Below are positions 1 through 64,000 of a stretch of DNA of 64,000 nucleotides, piece after piece. The position numbers and the translations under genes were made by a program. Every line of letters starts with the position of its first letter. Positions within the stretch are counted from its first letter, which is position 1. The notes beneath the pieces were generated by a model. It was not told where the DNA came from, made no database searches, and saw nothing but the letters and a program-made list of their open reading frames with translations. The DNA comes from an uncultured Chloroflexia bacterium (lineage in GTDB: Bacteria > Chloroflexota > Dehalococcoidia > Dehalococcoidales > RBG-16-60-22), in contig CAVSFE010000002.1 of assembly GCA_963727315.1 (NCBI GenBank), forward strand, positions 50,289 to 114,288, read 5' to 3'.

Positions 1-1758
1 CCTGACATCGTGTAGATCTGTCCAGGCCTGGTTCATCTGGTACTCTATCTTGACAGAGACCAGCGTATTCGTGTTTTGATTATAGATTGGGGTGATGCTG
101 AAACTATTGAGTTCCAGCCCGGGTACCTCGGGGGCCGCGGTTGGTGCTGGCGATGGGTTCGACGGGTTGACCTCGAGTACCCCCTCCAGACCGCCAATGC
201 TGATTCTGTGCTCTCCGGCGGTATTGGTGGTGAAGCTGAAGCTCGCCGTCATGCTGCTGCCTCCGTCGAGGATTACTTCTCGTGTTTCCAGAATGACATC
301 ATCCATAGATAGCGTTAGCGGATAAGTCCCTGCCAGATCGCCGGTATTTTTAATTAACACGCTGATATTGGCTTTCTCTCCGGTATTGATGGAACCCGGG
401 TCTATCTCGAGTTCGCTGAACGTGAAAGCCGCCGAGGCTGGCTGTTTCTTCACAACGAAGGTCGCTGCCAGACCCCCGATGCTGACCCGGTGTTCGCCGA
501 TAGTGTCCGGGACAATATTAAAAACAATCGTTTCGCTTTCACCGCCATTTAAAGTTATGGTCCTTTCTTGCACGACAGAGTTATCCAGCATCAGACTGGC
601 GAGATAAGTTCCGGTAAGGTCACCCTGGTTTCTTACCTCGATACTGGCAGTTACGGTCTCGCCGGTATTGACCTCATCCGGTGTTAAAACGAAATTCGTG
701 GTGATTAGACTGGCGGGACGGTTATGGGCCATAAGGGCATAGGTCGAAAGGTGATTTATCAGTATGGAAACAGTGCCGGCATCCGTATCGACAGTGCCGC
801 CCAGGTCCGTCCAGGTCATGGCAGCGGGGTCCCATAATGCAATATAGAGATTGTTTGCGGAAACATCGGACGGAAGCTCCGCATTGGAATATCTGAAAAC
901 AAGATTAGCCGACCCGTTAAAGGTAGCGCCACCCGGTTCAATCTCGTATAATTGACTGATCAATACAGAGCCGTAATTGGCGGCCCGATTTTCATCTATC
1001 GGTGCGATATTCAGGCTGGTCAATGCCCGGCCGTATTTGTTCCTGACGATAGTGCCTTTAGCTATACGAAGCTCTACCTGTAAATCGGTATCCGCAGCGA
1101 TTATATCGTCAAGCATCTGCCCGTCGTTATCAGTGAGTCCGCGTAGATTGGTGGTCCCGCCCGCTACGCCGCCTCCACCGCCGCCTCCACCGCCACCTAT
1201 ATCATTTCCTCCAGATGGAGGAGGGGCCGGGGTAGTAGCTGAAATATCAATGGTAACGTTAATAGCACTTACCGGAACGGACTGGCTGTCCACGTCCCCG
1301 ACGACAACGTTTGATAGCGTTAATGGACTGCTGCCCCCGGTGCTCCCGGCCGTCATCGTGATGACCGCGAATGTCCCCGCCTGGGCTACCGTCTGCCCGG
1401 GGCTGATAATCGCCCCAAAAACGCCAGTAACGGTACCGTCTACGTTATTTATCTCGCCACTATTGAAGTAGGTGCTGGCGCCGCTCTGGTTTAGCAAATT
1501 TCCTTCGGCGATACTTTCCATGGTGACTATAGCCGGGTTGAAGCTCAGGTCAAACTGTATACCGGCGATGGCGTTGTTGGGCACGACGCTGATGCCGATG
1601 GTGAACTGTTCTCCCGGGTCGATGGCACCGGCCGGGACTGAAACGCTGACCACAGCGTTACCTGAGGCGGTAGCTACGCCGGCGAGAAGCATCACCAGAG
1701 AAATGACCAGGAAGATAGTCAGCGTTCTCAAATATCTGGAAACATCTTTACTTCTCAT
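1..1758 (-). CDS. Secreted cohesin-domain surface protein with Pro/Gly linker and two CARDB/Ig-like repeats (3' end runs off window; absent from ORF track)
   Basis: Manual translation from ATG at 1758: MRSKDVSRYLRTLTIFLVISLVMLLAGVATASG (signal peptide), cohesin-like GEQFTIGISVVPNNAIAGIQFDLSFNP...EGNLLNQ, PAPPPSGG/poly-Gly linker, then repeats GETVTASIEVRNQGDLTG and GEKANISVLIKNTGDLAG; open to base 1. Confidence 0.85.
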   Translation of the reverse strand, partial: MRSKDVSRYLRTLTIFLVISLVMLLAGVATASGNAVVSVSVPAGAIDPGEQFTIGISVVPNNAIAGIQFDLSFNPAIVTMESIAEGNLLNQSGASTYFNSGEINNVDGTVTGVFGAIISPGQTVAQAGTFAVITMTAGSTGGSSPLTLSNVVVGDVDSQSVPVSAINVTIDISATTPAPPPSGGNDIGGGGGGGGGGVAGGTTNLRGLTDNDGQMLDDIIAADTDLQVELRIAKGTIVRNKYGRALTSLNIAPIDENRAANYGSVLISQLYEIEPGGATFNGSANLVFRYSNAELPSDVSANNLYIALWDPAAMTWTDLGGTVDTDAGTVSILINHLSTYALMAHNRPASLITTNFVLTPDEVNTGETVTASIEVRNQGDLTGTYLASLMLDNSVVQERTITLNGGESETIVFNIVPDTIGEHRVSIGGLAATFVVKKQPASAAFTFSELEIDPGSINTGEKANISVLIKNTGDLAGTYPLTLSMDDVILETREVILDGGSSMTASFSFTTNTAGEHRISIGGLEGVLEVNPSNPSPAPTAAPEVPGLELNSFSITPIYNQNTNTLVSVKIEYQMNQAWTDLHDVR

Positions 1759-1767
1759 TTTCGGTTC

Positions 1768-2727
1768 CTAACCCGTCCAGTTCTGTCCGATTAGAATGAC
1801 ATCAAGTACGTTAACCGTTCCATTTTCGTTGATATCTTCGGTAATCCATCCATTCGTGCCGGTCGCATTCCAGTGCTGGGTGACCGTTATTATGTCAAGT
1901 ACATTCACTTTTCCGTCGCCGTTGACATCCGTCTGGTAGACATTATTTACGGTTATGGTAATGTCCTCGGTATCATTCGCGCTGTTAGCGGATACTACGA
2001 AGTGCACGTTGTGATAGCTCCCTGCCTGACGGTAAGATGGCATCCAGGTGAATGTCTTCGTGGCGGGGTTAAAAGTTGCTCCGCTGGGCATACCGGAAGC
2101 TGAGTATGTCAAGGGGTCTCCGTCGGGGTCGTTAGCCGATACGGTGAAGGTAAGTGTTGTCCCTTCGTTGACCGTCTTATTGCCGATGTTGGCAAGTACT
2201 GGCGGTCGGTCCACATTAACGGTGCCGTTATTCACGGTTACAGGTACGGAATTGCCTGCCACGTCCCCGACGACTACATACGATAGCGTTAATGGGCAAC
2301 TGCCCCCGGCGCTCCCGGCCCTCATCGTGATGACCGCGAATGTCCCCGCCTGGGCTACCGTCTGCCCCGGACTTATTATCACCCCGAACACTCCGGTGAT
2401 GGTCCCGGCTATGTTATCTATCTGGCCGGCATTAAAGTAGGTGCTGGCGCCGCCCTGGTTCAGCAAATTTCCTTCCGTAACGTTGTCTACGGTGATAATA
2501 TTGGGATTATAACTCAGGTTAAATTGCATACCGGCGATGGCATTATTGGGCGTGACGTTTATGCCGATGGTGCACTGTTGCCCGGGGACAATGGCGCCGG
2601 CCGGGACTGAAACGCTGACAACGGCGTTGCCCGCGGCGTAGGCTAGACCGGGGAGAAGAATCACCAGAGAAATGACCAGAAAGATAGCCAGTGTTCTTAA
2701 ATATCTTAAGACATTTTTACTTCTCAT
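1768..2727 (-). CDS. Secreted cohesin + Ig/cadherin-like + dockerin protein (adaptor-scaffoldin-like)
   Basis: Signal peptide; cohesin-like AGMQFNLSYNP; Ig-like NEGTTLTFTVSANDPDGDPLTYSASGMPSGATF; C-terminal duplicated Ca-loop DVNGDGKVNVLD...DINENGTVNVLD. Confidence 0.85.
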   Translation of the reverse strand: MRSKNVLRYLRTLAIFLVISLVILLPGLAYAAGNAVVSVSVPAGAIVPGQQCTIGINVTPNNAIAGMQFNLSYNPNIITVDNVTEGNLLNQGGASTYFNAGQIDNIAGTITGVFGVIISPGQTVAQAGTFAVITMRAGSAGGSCPLTLSYVVVGDVAGNSVPVTVNNGTVNVDRPPVLANIGNKTVNEGTTLTFTVSANDPDGDPLTYSASGMPSGATFNPATKTFTWMPSYRQAGSYHNVHFVVSANSANDTEDITITVNNVYQTDVNGDGKVNVLDIITVTQHWNATGTNGWITEDINENGTVNVLDVILIGQNWTG

Positions 2728-2736
2728 TTTTCTCTC

Positions 2737-5457
2737 CTATACTGTCCAGTTCCGTACGACGGAAGCGATATCCAGTATGTTGATAATGCCGTCCTTATTG
2801 ACGTCTTCCGTAATCCAGCCATTCGCGCCGGTTTCACCCCAATGCTGGGCGATACTTATTATGTCAAGTATATTGACTATTCCATCACCGTTGATATCGG
2901 GATCTCCGATTGGCTGGTCGGAGGCTCCCGAACCGACTGGAACCAGCAGATACTTAGGGTCGTGCCAGACGAAGGGGGGTATCCCAACAAACCAGAAATA
3001 GTTGTAAGTATTGTTGTTGTTCAGCGTCAGTTTCCAAAGACCAGCTACAGGGTGGGTTATGGTGCTTTGCCCGGATGTGTTAAATAGGAAATTATGGTCT
3101 ACATTGTTAGGATCGGTGAGCCTACCGCTCATCGCCAGAATACCGTTACCTTGGAAGGTGAAATTGTCAGTTCCCGCAGGCACGTAGAAATACTGGACAT
3201 TGGCTCTATATTCCCAAGGCGCATTATAACCTACAGCATCACTCTCAACATTAAGAAGATTACCATGACCATCAGCAATTATTGAAGCAGGTCTATTGGG
3301 AACATCAATATAGACCTGTCTGTTATTTTCTGGCACGTTAGAAGTAGCATGGAGAATATAGTTGCCCGCGATGGTAGCCGTAAAGTTCACGGAAATCCAA
3401 TCCGTGACGCCATCATGGGAGTAAGTCCCGACGAGCATGTTGCCCGGGTCATACATTTGTAGATAGACATTCGGGGTCCCCTCGTATTCCACGGTCTTAA
3501 TTCTTATGGTGATGGTCTCGTTGCCGTTTGATGGTATAAGGATGTCGCGGTTGTTGCCAAAGAGCGGTGTAACGCTCGCTGTCACGTTGTCGCCGAGGGC
3601 CTGCAAGCTGATTGTCCTGGGGTTCACCCAGTCAAGACCCCAGCCGTCGCTGGCAAATTCTGTCACTCCCTCATTCAGCCAGTCCTCCGTCTCTCCCACA
3701 CTCGGCGCATTAAAGTCCTGAAGGGCATCGACTTGGCTCTTGGAATAACCCCTGCTATACAACTCTTCCCGCAGGGCATCCTCAACATAGTAATAGGCTA
3801 CCATATAGGTGTCTCGAATTTTACAGTTGAATGTGTAGAAGTCCTGAAGGTCAGAGTTGCTTAGATTATCAATCCCAATATTGTGCCATTTCCAAACATA
3901 ACGTGTGTAGTATTCCAGTTGCCTAATTCTTGCAAGAATAGCATTGTCACCAGCAGCTAGAGTCTCGGCAGACTGCAAATCTCTATACATCTTACCTAGA
4001 GAATCATTGTCGGTATTACGCTGCTCATACCAATGCTGCATGACCGTAGAAGCAGCCCCGAAAGCCTTGGTATAAAAGTCATCTAATAGGTCACTAATGC
4101 TGAGGCTTGAATCCCAATACAGTTTTGTAAGGAGGTAATACATGAGACCACCAGAACCACCCCAGCTGTCTGTACCTTCGCCAACAACAGAGACTATCCC
4201 CTTGTTGTAGCACCACTTGACGAAATTGAGGCAGTCCCAGCCTACTCCCATCATCTGACTGGTTGGAGCGTCCTCTTCGGGATACCACAGGTCTAGGTAG
4301 TCATAGACCCCGACTTTGACGCCCTTTCCAAGAAATTCATCCACCCTCTGGGTATCGGTGAGGTTGCTACAGTTGAAGCCGCGGGTTATAACGACGAAGA
4401 CATTGGGTTTGAGAGAGAATGATGGCACGGCAGATGAACCTTCATAGGCTAGGACGCCCACATATTTCCCGGGGTAATCCCCGCTTATGTTGTTGGCCAC
4501 ATAATTCACCAAGCCAAAAATGTTGTCGGTGATGTCCTGAACATCCGTCAATGGATAGAACCCGTCCATGCCGCCATCATTAGGAGATATTGGCACGACC
4601 GCAGCCCATAAGTCGTCGTTAAACTGATAACTCTTTCCTACTATGTTAGCTAAGTAATACCTTGCATAATCAACTGCCATAGCTCTTACACCAGCATTGC
4701 TACCGTCAAACTGCCAGTATGATATACCTCGTCCATTCTGCAAGAAATAACTAGGATGTGCATTATAGTAGGCTGTCTTTTGTTCGTCTGTCATCGAATA
4801 CCAACCGACGGCATGGTTAAGAATTTCACCGTAGCTATGGGATGTTGAGTAGGTCTCTGCTCCGTAGCCGCGATTATGCGTTATCCAGTTTTTAAAGGCA
4901 GTTGACCCGCCAGGGATATAAGTATCTTGCGGGCTCAAGCCTCCATATTGGCGCCAAGCGAAATCGGGTTCAACAATGATGTCTGTGCTTTCTAAAGAAG
5001 CCAAGCTATCAGGAACCACCGTCCAGGCGCTATTTTTAAAGAACCATCGCACACCAAGCTTTTCATCAAGCAGGTAATAAGCCCCCCATCTTACCGCTAT
5101 AGCCGTCTTGCCTGTAATTGTAATCCCATTACTATCAATAACAAGACGAAAAGCCTCATCGCCATGATTGGCCAACATGGCAGGATTAACCGTTAGATTG
5201 ATAGATGGGGGTGTTGGAGTAGATGTAACCACCGTCCATGAACGTCCCGACATTTTCTCTAGGTATGTCTCAAGCTCACTGGCTGCCGTTTCCAGGAAGG
5301 GATTATCAACGTCTTCTTGGGCAGGATTATAATAAATGGTATTGATGGCGTCCCAGCCCACCCCATTATCAGCTCTGGCAGTAGGAATTTTCATAAATGA
5401 TGGGCTAATTGTGAATAACATCATAAATATAATGAACAGACTGGCTATCTGCCTCAT
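2737..5457 (-). CDS. Secreted glycoside-hydrolase-like protein (GH20/GH67 N-terminal-like + DUF4838-like) with C-terminal dockerin
   Basis: Likely start ATG 5457 (AAGGAG RBS, signal peptide MRQIASLFIIFMMLF); AASELETYLEKMSG...EAFRL...GAYYLLDEKLGVRWF...PDFAWR; C-terminal DINGDGIVNILD...DVNKDGIINILD. Confidence 0.75.
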   Translation of the reverse strand: MRQIASLFIIFMMLFTISPSFMKIPTARADNGVGWDAINTIYYNPAQEDVDNPFLETAASELETYLEKMSGRSWTVVTSTPTPPSINLTVNPAMLANHGDEAFRLVIDSNGITITGKTAIAVRWGAYYLLDEKLGVRWFFKNSAWTVVPDSLASLESTDIIVEPDFAWRQYGGLSPQDTYIPGGSTAFKNWITHNRGYGAETYSTSHSYGEILNHAVGWYSMTDEQKTAYYNAHPSYFLQNGRGISYWQFDGSNAGVRAMAVDYARYYLANIVGKSYQFNDDLWAAVVPISPNDGGMDGFYPLTDVQDITDNIFGLVNYVANNISGDYPGKYVGVLAYEGSSAVPSFSLKPNVFVVITRGFNCSNLTDTQRVDEFLGKGVKVGVYDYLDLWYPEEDAPTSQMMGVGWDCLNFVKWCYNKGIVSVVGEGTDSWGGSGGLMYYLLTKLYWDSSLSISDLLDDFYTKAFGAASTVMQHWYEQRNTDNDSLGKMYRDLQSAETLAAGDNAILARIRQLEYYTRYVWKWHNIGIDNLSNSDLQDFYTFNCKIRDTYMVAYYYVEDALREELYSRGYSKSQVDALQDFNAPSVGETEDWLNEGVTEFASDGWGLDWVNPRTISLQALGDNVTASVTPLFGNNRDILIPSNGNETITIRIKTVEYEGTPNVYLQMYDPGNMLVGTYSHDGVTDWISVNFTATIAGNYILHATSNVPENNRQVYIDVPNRPASIIADGHGNLLNVESDAVGYNAPWEYRANVQYFYVPAGTDNFTFQGNGILAMSGRLTDPNNVDHNFLFNTSGQSTITHPVAGLWKLTLNNNNTYNYFWFVGIPPFVWHDPKYLLVPVGSGASDQPIGDPDINGDGIVNILDIISIAQHWGETGANGWITEDVNKDGIINILDIASVVRNWTV

Positions 5458-5835
5458 GAATAGCCATTCTCCTTGTAGGATCGTGTTTGATTTCACCTTT
5501 ATGGCTTGATTATCCTCGGGCATATGCTCCCTTTTAACAAAGTGAACTTCATACAATCAAATCCATCATTGACAAAGATCATGACGGAACCCATAAAACT
5601 AATATAACATCAGATGGAACTTAAAAAAATAGCCTATTGGTAACAGAGAAAGGAGTCATATCAAGATGCATTGTGTGCTAATTTGAGTTAGAATGGAGGA
5701 TGGTAAAGGCCTAATTAGATTGAGTAAGAAGAGAGGTATTTATGGTTATTCATATAGACGTTAGTCCTAGTTCTCTCTAATTACCGGGATAGTTTACCAT
5801 TAAAAATTTCTGCCGGATATAGTATATACTACGTT

Positions 5836-6228
5836 ATGAAAAAATTACAAATAAGAACCCTTTTATGGGTTTTATGGACGTTGATTCTCTTTGTTGTGTT
5901 ATTTTTGCCTATTAGGGAGAGTCTCATTCCCAAATGGGGAGGTTTCCCATACTGGGACAAAGTTATTCATTTCGGTCTTTTTGCCGTTACTGGTTTCGTC
6001 AGCGTTTTTGGAGCTAGCTTCCTCTCGTCGTTCGTAGCCAGACTACTGTTCGGGCTCGTCTTCGGTTTAGCGTTGGCGGCGGTAACGGAACTTGGGCAAT
6101 ATTTAATACCTTCTCGCGACCCTGACCTTTATGACTTTTTCGCTGACCTCGCTGGACTTTTTTTCGGCTTACTAGTTTATACTGTATTTTTCTTTTATAA
6201 TAAACTCCATTCCAGGCCGGGACTATAA
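5836..6228 (+). CDS. VanZ-family membrane protein
   Basis: DKVIHFGLFA and TELGQYLIPSR...DFFADLAG motifs; hydrophobic helices. Confidence 0.85.
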   Translation: MKKLQIRTLLWVLWTLILFVVLFLPIRESLIPKWGGFPYWDKVIHFGLFAVTGFVSVFGASFLSSFVARLLFGLVFGLALAAVTELGQYLIPSRDPDLYDFFADLAGLFFGLLVYTVFFFYNKLHSRPGL

Positions 6229-6329
6229 AATCTTCGCCGTTTCTATTACTTTAAGATAAATATTGATAATTGTTGATAATAAAATATTAGGGAAATGGTG
6301 AGAAAATCCCGGATAATAGATTGAATCAT

Positions 6330-6385
6330 TTCTAACCGTATGTTAACCTTGATTATACCCATTCCTAACGAGAAATACCTAGAAT
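6330..6385 (+). promoter_or_regulatory. Four 11-bp-period repeats plus -10 box upstream of the ACP operon
   Basis: TTCTAAC 6330, TGTTAAC 6341, ATTATAC 6352, TCCTAAC 6363, then 10 bp, then TAGAAT 6380-6385. Confidence 0.7.
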
Positions 6386-6481
6386 ACGATTGGGCGATAG
6401 TAAAATAATATCTTAATATTGACGCCGCCATTAGCGTTATCATGTGATATTATCAATAACAAGTAATCACTTAAAGAGAAC

Positions 6482-6739
6482 ATGGACACGAGAAGCCTGA
6501 TTAAGACTTTCGTCATTAATAATTTTCTAAAGGGAGATAAATCAAACAGTCTCCGTGACGATAGTCTCTTTATCGAGGAAGAAATTATCGACTCCGTGGG
6601 AGTTTTGGAGCTTGTAGCTTTCATTGAAGAAACATTTGATTTCAGAGTAGAGGATGAAGAATTGGTCCCGGAGAACCTTGATTCAATTGACAGATTGGTG
6701 ACTTATGTGGAGTCAAAATTGGCCGCTCTTGGGTCGTAA
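6482..6739 (+). CDS. Acyl/aminoacyl carrier protein
   Basis: Acidic 85 aa with IIDSVGVLELVAFIEETF phosphopantetheine site and ELVPENLDSI. Confidence 0.9.
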   Translation: MDTRSLIKTFVINNFLKGDKSNSLRDDSLFIEEEIIDSVGVLELVAFIEETFDFRVEDEELVPENLDSIDRLVTYVESKLAALGS

Positions 6740-6768
6740 TATTTTATTAGCTGTGCGATTCTTTTAAT

Positions 6769-8325
6769 ATGTTGCTTAATGAATTTTTAGAAAAAAGCGC
6801 CGATCTGTACCCTCATAAGGTAGCATTGGTCTGTCGTAACCAGAAACTCACATACGTTGAGATTAACAACGCGGCCAATTCTCTGAGTAACGCTTTGAAA
6901 GCTGAAGGTTTTCTGGGCCAAGACAGGGCCGTCGTATATCTTGACAATTCCTTAGAATCGGTTGTTTCTCTCTTCGGGATACTGAAATCTGGTGGTGTCT
7001 TCGTGATAGTTGATCCGCAGGTCAAGACAAAAAAACTGGAATACTTGTTGGAAAACTGCAAAGCTCGGGTGCTTATAACCGATACCGAACATTTTAGAAA
7101 CGTATCTGAAGTTGCATCAGGTTTACGCAATCTTAAAACTATTATCCTCACTGACTATGAAAAAGAGCCTACGATAAACGAACTGATTTTCGGGCCAAAG
7201 TTATTATCTTACCAGACGTTATTGGAGGAATTTCCTGCCACCCACACCATGCCGTCCTGTATCGATATTGATTTAGCAAGCCTGATATACACCTCCGGTT
7301 CCAGCGGCAATCCTAAAGGAGTGATGCTAACCCATCTGAACATGGTTTCAGCTGCCACTTCTATTATTCAATACCTGGAAAATACCAGTGATGATATTAT
7401 TCTCGATGCTCTGCCGCTGGCATTTGATTACGGCCTATACCAGGTACTTATGGCATTCAAGTTTGGCGGCACGGTAATTTTGGAAAAAGCTTTCGTCTAT
7501 CCGCAACAAATTCTTAATACTATAGTCAGCGAAAAGGTGACCGGTTGGCCGATTGTTCCGACAATTGCCGCAATTCTCGTAAAACTCAAGAACCTTGACA
7601 AACACGATTTTTCCAACCTGAGGTACATTACCAGCACCGGTCAGGCTCTACCGCCAGCACATAGCGCCTATCTGAGGAAGGCATTCCCTAGAGTTAGAAT
7701 ATTCTCCATGTATGGCTTGACTGAATGTAAGAGGGTTTCCTATTTGCCCCCAGGCGAAATGGAAAAAAGACCGGACTCCGTCGGGAAAGCTATACCCAAT
7801 ACGGAGGCTTATATTGTTGATGAAAATGGCGAAGACATAACGGAAGCAGGAAAACCTGGTGAGCTCGTCGTGAGGGGGGCCAATATCATGAAGGGCTATT
7901 GGGACCTCCCCGAAGAGACAGCGAAGGCCCTGCGCCCGGGACCCTATCCCGACGAGAAAGTCCTTTATACCGGCGACCTTTTTTATCAGGATAAAGAGGG
8001 TTATCTCTATTTCCTTGGTCGTAAAGACGATATCATCAAGACGGCTGGATACATGGTAAGCCCTAAAGAGGTGGAGAATGTTTTGTGCCAAAGGGAAGAT
8101 GTAGTTGAGTCCGCCGTGATCGGGATAGAGGATGAATTATTGGGGAAGGCAATAAAAGCCTACGTACATCTGGTTGATACATCTCAGGCCACCGAAGACG
8201 ACATCATTAAGTTCTGTTCAGAACATCTGGAAAACTATGCCGTGCCTAAAATCGTGGATTTTTGCCAGGCTCTGCCTAAGACAATTAATGGAAAAATCAT
8301 CAAGCGAGAATTGCCATTAAAATGA
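6769..8325 (+). CDS. AMP-dependent acyl/aminoacyl ligase (ANL superfamily)
   Basis: YTSGSSGNPKG, MYGLTE, YTGD, GRKDDIIK, LPKTINGKI motifs. Confidence 0.92.
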   Translation: MLLNEFLEKSADLYPHKVALVCRNQKLTYVEINNAANSLSNALKAEGFLGQDRAVVYLDNSLESVVSLFGILKSGGVFVIVDPQVKTKKLEYLLENCKARVLITDTEHFRNVSEVASGLRNLKTIILTDYEKEPTINELIFGPKLLSYQTLLEEFPATHTMPSCIDIDLASLIYTSGSSGNPKGVMLTHLNMVSAATSIIQYLENTSDDIILDALPLAFDYGLYQVLMAFKFGGTVILEKAFVYPQQILNTIVSEKVTGWPIVPTIAAILVKLKNLDKHDFSNLRYITSTGQALPPAHSAYLRKAFPRVRIFSMYGLTECKRVSYLPPGEMEKRPDSVGKAIPNTEAYIVDENGEDITEAGKPGELVVRGANIMKGYWDLPEETAKALRPGPYPDEKVLYTGDLFYQDKEGYLYFLGRKDDIIKTAGYMVSPKEVENVLCQREDVVESAVIGIEDELLGKAIKAYVHLVDTSQATEDDIIKFCSEHLENYAVPKIVDFCQALPKTINGKIIKRELPLK

Positions 8326-8339
8326 TGTAAGAAAGAAAA

Positions 8340-9314
8340 ATGGCGTTTCACAAAGATATCCTAAGGATTGATGTCGTTGCCGAAACAGACCGCATATGCA
8401 GCTTTATCCGGCAACAGGCTAGTGCTATGAAGCGCGTCGGAGCTGTAGTAGGTATCAGTGGCGGCGTTGACTCTGCGGTGGCGGTCGCACTTTGCGTTAA
8501 AGCGCTTGGCGGGAAGAACGTGCTGGGGCTGATCCTTCCAGAGAAAGAATCAAGCCCAGTGTCGGCAGAATACGCCTCGAGGTATGCTAAAAAATTGGGC
8601 ATAAATACTTTAATCATTAACATCACTACCACTCTTGATGGGTTAGGGACCTATCAAAACAGGGATGGGTTTATCCGTAGAGTCTTTCCTGAATATACCG
8701 GCCGTTATAAATCAAAAATCACTTTGCCCGCTAATTTGCTTTCGCGGGATGCTTTGAATGTTTTTATGCTGAGAATTGAAGACGACAAAGGTAATATCAG
8801 GTCCGCCCGCCTCGATAGCGGTAATACGCGCGGTATCGTCGCCGCCATGAATACTAAGCAGAGGACTAGGATGATACACCTTTACTTCCAGGCTGAGATG
8901 AATAATTATCTGGTCTGCGGTACCACCAACCGGTCGGAAAACGTCCAAGGATACTTTGTGAAGTACGGGGATGGCGGTGTGGATGTAGAGCCGCTAGTTC
9001 ACCTGTATAAAATGCAGGTTTACCAGCTTGCTCGTTATTTGGGAGTAATTATGGAGATTATTGATAGAGTGCCGACCCCAGATACTTATAGTTTAATGCA
9101 ATCTGATGAAGAGTTCTATTTCCGCATGCCTTATGAAAAACTTGACCTCCTGCTATATGCCTGGGAAAATAATATCCCTCTCGAAGAGGTATGCCAAGTT
9201 ATGAATCTAACGGACGAGCAGGTCAAGCGGGTTTTTAGAGATTTTAATTCCAAGGCTAACGCCACAAGGCATCTGCATACAATGCCACCGACGCTTAACC
9301 TGGTGACACCATAG
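8340..9314 (+). CDS. NH3-dependent NAD+ synthetase-like (NadE-family) protein
   Basis: GISGGVDS PP-loop, KQRTRM, GTTNRSE, GYFVKYGDG; embedded in ACP/ligase cassette so function may differ from NAD synthesis. Confidence 0.8.
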   Translation: MAFHKDILRIDVVAETDRICSFIRQQASAMKRVGAVVGISGGVDSAVAVALCVKALGGKNVLGLILPEKESSPVSAEYASRYAKKLGINTLIINITTTLDGLGTYQNRDGFIRRVFPEYTGRYKSKITLPANLLSRDALNVFMLRIEDDKGNIRSARLDSGNTRGIVAAMNTKQRTRMIHLYFQAEMNNYLVCGTTNRSENVQGYFVKYGDGGVDVEPLVHLYKMQVYQLARYLGVIMEIIDRVPTPDTYSLMQSDEEFYFRMPYEKLDLLLYAWENNIPLEEVCQVMNLTDEQVKRVFRDFNSKANATRHLHTMPPTLNLVTP

Positions 9315-9363
9315 AATAATCGCGATAATAAGTTGACCATAATATGAAACGAGGAGAGGCAGA

Positions 9364-10407
9364 TTGACACTTGATAAATTTGCGACAGCCTCGAAAATAT
9401 GTACCAGGTGCGCCCTACCCGCAACATACCCTGGCATTCGATTTAACGAAGAGGGCGTGTGTAATCAATGCCTGGACTTCAAGAAAGACGGGACTGATCG
9501 GGACAAACAGGCAGAATATCGGAAAAAGTTCGAGACGTTAATCAAAGAACTCAAGGGGAGTGGTACCTATGATGCACTTATGTGTTACAGTGGCGGCAAG
9601 GACAGCACCCACACGTTAAGTATCCTCAAAGAAAAATATGATTTGAATGTCCTGGCAGTATCTGTTGACAATGGGTTTTTATCAAATCAGGCATTCAAGA
9701 ACATTCAAACGGTCGTAGAAAAATTAGAGATAGACCATATCTTCTTCAAGCCGCGTTTTGACATGCTGGCGAAGATATTCTCCTATTGCTCCAAAGCCGA
9801 TATATACCCACCCAGGGCTTTAGAAAGGGCAAGCAGTATCTGTATCTCCTGTATGGCGATAGTGAAATATAGTACTTTACGTATCGCTCTGGAAAAGAAT
9901 ATCGCTTTTATTGTTTACGGCTGGTCTCCCGGCCAGGCGCCTATCACGTCATCTATCATTAAAAATAATCCAGGTATGGTTAAGATAATGCAGAAGTCGG
10001 TGTACGACCCCCTCTATCGAATCGTTGGCCCTGAGATAAAACCGTACTTTCTAGAGGATAAGCATTTTGAAGAAATGTACCGTTTCCCTTATTATATTCA
10101 CCCGCTGGCATTTCTGGGATACGACGAACCAGCCGTCTATCAGAACATCGCTCGCCTTGGATGGAAACCGCCTCGCGACACCGATGCGAATTCTACCAAT
10201 TGTCTTCTCAATTCCTTCGCTAACGCCTTACATAAAAAACGCCTGGGCTTTCATCCTTATGCCTTCGAACTGTCGAATTTGGTTCGCGAGGGGTATCTAG
10301 ACCGTGATACCGCTATAAACAGGCTTAATCAGCAGGAGAATCCCAAAAACGTGGACAAGGTCAGACAAAAACTAGCATTGACGATAGACTCCACCAAAAT
10401 ATATTAA
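9364..10407 (+). CDS. PP-loop ATPase, N-acetyl sugar amidotransferase-like
   Basis: CTRC...CNQC N-terminus, YSGGKDS PP-loop, CISC, STNC; TTG start with GAGGAG RBS. Confidence 0.75.
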   Translation: MTLDKFATASKICTRCALPATYPGIRFNEEGVCNQCLDFKKDGTDRDKQAEYRKKFETLIKELKGSGTYDALMCYSGGKDSTHTLSILKEKYDLNVLAVSVDNGFLSNQAFKNIQTVVEKLEIDHIFFKPRFDMLAKIFSYCSKADIYPPRALERASSICISCMAIVKYSTLRIALEKNIAFIVYGWSPGQAPITSSIIKNNPGMVKIMQKSVYDPLYRIVGPEIKPYFLEDKHFEEMYRFPYYIHPLAFLGYDEPAVYQNIARLGWKPPRDTDANSTNCLLNSFANALHKKRLGFHPYAFELSNLVREGYLDRDTAINRLNQQENPKNVDKVRQKLALTIDSTKIY

Positions 10408-10520
10408 TACATTACTATCGCCGCTGCCTTAAAGGTCGATAGTCTTGAAGTGTAATTAGAATAAAGACAAGGATGTAGCAGACATTATCTATAATATCCT
10501 CGGATAACTAAAGGAGAAAA

Positions 10521-11171
10521 ATGTTCTTTTTTACATGGATATTCACTTTCATACTCAAGGCTTCCAGGAAAGCTTCAAAGGTGGTCGTCCTGGCCGGGTA
10601 CGACCATAATACCATCTACAAATATTTCCGAAAACAGGGTGCGAAGATTGGAGAAGGCTGCGTTATCAGTACCAAGTCTCTCGGAAGCGAGCCATATTTG
10701 GTAAACCTTGGAAATCGCGTATGGATATCCGGAGATGTTGTCTTTCATACTCATGATGGCGGCGCGTGGGTTCTCAGGGATAACCGGCCAAGCCTTGATG
10801 TCTTTGGCCCCATTATCATCGAGGATAACTGCCTTATCGGGGTAGGTGCTCAGCTACTCCCCAACATACGCATCGGTAGGAATTCAATAGTTGGGCCCGG
10901 GTCAGTCGTTATCTCGGATATTCCTCCCTACAGTATTGTCATGGGGGTGCCTGCCAGACCTATCAGTTCGTTTGCTAAATATAAAGAAAAATGCCTTGCC
11001 CGGTGGGAGGTACAGAAACCCCCTGATTTGGATACAGAAAAGTTAGGCTGGGGCACATCAAAAAATGCTAAGAAAAAACTAAGAAAGCATCTCACTGAAC
11101 TATTTTTCAATCAAGCTAAAGTAGAAAAGGGGAATTCTGATAAGGAAATCCTACAGAACGGGAAGTCTTAA
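10521..11171 (+). CDS. Hexapeptide-repeat (LbH) sugar O-acyltransferase
   Basis: GAKIGEGC, THDGG, IIIEDNCLIG, GVPARPI. Confidence 0.88.
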   Translation: MFFFTWIFTFILKASRKASKVVVLAGYDHNTIYKYFRKQGAKIGEGCVISTKSLGSEPYLVNLGNRVWISGDVVFHTHDGGAWVLRDNRPSLDVFGPIIIEDNCLIGVGAQLLPNIRIGRNSIVGPGSVVISDIPPYSIVMGVPARPISSFAKYKEKCLARWEVQKPPDLDTEKLGWGTSKNAKKKLRKHLTELFFNQAKVEKGNSDKEILQNGKS

Positions 11172-11219
11172 AAATAACCTCGTATTTTTAATTAACCGTT
11201 CCATAAAAATTACAGTAGA

Positions 11220-12251
11220 ATGATTAATTATAGAATAAAATACCAAATTGTAATGACACTAATTACAATAGCCGATTGTATTAGGTTTTTTGATATCTAT
11301 GCCTTCTACAGAAGAAAAATTACTAAATCACAAGTGGCTATTATAACTTATCATCGTACAGGTCCCAAGAATGATAATTGGTCATTAGAACCAACTACGA
11401 CATATTTGTTTAAACAGCAAATGGAATATTTTTTGAAACATTATGAAATAATTTCATTAGCTGAATTAGCACGGCATTTACGTGAAGGCAAGAGCCTCCC
11501 CCAAAGGGCGGTGATAATCACTTTTGACGATGGTTATATAGATACTTACCTGTATGCATATCCATTTTTGAAGGAACATCATATTCCTGCAACTATTTTT
11601 CTTACCACCGGCCCTATAAATAATAACACTCTGTTCTGGTGGGATAAGGTTGGATATATCATACAACATGTGAAAATTGGAGAATATAATCTAAATGAAT
11701 TAGGGAACTTTTCATTATATTCTGATAATGATAGATCAAGAGTTCAAGCAGAAATAATTGAAGCGTTAAAATTAATAAACGAAGACAGAAAATGTTACTT
11801 AATTGACAAGTTATTTGATATTTCGGGCGTAGATATACCGTCTAACTTAACCAAAGGGCACATATTGTCATGGGATCAGGTAAAAGACATGAGTAATAAT
11901 GGCATCAGCTTCGGAGCTCACACCGTAAATCACCCTATCTTAACGAATATGCCGCTAAAGCAAGCAGAATGGGAAATTATCCAATCAAAAAGAGATATTG
12001 AAAATGTCCTGAATAAGGATGTGAATGCATTTTCATATCCGAATGGAGATTTTAATCTTAATTTAATTTCGATAGTTAAGGAAAGCGGCTTTGACCACGC
12101 CGTTTCTTTTGCTAAAGGAAAGTTCATTACTTTGAATGATAATATTTATGCATTAGTTAGATTTCCTCCACATGATAGTTTTAGTTTGTTTAAATTTGAC
12201 CAATGCGGTTTGTTAGGAGATTTACGTAAATTAGTAAATACAGGCAGGTAA
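11220..12251 (+). CDS. Polysaccharide deacetylase
   Basis: ITYHR, ITFDDGY, FGAHTVNHPIL, FSYPNG. Confidence 0.9.
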   Translation: MINYRIKYQIVMTLITIADCIRFFDIYAFYRRKITKSQVAIITYHRTGPKNDNWSLEPTTTYLFKQQMEYFLKHYEIISLAELARHLREGKSLPQRAVIITFDDGYIDTYLYAYPFLKEHHIPATIFLTTGPINNNTLFWWDKVGYIIQHVKIGEYNLNELGNFSLYSDNDRSRVQAEIIEALKLINEDRKCYLIDKLFDISGVDIPSNLTKGHILSWDQVKDMSNNGISFGAHTVNHPILTNMPLKQAEWEIIQSKRDIENVLNKDVNAFSYPNGDFNLNLISIVKESGFDHAVSFAKGKFITLNDNIYALVRFPPHDSFSLFKFDQCGLLGDLRKLVNTGR

Positions 12252-12253
12252 AC

Positions 12254-13333
12254 ATGGAAAAAACCTGGAAAATCAGAGCTTATAGAGATGGAGACGAGGA
12301 AGGAATACTGGAATTATGGAAATCAGTATATCCTGAAATGCACTTAGAAAGAAATAAATGGCTCAGTTGGTGGAACTGGCAGTATAATGAAAACCCGGCT
12401 GGGAAAGGCTGGATATGGCTGGCGGACGACGGGAATAAAATAGTGGGACAATATGCACTTATACCGGTACTGATGAAAGTTGGTACGGAATTGGTAGCTG
12501 GCTTTCAATCACTAGATACTATGACTCATCCTGAATATAGACATCAAGGTATTTTTTACACCTTGGCCCGTAAAACGTATGAAGAAGTCGCCAAGGATAA
12601 TGTACATATAGGATATGGGTTCTCAAATGATAATTCGTTTCCTGCATTCATAAAAAAACTAAATTGGCTGGAAATGCCGAATATGAAAGTCATGGTAAAA
12701 GCGTTTGATTGGCGGAATGCTATTAAGCTTAGAACAAAGAATAAGTTTTTACAGGTAGTCTTGGGAATTGGCGCTGACCTTATCTTTAATAAGACATTAT
12801 CATTAATGCAAAGAGGCCCCACCCAGCCTGACTTGAGCGTCAGTCAGGTTACTTATTTTGATGAGCGATTTGATGAATTATGGAATAATATTTGTAGACA
12901 GGCACCAATAATGAGAGTAAGGAATAAGGATTATCTTAATTGGAGATATCATGCGCCTGATAAAAATTTTATTATTTTTGCTGCGGAAAAAGACCTTAAA
13001 ATATATGGATACCTTGTAATGCAAAATACAATTAGACAGAATGCCAAAACGAGCATTATTTTTGATCTAGTCGCTCAATCAGAAGAAGTAATGCATTGTT
13101 TGGTATCTAGAGCATTAGAGGAATGCCAACAAAAAAATATGGACGTAATTATTTATTCATCGCTAACGAACAAGACTTATCGTAAGATATTAATAAAGAA
13201 CGGATTCATTTCCCTTCCGTTTATTAAGGGCGGACATTTCATAATTTACTCTGATTCATCATCTATTTCCAAAGACTTTCTCAGCAATTCTAAAAATTGG
13301 TTTATTAGCACGGGAGATTCAGACATTAACTAG
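12254..13333 (+). CDS. GNAT-family N-acyltransferase
   Basis: DTMTHPEYRHQGIF acyl-CoA motif; YLNWRY; two-domain length. Confidence 0.8.
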   Translation: MEKTWKIRAYRDGDEEGILELWKSVYPEMHLERNKWLSWWNWQYNENPAGKGWIWLADDGNKIVGQYALIPVLMKVGTELVAGFQSLDTMTHPEYRHQGIFYTLARKTYEEVAKDNVHIGYGFSNDNSFPAFIKKLNWLEMPNMKVMVKAFDWRNAIKLRTKNKFLQVVLGIGADLIFNKTLSLMQRGPTQPDLSVSQVTYFDERFDELWNNICRQAPIMRVRNKDYLNWRYHAPDKNFIIFAAEKDLKIYGYLVMQNTIRQNAKTSIIFDLVAQSEEVMHCLVSRALEECQQKNMDVIIYSSLTNKTYRKILIKNGFISLPFIKGGHFIIYSDSSSISKDFLSNSKNWFISTGDSDIN

Positions 13334-13425
13334 AAGCGTATTTGAAAAATTTCTTCATCTGACGATGGCGCTGATACAAGCACTGGCTAACCGTTGAATG
13401 CAAAGGCAGCACGTTATGAAGAATC

Positions 13426-14685
13426 GTGCTAAAGCAGTATATGATAAAAAGAAGAACTAACATGAATATTTGCCAGGTTTGTCTTTCTGATGGTTGGGCT
13501 GGTGCTGAGACCGTAGTTTATGAACTAGCTCGGCATCTTCGGGATAGAGGCGAGAGTGTCAGTATCGTTCTTAACCATGAGATCGTGAAATTTTACAGTG
13601 ACCTCAAAAATGTAAAGCTTTTTGATATTGGCTGTATATATCCCCCGGACTCCTGCATACCACATATAATCAGAAACAAACAAAAACGGGACTTTTTAAC
13701 CCAGTTCTTTCGCTTAGGTTACCGTTATCTTGACGAAATACTTCGTTACCGACACTACAAGAAGATAAAAAATGCGCTAATACAATTCATGCTTGAAAAC
13801 CACATTAGTATTGTCCATTCACACCTCGAAAATGCCGCCATTCTAGTTTCTACTCTTAATGGTCTTAAGATTCCAACAATAGTTACTGTCCACGGTGAGA
13901 CTGAGCTTAGAGGTGCCGCCCCTATCCACCCGCTGGTTAGGCCCCATATAAAATGGAAGATGAGAAAGTTTAGGCAGGCTCTGGTAAAAGCGAATCAGGT
14001 CATCGGGGTAAGTAATTTTATCATTGACGCTTGGGATAAACAGGCAGTAACGTTTAAAAACACACCAGTCGTGATTTACAATGGCATTAATGTCGCCGTA
14101 ATGAAAGATTATTCCTCTTTAAAAGTAGGTTTGAAAGGGAAATTCAACCTCGTTTTTCCAGGGGGGGCGAAGTGGACTAAAGGTGGTGATTTACTAATTG
14201 CCGCATTACCTAAAATAGCGCCGGAAATACCTGATTTCCACCTCTATATTGCCGGCAATGTACCGCAGCGCGATCTGCTTAAAAAGATGGTGCACGATTT
14301 AGGCTTGGAATCAAAGGTTACGTTTTCAGGCTTTCTTTTAAAAGAGGAATACCAGAAACTGCTTAATTCCGTTGATATATTTATTTTACCTTCGAGGACG
14401 GAGGGTTTTCCGGTATCGATTCTAGAGGCAATGGCTCTGGGTAAGCCGATAATCACAACTCGCCGGGGTGGTATTAATGAGATGGTCTGCGACGGCAGAA
14501 ATGGGATTCTGGTTGAGCCGAATCCCGAGCAGATTGCCGGTGCCATCTTATACCTCCATCGCAACGCGAATATCCGAAAGGAAATAAGCCAAAATAACCT
14601 AAAGGACGTAGCTAGATTTGATTGGAATCTTGCTATAGACAAGTATGTCGATATCTACCAGCAAGTACTTAAGAGAGATCAATAG
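13426..14685 (+). CDS. Glycosyltransferase family 4
   Basis: GAETVV N-terminal motif; PSRTEGFPVSILEAMALGKPII; true start may be 13441 or 13462. Confidence 0.92.
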   Translation: MLKQYMIKRRTNMNICQVCLSDGWAGAETVVYELARHLRDRGESVSIVLNHEIVKFYSDLKNVKLFDIGCIYPPDSCIPHIIRNKQKRDFLTQFFRLGYRYLDEILRYRHYKKIKNALIQFMLENHISIVHSHLENAAILVSTLNGLKIPTIVTVHGETELRGAAPIHPLVRPHIKWKMRKFRQALVKANQVIGVSNFIIDAWDKQAVTFKNTPVVIYNGINVAVMKDYSSLKVGLKGKFNLVFPGGAKWTKGGDLLIAALPKIAPEIPDFHLYIAGNVPQRDLLKKMVHDLGLESKVTFSGFLLKEEYQKLLNSVDIFILPSRTEGFPVSILEAMALGKPIITTRRGGINEMVCDGRNGILVEPNPEQIAGAILYLHRNANIRKEISQNNLKDVARFDWNLAIDKYVDIYQQVLKRDQ

Positions 14686-14780
14686 TAAAAATTTGGTATC
14701 GGGATAATTTTGTGAGTAACCTTATACTTTAGATAAATATATATTAAAGAATCCATCTCGCGGCACAAACACTAAAAAAT

Positions 14781-17279
14781 TTAATACTTCCTTTCCGCTA
14801 ACACGTTTTCTACATTTTCTTTCGGGTTCACCTCGTATAGTATAAAGCCTTCCACGTGTGCCCCTACGGATTCCAGGGCCTGCTTGCTTTCTCTCGCCAG
14901 ATCAATTCTCGAGACATCCGGTTTAAGGACTAAAAGTACGCTGTCAGCTTCTTTAGCCAGAATCTTGGTATCCGTCCATCCCATTACCGGGGCGCTGTCC
15001 ACGATGATAACGTCGTAGTCTTGCCGGTATTTCGCCAGCAGTGTCTTGAAACGAGGCGAAGAAAAAAGCTCCCTGGACTGAGCCGATGTAACCCCGGCTG
15101 GAAGGATATCAACGCCTTCGACCTTGGCTACATAGCTTTTCTCTTCGTCTCCGCGTGTCATTATCCCGGACAGACCCTCCGATTTAATCAGGCTGAATAG
15201 AGCAGCAATACTAGGATGGCGCAGGTTGCCGTCAATAAGCAAGACCTTCCGACCCTGCAAAGCCACCGCCCGCGCCAGGTTGGCAGCGACTATCGTTTTA
15301 CCCTCGCCCGCCACGGGGCTGGTGACCAAGAGCACTTTACCATGGGCGGAGTCCAGTCCCAGGTTGGTGCGTAACAGCCGAAAAGATTCCAGATACTGGG
15401 GTATTCCCTTATCAAGCACCGAAGGGCTAAGCCGGCTACCTTTCTTCACTACGGCGATGCTGGCAAGCAGGGGAAGCTCTATTTGGCTCTTCACCTGCGA
15501 TGCACTCCGCACGGTGCGGTCATAATACTGAAAGATGAGGATGCCTAATATGCTCAAGAGCAGACCGGCGATGATAGCCAGAATGACACTCTTATAGCGA
15601 GTAAAAAAACCGCCTGTAGCCGAAACCACCGATGTATCCACAATCCTGGTACTGCTGAAATCGCTCGATAGTAAGGCTATCTGGAGTTGCTGTCGCAAGG
15701 TATCCAGGGCATTATAGCTGGCTGTATCGCCTCCGCTTTGGGAAATGACAGCAATCGCATCTCCAAGCCCGCTGAGGGCGTTATTGGCCACATTCAATGA
15801 TTCCTGGACTCCCAGTAAATTCGTGCTTGTCTGAACATCGAGCCCGGCAGACTGTATTTCGTCGAGTTCGGATAAAAAGGAACTCAGTCTTATCTCTGCC
15901 GCGCGAGCATTTATTTCCATGACCAGAAGTTGTTCTTGAGTCAGGAGAACATCCGTATTGGGTGTCGAGGGCGTTTGCTTGAGCTGTGCTGCAATTTCCT
16001 GCAGGGTCGCGGTAAACTGAACTATCCGATCATTAAATTCCTTGAGTCTCCATTGCATAATCGTAGGTAATCTCGGCAATATCTGTTCTACCTCTGTCGT
16101 CGCGGTGTTCAGGCTGTCGATGAGCACTGAATTGTTCTGCATGATGCGTTGCAGCGCGTTGACGTCTGCTTCCTTTAGTTGCTCTTGCTGCGCCGTCGTT
16201 TCTTCCGCTGATATGACCGCCGACATGTACTGCGCTTGAATGTCATAGAGAGAGACTATTTGCTCCAGTATCACTCCCCCGAAAGCTGCCGCTACCTGTA
16301 GCTGCTTCACAGTTGTAATCAGTTCCTGGTTAACGATAGGGTCGGTTTCAGCTTGCTGTAAAGTTGTTACATAGGCAATCAGACTGTCCAGTTTCATCAT
16401 CAGTGCCCGTATGCGCACTTCAATTACAGCAATGACGGAGCTGCGCTCCGAGTAGTTGCCTACGGAGGATACCGGTTTCAGGCCCGTGATAAGGTCGTTA
16501 ATAGCGCTTCCTTCCGATGTCAGCTCACTCATCCAGCTACTGACGACACTCAGTTGTGAAGCCGTCAACATTGTACCGGCGTCTACTGGAGCTGGTTCGG
16601 CGGCTTCTCCTCCTCCTATCGGCTGCAGGCGTTGGGAAGCTGCTTCTAGTGCAGACAGAGTGATATCTATCTGGGCTGTTAGTTTTGGCACACTGGGGTT
16701 GATCGTGATATCAACGCCGCTTTTCTGCAATTCTTCCAGCCTCTGGTTGGTATCAACCAGCGCACTCTGGATCGTCGCTTCGGTGGTTTGCTTGACTTCG
16801 TTAATATAGGCTTCGGCTACGGCATTTGCCTGCTGCTGGGCCACGAGCGGGTCTGTAGAGGTCACTGTTAAATTCACCAGGTTCGTGCTTCCCACTTCCT
16901 CGATATCGATGGCGGACTGTAGCCGGCGTACTTCCACTTGGAGATAATCAGGATCAGCGGACTTTTCCGGTTCGAGTTTGGTGATGGCCTGCTCCAACAC
17001 ACCTTGACTTTTCATCACCTCGATCTGACTCCCGATGTCCTGGAGATAGGTCAATCCGAGCACTCCCTGAAGTCCCGAAGGCACCGCCGCAAGACTCTGC
17101 TCGGTGTTTCCCATTATGACCGTCGTTTTTGCTTTTTGAAGTGTGGGGTTTGCACCGTTAAGTGCCCAGGCTGTTCCTCCGGCCACCACGCATACCAGAA
17201 TGATTATCCATAGGTGCCGCCAGATACCCTTCAGTTGTTGTGTCAGGTTAGATTGTTGTTCCATAACAGTATTAGTCAA
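14781..17279 (-). CDS. Wzc-like polysaccharide co-polymerase / BY-kinase-domain protein
   Basis: Wzz-type N-terminal TM, long helical loop, second TM, ESFRLLRTNL, Walker A SPVAGEGKT, LLIDGNLRHP, IIVDSAP. Confidence 0.85.
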   Translation of the reverse strand: MTNTVMEQQSNLTQQLKGIWRHLWIIILVCVVAGGTAWALNGANPTLQKAKTTVIMGNTEQSLAAVPSGLQGVLGLTYLQDIGSQIEVMKSQGVLEQAITKLEPEKSADPDYLQVEVRRLQSAIDIEEVGSTNLVNLTVTSTDPLVAQQQANAVAEAYINEVKQTTEATIQSALVDTNQRLEELQKSGVDITINPSVPKLTAQIDITLSALEAASQRLQPIGGGEAAEPAPVDAGTMLTASQLSVVSSWMSELTSEGSAINDLITGLKPVSSVGNYSERSSVIAVIEVRIRALMMKLDSLIAYVTTLQQAETDPIVNQELITTVKQLQVAAAFGGVILEQIVSLYDIQAQYMSAVISAEETTAQQEQLKEADVNALQRIMQNNSVLIDSLNTATTEVEQILPRLPTIMQWRLKEFNDRIVQFTATLQEIAAQLKQTPSTPNTDVLLTQEQLLVMEINARAAEIRLSSFLSELDEIQSAGLDVQTSTNLLGVQESLNVANNALSGLGDAIAVISQSGGDTASYNALDTLRQQLQIALLSSDFSSTRIVDTSVVSATGGFFTRYKSVILAIIAGLLLSILGILIFQYYDRTVRSASQVKSQIELPLLASIAVVKKGSRLSPSVLDKGIPQYLESFRLLRTNLGLDSAHGKVLLVTSPVAGEGKTIVAANLARAVALQGRKVLLIDGNLRHPSIAALFSLIKSEGLSGIMTRGDEEKSYVAKVEGVDILPAGVTSAQSRELFSSPRFKTLLAKYRQDYDVIIVDSAPVMGWTDTKILAKEADSVLLVLKPDVSRIDLARESKQALESVGAHVEGFILYEVNPKENVENVLAERKY

Positions 17280-17309
17280 CCCGAAAAATACATATCGGCT
17301 GTACTTGTT

Positions 17310-17392
17310 ATTCTAGGGTAATCGTAGGCCAGAGTCAATAATCTAGACACCTCCCCAACCGTTTTCAAACGGAACTTTAACTACATTCTAAC
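17310..17392 (-). promoter_or_regulatory. Sigma70-like promoter of wzc-like gene with upstream four-repeat array
   Basis: Minus strand TTGACT (17338-17333)-17 bp-TAGAAT (17315-17310); plus-strand repeats CCCCAAC 17353, TTCAAAC 17364, CTTTAAC 17375, TTCTAAC 17386. Confidence 0.65.
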
Positions 17393-17505
17393 CGTTGGCC
17401 GAGACTATTTACTTCTTTCGCTCTAGCGCTCTCGATGTAAAGACTCGCCGGACATCCTCCGGGGTCCTAGAAAATCTAACTTGCGGGAACGTGTAGACTC
17501 GAATT

Positions 17506-17561
17506 TTCTAACCGTTTTCTGACTCGCCTCCGACATTGTTCTAACTAGATTGAATTATGAT
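17506..17561 (+). promoter_or_regulatory. Four 11-bp-period repeats plus -10 box upstream of REC/HD-GYP-like gene
   Basis: TTCTAAC 17506, TTCTGAC 17517, CTCCGAC 17528, TTCTAAC 17539, 10 bp, TATGAT 17556-17561; 39/40 identical to reverse complement of 30425-30464. Confidence 0.8.
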
Positions 17562-17613
17562 GTTGATAGTCGATTGTTCCCATCAATAGAATTTATCGCA
17601 CGAAAGATGCTTT

Positions 17614-18981
17614 ATGATTGCAAGGAGTACTGCGGCTCGAAAGGCAGGCAAAGTCCTTGTAGTCAACTATGACTATGAGATAAGCCGAATCCTCGAAGTA
17701 AATCTGGCCCACGCCAATCTTGAGGTAGTCCTGGCTGAAAGTGGCGCCGAAGCGCTGGAAATAATTCGCCGTGATAAAGCAGATATCATTATCGTCGACC
17801 AGGAGCTCCTTGATATGGAATCCAGTGATATTTTCCGCCATATCAAAGAGTTGTCCGGCGATATCCCCGTTATCCTTATCGGCAGCCCGTCGCAAAAAAT
17901 ATATACTCCCGCGAAAGCATATGAAATCGCCGTAAGCTATATTGCCAAGCCTTTCGACCCCCAGGAAGTGGTGGCACTAGTACAGGGACACCTGATGCAT
18001 AAAGAGCGAACGATGAATATCAATCCGCCAGCGGGACTGCCGGAACGGGCCCGGGTCAGCAAAGAAACCGCCGCTAAAAAATGGCGGAGCGGTCTGCCGG
18101 ATGTCGATTCTATCCAGACTGCGATGGAGATAAGCCGGAAGGAAGCAAGAGAAGCACTCAAGAGCGTTCAGCTCATCGTCGCCTCGCTTGTGGAGACCGT
18201 GCCGCCTGCGCTAAAGGATTCCTTCGACCGGCTCGCTGGCGACGTCCAGGAACTGGCGGTCCTCTGCAACCGTTCGCTTTATCTGGTCCACACCTTCAAC
18301 AGCCGGCTGGAGATGCAGCAGGAGCGGTTATTACAGCAGGAATCGGAGCAGCGGGCCACATCCGAGGCTGTCCTGACCATCTGCCGGCATATTACCAGGT
18401 CCATGAAGGTCGAACGTATTTTTGACCTGAAAAGCTCCAAACGGGTCGTTAAATATACCCTGGCCATAGCTAAAGAGTTAGGAATATCTGATGTTGAACA
18501 ACGGACACTCTATCATGCCGCCCTGATCAAAGATATCGCCTTGGCGTTTTCACCACTCGATATTATCGAACGAACAGCATTGATCGGTCACGAGATAGCC
18601 GTGGCGGTGAAAGAGCGCCTTAATCTCATGTGGAAGGCGCTGGCCGCCATTCCCTTTTTGGTGCCAGCCTGTAATTTACTTCTTTATCGATATGAAAGAT
18701 ACAATGGTACAGGCGGTACCTTTGGTCTCAAGGGTACCGATATCCCGCTGGGTTCGCGCATACTGGCGGTGGCTGACGCCTTCGATTCTCTTGCTTATAC
18801 CCGGTCGCTGGAGGAGGAAATAGCCTCAAGGCTGGCGGTACCGCAAATCACCGCAGAGTCAGGGTCGTCTTTTGACCCTCAGGTAGTCAATGCTTTATCA
18901 AAATTATGGAAGAGGAACGAGCTGGAGTTTGTCTTTACCGAAAACAAAGGAGAGATAGGACTTGGCAATGCCCAGGAATAA
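17614..18981 (+). CDS. Receiver-domain protein with degenerate HD-GYP domain
   Basis: REC fold (IIIVDQEL, YIAKPF); C-terminal IPLGSRILAVADAFD and FDPQVV, but HD and GYP motifs altered. Confidence 0.8.
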   Translation: MIARSTAARKAGKVLVVNYDYEISRILEVNLAHANLEVVLAESGAEALEIIRRDKADIIIVDQELLDMESSDIFRHIKELSGDIPVILIGSPSQKIYTPAKAYEIAVSYIAKPFDPQEVVALVQGHLMHKERTMNINPPAGLPERARVSKETAAKKWRSGLPDVDSIQTAMEISRKEAREALKSVQLIVASLVETVPPALKDSFDRLAGDVQELAVLCNRSLYLVHTFNSRLEMQQERLLQQESEQRATSEAVLTICRHITRSMKVERIFDLKSSKRVVKYTLAIAKELGISDVEQRTLYHAALIKDIALAFSPLDIIERTALIGHEIAVAVKERLNLMWKALAAIPFLVPACNLLLYRYERYNGTGGTFGLKGTDIPLGSRILAVADAFDSLAYTRSLEEEIASRLAVPQITAESGSSFDPQVVNALSKLWKRNELEFVFTENKGEIGLGNAQE

Positions 18982-19023
18982 AACTCGAGGAAGGAGCCGT
19001 CTTAAAAAGCCAGGCATCTTAAG

Positions 19024-19965
19024 ATGAGCAAAGTGATCGTTACCGGTGGCGCCGGGTTTATCGGTTCGCATATTGCCCAGGAGTTGGCCGGGCGGGATTA
19101 TCAGGTTATCATTATCGATAACCTCTCCACGGGCAGGCTTTCCAATATAGAGTCGGTCCTCGGCATGAAAAACATCGTGTTCGTTCGGGGAAGCATTGTA
19201 AATCTGCCCCTGCTGCGCAAGCTATTCTCGGGGGTAGATTATGTTTTTCATCAGGCGGCGGTGCCCAGCGTCCCCCGCAGCATCAAGAACCCCAGGGCCT
19301 CCCACGTTGCCAATACCACCGGCACCCTGAATGTGCTGCTGGCCGCCCGGGACAACGGCGTAAAAAAAGTCGTCTTCGCTTCATCATCGTCCGTCTATGG
19401 CGATACCCCTACCCTTCCCAAGGTCGAGGACATGACTCCCAATCCGGAATCGCCCTACGCGGTAAGCAAACTCGCCGCAGAGTATTACTGCCAGGTGTTC
19501 CAGAAAATTTACGGCTTGAATACCGTCTGCCTGAGGTACTTTAATGTTTATGGCCCGCGGCAGGACCCAAATTCTCCGTATGCCGCGGTTATCCCCCTGT
19601 TTATCAATAGTGCCATGGCCGGCAAATCACTGGTCATTTTCGGTAATGGCGAGCAGAGTCGAGATTTCACCTTCGTCCGGGATGTTGTCAAGGCTAATAT
19701 CCTGGCGGCGGAGGGCACGGCCACCGGCGTTTTCAATATCGGCAGCGGTATCAGGGTGACGATTAACCATCTGGCGGAGTTCGTCATCAGGTTGGTTGGA
19801 GATAATACGATAAAACCGGCGTACCGGGATGCCCGACCCGGCGACATTTTGCACAGCCTGGCTGATATCACCAGGGCCGGTACTTTCGGTTACCGTCCTA
19901 AATATAGCCTGGAGGAAGGGTTGCGGGAGGTCGTTAATTACCTGAGAGCGGAAAGAGGAGATTAA
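19024..19965 (+). CDS. NAD-dependent nucleotide-sugar 4-epimerase (WbpP/GalE-like SDR)
   Basis: TGGAGFIGS, HQAAVPSVPRS, YAVSK, LRYFNVYGPRQ. Confidence 0.92.
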   Translation: MSKVIVTGGAGFIGSHIAQELAGRDYQVIIIDNLSTGRLSNIESVLGMKNIVFVRGSIVNLPLLRKLFSGVDYVFHQAAVPSVPRSIKNPRASHVANTTGTLNVLLAARDNGVKKVVFASSSSVYGDTPTLPKVEDMTPNPESPYAVSKLAAEYYCQVFQKIYGLNTVCLRYFNVYGPRQDPNSPYAAVIPLFINSAMAGKSLVIFGNGEQSRDFTFVRDVVKANILAAEGTATGVFNIGSGIRVTINHLAEFVIRLVGDNTIKPAYRDARPGDILHSLADITRAGTFGYRPKYSLEEGLREVVNYLRAERGD

Positions 19966-21291
19966 ATGTCTGTCCACAAGCCAGCAAAAAACGCTGGTAA
20001 GAAAACCACCATTGAAGTAAAAAACAGGGTGGATAAAGCTACCGTGTGTATCGTCGGTCTGGGTTACGTCGGTCTGCCTTTAGTCGAGGCGTTCGCTAAA
20101 AGTCTGAAAGTAATCGGCTATGATATTAACACTAAGAGAGTAGCCAATCTCAGGCAAAAAAACGATAACCCCCGCATTACCTTTACTGCCGACCCCCGAA
20201 AAATTGCCGAAGCGGATTTCACGATTATATGCGTGCCCACTCCGGTGACAAAAATAAAGGAGCCGGACCTTTCCCCCGTCCAGGGCGCGGCCGTGACGGT
20301 CGGCCGGAACTTGAAAAGGGGTAGCGTGGTCATTCTGGAATCGACGGTCTACCCCGGCGTCACCGAAGAGGTCGTTATGCCCATTCTGGAAAAGGAGTCC
20401 GGCCTCAAGTGCGGCCGGGACTTCAAGGTAGCCTACGCCCCCGAGAGGGTCAATCCCGGCGATAAACAGCACACGATAGATAAAATCACCAAGGTCGTGT
20501 CCGGCATGGACGAGGAGACCAGCGAGCTAGTCGCCGAGCTTTACGGCAGGATAATCCCGAATATCTTCCGCGCCAAGGATATCCAGACTGCCGAGGCGGC
20601 CAAGGTTATTGAAAATATCCAGAGGGATCTGAACATCGCCCTGATGAACGAGCTGTCGCTCATTTTTGAGAAGCTCCACCTGGATACCAAGGACGTGCTG
20701 GATGCCGCTTCCACGAAATGGAACTTCCACCGCTATTCGCCGGGGCTGGTCGGCGGACACTGCATACCGGTTGACCCCTATTACCTGGTGCGCCGGGCCA
20801 GGGAGCTGGGCTATCATTCTCAGGTCATCTCGGCCGGCCGGGCCATTAACGACTCCATGGCGAAACATGTGGCTGAGATGACGGTCAAGGCCCTTAACGA
20901 GGTGGGCAAAGTCATCAAGGGGTCACGGGTCCTCATCATGGGGCTGACCTACAAGGAGAATGTCCCCGATACGCGGGAAACACCGCAGAAGCATGTCATC
21001 GAAGAGCTAAAGGAATACGGCATCGTGCCGCTGGGGTACGACCCTATTCTTGATATTACCGAAGCCGAAGAAGAATTTGAAATAAAGATGCTGGCGAGCC
21101 TGGAACAAAAAACCAAGTTTGATGCCGTCATTCTGGCCGTAGCCCACGATATCTTTAAAGACGGCCCCCGTGGGATTACTCTAGACAGGCTGGCAAAGGT
21201 CATGAACAGTCGGCCAGTGTTGATTGATATCCGCCGGCGCTTCGACGGTGCCCAGGCAATCAAGAAAGGCTTTTGTTACCGGACCTTGTAA
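19966..21291 (+). CDS. UDP-N-acetylhexosamine 6-dehydrogenase (WbpO/TviB-like)
   Basis: GLGYVG, ESTVYPG, PERVNPG, catalytic GGHCIPVDPYY. Confidence 0.9.
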   Translation: MSVHKPAKNAGKKTTIEVKNRVDKATVCIVGLGYVGLPLVEAFAKSLKVIGYDINTKRVANLRQKNDNPRITFTADPRKIAEADFTIICVPTPVTKIKEPDLSPVQGAAVTVGRNLKRGSVVILESTVYPGVTEEVVMPILEKESGLKCGRDFKVAYAPERVNPGDKQHTIDKITKVVSGMDEETSELVAELYGRIIPNIFRAKDIQTAEAAKVIENIQRDLNIALMNELSLIFEKLHLDTKDVLDAASTKWNFHRYSPGLVGGHCIPVDPYYLVRRARELGYHSQVISAGRAINDSMAKHVAEMTVKALNEVGKVIKGSRVLIMGLTYKENVPDTRETPQKHVIEELKEYGIVPLGYDPILDITEAEEEFEIKMLASLEQKTKFDAVILAVAHDIFKDGPRGITLDRLAKVMNSRPVLIDIRRRFDGAQAIKKGFCYRTL

Positions 21292-21338
21292 GGCGGAAAA
21301 AGGTCAACCGATTTTTGAAGAGGCCGGGGCTCTCTTTT

Positions 21339-22860
21339 TTAGGAGGCGCTCTGGCCTTTTAGTTTGAGGAAGACCTTGTTGTAGCTTTCGACTACCTTCC
21401 GGAAGTGGAAACCCGAGAGCGACAGCCCCAGCGATATGGGGAGTTTGCGGGGACGTTTCAGGAGGGTCGTGAATACCAGCCTCCAGAAATAACTCTTCCC
21501 TTTGTCCACGAATCCCAGGACCCAGAGGGCCCTCAAAAAACCAGTAACATGAGATAAACGCAGTTTCGATATCCCCGCCGTCTTCCGGGGCCGGTATTCC
21601 TTCAGGAAGGTGACGACACGCTCGTAATAGTGGCGCGGCGAGTAAATGGTGTCCAGCACGTTTTTATAGCCCGTCATGAGTGTTTCGTATTGCATCTTGG
21701 GCACGAAGTTCATCGAAAAATCGGTATTGTCCCCGGTGAAATTATTCAGTCAGCCGGTTTTCTTTCTTAAGCCGCTTGTAGAGTTTTGTCCCCTTGGGGG
21801 CATTGAGCAGGCCGACCATGGCCGTGACGATGCCGCTCTTTTGGATAAATTGTATCTGTTTGCTGAAAATTGAGGCCGGGTCGCTGTCGAAGCCGAGGAT
21901 AAAGCCACCCATTACCTCGAAGCCATGGTGCTGGATTGTCTTTACCGCGGCGGCCAGGTCGCGGTTCCTGTTTTGCACCTTATTACACTCCACCAGGCTG
22001 TCTTCATGCGGCGTTTCGATGCCGATAAAGACCCGGTTAAAACCCGCTTGAGCCATCAACTCCATCAGTTCCTCGTCGTCGGCCATATTGATAGATGCTT
22101 CCGTGAAGAACAGGAAAGGATACTTTTTCTCCTTTGACCATGCAATCATCGCCGGTAAGGTCTCGGCTTTTAGTTTCTTTTTATTGCCGATGAAATTATC
22201 ATCGACGATGAACAGACTGCCCCGCCAGCCGCGGCGGTACAGCGCATCCAGCTCGTCCATCATCTGCTGACTATCCTTGGTCCTGGGGCGGTGGCCGTTA
22301 AGCACGATAATATCGCAAAAGTCGCAGTCGAAGGGGCAGCCGCGGGAGTACTGCAAGCTCATCGCCGAGTAGTGATTCATATTGATGAGCGGCCACATCG
22401 GGATGGGCGTTCGACTGATGTCGGGTCGCTCATCGGACGAATAGACGCGTTGTGCGTGCCCTCTGGCCAGGTCGCTTAAAAACTGCGGGAGCGTGACTTC
22501 GGCCTCACCCAGCACGAAGTGGTCGACTCCTTCGAACTCTTCGCAGCCGGTGGTGAAAAGAGGGCCGCCAGCTACCACCCTGGTCTTCAATCGGTTACAG
22601 CGGGCGATGACTTCCCTAGCTGATTCCTTCTGCACAACCATCGCGCTGAGGAAGACGTAATCGGCCCATTTGATATTTTCGTCGCTCAGGGAGCTTACAT
22701 TTAAGTCCACCAGCCTTTTCTCCCATTCGTCGGGTAGCATGGCCGCCACCGTCAGTAACCCCAGCGGTGGGAAATTGGCTTTTTTAGAAACGAACTTCAG
22801 CGCGTGCCGGAAGCTCCAGAAGGTATCGGGGTACCGGGGATAGACAAATAGTATTTTCAT
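21339..22860 (-). CDS. B12-binding radical SAM protein (DUF4070-type C-terminus), split by a +1 insertion near 21750
   Basis: PPLGLLTVAA B12 domain, SRGCPFDCDFC; deleting one base gives continuous ENRLLNNFTGDNTDFSMNFVPK joining ORFs 21742-22860 and 21339-21713. Confidence 0.85.
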
Positions 22861-22944
22861 ATTACTTCTCCCTTGGTTTAACGGTTTTTATGGTTGTAAC
22901 GTTGGCACCGATTGGTTTATTAAAATGGCGCCCGTTATCTCGGG

Positions 22945-23328
22945 CTAACGCGCTTTGTTAATCAAGCTTAAGGCTTTTATCGTCTTCAGATAGTCATCTT
23001 TAATATCAAAATACACAGTGTCTTCGGCATGCTGGGTATCTCGGGGAAAACAATTAATAACTGATGCCTTTCTACCGGCCAGAACTTTAGCCTTGGCTTC
23101 TTCTACCCAGACCTTCCTCGTGGCTACCCAGAAATAATCCCTGTCTTCTTTATGGACCCAGGCGAAGACACCCATTTCACCAAGAATATCGGATTTAAAT
23201 TTGTTTAAATTATAGGTACGTTCATTGGCCTTAGAGTAGTGACAGCCGATGTCACCAGCCAGTTTTTTAACGAAGTCCTCGTCTTGCTCGTCGAATTCCA
23301 TTGTCCGTCTTGGTTTTTTTACTAGCAT
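22945..23328 (-). CDS. Hypothetical protein
   Basis: Open frame with plausible RBS before ATG 23328 (MLVKKPRR); no recognised motif. Confidence 0.55.
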   Translation of the reverse strand: MLVKKPRRTMEFDEQDEDFVKKLAGDIGCHYSKANERTYNLNKFKSDILGEMGVFAWVHKEDRDYFWVATRKVWVEEAKAKVLAGRKASVINCFPRDTQHAEDTVYFDIKDDYLKTIKALSLINKAR

Positions 23329-23421
23329 GAAGGACCCCCTTCCCGGTAAATCCCTTCTGGCGGAAATGTGCACGGACTGGATATCCGCCACCCCGTGCAC
23401 ATTTCACTAACGAGAGCAAAT

Positions 23422-23751
23422 TTATCGGCTTACTCTTACTTTACGGTAGCAATCGCTACAATAGACCGGCCTACCTTGACGGGGCTCGAAGGGTACTGAA
23501 GTTGACTTACCGCAATCGGCGCATACTGCCGGGTACATTTGGCGCCCGGGAGTGTAGCTGTTGTAGCTGCTATTTCCGTAGCTGTTACCACCGTTTCCAT
23601 AACGCTCTGCTTTCCTCGCCTGGCGGCATTCGGGGCAGCGCTTGGGCTGATTGGTATAGCCTCTTGACTGGAATTGCTCCTGTTCCGCGACACTGAAGAT
23701 AAAAGTCTTATTGCAATCGGAACATTCTAGGGTTTTTTCCTGAAAGCTCAT
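23422..23751 (-). CDS. Zinc-ribbon / CxxC-x17-CxxC domain protein
   Basis: CSDC...PKRCPECR and CADC...VPFEP...VYCSDCY; GAGGAGG RBS. Confidence 0.9.
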   Translation of the reverse strand: MSFQEKTLECSDCNKTFIFSVAEQEQFQSRGYTNQPKRCPECRQARKAERYGNGGNSYGNSSYNSYTPGRQMYPAVCADCGKSTSVPFEPRQGRPVYCSDCYRKVRVSR

Positions 23752-23864
23752 TGGATGGCCTCCTCTCTTAATAATTTAGTTAGAGCTTGGGTCATCCAAT
23801 ACTTGATGTGAATCTAAGGGGATTTCAAGAGTTTTGTATTAACCTAAACTGGAACTATGCTTTA

Positions 23865-23893
23865 ATGATACAATAAAGTTATTCTATTGTCAA
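23865..23893 (-). promoter_or_regulatory. Sigma70-like promoter of zinc-ribbon gene
   Basis: Minus strand TTGACA (23893-23888)-17 bp-TATCAT (23870-23865). Confidence 0.65.
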
Positions 23894-23924
23894 ATGAAGC
23901 CTCCCTAGTTAGGGAGGCTTCATT
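23893..23924. terminator. Strong hairpin, probable terminator of kinase-PqqD-peptide operon
   Basis: Perfect 15-bp inverted repeat AATGAAGCCTCCCTA-gt-TAGGGAGGCTTCATT. Confidence 0.7.
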
Positions 23925-24031
23925 GTTTCTATAAAAAATTCTCTCTTTTCTTCTATATTAGAAGAGAGCGAACATATTTTACTTTATCATTATTGGTATC
24001 CCTAATGCTTTACCCGTGCCCCTATCACAGC

Positions 24032-24127
24032 TTACTCTCTGAAGCCGCTGCCGTGGTTGCCACAGAGCACTTCGGCTTTAAGGATTTCGGACTTTACCGT
24101 AGGTTTCACATATGGTTCTTTTGCCAT
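24032..24127 (-). CDS. Putative RRE-dependent precursor peptide, 31 aa (MAKEPYVKPTVKSEILKAEVLCGNHGSGFRE)
   Basis: GGGGAGGT RBS 6 nt before ATG 24127; YxxP leader motif; directly downstream of PqqD gene; below ORF-track cutoff. Confidence 0.75.
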   Translation of the reverse strand: MAKEPYVKPTVKSEILKAEVLCGNHGSGFRE

Positions 24128-24184
24128 AACATTACCTCCCCGGACACATAATTATTGGATTTTGCCCGGTTCTTCGACCTTTCC

Positions 24185-24454
24185 TTAAATATATTTTATA
24201 ATGCCCGCCTTTGTCAAGTTCTCGATTGTCTCCCTCGTGTCCGCGCGGGCTTCCTCAAGAGAAACATCGAAGCGGTCAAAGAGACTCGCCGCTATCTCAT
24301 CGATGCTGCGTTTGCCATCGCACATTTCCCAGATAAGGGTAGCTGTTTTATTCAATATGTGCGTCGATAGCCCGTCGTCCTTGATGACCACGACTTCATC
24401 GCCGATGCGGCGCCAGATAATGTCTTCAGCCTTTATCATTTTATCCGCCATCAT
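24185..24454 (-). CDS. PqqD-family RiPP recognition element (RRE)
   Basis: WRRIGDEVVVI...LNKTATLIWEMCDGKRSIDEIAASLFDRFDVS...L...GII; likely start ATG 24454. Confidence 0.92.
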   Translation of the reverse strand: MMADKMIKAEDIIWRRIGDEVVVIKDDGLSTHILNKTATLIWEMCDGKRSIDEIAASLFDRFDVSLEEARADTRETIENLTKAGIIKYI

Positions 24455-24474
24455 CTCTACTCCCTGCCAGCCTT

Positions 24475-25449
24475 TCACTTTTCCAACTCTCCCACGACCT
24501 GCCAGAGTGACTTCTCGTCCAGATTAAACTCGAGTTCATAGACCGGGACGGCTTTGGTCACCTCGTCGCTGAATTCAGACATAATCAAAAGCACCGCCCG
24601 TTTATCTTTCTGGCCGATACAGGCCGGCGTTATAATCTGTCGCATGAATCTTAAATATGTCTCCGTCCTGTCCAGGTTACGCACCAGGGTCTCACTGCCT
24701 TTTTTAAGCAGGAAGATGCAGCGTAAAGGTGCCTTCAAGTACCGTCGCGAGGAGACTCTCCCGAGAAAAGGGGCGCTCTCCACGTTAAGGCCGTTTCCGT
24801 TCTGTTTGGGGCGAGAGACCAGCAACATTTCGTCGTTGATTACCTCTCCGTCGCGTTTCCGGCAAAGGCGGGCGATGGTCGTTTTACCGGCTTCACTGGG
24901 ACCGGCAAATAACAGCGCCTGTCCCGAGCGCAGGATGCCGCAGGCGTGGACTATCATGGCCGGGGGATGACCGTCGTATTTCATCTTACACGCCGAGTAA
25001 TAGGCCAGCGCTAACAGCTGATTAATGCGATTGCCCTCCATGTCCGGGTTGGCGAGGCCTCTTTCGCCGGTAATTTTAATGTAACCGCGCGTCAGGTCGT
25101 ACTTACCGGAGACCACCTGGCTCGTCGACCTGAACAAATTTTCCTCATGAACGTAGTTGTTATCAGGCAGGGCTGCATATAAATCGTCCGGGCTCAAGCG
25201 GTCGGTCCCTTCCAGCTCTATGGTAATATCGGCCGGTTCTTTTGTAAGGAAACCATGGCACAACCGTTTTAGCTTCATCAGCTCCTTATAGTCTTCGGCA
25301 TCCCGGCACTTGAAGGCGCAGCCAACGCTGCCCATCCGCAGGCTAAAAGCATTTTTAAAGGGCAGCGCCCCTTCTCGTGCTTGTTCCTGCGGACTGACCG
25401 TTGCTGTCAGCGTCCGCTCGCCAGCGTTATTAACTGACATATATTTCAC
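24475..25449 (-). CDS. HPr-kinase-related P-loop protein
   Basis: VHACGI...LFAGPSEAGKTT...INDEMLLV...PFLG...PVYELEF pattern typical of HprK-related kinases. Confidence 0.8.
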   Translation of the reverse strand: MKYMSVNNAGERTLTATVSPQEQAREGALPFKNAFSLRMGSVGCAFKCRDAEDYKELMKLKRLCHGFLTKEPADITIELEGTDRLSPDDLYAALPDNNYVHEENLFRSTSQVVSGKYDLTRGYIKITGERGLANPDMEGNRINQLLALAYYSACKMKYDGHPPAMIVHACGILRSGQALLFAGPSEAGKTTIARLCRKRDGEVINDEMLLVSRPKQNGNGLNVESAPFLGRVSSRRYLKAPLRCIFLLKKGSETLVRNLDRTETYLRFMRQIITPACIGQKDKRAVLLIMSEFSDEVTKAVPVYELEFNLDEKSLWQVVGELEK

Positions 25450-25469
25450 TCGCCAAGTATCCTGTTTTT

Positions 25470-25526
25470 ATCATAATATGGCTTTTGTTGGTTATTGGTA
25501 AACGAAGCGTTAGAAAGTGGTAGGAA
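25470..25526 (-). promoter_or_regulatory. Degenerate four-repeat array plus -10 upstream of kinase-PqqD-peptide operon
   Basis: Plus-strand GTTGGTT 25487, GTAAACG 25498, GTTAGAA 25509, GTAGGAA 25520 (11-bp period); minus-strand TATGAT 25475-25470, 11 bp from the last repeat. Confidence 0.55.
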
Positions 25527-25643
25527 TTAGCGGTTGCCTAAAATTTATCATTTATTTATACCAATCATAACAAAATTTGCGGGTTGTTTACTACCGTTTT
25601 TTTATGATGTTGCTTAGCAACATAGTTATAGAGGAGACAGGAT

Positions 25644-25913
25644 ATGTTACTTCGTGATGAGATAATGCCGATGCTGACCATAAAGGATGTCGCCCGTCTC
25701 TTGCACATCCACGTCAATACCGCCCGGCGCTGGAGCGACCAGGGCATATTGAAATCTTATCGTATTACCCGGCGTGGCGACCGCCGGTTCCGGCAGGAAG
25801 ATATCGCCCGTTTTCTGGCGGAATACAACGATTTCAATACCAAGAAAGAACCCGACCGGGAGACCACCCAGGGTTCCGCCAACGACAAGGGTAAGATAGT
25901 TATCGGGCACTAA
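25644..25913 (+). CDS. Small excisionase/MerR-like helix-turn-helix DNA-binding protein
   Basis: MLTIKDVARLLHIHVNTARRWSDQGILKSYRI...GDRRFRQEDI; GAGGAG RBS. Confidence 0.88.
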   Translation: MLLRDEIMPMLTIKDVARLLHIHVNTARRWSDQGILKSYRITRRGDRRFRQEDIARFLAEYNDFNTKKEPDRETTQGSANDKGKIVIGH

Positions 25914-25964
25914 AGACAGACAATCGTATACTACCCATTCTTTTTCCGTTCGTCCGTTTCGGCC

Positions 25965-26771
25965 CTAATACTGTATCAGACTGCCTTCCGCCTTGGCGCG
26001 CCTCAGAGCTTTTCTAAAAACGAGGAAGGCCAGAGGCGTTAACACCAGAGCGAATCCCAGCAGGATCAGGATATCGTTGCGAACTTCGAATATCGAGTAT
26101 CCCTTAAGCATGGCCAGTCTCATGGCATCCAGGGAGTAGGTCATCGGCAGGACATGGGATAACGGCGTGAGCCAGCCAGGGAGCACTGATATAGGATAGT
26201 ACACGCCAGCCAGGAGCGTTGATACCCCTCCGAATATCCAGGCAATCGGGTCGCCTTTTTTTACCACCAGCACAATGGCCGCCGAAAGGATGCCGATGCC
26301 GCTGAAGCTGGCCACGGACAGTATTAGGACGATGAAGGCCGTCAAGAAATTCGCCTGACTTATATTGAATCCGAAGACCAGTCCCCCGAAAAGAAAATAT
26401 GCCACCACGTTCAACGTGGTCAGCAAATAGTCCCACAACGACGATGAGAATAGTATAGCGCTCAACCGGGTCGGGCTGAGGAGCATAATCTCCAGCGTGC
26501 CGGTCATCTGACCGTCGCGGATGCTCGAGGCGAAGCTGGAGAGGGACAAACCCAGGTAACCGTTAAAAGCCAGGCCGATGAGGACAAAGGAGAAATAATC
26601 GCCCCCGTATTGCTCAAGCTGGGGCACCAGGGCGTTGCCGAAAAGCCGCGAGAGGAAATAGAAGGAAGCTACCCCGAAGAAGATGCCGAGTATCTCGAGC
26701 AAAAAGGCGATGCGATAGCTCAGCGCGATCGAAAAATCACGTTTTAAGAAAGCCGTCGCGGTAGACATCAC
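25965..26771 (-). CDS. ABC-2 type exporter permease
   Basis: Six hydrophobic segments; GTLEIMLLSP; GVYYPISVLPGWL...LPMTY. Confidence 0.9.
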   Translation of the reverse strand: MMSTATAFLKRDFSIALSYRIAFLLEILGIFFGVASFYFLSRLFGNALVPQLEQYGGDYFSFVLIGLAFNGYLGLSLSSFASSIRDGQMTGTLEIMLLSPTRLSAILFSSSLWDYLLTTLNVVAYFLFGGLVFGFNISQANFLTAFIVLILSVASFSGIGILSAAIVLVVKKGDPIAWIFGGVSTLLAGVYYPISVLPGWLTPLSHVLPMTYSLDAMRLAMLKGYSIFEVRNDILILLGFALVLTPLAFLVFRKALRRAKAEGSLIQY

Positions 26772-27778
26772 TCCTTTTCCTTCTGTCCGCTTTTCAGGGC
26801 ATTAGTGAATATTTCTTCGAGCGGCAGCTCTTTCAATTCACAGTTATATACCTCGGCGCCGTTGTTGATTATTATCTGCAGCAGGCGGGGCAGCACCTGC
26901 TCACGGTTGGTTATCTTCAGCTCCAGCGTCGGTCCCTCTTTGCCGTTCCTGGTCAGGGTGCAGCCGAGCACGCCTTCGACCTGTTCGAGCTGGGCGAGGA
27001 CGGCCTCGGGGAAATTCCTCACCTGCAGGCGGCATTCTTCGTGGGTCTGGAAGACGGAGCGCAGTTCTTTCACCGAACCGAGGGCAATTACCCGCCCGCG
27101 GTCCATGATTGCCAGTCGGTCACAGAGCTGTTCCGCCTCGGTGAGGTTGTGGGTGGCCAGCACTATCGTCTTTTTTTCGACCACCACCTTTTCCTTGAGG
27201 AAGGAACGGACCGACTGCGCGCTGACAGGGTCGAGGCTTCGGGTGGGTTCATCCACGAAAAGGACCTTCGGTTCACTGAGCAGGCCCCGGATAATCGCCA
27301 TTTTTTGCCGCATCCCGGTGGAGTAGTTCTGGAACCTGATGTCGGCTTCTTTGTCCAGCCCCACCACGTTTAACAGCTCATTAATATGCTGGCGACTCTG
27401 CTGCCGCGGAAGGTGATAAAGGGACGCGTAAAATTGCAGGTTCTCACGGCCGGTGAGGCGCCAGTAAAAACTCCTCTCCTCGGCGTTGATTAACCCGACT
27501 AGGTTTTTTACGGCCTGTTCTTTTTTCAGGATGTCGTTACCGTAGACGCTGGCTGTGCCTGAAGTGGGCAACACGAGACAGCATAGCAGTTTGATTAAAG
27601 TGGTCTTACCGGCGCCGTTAGGCCCCAGCAGGCCGAAAAATTCGCCCGGCTGTATATCCAGGGTCACTTTTTCTACAGCCGTGACCCATTGTTTCTTTCT
27701 GAAGGGTAACAGTTCGCGGTAGCCAGAGCTACGGGCGAATCTTTTCGTCAATTCGTTGGTACTGATGGCCGTGGTCAC
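26768..27778 (-). CDS. ABC exporter ATP-binding subunit
   Basis: GPNGAGKTT, YSTGMRQK, VDEPT; likely GTG start 27778 overlapping peptidase stop (GTGA). Confidence 0.92.
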   Translation of the reverse strand: MTTAISTNELTKRFARSSGYRELLPFRKKQWVTAVEKVTLDIQPGEFFGLLGPNGAGKTTLIKLLCCLVLPTSGTASVYGNDILKKEQAVKNLVGLINAEERSFYWRLTGRENLQFYASLYHLPRQQSRQHINELLNVVGLDKEADIRFQNYSTGMRQKMAIIRGLLSEPKVLFVDEPTRSLDPVSAQSVRSFLKEKVVVEKKTIVLATHNLTEAEQLCDRLAIMDRGRVIALGSVKELRSVFQTHEECRLQVRNFPEAVLAQLEQVEGVLGCTLTRNGKEGPTLELKITNREQVLPRLLQIIINNGAEVYNCELKELPLEEIFTNALKSGQKEKE

Positions 27779-28281
27779 TTTATCCGCCTCCCCCCACAAA
27801 GCCACCCGAGTCTATCGATATATCTTACTACCCTTATCTGGTTGGGATAACGGCCCCGAGCGAACCAGGCGGTCAGCCGGCCGTAAACGCGTCCTGACCA
27901 TCCATTGAGCTTTAGCTTTCTCTCGTTTTCCTCGATTAAAATGACCCGGCCCATGACCTGCGTGTCGTTTACCGGCGGGTCGATATTTTTCATAGCGTCG
28001 CCTTTGGTTATCAACACTTTACCGTCCTTCCGGCTGTTTATTTTTACCAGTCGGTGGGCCGTCAAAGAGCCGTCCGGCCGCCGATAGAAAATAATGTCCC
28101 CTATGCCCACCGAACGGCCGTTCCGCGCCTCGACAATTATTACATCCCCGTTTTTTATGAAGGGGTACATGCTGTTGCCGTGGGCCTGAAAGCGCAGCCG
28201 GGCGCCGCGGTCGAGCACTTCTTGGCTCAACTCTAGAAAATCCGCCTTGTCGGTATTCAATTCTTTGTCCGGCATTTTCAC
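27775..28281 (-). CDS. S24/S26-family (signal peptidase I-like) peptidase without N-terminal membrane anchor
   Basis: GNSMYPFIKNGD catalytic Ser, GDIIFY, AHRLV, ITKGD, VMGRV. Confidence 0.85.
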   Translation of the reverse strand: MKMPDKELNTDKADFLELSQEVLDRGARLRFQAHGNSMYPFIKNGDVIIVEARNGRSVGIGDIIFYRRPDGSLTAHRLVKINSRKDGKVLITKGDAMKNIDPPVNDTQVMGRVILIEENERKLKLNGWSGRVYGRLTAWFARGRYPNQIRVVRYIDRLGWLCGGRRIK

Positions 28282-28365
28282 TGGATATTAAAAAGGACAC
28301 GCGACTATTTGCTCAGGTTGGCCCGCGGAATTTCCTTGAGCCACTGAACGATTGTCCTATGGGAA

Positions 28366-28421
28366 AGTTTACCCGCTGCACGTTAGTTATCAGTAAACAA
28401 ATGGTGAGAATTTGGTTATAA
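28366..28421 (-). promoter_or_regulatory. Four-repeat array plus -10 upstream of peptidase-ABC operon
   Basis: Plus-strand GTTAGTT 28382, GTAAACA 28393, GTGAGAA 28404, GTTATAA 28415; minus-strand TAAACT 28371-28366, 10 bp from the last repeat. Confidence 0.6.
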
Positions 28422-28476
28422 CCGTTTGCCGGTTTGTCGCGGTAAATCTCAGTGAGTCCGCGCCTTTGCCTTGAGA

Positions 28477-28779
28477 TTAGCGAAGCCCACCACCCGGCCG
28501 GCCGTCAGCGTCTCTGTCTTCCCGCCGTCTTTCGCCCAGCCTCTGTATTTGCCTTATCAGTACGTAGATAGCGAATATGGTAATAAGGAGAGAGACAGCG
28601 ATTTCGATCCACAGGATAACGGAGTTGCCCTCGACGAAATAGACCGCTCCGTTTACGGCGATGAGAATCATCTGGATTAGCCACGCTATCGCCAGAGCAA
28701 TGAGTAGCATCTGGGCCGAAAGCACCGCTAACGCCGACTTCAGCCTACGGCGCATAAGCGGCTGGCTATCTTTTATCAT
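28477..28779 (-). CDS. Small two-TM hypothetical membrane protein
   Basis: Two hydrophobic helices and charged tail QRLGERRREDR; likely start ATG 28779. Confidence 0.65.
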   Translation of the reverse strand: MIKDSQPLMRRRLKSALAVLSAQMLLIALAIAWLIQMILIAVNGAVYFVEGNSVILWIEIAVSLLITIFAIYVLIRQIQRLGERRREDRDADGRPGGGLR

Positions 28780-28909
28780 AGAATACCTTAATATAGGATA
28801 ATACAACAGAATAGCATAAATTACAATATGTTCTATCTGTTTAAGGGAAAAATAACGAGGGTCTAACACCCCCTCTACCGCTCTGTTACCGGAAAATAGA
28901 CTTGAAAAT

Positions 28910-30268
28910 TTAAGTCAATAATACGTCGGGCGTTTTTTGTCCCGTAATCCGGTGGCCGATGCCGTCGTATAAAAATCCCGCCCGTATCATGTCTTCGGGA
29001 TTGTACAGATTGCGACTGTCCACCATGACCGGCCTTGTCATTAGAGAGGCTATCTTTCGTAAATTGAGTTCTTTAAACTCGTCCCATTCCGTGACCAGGA
29101 TCAGGGCGTCGCTGCCGCTGGCGACTTTGTAGGCGTCCTCGCAATACGTTACCCCGGGCATTATTCTGGCCGCCTCCTCCATGGCCACGGGGTCGTAGGC
29201 TTTAATCCGGCAGCCGTTTTCTTCGAGCAGCCTTACCACTTCGACGGAACGCGCCTCCAGCATATCGTTGGAGCCCGGTTTGAAGGCAAGCCCCAGTATG
29301 CCGATGGTCTTGTCCTGGAGCGAGCCCACCATCGAGCGTAGTTTCTCGACTACCAAACGCGGCTGGCGCTGGTTGACCCTCTGGACGGCGTGCATTAGCG
29401 GGAAAGGCACTCGATAGCTCTCCGCCATATATATGAGTCCCCGCACATCCTTGGGCAGGGAGCTGCCCCCCCACCCCAGTCCAGCGTCCATATCACCGTT
29501 ACCGTGGCGCGGCTCCAGACTGGCAATTTCGGCCACTTTCTTGACATCCGCGCCGCACTCGTCGCAAAGCAGCGCTATTTCGTTGATGAAACTGATCCTG
29601 GTGGCCTGCAACGTATTGGAAACGTACTTCGACATCTCCGCCGTTTTGTTGTCGCAGGTGATTAAGGGCGAGTTTAGACTGGCGTAGAGCCTCACCACCG
29701 CATCGATATCATTCTGGTCGGCACCCCCTACCACGACCCGGCTGGGGTTCATAAAATCGCTTACCGCCATGCCTTCCCTCAGAAATTCGGGATTGGAGAT
29801 TACCGCAAAATGATGCCCGTTCCGACTGTTCTGGGCGATTATCTCGGCGACCATGTCGGCCGTGCCCACCGGCACGGTGCTTTTCAGGACAACGATAAGC
29901 GGCCCGCTGGCGGTCTCGGCGATGCTCCGTGTCGCGTTGCGGACCCATTTTAAATCGGGTTTCCCGTTACGCCCTGAGGGCGTGCCCACGGCGATAAAGG
30001 CAAAGTCGGCGCCCCGCAACCCCCCGTTATAGCTGCCGGCGACATTGATATTGCCCTTGGCCCGGTTGCGTTTCCAGAGCTGGGGCAGGTCCGGCTCGTT
30101 GACAGGCAGGCGCCCGCTCTCCAGGGCGGATAGCTTTTTCGGGTCGATTTCTATCATCGTGACCTTGTTGCCGAGTTCCGCCAGACAGGCGGCGGTAACG
30201 AGGCACGCGTAGCCCGCCCCGACGATACCGATATGCTTCGTATCTTTGGGTGACATCATGGTCATCAT
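28910..30268 (-). CDS. UDP-glucose/GDP-mannose dehydrogenase-family protein with catalytic Cys replaced by Ser
   Basis: GAGYAC, FIAVGTP, KSTVPVGT, SNPEFLREG, GWGGSSLPKD (canonical GGSC), GLAFKP. Confidence 0.88.
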   Translation of the reverse strand: MMTMMSPKDTKHIGIVGAGYACLVTAACLAELGNKVTMIEIDPKKLSALESGRLPVNEPDLPQLWKRNRAKGNINVAGSYNGGLRGADFAFIAVGTPSGRNGKPDLKWVRNATRSIAETASGPLIVVLKSTVPVGTADMVAEIIAQNSRNGHHFAVISNPEFLREGMAVSDFMNPSRVVVGGADQNDIDAVVRLYASLNSPLITCDNKTAEMSKYVSNTLQATRISFINEIALLCDECGADVKKVAEIASLEPRHGNGDMDAGLGWGGSSLPKDVRGLIYMAESYRVPFPLMHAVQRVNQRQPRLVVEKLRSMVGSLQDKTIGILGLAFKPGSNDMLEARSVEVVRLLEENGCRIKAYDPVAMEEAARIMPGVTYCEDAYKVASGSDALILVTEWDEFKELNLRKIASLMTRPVMVDSRNLYNPEDMIRAGFLYDGIGHRITGQKTPDVLLT

Positions 30269-30272
30269 ATAT

Positions 30273-30328
30273 AATTTATGCTTCCCAGGTTAGTACCCAG
30301 TTAGACGAGCGTAAGGATTAGGTTAGAA
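30273..30328 (-). promoter_or_regulatory. Proximal four-repeat array plus -10 for ugd-like gene (possibly leaderless)
   Basis: Plus-strand GTTAGTA 30289, GTTAGAC 30300, GTAAGGA 30311, GTTAGAA 30322; minus-strand TAAATT 30278-30273, 10 bp from the last repeat. Confidence 0.65.
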
Positions 30329-30408
30329 TATGTCAAGTTCATCATCTTGCTGGTGGTTATAACAGCCTGAATTTCGTGACATTTGTCATCGATGTAATAT
30401 ACACATTT

Positions 30409-30464
30409 ATCATATTACGAATCTGTTAGAACAATGTCGGAGGTGAGTCAGAAAACGGTTAGAA
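30409..30464 (-). promoter_or_regulatory. Distal four-repeat array plus -10 for ugd-like gene
   Basis: Plus-strand GTTAGAA 30425, GTCGGAG 30436, GTCAGAA 30447, GTTAGAA 30458; minus-strand TATGAT 30414-30409, 10 bp from the last repeat. Confidence 0.8.
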
Positions 30465-30542
30465 TATCCGGATCATTGTCCGCCTGGGCCGGTGTGCCTT
30501 CGACTAACTCTGGCCAGCCCGCTAAAACTCCGAAATCGGCGG

Positions 30543-30626
30543 GTTAGAATAAAGTTAAAATTTCGTTAAAAAATGGTTAGAAACTGTCCGGCACTATTGA
30601 CTCTTGCTCCATGATTGTTCTATAAT
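30543..30626 (+). promoter_or_regulatory. Four-repeat array and sigma70-like promoter of the response regulator
   Basis: GTTAGAA 30543, GTTAAAA 30554, GTTAAAA 30565, GTTAGAA 30576; TTGACT 30597-18 bp-TATAAT 30621. Confidence 0.75.
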
Positions 30627-30803
30627 TCTCAACGCCCTGATCATGGTAAGAAATTAGTATAAAATTGGGGGGAAAAGGTAAGAAAAGTTACGTTGACTTT
30701 TATTAGCTGCCATATTATGCTTGAATATAGCTCTGACCCAAAAGTACCATGACTTTCGTTTTCCGGGTCTTCCCAGGGAGTCTAAAATAGGGCGAACTGA
30801 CGT

Positions 30804-31520
30804 ATGAGAGAGAAAATACTGCTCATCGAAGATGACATTGAATTTATTAACCTGACCCGGACATGGTTGCATAACGCAGGGTATGAGGTCTTCACCGCTG
30901 GAGACGGCGTCGAGGGCATGCGCCGTGTCTTCAGCAATCGCCCCGATATTGTTTTGCTGGATGCCAATATACCCAAAATGGATGGATGGGAAGTCTGCCG
31001 CCGCATACGGGATATGAGCGACATCCCTGTCCTGATGGTGACGGTCAACGGCCAGAAATCAGACAAGCTCAAAGGATTCACCATGGGCGCCGATGATTAT
31101 CTCGCCAAGCCCGTTGATTTTCACGAACTGATCGCCAGGGTCCAGGCTATCCTGCGACGCAGCCGGTCGGGCACGCACGATAATAAGTCCAGCACCTTCA
31201 ATAATGGCGATATCGAGGTTGATTGGGGCAGCCGCCAGGTCTGGGTCAGAGGACAGCGGGTTAAGCTCTCGCCCACCGAGTTTAAAATTATGTCCTGCCT
31301 CATCAAGAGCCGCGGCTGGATCGTCACCCACGAGCAACTCCTGGAGAAAGCCTGGGGCCCGAACTATATCGGAGATAAATCGTTCGTTAAATTATACATC
31401 AGGTATCTGCGCCAGAAGATTGAGCAGGACCCGCATAAACCGCAAATAATCATGACCGAGCGCGGCGTGGGCTACTATTTTGCCATGCAGAACGAGGAAT
31501 CCGGCAACTTGGGAGGTTAA
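30804..31520 (+). CDS. OmpR/PhoB-family DNA-binding response regulator
   Basis: IEDD, VLLDANIPKMDG, GADDYLAKP, LSPTEF, YIRYLRQKIE, TERGVGY. Confidence 0.95.
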   Translation: MREKILLIEDDIEFINLTRTWLHNAGYEVFTAGDGVEGMRRVFSNRPDIVLLDANIPKMDGWEVCRRIRDMSDIPVLMVTVNGQKSDKLKGFTMGADDYLAKPVDFHELIARVQAILRRSRSGTHDNKSSTFNNGDIEVDWGSRQVWVRGQRVKLSPTEFKIMSCLIKSRGWIVTHEQLLEKAWGPNYIGDKSFVKLYIRYLRQKIEQDPHKPQIIMTERGVGYYFAMQNEESGNLGG

Positions 31521-31524
31521 TTTG

Positions 31525-32445
31525 GTGCAAAAACGCGCCTTACCCCTGCATCAAATGGCAATCGACCGGTCTGCTGACCGGGAAGATATCTCGCTTAAAA
31601 TCCTCGCCGGGGCCGATAAAAACATGCCGGCATCGAGCCTGTTCCAAGATAAAGATAGACTGCCGGTAATGTATGATGCCGCCCCCGGCGCCCGGACGGC
31701 GAACCCGCCTAAAACAGACACTAATACCATTTCGATCATATGGCACGAGCTCATCTCGCCGCTGACAGTGATTAAGGGGTACGCTTCGACTCTCCTGCAA
31801 CTTAACGATGCCATCACCGAGAAACAAAAGGAGGAGTATCTGCGGGGCATAGATTCCGCCAGTAACAGGGTAATTCGACTGCTGGAAAACCTTCGCGATA
31901 TTACCCGGCTGGAGGAGACCGATGCCCTGACCATGCAGCGGATTCGCCCGCTCGACCTGCTGCGGCAGACGGCCTCGGAAATGCAGAACCAGACCAGGCA
32001 GCACATTATTAAAATCCTCCCCTGCCCGCGCCTCCCCCTGGTCACCGCCGACCCCGAAAAGCTCGAGATAGTCGTCAATAATCTCCTCGTTAATGCCATT
32101 AAATATTCGCCGCAGGGCGGTGATATCGAAATCGGGCTCAGTCTGGCCCGCAGCGGACCTGAGCTGAAAAGCATCTCCGAAGACGCGCCTCTATTAAGGC
32201 TGCCCTGCCTGGTCGTGAGCGTTGCCGATACCGGCATCGGCCTGCCTGAGGACGAGCTGGAGCAGATTTTCGAAAAGTTCTACCGGGTAAAAAACAGACT
32301 GTCGCAGGTCACCCCGGGGGCCGGCCTCGGCCTGTATATCTGCAGGATCATTATCGAGGCCCACGGCGGCCGTATCTGGGCCAGGAACAGGCTTTCGGGC
32401 GGCAGCGTCTTTAATTTCTCCCTGCCCCTGGAAAAGATGCCCTGA
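31525..32445 (+). CDS. Cytoplasmic histidine kinase (HisKA + HATPase)
   Basis: HELISPLTVIKGY H-box, NLLVNAIKYS, DTGIG, FEKFYRV, GAGLGL; no TM; start 31522 or 31525 after GGGAGG. Confidence 0.9.
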   Translation: MQKRALPLHQMAIDRSADREDISLKILAGADKNMPASSLFQDKDRLPVMYDAAPGARTANPPKTDTNTISIIWHELISPLTVIKGYASTLLQLNDAITEKQKEEYLRGIDSASNRVIRLLENLRDITRLEETDALTMQRIRPLDLLRQTASEMQNQTRQHIIKILPCPRLPLVTADPEKLEIVVNNLLVNAIKYSPQGGDIEIGLSLARSGPELKSISEDAPLLRLPCLVVSVADTGIGLPEDELEQIFEKFYRVKNRLSQVTPGAGLGLYICRIIIEAHGGRIWARNRLSGGSVFNFSLPLEKMP

Positions 32446-32470
32446 AAAGGCCCGGCCGGGCCATCGAATC

Positions 32471-33325
32471 TCACCCCCTGATAAACACCACCACGATAAT
32501 CAGGACGGCCAACAGCCAGCGATAATACACGAAGACATTGGTGGAGTTTTTCTGCAAATACCTCAATAGGAACCTGATACACAGATAGCCGCTCAGGGCC
32601 GCCGCAACAAAACCAATGACGTAGATGACCAGGTCGGACTGTGCTATCGTGCCAGCGGCCAGCTCGTTGCGGATGTCAAAAATGCTCTTTATGCCGGCGC
32701 CGAGGATTATCGGCGTGGACAGTAAGAAAGAAAAACGCGCCGCCGTTTCCCTTTGAAACCTCATAAATAGTCCCGCCGTGATGGTGCTCCCGGAGCGGGA
32801 TACGCCGGGGAAAATTGCCAGCGCCTGTGAAAGCCCGATAATTATGGCGTCCTTCAGCGATATCTGGTCGAGTCCCCGTATATGTCGGGTGACTCGCTCG
32901 GCCACGAACAGTGCGGCGCCCAGTAGTGCTATGACGATGGCCATCGCTGTCATCGCCCCGGTCGTATTCGGCACGCCGGGTTGATGGAACAGTTCCTCGA
33001 TTTTGCTTTCCGCCAGCCAGCCGGTGATGCCTCCAGGGATGGTTGCGATGACCAGCAGCCATGCCAGCCGCCGGTCATTGTCACTGCCGATTTTCCTCTG
33101 AATAATGCTGGCGATGCCCGCCCGGATCAGTCGCACCCAGTCCGACCAGAAAAACCCTAGCAGGGCGGCGAGCGTTCCCAGGTGCAGTGCCAGGTCGAAT
33201 TGGAGCCCCGGGTCGCTCCATCCGAAAAGCCAGGGAACGATAATAAGGTGGGCGGAACTCGATACCGGCATGAACTCGGTCAGGCCCTGTACCAAGCCGA
33301 GCACCACAGCTTGAATTATCGTCAC
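32471..33325 (-). CDS. uppP: Undecaprenyl-diphosphate phosphatase
   Basis: QGLTEFMPVSSSAH, PGVSRSGSTI, ARFSFLLS. Confidence 0.95.
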   Translation of the reverse strand: MTIIQAVVLGLVQGLTEFMPVSSSAHLIIVPWLFGWSDPGLQFDLALHLGTLAALLGFFWSDWVRLIRAGIASIIQRKIGSDNDRRLAWLLVIATIPGGITGWLAESKIEELFHQPGVPNTTGAMTAMAIVIALLGAALFVAERVTRHIRGLDQISLKDAIIIGLSQALAIFPGVSRSGSTITAGLFMRFQRETAARFSFLLSTPIILGAGIKSIFDIRNELAAGTIAQSDLVIYVIGFVAAALSGYLCIRFLLRYLQKNSTNVFVYYRWLLAVLIIVVVFIRG

Positions 33326-33377
33326 CGGTTCCCCAGCAGTCTCACCTCTCGACTAAAAAAGAGGCTATATTCAGAGC

Positions 33378-33590
33378 TTATCCGCCTGTGTTACGCAGTT
33401 TAATGTCCTTGGCGATAAACCCCTTGTCCCCCAGCCCTACCTTGTAGCTGACGCTCTGCCCCTTTTTCAGCGTTTGAAATTTGACTCCCTGCAGCTGGCT
33501 GTAGTGGAAGAATATGTCTGTGCCGCCGTCCCTGGAAACGAAACCGTAGCCTCGTTCACCGTCCAGTAGCCTGATGACCCCGTTTGTCAT
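33378..33590 (-). CDS. Cold-shock domain protein
   Basis: RGYGFV (RNP1), DIFFHYS (RNP2), GQSVSY. Confidence 0.9.
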   Translation of the reverse strand: MTNGVIRLLDGERGYGFVSRDGGTDIFFHYSQLQGVKFQTLKKGQSVSYKVGLGDKGFIAKDIKLRNTGG

Positions 33591-33606
33591 GACACTCTAT
33601 CCCCTC

Positions 33607-33629
33607 GGGGGCGGGCCGTCCCCGCCCCC
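33607..33629. other. GC-rich hairpin between small basic ORF and csp
   Basis: GGGGGCGGG-ccgtc-CCCGCCCCC. Confidence 0.5.
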
Positions 33630-33639
33630 CAAGCCTGAT

Positions 33640-33762
33640 CTACTTGCCCAGCGCCGATTCCTGCTTCTTCCTGATGGCGCGCCCGCCGTGGCCGTGCTTG
33701 ACGCCTTTAAAGGCCTCTTTATAGCTTTTTCGCTGTGACTGTTTTTCCGCTTTTCTTCCCAT
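33640..33762 (-). CDS. Unannotated 40-aa basic protein (MGRKAEKQSQRKSYKEAFKGVKHGHGGRAIRKKQESALGK)
   Basis: ATG 33762 with AAGGA RBS, TAG 33640; fills intergenic gap upstream of csp. Confidence 0.55.
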   Translation of the reverse strand: MGRKAEKQSQRKSYKEAFKGVKHGHGGRAIRKKQESALGK

Positions 33763-33842
33763 TTTTTTCCTTTTACAATCCCTTCTCCTGACTCCGCAGA
33801 TATATTACCATATTTCCCATGTCTGCCGATAATAGCGCCGTC

Positions 33843-34190
33843 CTACATGTACTCCAGCACGAGCTGCCAGTGGCGCCAGTCGAATTCGGCCATTTCCAGG
33901 ATGCTCTGCCTCACGGGCTCTTCGCGGGTCAGCAGATAAAAACTCACGTCGTTCTCGATATTTATCATCAATATGCCTTCATCCACCATATGCATTAAAG
34001 CCTTTTCAACCTCTGCTTTGCTGTTGCTGTCATCGATGGCATGGACGATGGCCAGTTTGCTGAACCGGCCGTTGGGGTGCGCCACGAAGAAGCGTAGCAA
34101 ATTCAGGCAGCAGCGGTTGGTGATTAGTTTTTTCACCAGTTGGCCCAGGCATGGCTGGGTGGTCTGTCGTGTTGTCTCTGTTAATGCCAT
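33843..34190 (-). CDS. Hypothetical protein, possible winged-helix fold
   Basis: AGGAG RBS, directly downstream of ftsZ; LNLLRFF...FSKLAIVHAI...VEKALMHMVDEGIL pattern. Confidence 0.65.
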   Translation of the reverse strand: MALTETTRQTTQPCLGQLVKKLITNRCCLNLLRFFVAHPNGRFSKLAIVHAIDDSNSKAEVEKALMHMVDEGILMINIENDVSFYLLTREEPVRQSILEMAEFDWRHWQLVLEYM

Positions 34191-34221
34191 GGGACTCCTT
34201 TCCCCGATTGTACTTCAATCG

Positions 34222-35319
34222 CTAGTTATAGGATTTATGTGCCGCGGCTGGTTTCTGGGTCGGGAAGGTTTTGCGCTGCCGCAGGTAAGAAGGCATATCC
34301 AGCTCATCGTCTTCGATGCCCTTAAGGAGCCTGGCCAGCTCTTTTTCATTGTTAGCGCTGTTCATGGCATCCCGGGTGACGAAGCCGGTGGCAATCAGGG
34401 TGAGCCGGACGTCATTGCCCATGTTAGCGTCGAGGACGACCCCGAAGATGACGTTGGCGTTGGGGTCGACCGCCTGCCGGATGACTTCGGCGGCGTTATT
34501 GACTTCATAGAGGGTCAGGTTGGCGCCCGATACGTTGAAAAGCACTCTCTTGGCGCCCTGCATGGAGACGTCGAGCAGCGGGCTGGCCAGCGCCTGCTTG
34601 GCGGCGTCGATGGCGCGGTTCTGCCCCGTCCCCCGCCCGATGGACATCCAGGCCGGCCCGGCGTCCTTCATGATGGTCTTTACGTCGGCAAAATCGAGGT
34701 TGATCAGTCCCGGTACGGTAATAACCTCGGCAATCGCCTGCACACCGTGATGCAGCACTTCGTCGGCCATGCTGAAAGCGCCGTCGACGCTCATTTTCTG
34801 GTCACACAGGTCGAGCAGTCGGTCGTTGGGTATTATTATTAATGTATCTACGTGGTCCATCAGGGCGTTGATGCCGTCCTCGGCCGTCTTGTTGCGGTGC
34901 GTCCCCTCGAAGCTGAAGGGCTTGGTGACCACGGCGATGGTCAGCGCCCCGGTCTGCTTGGCCATTTCCGCCACTACCGTAGCTGAACCTGTGCCGGTGC
35001 CTCCCCCCATCCCCGCGGTGATGAATATCATGTCCGCCCCGCTGACGGCGTCCCGGATGAGGTCACGACTTTCCTCGGCCGCTTTGTGGCCGATGTTATG
35101 GTCCCCGCCGGCGCCCAGGCCGCGGGTGAGTTTTTCACCGATCTGTATGCGCTGCATGGCTTCGGTGATTTCCAGGTGCTGGGCGTCCGTGTTCATAGCG
35201 ATGAACTCCACGCCGTGCAGCTGCTCGCGTACCATCCTGGTGATGGCATTGCACCCCGAACCTCCCAGGCCGATGACTTTGATCTTGGCCCCGCTGTTAA
35301 CCGAAGTTGATCTTGCCAT
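34222..35319 (-). CDS. ftsZ: Cell division protein FtsZ
   Basis: GLGAGG, AGMGGGTGTG, INLDFADV, C-terminal LDMPSYLR. Confidence 0.97.
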   Translation of the reverse strand: MARSTSVNSGAKIKVIGLGGSGCNAITRMVREQLHGVEFIAMNTDAQHLEITEAMQRIQIGEKLTRGLGAGGDHNIGHKAAEESRDLIRDAVSGADMIFITAGMGGGTGTGSATVVAEMAKQTGALTIAVVTKPFSFEGTHRNKTAEDGINALMDHVDTLIIIPNDRLLDLCDQKMSVDGAFSMADEVLHHGVQAIAEVITVPGLINLDFADVKTIMKDAGPAWMSIGRGTGQNRAIDAAKQALASPLLDVSMQGAKRVLFNVSGANLTLYEVNNAAEVIRQAVDPNANVIFGVVLDANMGNDVRLTLIATGFVTRDAMNSANNEKELARLLKGIEDDELDMPSYLRQRKTFPTQKPAAAHKSYN

Positions 35320-35368
35320 ATTTGTCCTCCATACTATCTTAATATTATTAATAAATAGTGAAGCGCTT

Positions 35369-36583
35369 TTAGCGGAAGAGCTTGAACATCCGGGTCAGCA
35401 GGCGGCGCAGGTTGCCGTCTTTAGCCGCGGGGGCCGTCGATGCCGTGCCCTGGTTTCTCAGTCTCCACAGGAGCAGGCCGACGCCCGTGGCGTAGGCCGG
35501 GTTGTCCAGAGCATCCGAGACCCCGGGCAGGCTGATGGGCCGTCCCAGTCTTACCGGCATCCTGATGGTTTTTTCTCCCAGTTCGGCGATGCCGGTCAGA
35601 TTGGCGCCACCGCCCGTGATGACCAGCCCCGCCGGTATCAGCTTGCGGTAGTCCTGCTGCGGGAGTTCCAGGACAATCAGCCGTAGCATTTCCTCGATGC
35701 GCACGCGGATGATGTCGGAAAGGTCCTGGTAGGAAATGCTGTGGCCGTCTCCGGTGAGAGATACATCTTTAGGGATGCTTGTCTCATCCTGGGGCGTTAC
35801 GTCGCCATATTTCTTTTTCATTTCCTCGGCCAGCTCGAAGGTTATCCCCAGGCCGACCGATATATCACGCGTTACCTGGTATCCGGCCACCGGCAGTACC
35901 GAGGTATGATAGATGGTATTGTCCTTGAACATGGCCAGGTCGGTCGTGCCGCCGCCCATGTCCGCCAGCAGGACGCCGTCCTGTTTCTCTTCCGGCGTCA
36001 GCACCGCCTCGGCGCTGGCCAGCGGTTCCATGACGAGGTCGTCCACGTCCACGCCGATGCTGCGGATGCACTTGGTGAGGTTCTGGATGGACGTGATGGC
36101 CGCCGTGATGATGTGTGTCTCGACGTCCAGGCGGAAGCCGTGCATCCCGATGGGGTTCTTGACCCCGCTCTGCCCGTCAATGGTATACTCGCGCGGGATA
36201 ACGTGAAGCAGCCTCTGCTCCGCCGGCACCTTGATGGCGCGGGCGACGTCGAGGACGCGCTTGAGGTCGTCGGTGTGTACCACCTGGTTGTTACGCGTGA
36301 TGGCGATTGAGCCGCGGTTATTTACCGATGATATATGCCGGCCCGTTACGCCGACATAGGCTGATTCCAGCCGCCGGCCCGCCATCTGCTCGGCCAGCCT
36401 TACCGATTTCCTTATCGATTCCCTGGCCTCGTTGATGTTGACCACCAGTCCTTTATGCAGTCCGTGCGACATCGTCACGCCGACGCCCAGCACGCGGAGA
36501 TTCTCCCTGTCCTGGATATCCGCCATAATGGTGCATACCTTGGTCGTGCCGACATCGATGGCTGCAATCCTGTCCTTTTTCAT
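35369..36583 (-). CDS. ftsA: Cell division protein FtsA
   Basis: IDVGTTKV, GLHKGLVVNI, DMGGGTTD, TGGGANL, YATGVGLL, C-terminal amphipathic helix. Confidence 0.96.
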   Translation of the reverse strand: MKKDRIAAIDVGTTKVCTIMADIQDRENLRVLGVGVTMSHGLHKGLVVNINEARESIRKSVRLAEQMAGRRLESAYVGVTGRHISSVNNRGSIAITRNNQVVHTDDLKRVLDVARAIKVPAEQRLLHVIPREYTIDGQSGVKNPIGMHGFRLDVETHIITAAITSIQNLTKCIRSIGVDVDDLVMEPLASAEAVLTPEEKQDGVLLADMGGGTTDLAMFKDNTIYHTSVLPVAGYQVTRDISVGLGITFELAEEMKKKYGDVTPQDETSIPKDVSLTGDGHSISYQDLSDIIRVRIEEMLRLIVLELPQQDYRKLIPAGLVITGGGANLTGIAELGEKTIRMPVRLGRPISLPGVSDALDNPAYATGVGLLLWRLRNQGTASTAPAAKDGNLRRLLTRMFKLFR

Positions 36584-36658
36584 TTCATCCTCCTTGGCCC
36601 CCCGATGTATCGGGGGACTTATCCGACAGGTTATTTCCTATATTTATATAGACTTTTT

Positions 36659-36871
36659 TTATTTTCTCTGGTCGCGATAGCGGATGTTCCACTTGTTGCA
36701 CAGGGAGCTGAGGTGCTCGCGGAATTCCGGATTGCCGAAGCGGTGCAGCTCGGCGAGGAAGCCGTGCAGCAGCTCGCCGCCGGTCATGTTCGGCGCCGGC
36801 TCTTCCGGTCCGGGCAGGTTGATGTACACGATTTCTGTCATGAGCTTCTGGTACTCGATTGGGGTCCCCAT
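36659..36871 (-). CDS. Small hypothetical protein upstream of ftsA
   Basis: GGAGG RBS; compact 70-aa ORF co-oriented with ftsA. Confidence 0.7.
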   Translation of the reverse strand: MGTPIEYQKLMTEIVYINLPGPEEPAPNMTGGELLHGFLAELHRFGNPEFREHLSSLCNKWNIRYRDQRK

Positions 36872-37079
36872 TTTTTCTTTGCCTCCTTTTTATTTTTTCG
36901 CCATTTAGCTTGGTTTGTTCGAGAAAACTGTATTATGGTATAACGTTCCACAAGCAAGCTACAATTTTTGTCCTTTCTATTTCTTTCATGTCCTGAAAAA
37001 ATTCCATAAATTTTTAGAACACCTTGTAACTGCCCTATTTTTGGCATATAATGGTGGAAACAAGCCGAGGATATATGCC

Positions 37080-37772
37080 GTGACCAACGAAAAGGGACGC
37101 AAACATTTACCGCCTTATGTTTCTTACCGCACTTTCCGCAATTTTATCGACCGACTCCAGCAGCGCCTGCCGTCGCGTATCGACCGCTCTTACTGGGGCG
37201 ATATCCTCTCCGGGAGCACCGGCACCCAGCTTATGGCTGCCCTGCGTTTCCTGGGCCTGATTGACGCCAACGGAAAGCCCACCGAGCAGCTCAAACCACT
37301 GGTCCTGGCCAGGGGAGAGCCCCGTGCGCAGCTCCTCAGGAGCGTTACCTCCCAGGCTTATAGCTTCGTGCTGAAAAGCTCCCTGGACATCGAGAGCGCC
37401 ACCTACTCCCAGCTCGAGGAGGTCTTCCACGACGCCTTTCAGCTTACCGACGACGTCAGCCGCAAGTGCGTGAAATTCTTTATCGCCCTGTCCGGGGATG
37501 CCGGCCTGCCCATATCGCCTTTCATCACCAGGCGCACCCGTGCCGCGCATGCCGCTGCCGGCACTAAAACGTTGGTGAAAAAAGGCGCTGGGAGGACAAA
37601 ACGGAATGGACTAATTCCACAAGTGGTGGATGAAATTCCAGATAACAACTCGTGGCACAGCAAACTCCTCGATAAGTTCCCCAGTTTCGACCCGTCCTGG
37701 AACGATGCTATCAAGACGAAGTGGTTCGCTGCCTTCGATGAGTTGCTGAAAAGAGGACTGATCCGGGGATAA
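37080..37772 (+). CDS. DUF5343-like hypothetical protein
   Basis: PPYVSYRTF...PSRIDRSYW...ALRFLGLID; tail LLDKFPSFDPSW...KWF; likely GTG start 37080. Confidence 0.7.
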   Translation: MTNEKGRKHLPPYVSYRTFRNFIDRLQQRLPSRIDRSYWGDILSGSTGTQLMAALRFLGLIDANGKPTEQLKPLVLARGEPRAQLLRSVTSQAYSFVLKSSLDIESATYSQLEEVFHDAFQLTDDVSRKCVKFFIALSGDAGLPISPFITRRTRAAHAAAGTKTLVKKGAGRTKRNGLIPQVVDEIPDNNSWHSKLLDKFPSFDPSWNDAIKTKWFAAFDELLKRGLIRG

Positions 37773-37812
37773 AAAACCCCCGGCTTTTAGATGCTCTTAA
37801 GATTCCCGCCGA

Positions 37813-38445
37813 CTAAATATTGAGGTTTTTCGCGAAGTTCTCCGGCGTGGTCATACCGCCGGAGACGATCATTTTTACCGCGTCTTCAACGGATATATCC
37901 GTCCGTACCACATCTTTTTCTTTAACCACCTGGAAGAAGCCCGACCACGGTGTCGGCGATGTGGGAATGAGGACGTTGAAATATTTTTCCCCGCTTTCCG
38001 TGATTATTTCCTTCGTGACAAAACCTACCGTCCACATCTCTTTACGGGGAAATTCCACCAGCACCACCTGCATGAAGCCGGCTTTATCCGGCGCGGCCAC
38101 TGTCTGCATGATTTGCCGGATTCCGTCATAAAGAACCCGGAAAACAGGTACTCTCATCATTACTGAGTTGCTGAATTTCATCAGCCTCCTGCCGATGAAG
38201 TTTCTCGTTATCACGCCTATCAGGTAAATGAGCACTACCGCTACCCCGAACCCCACCCCCCGGATATCGTGCCCCGCAATTTGCCTGATAATCGGCTGTA
38301 AAATGTGGTCGATGCCGTTAAAGACCCATATCAGTATTAAGATGCTGGCGGCTACCGGCACCACGACGATTAACCCCGCCACGAACTGTGCCCTGATTTT
38401 CCTTGCCCATCCTCCCTTGGATGTCTTCTTGCCTTCCATACTCAC
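37813..38445 (-). CDS. DUF502 membrane protein
   Basis: Two TMs; VVLVEFPR; IPTSPTPWSG; AVKMIVSGG. Confidence 0.88.
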   Translation of the reverse strand: MSMEGKKTSKGGWARKIRAQFVAGLIVVVPVAASILILIWVFNGIDHILQPIIRQIAGHDIRGVGFGVAVVLIYLIGVITRNFIGRRLMKFSNSVMMRVPVFRVLYDGIRQIMQTVAAPDKAGFMQVVLVEFPRKEMWTVGFVTKEIITESGEKYFNVLIPTSPTPWSGFFQVVKEKDVVRTDISVEDAVKMIVSGGMTTPENFAKNLNI

Positions 38446-39392
38446 TCCTCCCCGCTGACTTCTTTTTCAGGTTCAGGATGTACCTTGCGTCTTACCAGCG
38501 ATGCCAGCGCTGCGATAGCTAAAATGCCTATTACGACCCCGAGCGATATTGTTACCGGCATCTTATAAAAATCGGAAATTATCATCTTCACCCCGAGAAA
38601 AGCCAGGATCGTGGCCAGCCCGTAGCTAAGATAGTAGAATTTCTCGATAACGCCCGCCAAGGCGAAATATAACGACCGCAGCCCCATCACGGCGAAGATA
38701 TTCGATGTGTAAACGATGAACGGGTCCTGCGTTATCGAAAGGACGGCCGGCACGGAGTCCATCGCGAAGATGATATCCGTTGTCTCGATGACTACCAGCA
38801 CCATCAGGAGCGGCGTTGCCAGCCGCCGCCTTCTCCCTTTCACCAGGAAATGTTGCCCGTGGTATCTTTTCGTGAGCGGCACGAACCGGCGGAAAAGCCG
38901 GAGGACGGGGTTCTTTTCCGGCCGTATTTCTCCTTCTCCCTTGTTGAAAGCCAGCCTGACGGCGGTATAGACCAGAAAGGCTCCGAAGATATAGATTATC
39001 CAGTGAAGTCTCGTCAGCAGGGTCAGCCCGGTCACGATGAAGATGCCGCGCATGAAAACGGCCCCCAGAATCCCCCAAAAAAGTACGCGATGCTGGTAGG
39101 CTGCCGGGACGCTGAAATAGGTGAATATCAGCAGGAAAACGAAAAGATTGTCCACGCTGAGCGATTCCTCGACCAGGTAGCCGGTGAGGAAGTTCAGCGC
39201 TTTCTCGTGCCCCACCAGCACGTATACGCCGAGGTCGAACAGCAGCGCCAGGCAGATCCACACGGCGCTCCAGATGAGAGCTTCCCTGACTTTTACAGCA
39301 TGGGCTGTGCGGTGGAAGACCCCCAGGTCGAGGACCAGCATCGCCGGTACCACCAAGCCGAAAACAACCCACAGTATTTCTTCACCGGACAT
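38442..39392 (-). CDS. TerC/Alx-family metal homeostasis membrane protein
   Basis: EESLSVDNLFVF, IETTDIIFAMDSVPA, SNIFAVMGLRSLYF. Confidence 0.93.
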   Translation of the reverse strand: MSGEEILWVVFGLVVPAMLVLDLGVFHRTAHAVKVREALIWSAVWICLALLFDLGVYVLVGHEKALNFLTGYLVEESLSVDNLFVFLLIFTYFSVPAAYQHRVLFWGILGAVFMRGIFIVTGLTLLTRLHWIIYIFGAFLVYTAVRLAFNKGEGEIRPEKNPVLRLFRRFVPLTKRYHGQHFLVKGRRRRLATPLLMVLVVIETTDIIFAMDSVPAVLSITQDPFIVYTSNIFAVMGLRSLYFALAGVIEKFYYLSYGLATILAFLGVKMIISDFYKMPVTISLGVVIGILAIAALASLVRRKVHPEPEKEVSGEE

Positions 39393-39743
39393 CGGTAATT
39401 ACCTTTTCTTCTTTTATTTTAAGGGGGACACAGTGAATTATACCATTATTGGCCGATTTTGTCGGTGACGCCTATAAATATAATAGGTAATATTATTGAC
39501 ACCGAATTACCGTTTGATGTATTATTTTTGATGGAATTATTTCATGCATAGATTATGCATGTTTGATAAAGGTTAATTTCGATTCTTATTTTACCTAGGC
39601 TGCTTAATTTCCCGGTGAAAATGGGACAACCGGATTTTTTTCCCTTTGGCTCAAAGCCCCTTGACGTTTCCAAAAATGAGGTATATATTTGTTATTGTCA
39701 ATCGGTAATTAATTAGTCAGCACAGCGAAGGAGGGTATCTGTC

Positions 39744-41405
39744 ATGGTTGATAAAAATATTAAAGTAGCCGAGAAACCGCCGGCTAAAGCCAAAATAATG
39801 AGCAAGCCGCTCCCCCAGATTCTCGATGAGATGGATGATAACATCCGGGCAGCGGCCGAAGCAGCTAGGAAAGCCGAAGAAGCCGCCAGGCTTGCCAGAC
39901 AGGCCGCCATCGATGCCCACAAGGCATCGACTGAGGCAGAAAAGCGGGCTGAAGAAGCGCGCCAGGCAGGGCAGATGGCCGCCGAAAAGGCCACCAAGGC
40001 CGCCGCGGAAGCCGCCGCCAAGGCCGAGGAGACCGCTCGCGCCGCCAGGTTAGCCGCCGAGCAAGCCGGGCGTAAATCCGAAGAAGCCGGGCGCAAAGCC
40101 GAAGAGGCCGGTGCCTCCACCCAGGCCGCCTTGGCCGCCTTCCGCAAAGCCTCTGAGGAAGCCGCTAAAAAAGCTCAGGACGCCGCCGCCGCCGCTAGGG
40201 CCGCCGCCGAGGCCGCCGCTAAGTCGGCTCAGAAAGCGGCCGCGGACGCCACTAAAAAATCTGAAGATGCCGCCCGCCTAGCCCAGGAAGCCGGCGAAGC
40301 GGCTACCCTCGCCTCCCGGGAAGCCGCTAGAAAAGCTGAGGAAGCCGCCGCCGCGGCCAGGGCCGCTGCCGATAAGGCCATGAAGGCCGCTATGGAAGCC
40401 GCCGAGGAAGCTACCCGAAAAATGGAAGAACTGGATATGGCTGCCAAGGCCGCCGCCGCTGCCGCTGAAAAAGCCGCCGAAGAAGCCGCCGCCCGCGCTC
40501 AGGGCCTGGCCGTTCAGGCCACCCAGGCCGTCCAGGAAGCCATCGAGAGCGCTAATAATGCCGGCAAACAGGCGGACGATGACGCCAAAGAAGCCAAGTC
40601 CGCCCGCGCCGAATTGGGTAAATCGATGACGGCGGAAACCGCCATAAAAACCGAACAGGCCGGACGCAAGGCCAAGCGCTCTGCCTCCGCCGCTTACCAG
40701 GCCGCCGATGCCGTGCAAATCAGGGCTCAGGCGGCTGATATCGCCGGTGATGAAGCCATTGAAGCCGCCGCCAAGGTAACCGGTCGACTCGCCCAGAGAG
40801 TCGAAGAGGCTGGTCGCGAAGCTAAAGAGGCCGCCGCAGCCGGCCTTCAGGTTGCCGACAAGACCCGCAAGAAAGCCGGTCTGGCTGATATCGCCGGTGA
40901 CGAGGCCATTGAAGCCGCCTCCCAGACCTTGCACGAACTGGTCAAGCGGGCTGAAGACATGGCTAAAGCCGCCGAGGCTGCGGCTACTGCGGCGAGGAAA
41001 GCCTCCCGTGAGGCTGAGACTTCCGCCGAGGCCGCCTCGAAAGCCGCCGGTGCCGAAGCCACCCGGAGGGCGGAAGAAGCCAAACGAGCCGCCGAAGAAG
41101 CCGCCAGGCGGGCTGAAGAGGTATCCCGCGCCGCGCGCGCCGCCGCCGAGGAAGCCAGAAGGGCCACCGAGGCCGCCGCCGCCAGGGCAGAACAGGTTGC
41201 CAAGCAGGCTGTAGCCGCCGCCGAGGCCGCCGGCAGGGCCGCCGAGGAAGCCGGCATCAAGGCCGCCGCCGCGATACCCACCGCCCTGGTAAGGAAAGTG
41301 CTCGGCTCCTGGCAGTTTATCCTTTTCCTGATTATCGCTATGCTGGCCGCCGTTTTTGGCTCCGTAGCCATCAGTGTCGGCTTATCTGCTTTACGACCGT
41401 ATTAG
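39744..41405 (+). CDS. Ala/Glu/Lys-rich long helical (coiled-coil) protein with C-terminal TM anchor
   Basis: GGAGG RBS; about 500 aa AAEEAARK-type sequence; terminal FILFLIIAMLAAVFGSVAISVGL; no signal peptide. Confidence 0.8.
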   Translation: MVDKNIKVAEKPPAKAKIMSKPLPQILDEMDDNIRAAAEAARKAEEAARLARQAAIDAHKASTEAEKRAEEARQAGQMAAEKATKAAAEAAAKAEETARAARLAAEQAGRKSEEAGRKAEEAGASTQAALAAFRKASEEAAKKAQDAAAAARAAAEAAAKSAQKAAADATKKSEDAARLAQEAGEAATLASREAARKAEEAAAAARAAADKAMKAAMEAAEEATRKMEELDMAAKAAAAAAEKAAEEAAARAQGLAVQATQAVQEAIESANNAGKQADDDAKEAKSARAELGKSMTAETAIKTEQAGRKAKRSASAAYQAADAVQIRAQAADIAGDEAIEAAAKVTGRLAQRVEEAGREAKEAAAAGLQVADKTRKKAGLADIAGDEAIEAASQTLHELVKRAEDMAKAAEAAATAARKASREAETSAEAASKAAGAEATRRAEEAKRAAEEAARRAEEVSRAARAAAEEARRATEAAAARAEQVAKQAVAAAEAAGRAAEEAGIKAAAAIPTALVRKVLGSWQFILFLIIAMLAAVFGSVAISVGLSALRPY

Positions 41406-41534
41406 AAAAAATAAAATAGAGAATATAGGAAATTCCGAGGAAGCCGGTCAGGATTTGGCCTCCCGGCCATACTAGTTAATTTGGCTTATGGTATAATGAA
41501 AATAGAGAACACTAAAGTGTGAGGAGATAGAAAT

Positions 41535-41963
41535 ATGATAAAAGATCCTAAAAAACCAGCGGGTGCGCCTGAGGCTGCCAAAGAGGCACCGCAACCTAAG
41601 ATTATGACCAAGCCCCTCCCCGAAATTCTTGATGAGCTTGAGAATTATATTAAACGGGTCGAGGAGGCTGTCAGGCTGGCACAGGGTGCCGCCAAAGATT
41701 CCAGGGCCGCCGCCGACATGGCCAAGGAGGCCGGCGAAAAAGCCGCCGAGGCCGCTAAGAAGGCCGCCGACGCCGCCGTTGCCAAGGTCAGGGAAGAGGC
41801 CGCCCGGGCCGCCGATGCCCTGCGCGACCGCATCAACGATGTCGACGAAAAGCTGGATAACCTCGAGGACAGGGTTAAACAGGAAGCTATCGCCGTCGAT
41901 GATGCCTTCCTGGCTTCAAAGGAACGGCATATCGAGATGTCGCCCTTCTATCAGCATAAATAG
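41535..41963 (+). CDS. Short soluble coiled-coil paralog of upstream protein
   Basis: Shares KIM[ST]KPLP[QE]ILDE[ML] motif; GAGGAG RBS; TATAAT at about 41492. Confidence 0.8.
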   Translation: MIKDPKKPAGAPEAAKEAPQPKIMTKPLPEILDELENYIKRVEEAVRLAQGAAKDSRAAADMAKEAGEKAAEAAKKAADAAVAKVREEAARAADALRDRINDVDEKLDNLEDRVKQEAIAVDDAFLASKERHIEMSPFYQHK

Positions 41964-42197
41964 CTTTATCGTTGGCCTGGTAAATATCGCCTGCCATCGG
42001 TCTTTTACGAGGACTTTTGGTGCTGATATATCATTAAGCGGAGCGACGGCCTTTTTAAGCATCTTTCGCTTGAGATAATAGCATATTTGTGCCATGATAT
42101 ACTCATGCCACAATTCAGGCAGGAAAGCTGTTTTTAGCCAGGGATAGCTTCCCTGCCTTCTTGTTGGCGGCGCCTTTTTCAGTGGAAAAGGAGCGAG

Positions 42198-43094
42198 TTG
42201 AGGGGATTCAAAGTCTGGTTTCTGGAGACCCGCCCCCAGTTCCTGACGCTATCCGTGGCGCTGGCTTTCCTCGGTACGGCTATCGCCTGGTACGATGGCT
42301 ATTTCAACATCTGGCTTGCCCTGCTGGCCGGTATCGGGCTGGTGCTCACCCATGCCAGCGTTAATATCATTAATGACTATTTCGATTTCCGCAGCGGCAT
42401 CGACCTTGCCACCCGGCGTACCCCCTTCAGCGGCGGGAGCGGTATTCTCCCCGCCGGACTGCTCACCCCCCGGCAGGTGCTCTGGCTGGGCACCATCATG
42501 CTCCTGCTGGCGGTGCCCATCGGAATTTTTTTCGTGGTCATCCGCGGCTGGCAGTTGCTGCCACTGCTGGTCGTGGCAGCCTTCTTTATCGTGATGTACA
42601 GTCCGGTCATTCTCAAACGCCCGTGGCCGGAGTGGGCAGCCGGCGCTGGTCTCGGCGCCCTGCCTGTGCTGGGGATGTATTTCGCCCAGGTCGGTGCTTA
42701 CACTTCGACCGTCACGGTGGCCTGTATCCCCTCCGCTTTTCTGGTCCATAACCTGCTGCTGCTTAACGAACTGCCCGACGCTGAGGCCGATACCCTGGCG
42801 AGCCGCCGGACCCTGCCTATCGCTATCGGCAAGAAAGGGGCCGCTATCTTTTACTCGGTCGTGGCCATCGCCGTTTATATCTGGATAATCGCCTGGGTAG
42901 CCGCGCGGTTCATGCCTGTCTGGACATTGTTGGCGCTATTGTCTCTACCGCTTACCGTCCGGGCGATTAACGGCGCCTTGCATTATGACAACCCTTCCCG
43001 ACTTATCCCGGGCATGGCGGCTAACGTCATGTCGGTGCTCTTGATTCAGTTATTGGTCGGCCTCGGCTATATTCTGGCCCGTGCCCTGGCTTAA
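42198..43094 (+). CDS. menA: MenA-like prenyltransferase (UbiA superfamily)
   Basis: ETRPQFL, NIINDYFDFRSGID, FSGGSG, NELPDAEAD...RRTL. Confidence 0.8.
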   Translation: MRGFKVWFLETRPQFLTLSVALAFLGTAIAWYDGYFNIWLALLAGIGLVLTHASVNIINDYFDFRSGIDLATRRTPFSGGSGILPAGLLTPRQVLWLGTIMLLLAVPIGIFFVVIRGWQLLPLLVVAAFFIVMYSPVILKRPWPEWAAGAGLGALPVLGMYFAQVGAYTSTVTVACIPSAFLVHNLLLLNELPDAEADTLASRRTLPIAIGKKGAAIFYSVVAIAVYIWIIAWVAARFMPVWTLLALLSLPLTVRAINGALHYDNPSRLIPGMAANVMSVLLIQLLVGLGYILARALA

Positions 43095-43809
43095 GCTATG
43101 GAAACTCCCTGCGCCTCTCCACAGCATGTTCACGGCGGTTCCCCCGCGCTACGACCTCATCAATCGCATCATCACTTTAGGTCAGGACCGGCGCTGGCGG
43201 CGCCGGGCGGCGCTGACCTGCTTGGACACAAGGCCGCAGCGTGTCCTCGATTTAGGCTGCGGCACCGGCGACCTCACGATAAATCTTGCCCGATTGGCGA
43301 AGAAAGATACCGAAATCATCGGGCTGGACTACAGTCTGCCGATGCTGTCGCGGGCGTGGCAGAAAGCCGTCAGGGCAGTCGTCGCCGATAAAGTTACGTT
43401 TATCCATGGGGAAGCGGCGCATCTGCCTTTCCCCGGCGCGTATTTCGACGCCGCGGCTATATCTTTTGCCTTCCGCAACCTGACTTATAAAAATCCGCTC
43501 GGGCCTCTTCACCTCGCCGAAGTTATACGTGTCTTAAGACCGGGCGGTCGATATATTATCGTGGAATCGAGCCAGCCGGAAAATCGGATTGTGAAGGCGT
43601 TTTTTCATCTTTACCTGCGGGCTTTCGTCAGGCCGGTCGGCACCCTGCTCTCCGGCAATCGGGGTGCCTACCGTTATCTGGCGGAATCGGCGGCGCGTTT
43701 TTATTCTCCGCGGGAAGTCCGGGAGATGCTGCTGGCGGCCGGCTTTCGTGATGTGACTTATCGTCCCTTGCTTTTCGGGGCTGCTGGTATCCATGTGGCT
43801 ATAAAATGA
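43081..43809 (+). CDS. menG: Demethylmenaquinone methyltransferase UbiE/MenG
   Basis: YDLINRIITLGQDRRWR, LDLGCGTGD, FAFRN, AYRYLAES; true start probably ATG 43098 if one C of 43107-43109 is an error. Confidence 0.88.
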   Translation: MPWLKLWKLPAPLHSMFTAVPPRYDLINRIITLGQDRRWRRRAALTCLDTRPQRVLDLGCGTGDLTINLARLAKKDTEIIGLDYSLPMLSRAWQKAVRAVVADKVTFIHGEAAHLPFPGAYFDAAAISFAFRNLTYKNPLGPLHLAEVIRVLRPGGRYIIVESSQPENRIVKAFFHLYLRAFVRPVGTLLSGNRGAYRYLAESAARFYSPREVREMLLAAGFRDVTYRPLLFGAAGIHVAIK

Positions 43810-43818
43810 AGCCTTGTT

Positions 43819-45066
43819 TTAAATCTGCTTCTCGATGTACTCTTCCCTAAGCCCGTTCAGCGCCGCGAAGAACTCCCGCATCATGACGCTCACCGGGTAC
43901 ATTCCTTTTTCGGTGACGCGCAATATTCCGTCCCCTGCCACCAGCCCCAACGACCTGAAAAAAGCGAGCTCCATTCTCAGCTTTTCGCCGATGTCCCCCC
44001 CGAAGCGCTGTTTAAAGGCCGCCCTGTCCAGCTTCATGCCGAAAAGCTTGGTCAGCAGGTAGTAGCGCTGGTTCTCTTTCGGCGAAAGCTGTCGCCACCC
44101 CGCGATGGGAAAGCGTCCAGCGCCGGTCAATTCGTGGTATCGGTCGAGGGAAAAGGTGTTGACGAGGAATCTGCCGCCGATGATGCTGACGGAACCCGAG
44201 CCCATGCCGATATAGTCGTCCGACTCTATGATATACTCGTCGATCATCCGTTCTCCGCGCGAGAAGCACCAGGCCGTCGAGGCGTTATAGCCGCCGCGGT
44301 AAAGCTCGGATAGAATGACGTCGTAAAATTGCCTTTCTCGGGAGTTGTCCACCCGGTTGAAGCGGCGCTCCAGCGCGTCCTTTTTATGGGGAGAAGCCAT
44401 GAGCGGATAAAACGTCGCCTGGTCGATGCCCAGTTGCTTGAAAGCCGCCACGTCTGCTTTAAACTGCTCGATGCTCTGCCCCGGGAAGTTAAAGACGAAG
44501 TCGACGTTCAATGTATCAAATTGCCCCTCCGCCCTGAGCAAGCGGCTCTTTACCTCGTCTGCCGGTCCGTTGACCCGCCCCATTGTTTTAAGTACTTTTT
44601 CGTCGAAGCTCTGTACCCCGATGGACAGGCGGTTAATCCCTGCCTGCTTTAGCAGCCTGATGTTGTCCTCGGTTAGTTCGCGCGGCGTGGTCTCCAGGGA
44701 CATCTCGCGGACATCGGAATGCCGGCGCAGGTGCTCGATAAACTTTAGCAGCTCGTCCATGAGCACCGTGGGCGTTCCCCCGCCGAAATAAACGCTGGAA
44801 AACTTAAAACCTCCCTGGATATATAGTTCCAACTCCTTTTTTATATCGGTGAAGTAGCGGCGCGCCAATTCTTCTTGAAAAAGGTAGCGGTTGAAGCAGC
44901 AGAACGGGCAGAGCGCCCGGCAGAACGGTATATGCACGTAGAGCGCTATACCGCCCTCTTTGCCCCTTCCCTCCCCTTGTATCACCGACTCTTCGAAGGT
45001 GTTGTTCAGTCGGCGGAACTTACGCCCCTCGCGCCGCGTGATGCGGCTTACGATTTCCGGTATCAT
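43819..45066 (-). CDS. HemN-like class C radical SAM protein, probable menaquinone C-methyltransferase (MenK/MqnK-like)
   Basis: LYVHIPFCRALCPFC, YFGGGTP, RLSIGVQSF, QATFYPLM; convergent with menA-menG. Confidence 0.7.
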   Translation of the reverse strand: MIPEIVSRITRREGRKFRRLNNTFEESVIQGEGRGKEGGIALYVHIPFCRALCPFCCFNRYLFQEELARRYFTDIKKELELYIQGGFKFSSVYFGGGTPTVLMDELLKFIEHLRRHSDVREMSLETTPRELTEDNIRLLKQAGINRLSIGVQSFDEKVLKTMGRVNGPADEVKSRLLRAEGQFDTLNVDFVFNFPGQSIEQFKADVAAFKQLGIDQATFYPLMASPHKKDALERRFNRVDNSRERQFYDVILSELYRGGYNASTAWCFSRGERMIDEYIIESDDYIGMGSGSVSIIGGRFLVNTFSLDRYHELTGAGRFPIAGWRQLSPKENQRYYLLTKLFGMKLDRAAFKQRFGGDIGEKLRMELAFFRSLGLVAGDGILRVTEKGMYPVSVMMREFFAALNGLREEYIEKQI

Positions 45067-45077
45067 CTGCGGTCCCG

Positions 45078-46310
45078 TTAGTCCAGCTTTTTGATCAGTT
45101 CATCCTGACTCGTTATCCCGGCCGCGCTGTCGAGGAAGTCTTTGAGAGAAGCGCTCTGTTCCCTCAGCTGGCTGAGTTCAGCCCCGATAGGGCTGGACGA
45201 GGTGGGGGTATCGGCGTAGGTGCCGTGGAAAGCGAAGTAGGCCTGGTTCAACTTTCGGATATAGTAGCCGTTTTCCGCCAGGTACTGCCGCTTCTGCTCC
45301 ATGAACGCCTCGGCCTGGTCGATTTCCCCCTGGGCCAGGTAGTTGTCCACCGCGACTCTGATTTCTCTCATTTCCTTGTTGAAGTCGAAGGCAGGTTGGC
45401 TGGTCGGGGGCGATGGACTCTGCCCGGTTTCAGGAGGCGCGTATTTTTGATATATTTCGTCGCCGATTTCCTTGCCGATGATGTCCGCCACGGTCTCGTT
45501 AATGGTGGCGATGTCATTGTCCGGGCGGATGCCGGCTTCGTCCAGGACATATCTGAATCCCAGCGGCGTGAAGGCGAGGTACTGGTGTATCCACTCGTGC
45601 ACGGCGGTCTCGACGGTGAATTGCAGACTGGTATCGTTGAGAATGTAGCTGGGGTAGGTCGATAGCCCACCCAGTCCCTCCACTACCGATGAAACGCCCA
45701 GCTTATCGACCTCGTCCTCGATTTTTTCCATATCTTCCAGGCTCATTTCCGGCAAGAGCTGTACTTCTTTGATGTTTTCTATCATGTCCCGGGGCGATAT
45801 GATAAGCAGGTTTGGCGGGTTCCCGAGGTGTATCTTTACCGGCGGAAAGCCCACCTTTATTTTTATGTACCGGTCTAATGGGTTGTAGATGCCCTGTTGC
45901 GAAAGCGCTTCTCTTACCTGTCCTTCCAGCGCTTTCTCGGTGGCCGCCCGCCGCGCCGCATTCTGTTGTCGCAGTTCATCGAGCTCGTTTTGCACATGAT
46001 TGATGTCGCCGGCGGAATAGTTGCCCGTGCTCATCGCGTTCACCGTATATTCCAGGGCTCCTATTTTTGCCGCGTTGTTGAAATAGTTGAGGATTTCCTT
46101 GGTCGCGTTATCTGTTTTATCCCCGCCCGTGAAAAAATCCCCGATTTCCCCGGTGAGCGTTTGAAATTCCCATTTCGCGAGCTGGAAGCGATAGGGCTTG
46201 GTGATTTCTCCCACCTGGCGGTCAAATTCACTGCTTCCCACGCAGCCGGATAACAGCGTGAAAAGAATTAACAGGGTTATGAAGAGCAGCCCGATTTTAT
46301 ATCTATACAT
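45078..46310 (-). CDS. Putative lipoprotein with HExxH zinc-peptidase motif
   Basis: Lipobox LSGC; AVHEWIHQY...TINETVA; LNQAYFAFHGTY. Confidence 0.7.
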   Translation of the reverse strand: MYRYKIGLLFITLLILFTLLSGCVGSSEFDRQVGEITKPYRFQLAKWEFQTLTGEIGDFFTGGDKTDNATKEILNYFNNAAKIGALEYTVNAMSTGNYSAGDINHVQNELDELRQQNAARRAATEKALEGQVREALSQQGIYNPLDRYIKIKVGFPPVKIHLGNPPNLLIISPRDMIENIKEVQLLPEMSLEDMEKIEDEVDKLGVSSVVEGLGGLSTYPSYILNDTSLQFTVETAVHEWIHQYLAFTPLGFRYVLDEAGIRPDNDIATINETVADIIGKEIGDEIYQKYAPPETGQSPSPPTSQPAFDFNKEMREIRVAVDNYLAQGEIDQAEAFMEQKRQYLAENGYYIRKLNQAYFAFHGTYADTPTSSSPIGAELSQLREQSASLKDFLDSAAGITSQDELIKKLD

Positions 46311-46338
46311 TTGATAGCACTTGGTAATTGTCTTTTGG

Positions 46339-47115
46339 CTATTGGTTTTTTCTCCTGGTCCCTTTCACCTTCTCCACTATCCTGGCTAACGTCTCCCCCG
46401 TCTTCTCCCCGATGACCACGTCGGCGATATGGTCGAAGGGCGTTTCCCCGATGTTCATGATGACCAGCCTGGCGCCGCTGCGTTTGGCGATAACCGGCAT
46501 CTGCGCCGCCGGATAGACCACCAGCGACGACCCCGCCGCCAGGAACAGGTCGCACCCCGCCGACCTTTCTTCGGCTTCGCGGGTCTCTCTTTCCGGCATC
46601 GCCTGACCGTAAGCCACCGTCGCCGGCTTGAGAATTCCGTGGCATTTGCCGCAGCGGGGCACTTTTTCCCCGGCGAGCATTTTTTCGTGGGCGTAGTCGC
46701 GGGGGTAGCGCTGCCGGCAGTCGAGGCAGTCCACCCAGTGCATCGTGCCATGCAGTTCCAGCACCTTTTCGTCAGGCGTGCCGGACTTCTGCTGGAGGCC
46801 GTCGGTGTTCTGCGTGATGACGCAGTCCAGCTTGCCCATTCCGTGGAGTTCGGTGACGGCGTAATGGCCGGCGTTGGGTTCGGCGGTCTTTACCGTCTCC
46901 CAGAACATCCTGTGCACCTGCCAGTATTTCTCTCTGATTTCTTCGCTCCTGAGGAAGTTCGGCAGGTTTAGCTCGCTGGGGTCGAACTTGCTCCAGACCC
47001 CCTGCGGCCCCCGGAAATCGGGCACGCCGGACTCCGTGCTGAAGCCCGCCCCCGTGAACACGACGACCTTTTTCGCTTCGATAATCATGCCGGCAACGGC
47101 TTCGATATTGTCCAT
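46339..47115 (-). CDS. cobB: NAD-dependent protein deacylase (sirtuin)
   Basis: TGAGFSTESGVPDFRG, TQNTDGL, LHG, CxxC...CxxC, GSSLVVYPAA. Confidence 0.92.
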   Translation of the reverse strand: MDNIEAVAGMIIEAKKVVVFTGAGFSTESGVPDFRGPQGVWSKFDPSELNLPNFLRSEEIREKYWQVHRMFWETVKTAEPNAGHYAVTELHGMGKLDCVITQNTDGLQQKSGTPDEKVLELHGTMHWVDCLDCRQRYPRDYAHEKMLAGEKVPRCGKCHGILKPATVAYGQAMPERETREAEERSAGCDLFLAAGSSLVVYPAAQMPVIAKRSGARLVIMNIGETPFDHIADVVIGEKTGETLARIVEKVKGTRRKNQ

Positions 47116-47139
47116 TATATTCCTCTTATTATAGAGTCG

Positions 47140-47338
47140 ATTCGTTTTACGTTTTTTTATTTTGGATTTTGAAGCTGATTCGCTTTATTTTATAGCTGAT
47201 ATTCGTTTTTCTATTTATGTTAAATAAGCTTCAAAATCAGGGTTATTCGTTTTTCTATTTATGTTAAATCAGCTTTAAAATCCGGGTATTCGTTTCACGA
47301 TTTAAGGCATTCGTTTTGAGATTTATGTTAAGTCAGCT
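47140..47338. repeat. AT-rich degenerate direct repeats
   Basis: 43-nt unit at 47201 and 47245 (40/43 identical), partial copies at 47288 and 47309, ATTCG(T/C)TT cores also at 47140 and 47178. Confidence 0.8.
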
Positions 47339-47514
47339 AATAACGTTGCGAATCATGGGTCGCTGCGCGCTCCGCAAGGAGTTAAAGGGTGAGAGATGCT
47401 CGCGCGAAGCTCAACCATGTTTCGCCACCGAATCGTCTTATATAATAATAAGGGAATCGGGGGATAGAAGGAAGGGGATTCTGTCATTAAAAAACGAAAG
47501 ACGGTACTAATCAC

Positions 47515-48159
47515 TTACTTCCTCACCACCGCCCTCGCCAGGTCCCACGCATACTCGTAGAGGTGCAGCCCTTTGCTCATGGCTGCCAGCTCTCCGTCCT
47601 CCACGCCTATCTCGCTGGCCATATATTCTTTCAGAAGCTGGATGGCCGCCAGGTTCGAAGGAAAGCCTGCCCACAGGTCCCACGACCGGAAATAAACGAT
47701 GAAGTTCAGGCGGCCGTGGCGGATTCTGGTATCTATCATCCTCAGACACGGCGGGTCGGGCAGGAATATCGATTTCTCGTTGCCCACGTCCATGTACGCC
47801 TGATTGGTGTTATAGCCGTCCTCCTTGTACATCCTGATGACCTCGGCGATTTGTTTTTCCAGGTATTGCCCGTAGGTATATTGTTCGCCCTTCTTTTTAT
47901 GTGAAGTCATCAGGTACGGCAGGTAGCTCTCGACGTATTCCATGGTGCTGGGCGGCGGCACGCCCTGGGGCACGTCCGGTATCAGCGGCCGCGTCCCGGG
48001 ATACGCCACTTTTACGACGACGAGGTCCAGCTCTTGGCGCTTCTGCCCGGCGTAGCTCCCCCGGTCGATTTTATATTCGTATCCCTCGTCGAGCGTCTGG
48101 CGCAGGCAGACGAACCACGCCTCGGCCAGGTCTCTCGCCTCGATGACGGATATCTTCAT
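47515..48159 (-). CDS. thyA: Thymidylate synthase, short archaeal-like type
   Basis: YTYG, DPPCL, FRSWDLWAGFPSN, LHLY; start ATG 48159 overlapping upstream stop (ATGA). Confidence 0.85.
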   Translation of the reverse strand: MKISVIEARDLAEAWFVCLRQTLDEGYEYKIDRGSYAGQKRQELDLVVVKVAYPGTRPLIPDVPQGVPPPSTMEYVESYLPYLMTSHKKKGEQYTYGQYLEKQIAEVIRMYKEDGYNTNQAYMDVGNEKSIFLPDPPCLRMIDTRIRHGRLNFIVYFRSWDLWAGFPSNLAAIQLLKEYMASEIGVEDGELAAMSKGLHLYEYAWDLARAVVRK

Positions 48160-48860
48160 CGGCGGCCTCTGACTAAAGCGAAGAACCTGTCCTGGTATTC
48201 CTCGAAGGCGCCCCACCGGTTCAGTTCCGCCTCGAGTTCGTGGGCTCTGAGCTCCCCCCGGGCGACCTGCGCGAACATCTCCTCGATGACCTGCCTCGCC
48301 CCGATGGGTATGCCCCCGTGGCTCATCCCGAGGAGCCCCCTCGAACCAAGCTGCGCGATATTGCTCGGGGCGGACCGACTGCTCACTTCGTAGATGAATT
48401 TCAGCAGCGACACGTCCCAGAGGTCGTCCTGCCCCTTGATTATCGATATCAGCGGGTCGCCCTTTTTATCGATGTCGGCGTTAAGCTTGTCCACCACCGC
48501 CGGCCACCTGTCGGAGACGATGTTAAGGCCCTTGGGCTCATTTTTATAGGTATAGAATAGACCCGGGGCGTTGGGACCGTGCATCCGCAACAGTGTCTCG
48601 AAATACCGCCGGGCGTCGTAGCTGAACCCTTCGATATGGGTGAGGTAATACGGCGTGACGATTTTCGGCCTCTCGGCGATGACCCTGCCCTCCCGGATGA
48701 CCGTTTCGTCAGTCTCATTGGTTATCTCCGAGTAAATCGGCTCGGTGATGAGGTAGTAATAGATATTGGTGATGCCGAACGTGGCCAGGTGCTGCCGGGG
48801 ATGCCTTAATATCTCCGTGTGGCGGGCCGCATTTTCAATCCTTTCGCTATCGATGTCCAT
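48156..48860 (-). CDS. Hypothetical protein
   Basis: Likely start ATG 48860 (MDIDSERI); translationally coupled to thyA. Confidence 0.75.
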   Translation of the reverse strand: MDIDSERIENAARHTEILRHPRQHLATFGITNIYYYLITEPIYSEITNETDETVIREGRVIAERPKIVTPYYLTHIEGFSYDARRYFETLLRMHGPNAPGLFYTYKNEPKGLNIVSDRWPAVVDKLNADIDKKGDPLISIIKGQDDLWDVSLLKFIYEVSSRSAPSNIAQLGSRGLLGMSHGGIPIGARQVIEEMFAQVARGELRAHELEAELNRWGAFEEYQDRFFALVRGRR

Positions 48861-48868
48861 GGCTCTCT

Positions 48869-49459
48869 TTAGTTGATGACCGCCAGTTCCCGCTTGTATT
48901 CGTCGAGCAACGTCAGGTACTGCGCTTCCATCTGGGCCTGGAGCCTCTGCCATTCCTCCAGGAACTGGGGTTGTTTTTCTACATCGATGTTCACCCGCGC
49001 ATCGACTCCTGTTTTTTGCCTGATAGCCTGCTGCACTTTTTCTTCGAACTCAGCCTTTAAAGATTCGTAGGCCTGTTTCTTTTGCTTGGCACCTTCCTGG
49101 ATATAGTGGTCGAGGACATGCCTCATCCGGCTGAAAACATTCTCCACGGCGACCTTATCGTTCTTCAATGCTTTGATGCCGTCCATCGACTTTTTATTGG
49201 TCCGCCGGGCGGCTTCGTTCCGGGGCAGGCTGATGTTCCTTAGAAGAATATCGTTGACGCTGGCGATAACAAATCGCTTCGCTTTATCGTCATACTTTTT
49301 AACCTCATTGATGAGGTTGGTGTCCTCTTTGAGATACAGGGCGGCCAGCTTTTCCCCCTCCGGCCCGTATTTCCACTTAAGTCGCTCCTGTTCGGTGGGT
49401 TCGCCTATCTTCTCCAGCTTCTCTCTGGCTATCTCGGCGGCGCTTTTTATCTCGCCCAT
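48869..49459 (-). CDS. Hypothetical helical protein
   Basis: Likely start ATG 49459 (MGEIKSAAEIAREK) with GGAGG RBS. Confidence 0.75.
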   Translation of the reverse strand: MGEIKSAAEIAREKLEKIGEPTEQERLKWKYGPEGEKLAALYLKEDTNLINEVKKYDDKAKRFVIASVNDILLRNISLPRNEAARRTNKKSMDGIKALKNDKVAVENVFSRMRHVLDHYIQEGAKQKKQAYESLKAEFEEKVQQAIRQKTGVDARVNIDVEKQPQFLEEWQRLQAQMEAQYLTLLDEYKRELAVIN

Positions 49460-49577
49460 TTCAGACCTCCGAATTTGAAAACCACCCTTTTTCAGCTTCA
49501 GTAATATTATACTATATCTTGCAGTATGCAAAAAGGCATTGTATTATTAGTCAAATCACTCGGGATTTCTATTAAAA

Positions 49578-49988
49578 ATGGAAAACGAATTGATTAAACG
49601 TAAAAAGTGGTTACGGCGGGCCGGTCTGATTGCCGGTATTGCTGGAATAATAGAAATAATAATCTGGGGATTGTACCGTTTTGAGGGCGGGCCAAGCTGG
49701 ATTGCCTTAATCCCATCCAGTATATTTGATATCCCACTTATAGCCGGTTTGATTGTTAGCTGGAAGTGGCCATTTATTGGTGGTCTCTATTTGATTGGGA
49801 TGGCCGTAGTAATATTTATCGCGGTTATAGTGATATATTTTGGGAGACCAGTGGTTAATTCAACTACAGAGCTATTTATGTATGCCATTACTCTCTTCTC
49901 AGCGATAGGTCTGCCGCACCTGCTGCCGGGGATACTTTTTACTCTGTCTTCAAAACGGAGCAGCCAAAACAGTCAGCCAACATTATAA
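49578..49988 (+). CDS. Hypothetical four-TM membrane protein
   Basis: Hydrophobic helices; SWKWPFIGG. Confidence 0.65.
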   Translation: MENELIKRKKWLRRAGLIAGIAGIIEIIIWGLYRFEGGPSWIALIPSSIFDIPLIAGLIVSWKWPFIGGLYLIGMAVVIFIAVIVIYFGRPVVNSTTELFMYAITLFSAIGLPHLLPGILFTLSSKRSSQNSQPTL

Positions 49989-50009
49989 TTGGAATTAACT
50001 GATTATTAT

Positions 50010-50309
50010 CTATTCTCCGCCGCCGAACGGGGGGTATTTGTCCGTTAAATAGCCCATGTAAGCAAGCACCCTATTCCACCATCTTATATACCCCACCGTA
50101 AGATCGAACATACCTTTTGGGTATTTACCTGTAAAGAGAATAACCCAAAAAGCGAAGAATTGTACCACTGACACAACTATCCCATAAAGCCAGAGACAAA
50201 TTCCGTGTGGAAATCCCACATACAACCACCCGAAGAATACCTTAAGTAGCAGCAGGCCGCGAGAGAGTTTTTCAGGATATTCAACCTTGTAAGTAACCGG
50301 ATGACTCAT
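50010..50309 (-). CDS. DUF4389-like membrane protein
   Basis: YPEKLSRG, ILFTGKYPKGMFD, RVLAY...LTDKYPPF. Confidence 0.85.
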   Translation of the reverse strand: MSHPVTYKVEYPEKLSRGLLLLKVFFGWLYVGFPHGICLWLYGIVVSVVQFFAFWVILFTGKYPKGMFDLTVGYIRWWNRVLAYMGYLTDKYPPFGGGE

Positions 50310-50417
50310 TTTGAATCACCTCCATATTGTATAGTACGGTGATTCTACTTCCAATCTGTAACAAATGTCAAGATGCGTGCTTTAATATTTACAAACATCT
50401 ATTGAAAGATCGCTTGT

Positions 50418-52005
50418 CTATTTCCTCGATTTCACCAGCCACCACTCCAGCCCATCCGCCAGGGCCAGCCAGCTTGCTTCGATGATATTAGTCGAGCCGC
50501 CCACCGTCCGCCATTCTTTGTCCCCGTCGCTGGACTCTATAAGCACGCGCACCTGCGACTCCGTGCCGGTGCTTTCTTCGAGTATGCGTACCTTGTAGTC
50601 CACCAGTTTGACCTTCTCCAGGCTGGGGTAGTACTGCAGGAGCGCCTTGCGTAAAGCCAGGTCGAGCGCGTTGACGGGGCCGTCGCCCTCGGCCGCCGTG
50701 TGTATTATTTCCCCACCCACTTTTACCTTGACCATCGCCTCGGAAATCATTTCTTCGGCTGTCTTTTCTCGTCGAAGGCCGGCGCTTGGATTCCACCACT
50801 ACCATGAAATCGACCAGCTCAAAGGGCGGTTTATAGTCCGGCCTGGCCCGGTGGAGCAGCAGTTCGAAAGACGCCTCGGCGTTATCGTACTGGAAGCCGC
50901 GGCTTTCCAGCTGTTTGACCCGCGCCAACAGCTCTTTGACTTCTTTGTCCGTCGTCATTAAGTCTATTCCCAGCTCTTTCGCTTTGGTAACGATATTTCG
51001 CTTACCGGACTGGTCGGACACGACCGTTCTCTGGCGGTTGCCCACTTTCGCCGGTTCGATGTGCTGGTAGGCGTCCGGCCACTTGATAATCCCGTCCATG
51101 TGGTAGCCGGCTTTGTGGCTGAAGGCGCTGGCGCCGACGTAAGGCGAAAAAGGGTCGGGCACGAGATTCGCCAGCTCGCTGATATAGCGAGAGACTTCGG
51201 TTAATATGCCCAGTTGTGCGTCGCTGACGCAGTCGATGCCCATTTTCAGTTTTAAAGCGGGGATGATGCTGCACAGGTTGGCGTTCCCGCAACGCTCCCC
51301 GTAGCCGTTGATGGTGCCCTGCACCTGAGTGGCCCCGGCTTTTACCGCCGCCAGCGTGTTGGCGACCGCCAGGCCGCCGTCGTTATGGCAGTGAATTCCC
51401 AGCGGCACGTTTGTCTTTTTTCCGGCCGCCTCAACTGCCCGGGATATTTCCTCGGGTAGCGCGCCGCCGTTGGTATCGCAGAGGACCAGGCAGTCGACGC
51501 CGGACTCCGCCGCTACTTCCAAGGTCTTCAGAGAGTATTCGGGGTTGCTTTTAAAGCCGTCAAAGAAGTGCTCGACGTCCCAGAATACCGTCATCCCGTT
51601 TTTCTTCAGATAGCTTATGGAATCGGCGATCATCTTCAGATTTTCTTCCGGGGTCGTCATCAGTACGTGTCTGACCTGCAGTTCTGAGCCCTTGCCGACG
51701 ATGGTCGCGATTTTTGCCCCCGACCTTACCAGCATGACGATGTTGTCGTCCAGTTCGACCTTGGTATTGGCCCGGCGCGTGCTGCCGAAAACAGCTATCC
51801 GCGCGTTCTTGAGCTTCAGTTCCCGCAGTCGCTCGTAGAACTGGGCGTCTTTGGGATTCGAGCCCGGCCAGCCGCCTTCGATGTAGTGGATGCCCAGCTC
51901 GTCCAGCTTCCGGGCGATATGCAGCTTGTCCACCACGGAAAAGGATATCCCTTCGCTCTGCGCCCCGTCACGCAACGTAGTATCGTATAGTTTAACCGGT
52001 GCCAA
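50418..52005 (-). CDS. cimA: Citramalate synthase (apparent +1 frameshift at 50764-50767)
   Basis: [38 protein letters not shown]; C-terminal GDGPVNALD...DYKVRI in second frame; TTG start 52005 with GGGAGG RBS. Confidence 0.9.
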
Positions 52006-52007
52006 TT

Positions 52008-53103
52008 CTACCCTCCCGCCTTCGCTGGCGATGACATCGCCCATCTCTTTCGTCCCCACCCTGTTTTTGCCTTCACTCATTATATCATAGGTACGATAGC
52101 CATCATTCAGCGCGTCCTCGACGGCTTTTTCGACCGCCCCCGCCTCTTTTTCCAGCCCCAGAGAGTAGCGCAGCATCATGGCCACGCTTAATATCGTGGC
52201 GATGGGATTGACGTCGTTCTTACCGGCATGGCGCGGCGCGCTGCCGTGAATCGGCTCATAGAGGCCGAATATCCTGGCGCCGGACTGCGGCACTCCGGCC
52301 AGGCTTGCCGAGGGCAGCATGCCCATCGAGCCGGCCAGCATCGAAGCCTCGTCGGTCAGGATATCCCCGAAGGTGTTTTCCGTGACCAGGGTATCCAGGT
52401 ATTTCGGGTTCTGGATAATCCTCATGGAACAGGCGTCCACGAGCATGTGCTCCAGTGTCACGTCCGGGTAGTCCTTCGCTACCTCTATCGCCACCTGCCG
52501 CCAGAGCCGGGATGATTCCAGCACGTTGGCTTTATCCACCGAGATGAGCTTTTTCTGGCGGCGCCTGGCCAGCTCGAAGCCGACCCTGACGATGCGCTCG
52601 ATTTCCTGCTCCGAATACAGCATGGAGTCGACGGCTTTCCGTCCTTTCTCCGTTTGCCAGCGTTTCTTGGGCTGGCCGAAATAAAGCCCGCCGGTGAGCT
52701 CGCGGACAAAGACGAAGTCGACCCCTTTAATGACCTCAGGCTTGAGGTTGGTGGAGTCCACCAGCACGGGATAGACATGCACCGGCCGCAGGTTGGCGAA
52801 CAGTTTCAAACTCTTACGCAGCTCCAGCAGTCCATCCTCGGGCCGGACTTTGGCCAGGGGGTCGTCCCACTTTGGGCCGCCCACCGCCCCGAGCAGCACG
52901 GCATCGGCCTTTTGGCAGAGTCGCACCGTCTCTTTCGAAACGGCCGCGCCCTCGGTATCTATCGCCGCCCCGCCCACCAAACGGCGGTTGAGGTTAAACA
53001 CATGCCCGTATTTCCTGCCGATTGCCTGCAATACTTTGACGCCTTCGTCGATGACCTCCGGGCCGACGCCGTCTCCGGGTAAAACTATCAGGTTAAAGTT
53101 CAC
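52008..53103 (-). CDS. leuB: 3-isopropylmalate dehydrogenase (appears fused to cimA by a +1 insertion near 52026)
   Basis: [51 protein letters not shown]; removing one base gives ...IAAKAGG-stop at 52008. Confidence 0.92.
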
Positions 53104-53605
53104 TCAAATCCTCCTGGCAAGTCGCTTCTTGGTATATTCGATAAGTCCGCCGGCGGAAATCAGCTCCGACATGAATTCGGGATAAGGCCTGGCGGTAAAA
53201 GTCTTCCGCTTTGGTCACGTTTTTGATTTTGCCTTTAGAGAGGTCAACTTCAAGGACGTCACCGGTATCGGTATTATCTATGGCCTCGGGACATTCAAGG
53301 AGCGGCAGGCCGATGTCGATGGCGTTGCGGAAGAAGATGCGGGCGAAGCTGGCGGCGATGACGCAGGAGATCCCGGCCGCCTTGATAGCCAGCGGGGCAT
53401 GTTCGCGGGACGAGCCGCAGCCAAAGTTGGTCGTGGCCATGATGATATCGCCGGGCTTTACCTTCTTAAGGAATTCGGCGTCGATGTCCTCCATGCAATG
53501 CCTGGCCAGCTCTGCCGGCTCGGATAGATTGAGGTAGCGGGCGGGTATGATGACGTCCGTATTGATATCGGCGCCGTATTTAAAGACCTTGCCTTTTAGC
53601 TTCAT
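53104..53605 (-). CDS. leuD: 3-isopropylmalate dehydratase small subunit (apparent +1 frameshift at 53210-53212)
   Basis: [29 protein letters not shown]; corrected tail [18 protein letters not shown]. Confidence 0.92.
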
Positions 53606-53624
53606 ATTTTAACCTCACCCCCTG

Positions 53625-53680
53625 CCCCCTCTCCTTGAAAGGAGAGGGGGAGGATTTTTAAGAGGGGCTTCGCCCCTCTT
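53625..53680. repeat. REP-like double hairpin in leuC-leuD spacer
   Basis: CCCCCTCTCCT-tgaa-AGGAGAGGGGG and AAGAGGGGC-ttc-GCCCCTCTT. Confidence 0.65.
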
Positions 53681-53695
53681 GGACGCCATTATTAT

Positions 53696-54949
53696 CTATT
53701 TCATCACCTCGTCCGGGTGGACTATTTTACCGGCGGCGGCGCTGGCGGCGGCCACGGCCGGGTTCGCCAGGTAGACCTCCGACTTCGCGCTGCCCATGCG
53801 CCCGACGAAGTTGCGGTTGGTGGTGGAGATGCAGCGCTCGCCTTCCGCCAGTACGCCCATGTGCCCGCCCAGGCAGGGCCCGCAGGTCGGCGTGCTCACG
53901 ACCGCCCCCGCTTTGATAAATAACTCTATCAGCCCCTCGGCCAGGGCGTCGAGGTAGACCTGCTGCGTCCCGGGGATGATGATGCACCTCACGCCGGGGT
54001 GGACCTTGTGTCTTTTAAATATCAGCGCTGCCAGCCGCAGGTCCTCGATGCGGCCATTGGTGCAGCTGCCGATGACCGCCTGGTCGATGGCAACATCGCC
54101 TACCTGGCTGACCGGTCTGGCATTTTCCGGCGAATGCGGCATTGCGACCTGCGGCTCGATGGTCGAAACGTCATACTCAATCACTCTGGCATAAACGGCG
54201 TCGGGGTCCGGCTCATAGACCAGGTAGTCGCGCTTGGCTCTGGACTTTATGTAAAGCTGGGTTTTATTGTCGACGTGGAAAAGTCCGGCCTTGCCGCCGG
54301 CCTCGATGGCCATGTTAGCCATGGTAAACCGCCCGTCCATGGACAAAGCTTCAACAGCCTCGCCAGCGAACTCCATCGCCGCGTACAGAGCTCCGTCAAC
54401 CCCTATATTGCCTATCGTGTAAAGAATCAGGTCCTTGCCCCCCACCCACTTTCCCAGCGCGCCGTGATAGACGAACTTGATGGTCGGCGGCACCTTCATC
54501 CAGATGTCGCCGGTAGCCATCGCCGCGGCGATATCCGTCGAGCCCATGCCGGTGGCGAAAGCCCCCACCGCGCCATAGGTGCAGGTATGGGAGTCCGCCC
54601 CGATGACCACATCGCCGGGGAGCACCAGGCCCTGCTCCGGAATCAAGACGTGCTCGATGCCCATCTGCCCGACCTCAAAGTAACGTATCCCCTGCTCGCG
54701 GCAGAAGTCCCGCATCAGCCTCGCCTGCTCGGCGGAGAGGATATCCTTATTCGGCACGAAATGGTCGGGCACCATGACGATTTTCGCGGGGTCGAAGACC
54801 TTCACGCCGAGCCGCCGGAACTCCCGTATGGCGATGGGCGCCGTGATATCGTTGGACACGATCAGGTCGACCCGGGCGTTAATAAACTCGCCGGGGGCCA
54901 CTTCTTTTTTATCGGCATGGGCCGCCAGTATTTTTTCAGCTAAGTTCAA
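53696..54949 (-). CDS. leuC: 3-isopropylmalate dehydratase large subunit
   Basis: [35 protein letters not shown]. Confidence 0.95.
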
Positions 54950-54976
54950 TTCAATTCTCCATCAATATTATGACCA

Positions 54977-55384
54977 CTATTGACTCGGTCGGTGAATGTG
55001 AGGGAGCATCAGTATCACCAGCGATATCGCCGTGGCAACCGGCGAAACGATATAAAGTCCGGCCCCGGCGGCCATACCTATGCCCGCCACCGCCCAGATG
55101 GTGGCGGCGGAAGTGAGACCGATAACAGGGCCGCCGGTCTGGTGCAGGATAACCCCGGCACCGATAAAGCCAATGCCGGTAGCGATGCCGGCCGCGATAC
55201 GGGCGGGGTCGCTGCCGGAGAAGCCGTAAATAGATATGACGGTAAACAAAGCCGAACCCAGGCAAATAAGCATGTTCGTCCTCAGGCCGGCCTCTTTACC
55301 CGACATCTCCCGCTGGAAACCGATGACCCCCCCAAGAAAGGCGGCCAGGAGCAGACGCAGACTTATTTCCAGGTCTACATTCAT
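54977..55384 (-). CDS. MgtC/SapB-family membrane protein
   Basis: [36 protein letters not shown]. Confidence 0.9.
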
Positions 55385-56917
55385 TTAACCACCCCGCTTT
55401 TACGGGCGTTCAGGAGGCGATTGAGGGCGTTAATATACGCCTTGGCGCTGGAGACGATAATATCGGTGTCCGCGCCGCGGCCGGTATAGGTAACGCCATC
55501 GCTCTCTATCCTGATGAGCACCTCGCCGATGGCGTCGATGCCCTCGGTGACCGATTTCACGGTGAACTCGGTGAGGTTATTGGGCACCTTGACGCACAGG
55601 TTTATCGCCTTGTAGACGGCATCCACCGGGCCGGTGCCCAGTGCCGCGCCTTCGATAAGCGTCTTCCCGCCGGGACCGACGAGCCTGACGCCCGCCATGG
55701 GCAGGCCCTGGTCGCCGCAGGTCACCTGAAGGCGGTCAAGGTGGTACTCCTCGGAGACGGTGCGCTGCTCCTCGGCCACCAGCGACTCGATATCCCGGTC
55801 GGTGATGTCTTTCTTCTTGTCCGCCAGCTCCTTAAAGGCGGTGAAGGCCCGGTTCAGGTCGTCTTCCTTGAGGTTATAGCCCAGCTCGGACAATCTCTGC
55901 TTGAAGGCGTGCCGCCCGCTCAGTTTACCCAGCACCAGGCTGCTCGAAGGAACGCCGACCGTCCGGGGGTCGATTATCTCGTAGGTGATGGGCTTCTTAA
56001 TAACGCCGTCCTGGTGTATCCCAGATTCGTGCGCGAAGGCGTTAGCGCCCACGATAGCCTTATTGGCCTGCACGAGGAAGCCGGTCAAATCGCTGACCAG
56101 CCGGCTGGCGCGATAAATCTGCGTGGTATCGATGCCGGTCGTCAGGTTAAAGAAATCGGCGCGGGTCTTAATCGCCATGACGATTTCTTCCAGCGAGGCG
56201 TTGCCCGCCCTTTCACCGATGCCGTTGATGGTGCACTCCGCCTGACGGGCGCCGCACCGGATGGCCTCCAGGGCTGTTAGCCACGGCCAGGCCGAGGTCG
56301 TTGTGGCAGTGAACGCTCACCACGGCTTTAGCGATGTTTTTCACGTTCTGGAAAATGCCCCGAATGAGTCCGCCGAACTCGCCGGGGATGGCATAGCCGA
56401 CCGTATCCGGGATATTGACGGTGGACGCGCCGGCATCGATGACCCCTTCCAGAATCTGGTAAAGATAGGCCGGCTCGGTGCGGCTGGCGTCCATCGGGGA
56501 GAACTCAATATCGGAGGTATACTGCCTGGCCCTGGCGACCGAATCGCACGCCATTTTCAGGACTTCCTCACGGGTCTTCTTGAGCTGGTGCACCAGGTGG
56601 ATATCCGAGGCCGAGAGGAAGATATGGATGCGAGAGCGGGCGGCTTCCTTGACCGCCTCCCAGGCGCGGTCGATGGCGTTAATATTCGCGTGGGTCAGCG
56701 CGCAGACAGTCGAGTTTTTTATTTCGTGGGAAATAAGGGTGACCGCTTCGAAATCGCCGGGGCTGCTGGCCGGAAAGCCCGCCTCGATAACATCAACGCC
56801 GAGCTTTTCCAGTTGGCGCGCGATTTCCAGCTTTTCCTGAACGTTGAGAGTGCCCCCCGCCGCCTGCTCCCCGTCCCTTAGTGTGGTGTCAAAGATGATA
56901 ACCCTGTCCATATTCAT
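55381..56917 (-). CDS. leuA: 2-isopropylmalate synthase (apparent +1 frameshift at 56271-56273)
   Basis: [22 protein letters not shown]; corrected [27 protein letters not shown]; [10 protein letters not shown]; GTGPVDA. Confidence 0.93.
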
Positions 56918-56927
56918 GTTCCTCCCT

Positions 56928-57076
56928 GGAGAATTAATTCTGGATAAAAACGCCGGTCCCCCTCTCTACCTGATTAGAGAGGGGCGGATAAGGATGAGGT
57001 TAATTCTCCGCGGATAAGAACATCTATGGTACGACATGGTTAGCTACATTATATATGGTTTTAGAGTGATTGTCTA
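56928..57076 (-). promoter_or_regulatory. leuA promoter and candidate Ile/Leu leader-peptide attenuator
   Basis: TAGACA (57076-57071)-17 bp-TATAAT (57053-57048); uORF 57037-56966 MSYHRCSYPRRINLILIRPSLIR; 10-bp hairpin CCCCTCTCTA/TAGAGAGGGG; outer 10-bp IR next to SD. Confidence 0.5.
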
Positions 57077-57132
57077 GAGGGGCAGCTTTTATACCTTACC
57101 CCTTGCCCCCGGCGAAAGATGAATCGAAATAC

Positions 57133-57633
57133 TCAGATGCCGTATTTCCGCTTAAGGGCTTCGATCATTCTTAGATGCATGGGGTAATGCGAGCTGGTAT
57201 TGGAGGTGATGTAGCTAACCAGTTTTTGAGTGCCGGTCCAGGCAAATTTACCGCGGGTAAAGATATCTTCTTCCGGTATGGAGGCGACCAACGCCAGGAT
57301 GCATTCATACGAGTTTTTAAAGCCCGCCAGAACATCCTCAAGGCTACGGTTCTTATTAGCCTCATAAATGCCGCGATTTACTTCAGCCAGGACGCCCGCC
57401 TGGCGGAAATCCGGCTTACCCACTTTGCCGCCCTTAAGCCCGGCCTGATACCACCCCACAAAAGTATCTTCCCAGGCAGAGACATGCGCTAATATGTCCT
57501 TGACGGACCAGGCGCCGGGCCTGGGTGACCTGACCATATCGGCAGCCGCAAGACCTTTGAGTGAGTCTTCCAGGCGTTGACACTCCACCCGGATACCTTC
57601 CAGAAGCTGAACCTTAGTGGCGGGCCTATTCAT
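57133..57633 (-). CDS. DinB/ClbS/DfsB-family four-helix bundle protein
   Basis: WSVKDILAHVSAWE...NTSSHYPMH. Confidence 0.85.
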   Translation of the reverse strand: MNRPATKVQLLEGIRVECQRLEDSLKGLAAADMVRSPRPGAWSVKDILAHVSAWEDTFVGWYQAGLKGGKVGKPDFRQAGVLAEVNRGIYEANKNRSLEDVLAGFKNSYECILALVASIPEEDIFTRGKFAWTGTQKLVSYITSNTSSHYPMHLRMIEALKRKYGI

Positions 57634-57653
57634 GCTTCACTAATTCCAGAAAA

Positions 57654-58754
57654 TTAGTTGGATTGCCGCCCGGCTGTGCCCCTGGCGGTCTTGATATTGG
57701 CTTTTTCCGCCTCTTTGGGACGCAGAGAGCGGGTGGCCTTGCCGGCCTGCCACATCTCCGAGTTCCCCATTACCGCTAACTCTTTGCCCAGAAGCTGTTT
57801 GTAGTCCGGCCGACCACAAGCGCGGATAACGCGGCGGGTCTCGATGCCGGCCGCCACCCTCTCGTAAAGCTCTTTAAAGACCGGCATGACCGCCTTCTTG
57901 AACTTCGGTTTCCAATCGAGGGCGCCGCGCTGGGCGGTGGCGGAGCAGTTGGCGTACATCCAGTCCATGCCGTTCTCGGCGACGAGCCTTATCAGGCTCT
58001 CGGTAAGCTCTTCGACGGTCTCATTAAACGCCTCGCTGGGACTGTGCCCATGCTTTCTTAAAGTATCGTACTGGGCTTCCATGATACCGGCTAAAGCGCC
58101 CATCAGCACGCCCCGCTCCCCGACCAGGTCGGAAAAGACCTCATTTTCAAAAGTGGTGGGGAAGAGATAGCCGGAGCCGATGGCGATACCGAGCGCCAGG
58201 CAGCGCTCCTTAGCCCGGCCGGTGGCGTCCTGAAAGATGGCGTAGCTGGCATTGATGCCCGCCCCGGAGAGGAAGTTGCGACGCAGCGAGGTGCCCGAGC
58301 CCTTGGGCGCGACCATGATGACATCGATGCCCTTCGGCGGTATGATTTTGGTCTGGTCTTTATAGACAATCGAGAAGCCGTGCGAGAAATAGAGGGCTTT
58401 GCCTTTCGTTAAATGCTTTTTTATCGTGGACCAGATTAGCTTCTGGGCGGCGTCCGTCACCAGCATCTCGATAATCGTGCCGCGCCTGGCCGCTTCCTCA
58501 ATTTCGAACAGGTCTTTGCCGGCCACCCAGCCGTCCTTTTCCGCCCGCTTCCAATCTTCCGGGAACTGGCGGCTCTGCCCGATAATGACTTTAAAGCCGT
58601 TGTCCTTCATGTTCAGCGATTGCCCCGGCCCCTGGACGCCATAGCCGATGACCGCGATTAGTTCGTTCTTTAGTACTTTGCGGGCTTTCTCCATCGGGAA
58701 CTCGCTCCGCATGACGACCTCTTCCTTGACGCCGCCGAAATCGATAAGCGCCAT
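57654..58754 (-). CDS. ilvC: Ketol-acid reductoisomerase
   Basis: IGYGVQGPGQ, YFSHGF, VAPKGSG, SDLVGERGVLMG, CSATAQRGA; start ATG 58754. Confidence 0.95.
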   Translation of the reverse strand: MALIDFGGVKEEVVMRSEFPMEKARKVLKNELIAVIGYGVQGPGQSLNMKDNGFKVIIGQSRQFPEDWKRAEKDGWVAGKDLFEIEEAARRGTIIEMLVTDAAQKLIWSTIKKHLTKGKALYFSHGFSIVYKDQTKIIPPKGIDVIMVAPKGSGTSLRRNFLSGAGINASYAIFQDATGRAKERCLALGIAIGSGYLFPTTFENEVFSDLVGERGVLMGALAGIMEAQYDTLRKHGHSPSEAFNETVEELTESLIRLVAENGMDWMYANCSATAQRGALDWKPKFKKAVMPVFKELYERVAAGIETRRVIRACGRPDYKQLLGKELAVMGNSEMWQAGKATRSLRPKEAEKANIKTARGTAGRQSN

Positions 58755-58777
58755 ATTTATCACTTCCTTCCTTATTA

Positions 58778-59311
58778 TTATTTAGTCCGGCCTCTGGCCG
58801 ACTTTTCTTCTGCCGACGGGACACCGATATTGCCGCGAATCATCGCGACGCGTCCGGTGCGGGCTATCTCCTTGACGCCGAAGGCGCGCAGCAGCTTCAG
58901 CATGGAGTCGATTTTATCTTCGTCCCCGGTAATCTCGATAGTCAATGAGTCCGAGGAGACATCGACGATATTGGCGCGGAAAATGTCCGCAATTTCCAGA
59001 ATCTCGGAGCGGGTGGCCGAGGTGGCTTTTACCTTCACCATCGCCAGCTCGCGCACGGTAATCTTATCGCCGGAGATATCGGACACCCGGACAACGTCGA
59101 TGAGTTTGTCGAGCTGCTTGCGCACCTGCTCCACCATGGCGGTCGTCCCGTTGACGACGATGGTCACCCGCGACAGGCCCTCTTCTTCGCTGTGGCCGAC
59201 GGCGATGCTATCGATGTTAAACCCACGCCGCCGGAAAAGACTCACCATGCGATTGAGGACGCCCGGTTTATCCCGGACGATAGCAACTAGGGTGTGCTTC
59301 GTCGTGGCCAT
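58778..59311 (-). CDS. ilvN: Acetolactate synthase small subunit
   Basis: DKPGVLNR...FRRRGFNIDSI, KQLDKLIDV, EIARTG. Confidence 0.95.
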   Translation of the reverse strand: MATTKHTLVAIVRDKPGVLNRMVSLFRRRGFNIDSIAVGHSEEEGLSRVTIVVNGTTAMVEQVRKQLDKLIDVVRVSDISGDKITVRELAMVKVKATSATRSEILEIADIFRANIVDVSSDSLTIEITGDEDKIDSMLKLLRAFGVKEIARTGRVAMIRGNIGVPSAEEKSARGRTK

Positions 59312-60999
59312 GCCGACACCTCTTTCTTCGGATGTTCCAGGAATTCAGCATTGGACGCGCCGGGGGGCACGATCGGGTACACGTTTTCCTCGGGCTCTAC
59401 CTTAAAATCTATCAGGAAAGGCCCCTGGCTATCCATAGCCTGCTGAATGGCGTTGTCTACCTCTTCACGCTGGGTAACGCGGAGGGCGGGGATACAGTAA
59501 GCCTCGGCGACCTTCACGAAATCCGGGCAGGAAAGCGGCGTGGCGACGTACCTCTTATTGTAAAAGAGCTCCTGCCACTGCCTTACCATGCCCAGGTAGC
59601 CGTTATTCATTATCCCTATCTTGACGGCGATTTTGTCCTGGACGAGGGTCGCCAGCTCCTGGATGGTCATTTGAAAGCTGCCGTCCCCGTCGACCAGCCA
59701 GACGGTCTTGTCGGGCCGGCCGACCTTGGCGCCCATCGCGGCCGGCAGCCCGAAGCCCATCGTGCCCAGGCCGCCGGACGAGATAAAACTGCCCGGCTCA
59801 CGGAAGATATAGTGCTGGGCGGTCCACATCTGGTGCTGCCCTACTCCGGTCACGACGATCGCCTCGCCGCGCGTGGCTTGGTAGAGCTGCTGGATGATAT
59901 ACTGGGGCAGCAGTTCGGGCCCTTCCCTGACTTCCAGCATCGGGTGCTGTTTGCGCCACTCTTCGAGCTGCTGTAGCCACTCGACGTGCAGCCGGGTATC
60001 AACCATCTTATGTAAAGCCTGGAGCACGACCTTGACATCGCCGACGATGGGCACGTCGACGCGGACGTTCTTGCCTATTTCCGCCGGGTCCAGGTCCACG
60101 TGGATAATTTTGGCGTGGGGGGCGAAAGCGCTTATCTTGCCCGTCACCCTGTCGTCGAACCTCATGCCCACGGCAATCAGCAGGTCGGTGTTATCGATAG
60201 CTTTGTTGGCGTAGCCGGAGCCGTGCATGCCGGCCATGCCGTAGCTCAGCACGTGGTTCTCCGGAAAGCAGCCGATGCCCAGCAGAGTGGTGACGACCGG
60301 GAGCTGGGCGGCCTCGGCGAACTTTTTCAGATCCTCGCTGGCGCCGGATATTATCACGCCGCGCCCGGCGATAATCAGGGGGCGGTGGGACTCGTTGATG
60401 AGCTTGGCGGCGCTCTTGAGCTGCGTCGGGTGGCCTTTGGTGGGTATCTTATAGCCGGCCAGCTTTACCTCGCCGGGCGGGATTTCGTATTCCGCCTGCT
60501 CCAGCTGGACATCGCGCGGAAGGTCGATGAGGACCGGGCCAGGCCGACCGGTGCGGGCGATGTAAAAAGACTCTTTAAAGACCTCCGCGAGGTCGGCGGT
60601 GTCCGTCACCAGATAGCTATGTTTCGTAATCGGCAGCGTGATGCCGGTGATGTCGATCTCCTGGAAGGCGTCCTTGCCGATGAAAGGCGTGGCGACCTGA
60701 CCGGTCAGGGCTACTATCGGGACGGAGTCCATGTAAGCATTAGCGATGCCGGTCACCAGGTTGGTGGCGCCGGGGCCGGAGGTGGCCATGCAGACGCCGA
60801 CCTTGCCGGTCGCGCGGGCGTAGCCGTCGGCTGCGTGGGCGGCGCCCTGCTCATGACGCACCAGGATGTGCCGCAGCTGCGGGTACTGGGGCAGGGTATC
60901 GTAAAAGGGCAATAGCACACCGCCGGGGAAGCCGAACATGACGTCGACGCCCTCGGCGAGAAGGCTTTCACAAATTATCTGGGCACCTGTTTTTTTCAT
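59287..60999 (-). CDS. ilvB: Acetolactate synthase large subunit
   Basis: RHEQGA, TSGPGATN, DAFQE, RFDDRVTG, GDGSFQM...NNGYLGMVRQWQ. Confidence 0.96.
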   Translation of the reverse strand: MKKTGAQIICESLLAEGVDVMFGFPGGVLLPFYDTLPQYPQLRHILVRHEQGAAHAADGYARATGKVGVCMATSGPGATNLVTGIANAYMDSVPIVALTGQVATPFIGKDAFQEIDITGITLPITKHSYLVTDTADLAEVFKESFYIARTGRPGPVLIDLPRDVQLEQAEYEIPPGEVKLAGYKIPTKGHPTQLKSAAKLINESHRPLIIAGRGVIISGASEDLKKFAEAAQLPVVTTLLGIGCFPENHVLSYGMAGMHGSGYANKAIDNTDLLIAVGMRFDDRVTGKISAFAPHAKIIHVDLDPAEIGKNVRVDVPIVGDVKVVLQALHKMVDTRLHVEWLQQLEEWRKQHPMLEVREGPELLPQYIIQQLYQATRGEAIVVTGVGQHQMWTAQHYIFREPGSFISSGGLGTMGFGLPAAMGAKVGRPDKTVWLVDGDGSFQMTIQELATLVQDKIAVKIGIMNNGYLGMVRQWQELFYNKRYVATPLSCPDFVKVAEAYCIPALRVTQREEVDNAIQQAMDSQGPFLIDFKVEPEENVYPIVPPGASNAEFLEHPKKEVSAWPRRSTP

Positions 61000-61012
61000 A
61001 TCTTCCCCCTAT

Positions 61013-62668
61013 TCAATGTTCGAAGACCGCGCCGGTGCTGGCCGAAGACACCTTCTCGACATAGCGGCTCAGGTAACCCGACTTTATCCGCGACCGGAAA
61101 GCCGGCAGCTTCGCCAGGCGGTCTTTAATTTCTTTATCAGAAAGCTCGACATTCAGTTTATTGCCCGGAATGTCAATATTAATGATGTCCCCTTCTTTTA
61201 CGGCGGCGATGGGACCGCGGGCGGCGGCTTCCGGGGACACGTGACCGATAGACGCACCGCGGGTAGCTCCGGAGAAGCGGCCATCGGTAATCAGCGCCAC
61301 CTCTTTATCCAGTCCGAGGCCGGTAATCAAAGATGTCGGCGTGAGCATCTCGCGCATGCCCGGGCCGCCTTTAGGTCCCTCGTAGCGGATGACCAGCACG
61401 TCGCCGGGCTTGATTTTCTTGTCCATGATGGCCCTGGTGACCTCTTCCTCGGAGTCGAAGACACGGGCGGGGCCGCGGTGCACCATCATCTCCGAGGCGA
61501 CGGCCGCTTTCTTGACCACCGCGCCCTCCGGCGCCAGGTTGCCGAAAAGCAGCGCCAGGCCGCCAGTGGCCGCATGGGCGTTCTTCACCGGGCGGATGAC
61601 CTCTTTGTCCAGTGTTTTTACTCCGGCGAGATTTTCCCCGAGCGTTTTGCCGGTTACGGTAGACGATTTGAGCCTTAATAGCTCCTTCAGTTCGCCCATG
61701 ACGGCCGGAATGCCCCCCGCCCTATCGAGGTCCTCAATGTGATGGGGGCCGACGGGGCGGAGCGAGCATATATACGGAGTGCGTTTACTGATTTCATTGA
61801 CTGTCGCCAGATTAAACTCGATTCCGGCCTCTCTGGCGATAGCCATGAGGTGCAGCACCGAGTTGCTGCTGCCGCCCAGGGCCATATCCACCGTAAAGGC
61901 GTTGAAAATGGCGTCGGACGTAATAATCTCGCGCGGGCGGGTATCGTTCGCCAATAGCCGGAGCACCTGCTCGCCGGCCTGACGCGCCAGGGCCCGGCGT
62001 CGGGCGTCGACGGCGGGAATGGTGCCGTTGCCCGGCAGTCCCATGCCCAACGCCTCGGTCAGGCAGTTCATCGTGTTAGCGGTGAACATGCCGGCGCAAC
62101 TGCCGCAGCCGGGACAGGCCAGCCGCTCTAAACGCGCCAGCTCCGCTTCCGACATATTGCCGGCGGATACCGCGCCGACGGCTTCGAAGACGTTATTAAG
62201 GTCGACTTTTTTCCCGTCGAGGTGTCCCGCCAGCATGGGGCCGCCGCTGACAAAGATGGCGGGGAGGTTCAAACGTACCGCGGCCATCAGCATGCCGGGG
62301 ACTATCTTATCGCAGTTAGGAATAAATACCAGGGCATCGAAGGCATGCGCCTCCGCCATGATTTCTACGGAGTCGGCGATGAGTTCGCGACTGGGCAGGC
62401 TGTATTTCATGCCGGCGTGGTTCATGGCGATGCCGTCGCAGACGGCGATGGTGTTGAACTCGAAGGGAATGCCCCCGGCGGCGCGCACGCCTTCTTTTAC
62501 CGCGGCCGCGATTTCGCGCAGGTGGACGTGGCCGGGCACGACCTCGGTAAAGCTGTTGACGATGCCGATGAGCGGCTTATCGAGGTCCTCGGGAGAGCAG
62601 CCCAGGGCGTAGAGCAGCGAGCGGTGCGGCGCCCTTTCGATCCCTTTCTTCACAGCGTCACTTTTCAT
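61013..62668 (-). CDS. ilvD: Dihydroxy-acid dehydratase
   Basis: [44 protein letters not shown]. Confidence 0.96.
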
Positions 62669-62694
62669 TTGCGTGCCTCTTAAAAAGCGCTACT

Positions 62695-62786
62695 AAAAAA
62701 ATAACCGTCTCTCAAGACGGACCGGGGAAAGATTTTTAAGACAGAAGCCCGTATCTAAAGATAACATGGGGGGAGGTTATTGTCAA
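62695..62786 (-). promoter_or_regulatory. ilvD promoter followed by intrinsic terminator within the leader
   Basis: TTGACA (62786-62781)-17 bp-TGn-TATCTT (62763-62758); CCGTCT-tgag-AGACGG then TTATTTTTT (62720-62695). Confidence 0.6.
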
Positions 62787-62801
62787 GCTATCTGGACTCT
62801 A

Positions 62802-63662
62802 TTACGCGGTTTGCCACCGCCAGGTCTTTCCTTTCCGGACGACGCGTCCGAGCCCCGGGAACGGAAAGTGGAACGCCATTATCAGGGCTTTACCGGCGGA
62901 GGACAGCAGTTTTCGGCGTGTGAGAACCAGCGAATCGGGGAAAACGTCGAAGACGGAAAACCACTCCGGCATCTCTAGGTGGACGGGATGTAGAACGACG
63001 TCCGAGATACACAGCAGCCGCTCGTTTTTTGAAGAAACGGCCAGGGCCATCAGCCCGGGGGTGTGCCCCGGCGCCGGTATCGCCTGCATGCCGGGGACGA
63101 TTTCAGCTTCACCGCCGACCAGCTGCAGCCGGTCTTTAAGCGGCAGGAGGTTCCGTCGGGCGGTGCCCACCAGTATTTCCCTGGAATGCTCATCGATCTT
63201 TTGCTCCGCTTGGGCGGAGGTCCAGAAGTCCCACTCGTCCCTGGAAATAACGTAGCGTGCCTTGGGGAAGGCTGGCTTACCGTCGGCGGTCGTGTTGCCG
63301 CCGAGATGGTCGGGGTGACCGTGCGTATTGACGACCGTATCGATATCGCCGGGGGCGATGCCGGCCGCGCGGAGATTGGCAATAAGCTTACCCGTAGTGG
63401 TCGCCAGGCTGCCCGCCCCCGTGTCCACGAGCACCAGATGCTTATCTGTCCTGACTACCAGGCAGGTGTACGGACTTACCCATTCCGTCCATGGCGTCGG
63501 CAAATTATATCGCTGCCGCACTGAGGCCAGCGATTCCGGTGAAGCATTAGCGAAAAGCATGACTTCGGGAGGGGGGAACTGGGGCGGGGTATAGGTATGA
63601 GAACCGTCACTGACGGCGAGGCACTCGAAATCACCGATTTTGAAGCGATAGTGATTTTCCAT
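62802..63662 (-). CDS. Metallo-beta-lactamase-fold hydrolase
   Basis: LVDTG, THGHPDHLGG, APGHTPG, FHFPFPG. Confidence 0.9.
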   Translation of the reverse strand: MENHYRFKIGDFECLAVSDGSHTYTPPQFPPPEVMLFANASPESLASVRQRYNLPTPWTEWVSPYTCLVVRTDKHLVLVDTGAGSLATTTGKLIANLRAAGIAPGDIDTVVNTHGHPDHLGGNTTADGKPAFPKARYVISRDEWDFWTSAQAEQKIDEHSREILVGTARRNLLPLKDRLQLVGGEAEIVPGMQAIPAPGHTPGLMALAVSSKNERLLCISDVVLHPVHLEMPEWFSVFDVFPDSLVLTRRKLLSSAGKALIMAFHFPFPGLGRVVRKGKTWRWQTA

Positions 63663-63672
63663 AGAAGCCTCC

Positions 63673-64000
63673 TTACTTACATTGCTCGTCCTCGATTTCC
63701 TTTATCTTATTAATGCGGACAATGTGCCGGCCGCCCTCGAATTCCGTCGCCAGGAAGTCCTCGACGATAGCCTTAACTTTGATGTCAATCTCCTCCGCGG
63801 CCAGACAGCAAATCTGGGCGTCGTTATGAAGGCGGGCGCGGTGGGCGGTAAAGATATCATAGCACTGGGCGGCGCGGATGCCCCGCACCTTATTGGCGGC
63901 GATGCACATGCCGATACCGGTGCCGCAGATCAGGATGCCCCCGTCATATTCGCCCCGGACGATAGCCTCCGCCACCTGCACGGCGATATCCGGATAATCG
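63673..64000 (-). CDS. rpiB: Ribose-5-phosphate isomerase B (5' part outside window)
   Basis: DYPDIA at window edge, ICGTGIGMCIAANK, HNDAQ, FEGGRH. Confidence 0.93.
   Translation of the reverse strand, partial: DYPDIAVQVAEAIVRGEYDGGILICGTGIGMCIAANKVRGIRAAQCYDIFTAHRARLHNDAQICCLAAEEIDIKVKAIVEDFLATEFEGGRHIVRINKIKEIEDEQCK

Follow-up and report, generated by a model that had tools for sequence, protein, structure and literature searches.

Gene content and organisation of the cassette

The window, a 64,000-nucleotide stretch of an uncultured Dehalococcoidales genome, contains a compact cassette that an initial annotation had described as a peptidase, an ABC exporter, an HprK-like enzyme, a RiPP recognition element (RRE) and a peptide. 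ORF calls placed every one of these genes where the annotation had put it. A soluble, archaeal-type homologue of signal peptidase I resembling the leader peptidase LppS (27775-28281, minus strand; 168 aa) is followed by a DrrA-like ABC exporter ATPase (26768-27805, minus strand; 345 aa by longest ORF) and an ABC-2 type permease (25965-26771, minus strand; 268 aa). The other operon encodes an HprK-like P-loop protein, homologous to LppK and of the Pfam ScmC family (24475-25449, minus strand; 324 aa, or 321 aa if translation begins at the ATG at 25440), a discrete PqqD-family RRE (24185-24478, minus strand; 97 aa) and a 31-aa precursor peptide, MAKEPYVKPTVKSEILKAEVLCGNHGSGFRE (24032-24127, minus strand). 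All genes had been assigned to the minus strand; this is correct for the six named genes but not for a small, previously unnamed HTH_17/MerR-like gene (25644-25913, plus strand), which is divergent from the kinase operon.

The longest ORFs of the peptidase and the ATPase share 31 nt. The ATPase may instead start at the GTG at 27778, reducing the overlap to 4 nt, and either start agrees with the coupling of the peptidase to the ABC genes that had been proposed. The ATPase and permease genes overlap by 4 nt, as do the kinase and PqqD genes. All six ORFs are full length and undamaged. Compared with the related locus L011, all cassette genes gave dN/dS values of 0.05-0.18, at near-saturated dS and with 0.075 for the flanking UDP-glucose dehydrogenases. 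The cassette genes are under purifying selection.

Regulatory elements

The two minus-strand operons had been reported to have a motif in common. It lies upstream of the kinase operon as GTTTACCAATAACCAAC (25487-25503, minus strand), overlapping a -35-like hexamer, and upstream of the peptidase/ABC operon as GTTTACTGATAACTAAC (28382-28398, minus strand). The pattern GTTTACNNATAACNAAC gave two matches at up to two mismatches against 0.23 expected, a circular comparison as the pattern was derived from these same two sites; no third copy was found in the window. Independent support comes from L011, with the motif at the same two positions, and from L012, with a copy before the kinase. The motif is cassette-specific.

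A promoter-like site (TTGACA, 18-nt spacer, TATATT; 24188-24217, minus strand; 11 of 12 matches by consensus scan only) is located inside the PqqD gene at its 3' end, immediately ahead of the precursor gene. A G+C-rich hairpin 3' of the precursor gene (23893-23924) probably ends the kinase-PqqD-precursor operon; the scan called it on the plus strand, and its T run is short on the minus strand. The HTH protein matched PF12728 (49.9 bits) and TIGR01764 (31 bits, cut-off 28.8) and is a candidate regulator of the cassette. Its gene occupies the same place in L011, L013, L014, L072, L074, L077, L078, L080, L082 and L083.

Predicted enzymes and exporter

The peptidase scored 61 bits against the archaeal-type signal peptidase I model TIGR02228, over the cut-off of 51.85, and 38 bits against PF00717. 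The annotation had called it soluble, with Ser and His motifs, and both descriptions held. Its highest 19-residue Kyte-Doolittle mean is 0.96 (2.81 for the permease), with no hydrophobic segment, and Ser37, His76, Asp95 and Asp101 were invariant in an alignment with eight LppS proteins from Bacilli. LppS was matched by blastp at E 5e-22 (30% identity), and the catalytic spacing S-39-H-25-D is common to the peptidase and LppS (S29/H68/D93). SipW and the archaeal-type signal peptidases (TIGR02228, NF046067) have the same catalytic Ser-His(-Asp) motifs. Unlike them, however, the window peptidase has no membrane anchor and sits in a RiPP cassette rather than a secretion context, and it scored only 34.4 against the SipW profile (cut-off 190).

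The ATPase matched PF00005 (97.6 bits) and DrrA1-3_C (27.9 bits) and reached 257 bits against the drrA subfamily, under its cut-off of 312; it is 78% identical to its L011 counterpart (dN/dS 0.08). The permease matched PF01061 at 60.6 bits, contains 50 hydrophobic windows and is 88% identical to its counterpart. DrrAB-like ABC-2 pumps also export small molecules and peptides.

The HprK-like protein, assigned to PF27840 (ScmC) by precomputed Pfam annotation, is a predicted peptide Ser kinase that keeps the P-loop residues G183/G188/K189/T191, H168 and N205-D206-E207. It matched LppK by blastp at E 1e-15 (25% identity). In a quick tree with long-branch warnings it fell outside the LppK clade of Bacilli and grouped (SH-aLRT 99) with Dehalococcoidia kinases adjoining radical SAM (rSAM)/SPASM genes, as other members of its clade often do.

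The PqqD protein scored 57.1 bits against PF05402. Searched against RREs of solved structure, its profile matched the lasso B1 proteins TbiB1 (8e-13) and PbaB1 (3e-8) and the LPP protein LppB (3.5e-7), so that TbiB1 outscores LppB; PqqD proper matched at 6e-4. Conservation is complete at N43 and at least 90% at D80; the two residues align with N33 and D70 of LppB, which are needed for binding (PMC13381572).

The precursor peptide

The precursor ORF has a GGGGAGG Shine-Dalgarno sequence 7 nt upstream and encodes a YxxPxV leader, a conserved Gly26-Ser27, a single Cys (Cys22) and a C-terminal Glu. Its pN of 0.21-0.29 compares with a pS of 0.71-0.89. Homologues lie directly 3' of PqqD in L012, L013, L014 and 20 of 27 metagenome loci. 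Y6, P9, E14, L21, G26 and S27 are invariant across eight peptides, and the Y, P and Gly-Ser motifs are kept in 26 related precursors with variable tails. The Ser stands at Y+20/21 in 24 of the 26 by our script's rule (25 with the second Gly-Ser of L069). In LppA of Bacilli, 42 of 46 sequences have Ser at Y+18, and this Ser corresponds to the phosphorylated Ser3 (PMC13381572), a register 2-3 residues off that of the window-type precursors. Profile and pairwise searches detected no similarity to LppA past YxxPxV. The window peptide may be truncated, because only four residues (G-F-R-E) follow its Gly-Ser, the shortest tail among the 26, compared with 14-24 in its nearest relatives.

Paeninodin-style phosphorylation of a C-terminal Ser, cited earlier as established for HprK-like kinases, does not fit. 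The last residue of the peptide is Glu, so the acceptor cannot be a C-terminal Ser, and a C-terminal Ser is absent from all 26 related precursors. As in LppA, the conserved Ser has an internal position.

Genomic setting

A cyclase and an rSAM-SPASM enzyme had been noted as absent from the cassette, and the search of the 92.6%-complete genome agreed. It has no lasso B2 protein (PF13471) and no lasso cyclase, its one strong Asn-synthase homologue being an amidotransferase of XrtA/PEP-CTERM type. Nor was any rSAM/SPASM gene linked to the cassette: of the two SPASM matches, one is MftC and the other an unlinked enzyme at a distance of 560 kb. A B12-binding, non-SPASM radical SAM gene, frameshifted, lies 1.2 kb downstream of the cassette.

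The annotation had also allowed for missing enzymes outside the window and proposed a genome-wide nucleotidyltransferase search. One core enzyme was indeed found there: an NTP_transf_5 nucleotidyltransferase, the LppN counterpart, is encoded 367 bp before the window start, which puts it about 25 kb from the kinase but within the same EPS locus. NTP_transf_5 occurs in four of four genomes of the class with the kinase (overall, in 39 of 401) and adjoins the cassette in L013, L014 and L077.

Comparison with known systems

Popov et al. (Nat Commun 2026; PMC13381572) defined the linear polyphosphorylated peptides (LPP) by this enzyme set in polysaccharide loci; as described there, the class needs neither a cyclase nor an rSAM enzyme and is restricted to Bacillota. 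We fetched 48 Bacilli LPP loci by the published leader motif, many of these 8-kb loci being cut at an edge. Among the 48, family HMMs matched the kinase LppK in 34 (E 1e-16 to 5e-24), the RRE in 40 and the peptidase in 31, and phmmer with the NTP_transf_5 protein matched 24. Pairwise E values were 1e-8 for the RRE and 1e-17 for the NTP transferase, and LppK, LppB, LppS and LppN have NCBIfam signatures in common with their counterparts here. Each of the four enzymes is thus detectably homologous. Both systems combine a signal-peptidase-like Ser/His/Asp leader peptidase, a discrete YxxP-binding RRE, a kinase resembling HprK, an NTP transferase and an ABC exporter inside a polysaccharide locus without a cyclase, and both precursors carry YxxPxV and a conserved Ser soon after the leader.

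The systems also differ. Whereas LPP, as described, is a Bacillota system with a single A-K-B-S-D-N operon and an MsbA-like fusion exporter, the cassette here belongs to Chloroflexota and has two divergent operons with an HTH gene, a two-gene ABC-2 exporter and an NTP transferase 25 kb away. Its kinase is in a separate clade, its leader keeps only YxxPxV without L-x-HQ-x-I-x-FET, its Ser occupies Y+20/21 instead of Y+18, and its core is much shorter than that of LppA (45 aa). Judged by sequence, the cassette is a distant cousin of the LPP pathway of Bacilli and hence not a new class; the uncharacterised class originally proposed maps onto that of Popov et al.

SynChlorMet (SCM) cassettes combine an HprK-related protein, a PqqD-family protein and rSAM/SPASM enzymes (ScmC, TIGR04249/PF27840; ScmD, TIGR04248; ScmE/ScmF, TIGR04250/04251). 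The resemblance to them seen earlier persists at superfamily level, through PF27840, the PqqD-family protein and the rSAM/SPASM enzymes added in the close relatives L013 and L016-L019, but fails at the NCBIfam cut-offs (ScmC 21.7 bits of 125, ScmD 28.4 of 100). Nor do the relatives' rSAM enzymes reach the ScmE/F cut-offs, and the window cassette has no rSAM/SPASM gene. The HPr-rel-A system (TIGR04352/04355, TIGR04353), linked to exosortase/EPS loci, is similar in that the cassette too has an HprK-related protein and a PqqD-family chaperone near EPS genes, here of XrtA/PEP-CTERM style, but scores were all far under cut-off (HprK_rel_B 17.1 bits of 200, PqqD_rel_X 29.3 of 35) and HprK_rel_A gave no match to the window kinase. 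In the tailoring of Bacillota lasso peptides such as paeninodin and pseudomycoidin (PMC8498205), the substrate of the HPr-kinase homologue is a linear precursor whose YxxP-like leader is bound by a B1-type RRE, and a nucleotidyltransferase can extend the phosphate, in pseudomycoidin by adding hexoses. The cassette differs in having no B2 protease or lasso cyclase and in its serine, signal-peptidase-type leader peptidase in place of cysteine B2.

Proposed pathway and alternatives

We consider it probable that the cassette is an LPP-type RiPP pathway in an EPS locus, whose product would be an exported, Ser-phosphorylated linear peptide. The short, probably phosphorylated exported peptide tied to EPS genes in the initial annotation thereby gains an LPP precedent. 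The biochemical steps are all assigned by homology with LppA, LppK, LppB and LppS; the computed basis comprises the genes, homology to four LPP core proteins, catalytic and binding residues, leader and Ser register, and selection. The precursor would be made from the operon promoter and possibly also from its own. The RRE would hold the Tyr6-x-x-Pro9-x-Val11 leader motif and present the bound peptide to the kinase, which would phosphorylate Ser27, perhaps repeatedly. The soluble peptidase would remove the leader between Leu21 and Ser27, the two-gene transporter would export the short product, and NTP_transf_5 may decorate the phosphate further. Both operons are probably under the joint control of the HTH protein and the shared promoter motif.

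The same genes could be what is left of an rSAM/SPASM-type, SynChlorMet-like cassette in decay, one that lost its maturase and the end of its peptide and no longer makes a useful product. Relatives do carry rSAM/SPASM genes beside kinase-PqqD (L016, L017, L018, L085-L087) or 5 kb off (L013, L077), with Cys-rich tails, and the window kinase nests among rSAM-linked kinases. L014 retains a second PqqD whose rSAM gene is missing, the window tail is the shortest, and the B12-radical SAM gene nearby carries a frameshift. We nevertheless regard decay as unlikely, given the undamaged ORFs, the low dN/dS, the retained catalytic and binding residues and the promoter motif conserved in relatives. Moreover, the layout without rSAM seen here and in L011 recurs with a precursor in L072, L074 and L076, and in L083, of another lineage, there are two precursors of 31 aa whose tails are just as short. 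That the cassette is the tailoring and export half of an rSAM-dependent RiPP, with its maturase encoded at another genomic site or within the unassembled 7%, appears highly improbable. Cys22 is retained and one unassigned rSAM/SPASM gene exists at G000:C2:634 kb, but its product shares just 34% identity across 134 aa with the cassette-linked maturases, and it adjoins DUF2807 and zinc-ribbon genes without PqqD or a precursor. The second SPASM match is MftC, at 364 bits (cut-off 265), the genome holds a single PqqD and a single precursor, and the LPP enzyme set, as reported, works without any rSAM (PMC13381572).

EPS genes are interleaved with the cassette here and in L011, L015/L084, L019, L072 and L076, and the ABC-2 exporter is of the broad type of polysaccharide exporters, with a weak KpsM match (E 0.0024). 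The peptide might be a carrier instead of an end product, on whose phosphorylated Ser27 the nucleotidyltransferase and EPS glycosyltransferases build a phosphoglycan that is exported as a peptide-anchored glycoconjugate. We find this quite unlikely, as we know of no such conjugate, the exporter's DrrAB-like relatives also pump small molecules and peptides, and L013 and L014 are outside EPS loci (judged from ORF translations alone). The addition of hexoses in pseudomycoidin (PMC8498205), the location of LPP and paeninodin clusters in capsule loci and the rise of lppB along with an EPS gene (PMC13381572) favour a carrier, but no activity of LppN could be detected in that study's heterologous host.

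If the LPP-type reading is correct, the cassette would be a distant variant of this pathway in Chloroflexota, beyond the Bacillota to which LPP is restricted in the published description (PMC13381572).

Gene content and genomic setting of the cassette

Seven genes were counted between 24032 and 28281, and the gene set that the initial annotation had placed there was confirmed by ORFs and family searches. Six of them make up two operons, both on the minus strand. The first carries a 168-aa peptidase of the TIGR02228 family (27775-28281), a DrrA-like ABC ATPase (26768-27805) and an ABC-2 permease (25965-26771). The second carries an HprK-like protein (24475-25449), a PqqD protein (24185-24478) and a 31-aa precursor ORF, MAKEPYVKPTVKSEILKAEVLCGNHGSGFRE (24032-24127), with a strong Shine-Dalgarno sequence. 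All genes had been described as minus-strand and arranged in two operons, which is true of the six genes named at the time but not of a small HTH gene lying between the operons on the plus strand (25644-25913). Overlapping ends join the genes within an operon (4 nt, or 31 nt with the longest ORF), bearing out the proposed coupling of the peptidase to the ABC genes. The shared motif was likewise recovered: GTTTAC-N2-ATAAC-N-AAC precedes both operons (minus strand, 25487-25503 and 28382-28398), overlaps a -35-like hexamer and recurs in two related loci, L011 (in both places) and L012 (before the kinase). A consensus scan gave a second promoter-like site directly before the precursor gene. Against L011, dN/dS was 0.05-0.18 for all cassette genes, with dS near saturation.

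The window spans positions 50289-114288 of contig C2. The source genome (1.95 Mb, 4 contigs, 92.6% complete) has Dehalococcoidales/Dehalococcoidaceae MAGs as its nearest public relatives and encodes one PqqD gene and one kinase copy. The cassette sits in an exopolysaccharide (EPS) locus of about 45 kb that contains a flippase, GT4 glycosyltransferases, a priming transferase, an amidotransferase, an exosortase-A-type acyl-CoA ligase, a Wzz/BY-kinase and two UDP-glucose dehydrogenases, one on either side of the cassette. Within this locus, a Wzz/BY-kinase-like protein of 832 aa (14781-17279, minus strand) adjoins a response regulator that carries a fused HD_5 domain of HD-GYP type (17614-18981, plus strand). 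At the locus edge, three large proteins (1-5556, minus strand) carry cohesin, dockerin, CARDB and Ig-like domains with DUF4838/GH20b, a cellulosome-style architecture in a Dehalococcoidales genome.

The cassette enzymes match those of linear polyphosphorylated peptides

Linear polyphosphorylated peptides (LPPs), encoded by lppA-K-B-S-D-N clusters of Bacilli, were presented in 2026 as linear relatives of phosphorylated lasso peptides (Popov et al. 2026, PMC13381572). According to that article, the HprK-like kinase LppK places several phosphates on core Ser3, and LppB is a discrete RRE in which a Pro kink and Tyr are held by N33 and D70. The peptidase LppS is a SipW-like SpI (S29/H68/D93) whose cleavage requires the RRE, whilst LppN is an NTP transferase, inactive in the authors' host. 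The pump is MsbA-like, the leader motif is YxxPxVLxHQxIxFETxxS and the clusters sit within capsule loci. The article calls LPPs restricted to Bacillota (the supplementary data may list non-Bacillota SpI matches) and mentions neither radical SAM nor Chloroflexi. Among the matches listed in the literature, this article alone contains LPP terms.

A scan of genome contigs with the LPP leader motif returned 48 loci, every one from Bacillota, with the gene order A-K-B-S-D-N in agreement with PMC13381572. HMMs of the window families matched the kinase in 34 of these 48 Bacilli loci (57-82 bits). The RRE was matched in 40 loci and the peptidase in 31, and the NTP_transf_5 protein of the source genome matched 24. 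Window and Bacilli proteins share 22-30% pairwise identity and the same NCBIfam signature. The uncharacterised class put forward in the initial annotation is thus not upheld, as the enzymes match the published LPP class. The cassette is a distant LPP variant that falls outside the Bacilli clade, rather than a class of its own.

The window peptidase passes TIGR02228, archaeal-type signal peptidase I, at 61 bits against a cut-off of 51.85; LppS from the Bacilli locus L039 scores 61.2 bits. Its description as soluble with Ser and His motifs stands, since no hydrophobic segment was found in a hydropathy scan and S37 and H76, together with D95 and D101, are invariant in an alignment of the window peptidase group with eight LppS proteins. 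As in LPP clusters, this SpI-like Ser/His/Asp peptidase is co-localised with a discrete RRE, whose gene belongs to the paired operon at a distance of 3.3 kb. In the RRE family N43 does not vary and D80 is conserved to at least 90%, and the two align with N33 and D70 of LppB (chain 9x8z_B), giving the window a discrete RRE with equivalents of both LppB residues. The single PqqD sequence found no match among PDB sequences; matches came only with a profile, which ranked the solved chains of TbiB1, PbaB1 and LppB all above PqqD proper. TbiB1 outscored LppB on this profile, so membership of the window RRE in the LppB clade is not established.

The HprK-like kinase is homologous to LppK (pairwise blastp E 1e-15). 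In a quick tree, built with SH-aLRT support only and carrying long-branch warnings, 13 LppK proteins formed their own clade (SH-aLRT 100) and the window kinase did not fall inside it, grouping instead with Dehalococcoidia kinases, rSAM-adjacent ones included (SH-aLRT 99). Searching PDB sequences with the kinase profile gave nothing beyond generic P-loop matches. Atlas clusters around P0109, a 53%-identical homologue of the window kinase, include ScmC-type kinases fused to Peptidase_S24 in Bacteroidota, to Radical_SAM in Aminicenantota and to PqqD in Bacillota. Such fusions are consistent with these proteins working jointly.

The initial annotation had also allowed that missing enzymes could lie outside the window, and a candidate does: the sole NTP_transf_5 gene of the genome (PF14907, 194 bits), an LppN homologue (E 1e-17), lies at the far end of the same EPS locus, 25 kb upstream and 367 bp before the window start. 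NTP_transf_5 adjoins the cassette in the relatives L013, L014 and L077. It is present in 4/4 kinase-bearing Dehalococcoidia genomes and in 39/401 genomes of the class, a co-occurrence that is only suggestive because the four genomes are kin. The window resembles LPP clusters in its polysaccharide locus and in having neither a macrolactam cyclase nor a B2 peptidase.

Several features set the window apart from the Bacilli clusters. Its exporter is a DrrA-like ATPase with an ABC-2 permease, whereas LPP clusters use the MsbA-like fused LppD (428 bits to MsbA for LppD of L039). Its leader keeps just Y-x-x-P-x-V of YxxPxVLxHQxIxFETxxS, and no HMM or blastp similarity was found between the window precursor and 46 LppA ORFs. 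The conserved Ser stands at Y+21 (+20 or +21 in relatives), compared with Y+18 in Bacilli LppA, a position occupied by Ser in 42/46 and Cys in 4/46. The four Bacilli loci whose LppA-like ORF has Cys at this phospho-acceptor position include L023, L030 and L034. In 6/48 Bacilli loci (L029, L037, L045, L053, L059 and L063) a precursor, NTP transferase and RRE are present with kinase and peptidase unmatched within 8 kb; the precursor is 43-44 aa in L029 and L037. These loci may represent another LPP-like arrangement.

A conserved precursor with a variable tail

The precursor ORF had pN of 0.21-0.29 against pS of 0.71-0.89, and thus evolves as coding sequence. A precursor HMM placed the gene directly after PqqD in 20/27 metagenome loci, those lacking a match being mostly contigs that end at that spot. 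Y6, P9, E14, L21, G26 and S27 are invariant in eight diverse peptides. A larger set of 26 peptides omits the exact duplicates L087 and L090 as well as L013 and L014, which are represented by L077 and L078. By a script rule, 24/26 peptides have Ser at Y+20-21, or 25/26 when L069 is scored by its second Gly-Ser, and 1/26 has Thr at +22.

Beyond the Gly-Ser the tails vary between peptides, with Gly, Pro, Trp and Cys abundant. Of the 26 peptides that of the window has the shortest tail, G-F-R-E; the closest relatives of the window peptide have 14-24 residues beyond the conserved Gly-Ser and the two 31-aa precursors of L083 have six. A longer core masked by a frameshift was rejected, as three-frame translation past the stop showed no Gly/Cys-rich remnant. 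The main doubt concerns this unusually short tail: the product may be minimal yet functional, or it may be truncated. Elsewhere in the family, L083 carries three tandem precursor genes of 31, 31 and 42 aa (L083:2137-2545). In L012 two precursors, whose tails are almost entirely runs of Gly up to a final Cys or Trp, flank a 404-aa DUF362-like Fe-S protein (L012:1402-3162; Npun_F2552 family, 174 bits, below cut-off).

Related loci form a series with and without radical SAM partners

The kinase belongs to a large family: in an exhaustive search 2802 representatives passed E<=1e-3, and 28 of these also passed E<=1e-30. Within its class the kinase is patchy; at E<=1e-10 it occurs in 4/401 Dehalococcoidia genomes, one of which is the source genome. 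Genome loci and 27 metagenome loci were used to compare cassettes. The most elaborate order, in L013/L077, is PqqD2, rSAM/SPASM, precursor, second HprK-like, peptidase, ABC, ABC, NTP_transf_5, HTH, kinase, PqqD, precursor; L014/L078 have the same order minus the rSAM and second kinase. In L016, L017, L018 and L085-L087, rSAM/SPASM and precursor genes adjoin the kinase and PqqD. The window shares with L011/L072, L074 and L076 the order peptidase, ABC, ABC, HTH, kinase, PqqD, precursor, and no SPASM enzyme was found in the DNA covered by these relatives' loci. L011 has a run of 100 N at the precursor spot, where the peptide is apparently missing, and L072, of near-identical layout, carries it.

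Alternative classes and candidate partner enzymes

A lasso peptide of the paeninodin type was ruled out. No Transglut_core3 (PF13471, lasso B2) was found in the genome, and the sole strong Asn-synthase homologue, which also meets asn_synth_AEB, best matches the XrtA/PEP-CTERM amidotransferase TIGR03108 (554 bits) and is the EPS amidotransferase. The acceptor in paeninodin is moreover a C-terminal Ser, whereas the window peptide ends in Glu. No SPASM enzyme was found in the window; of the two SPASM matches in the genome, one is the mycofactocin maturase MftC and the other an unlinked enzyme. The latter is unsupported as a distant radical SAM partner, being unlinked to the cassette and having unrelated neighbours. 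The reported lack of a cyclase and of rSAM-SPASM enzymes therefore extends to the assembled genome. The MftC gene (contig C2, 956409-957437; L007:781-1809) scores 364 bits against a cut-off of 265, in a small genome; no MftB was picked up by a Pfam PqqD search of the genome.

With regard to SynChlorMet cassettes, the window kinase and its homologues carry precomputed Pfam PF27840, named 'ScmC' in the Atlas (looked up with P0109). The kinase had no match in the Pfam copy used, which lacks PF27840, and its NCBIfam matches were all weak, with 21.7 bits on ScmC TIGR04249 (cut-off 125). The ScmE/ScmF radical SAM/SPASM enzymes of SynChlorMet are not in the window cassette. The HPr-rel-A system also differs, with HprK-related at 17.1 bits (cut-off 200) and PqqD_rel_X at 29.3 (cut-off 35). 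The literature searched contained no mention of SynChlorMet, HPr-rel-A or NTP_transf_5; PF14907 had a single mention found, in a phosphonate paper, and 'HprK-related kinase' was absent among the matches listed. The RRE-Finder paper (PMC7470986) and a 2025 RRE paper (PMC12710340) mention neither kinase nor HPr.

A B12-binding radical SAM gene 1.2 kb downstream of the cassette (21339-22860, minus strand) was rejected as a modifying enzyme, being frameshifted and confined to the synteny shared by the window, L011 and L076, and missing in other relatives. A frameshift near 21740-21797 breaks it into one ORF of 372 aa and another of 124 aa, and the intact 506-aa protein of L011 aligns to it in two frames. 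Both L011 and L076 keep an intact copy of 506 aa within this synteny, beside UDP-glucose dehydrogenase. Between the precursor and this gene lie a 151-aa protein without family (22945-23400, minus strand) and a treble-clef zinc-finger protein with CxxC-x17-CxxC (23422-23751, minus strand; TIGR04272, 71.6 bits), neither of which is there in L076.

Implications for LPP-like pathways outside Bacillota

Judged by its homologies, the cassette most probably acts like the LPP pathway and would yield a linear peptide that is RRE-guided, Ser-phosphorylated, leader-trimmed and exported. A wider scheme, which we regard as improbable, would make kinase, RRE, peptidase and sometimes nucleotidyltransferase an old portable toolkit, found with lasso cyclases in Bacilli, with rSAM/SPASM in many uncultured phyla and standalone here. 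In its EPS version, phospho-Ser27 would anchor a sugar-phosphate or glycan drawn from the nucleotide sugars of the locus, and the ABC-2 pump would export a ribosomal-peptide-anchored glycoconjugate that contributes to the assembly of the slime layer or controls it.

The window and its relatives place the four-enzyme LPP toolkit in Chloroflexota, though LPPs have been described as restricted to Bacillota. One kinase clade spans a natural series from cassettes with a radical SAM/SPASM partner to those without, and this series connects the SynChlorMet-type cassettes, so far unstudied, with a pathway of known chemistry, namely Ser polyphosphorylation and RRE-guided signal-peptidase-like cleavage. 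The window precursor is itself a very small substrate, easy to synthesise. The recurrent siting of such cassettes in polysaccharide loci of unrelated phyla sharpens the question of what role the peptide plays in capsule or biofilm formation.
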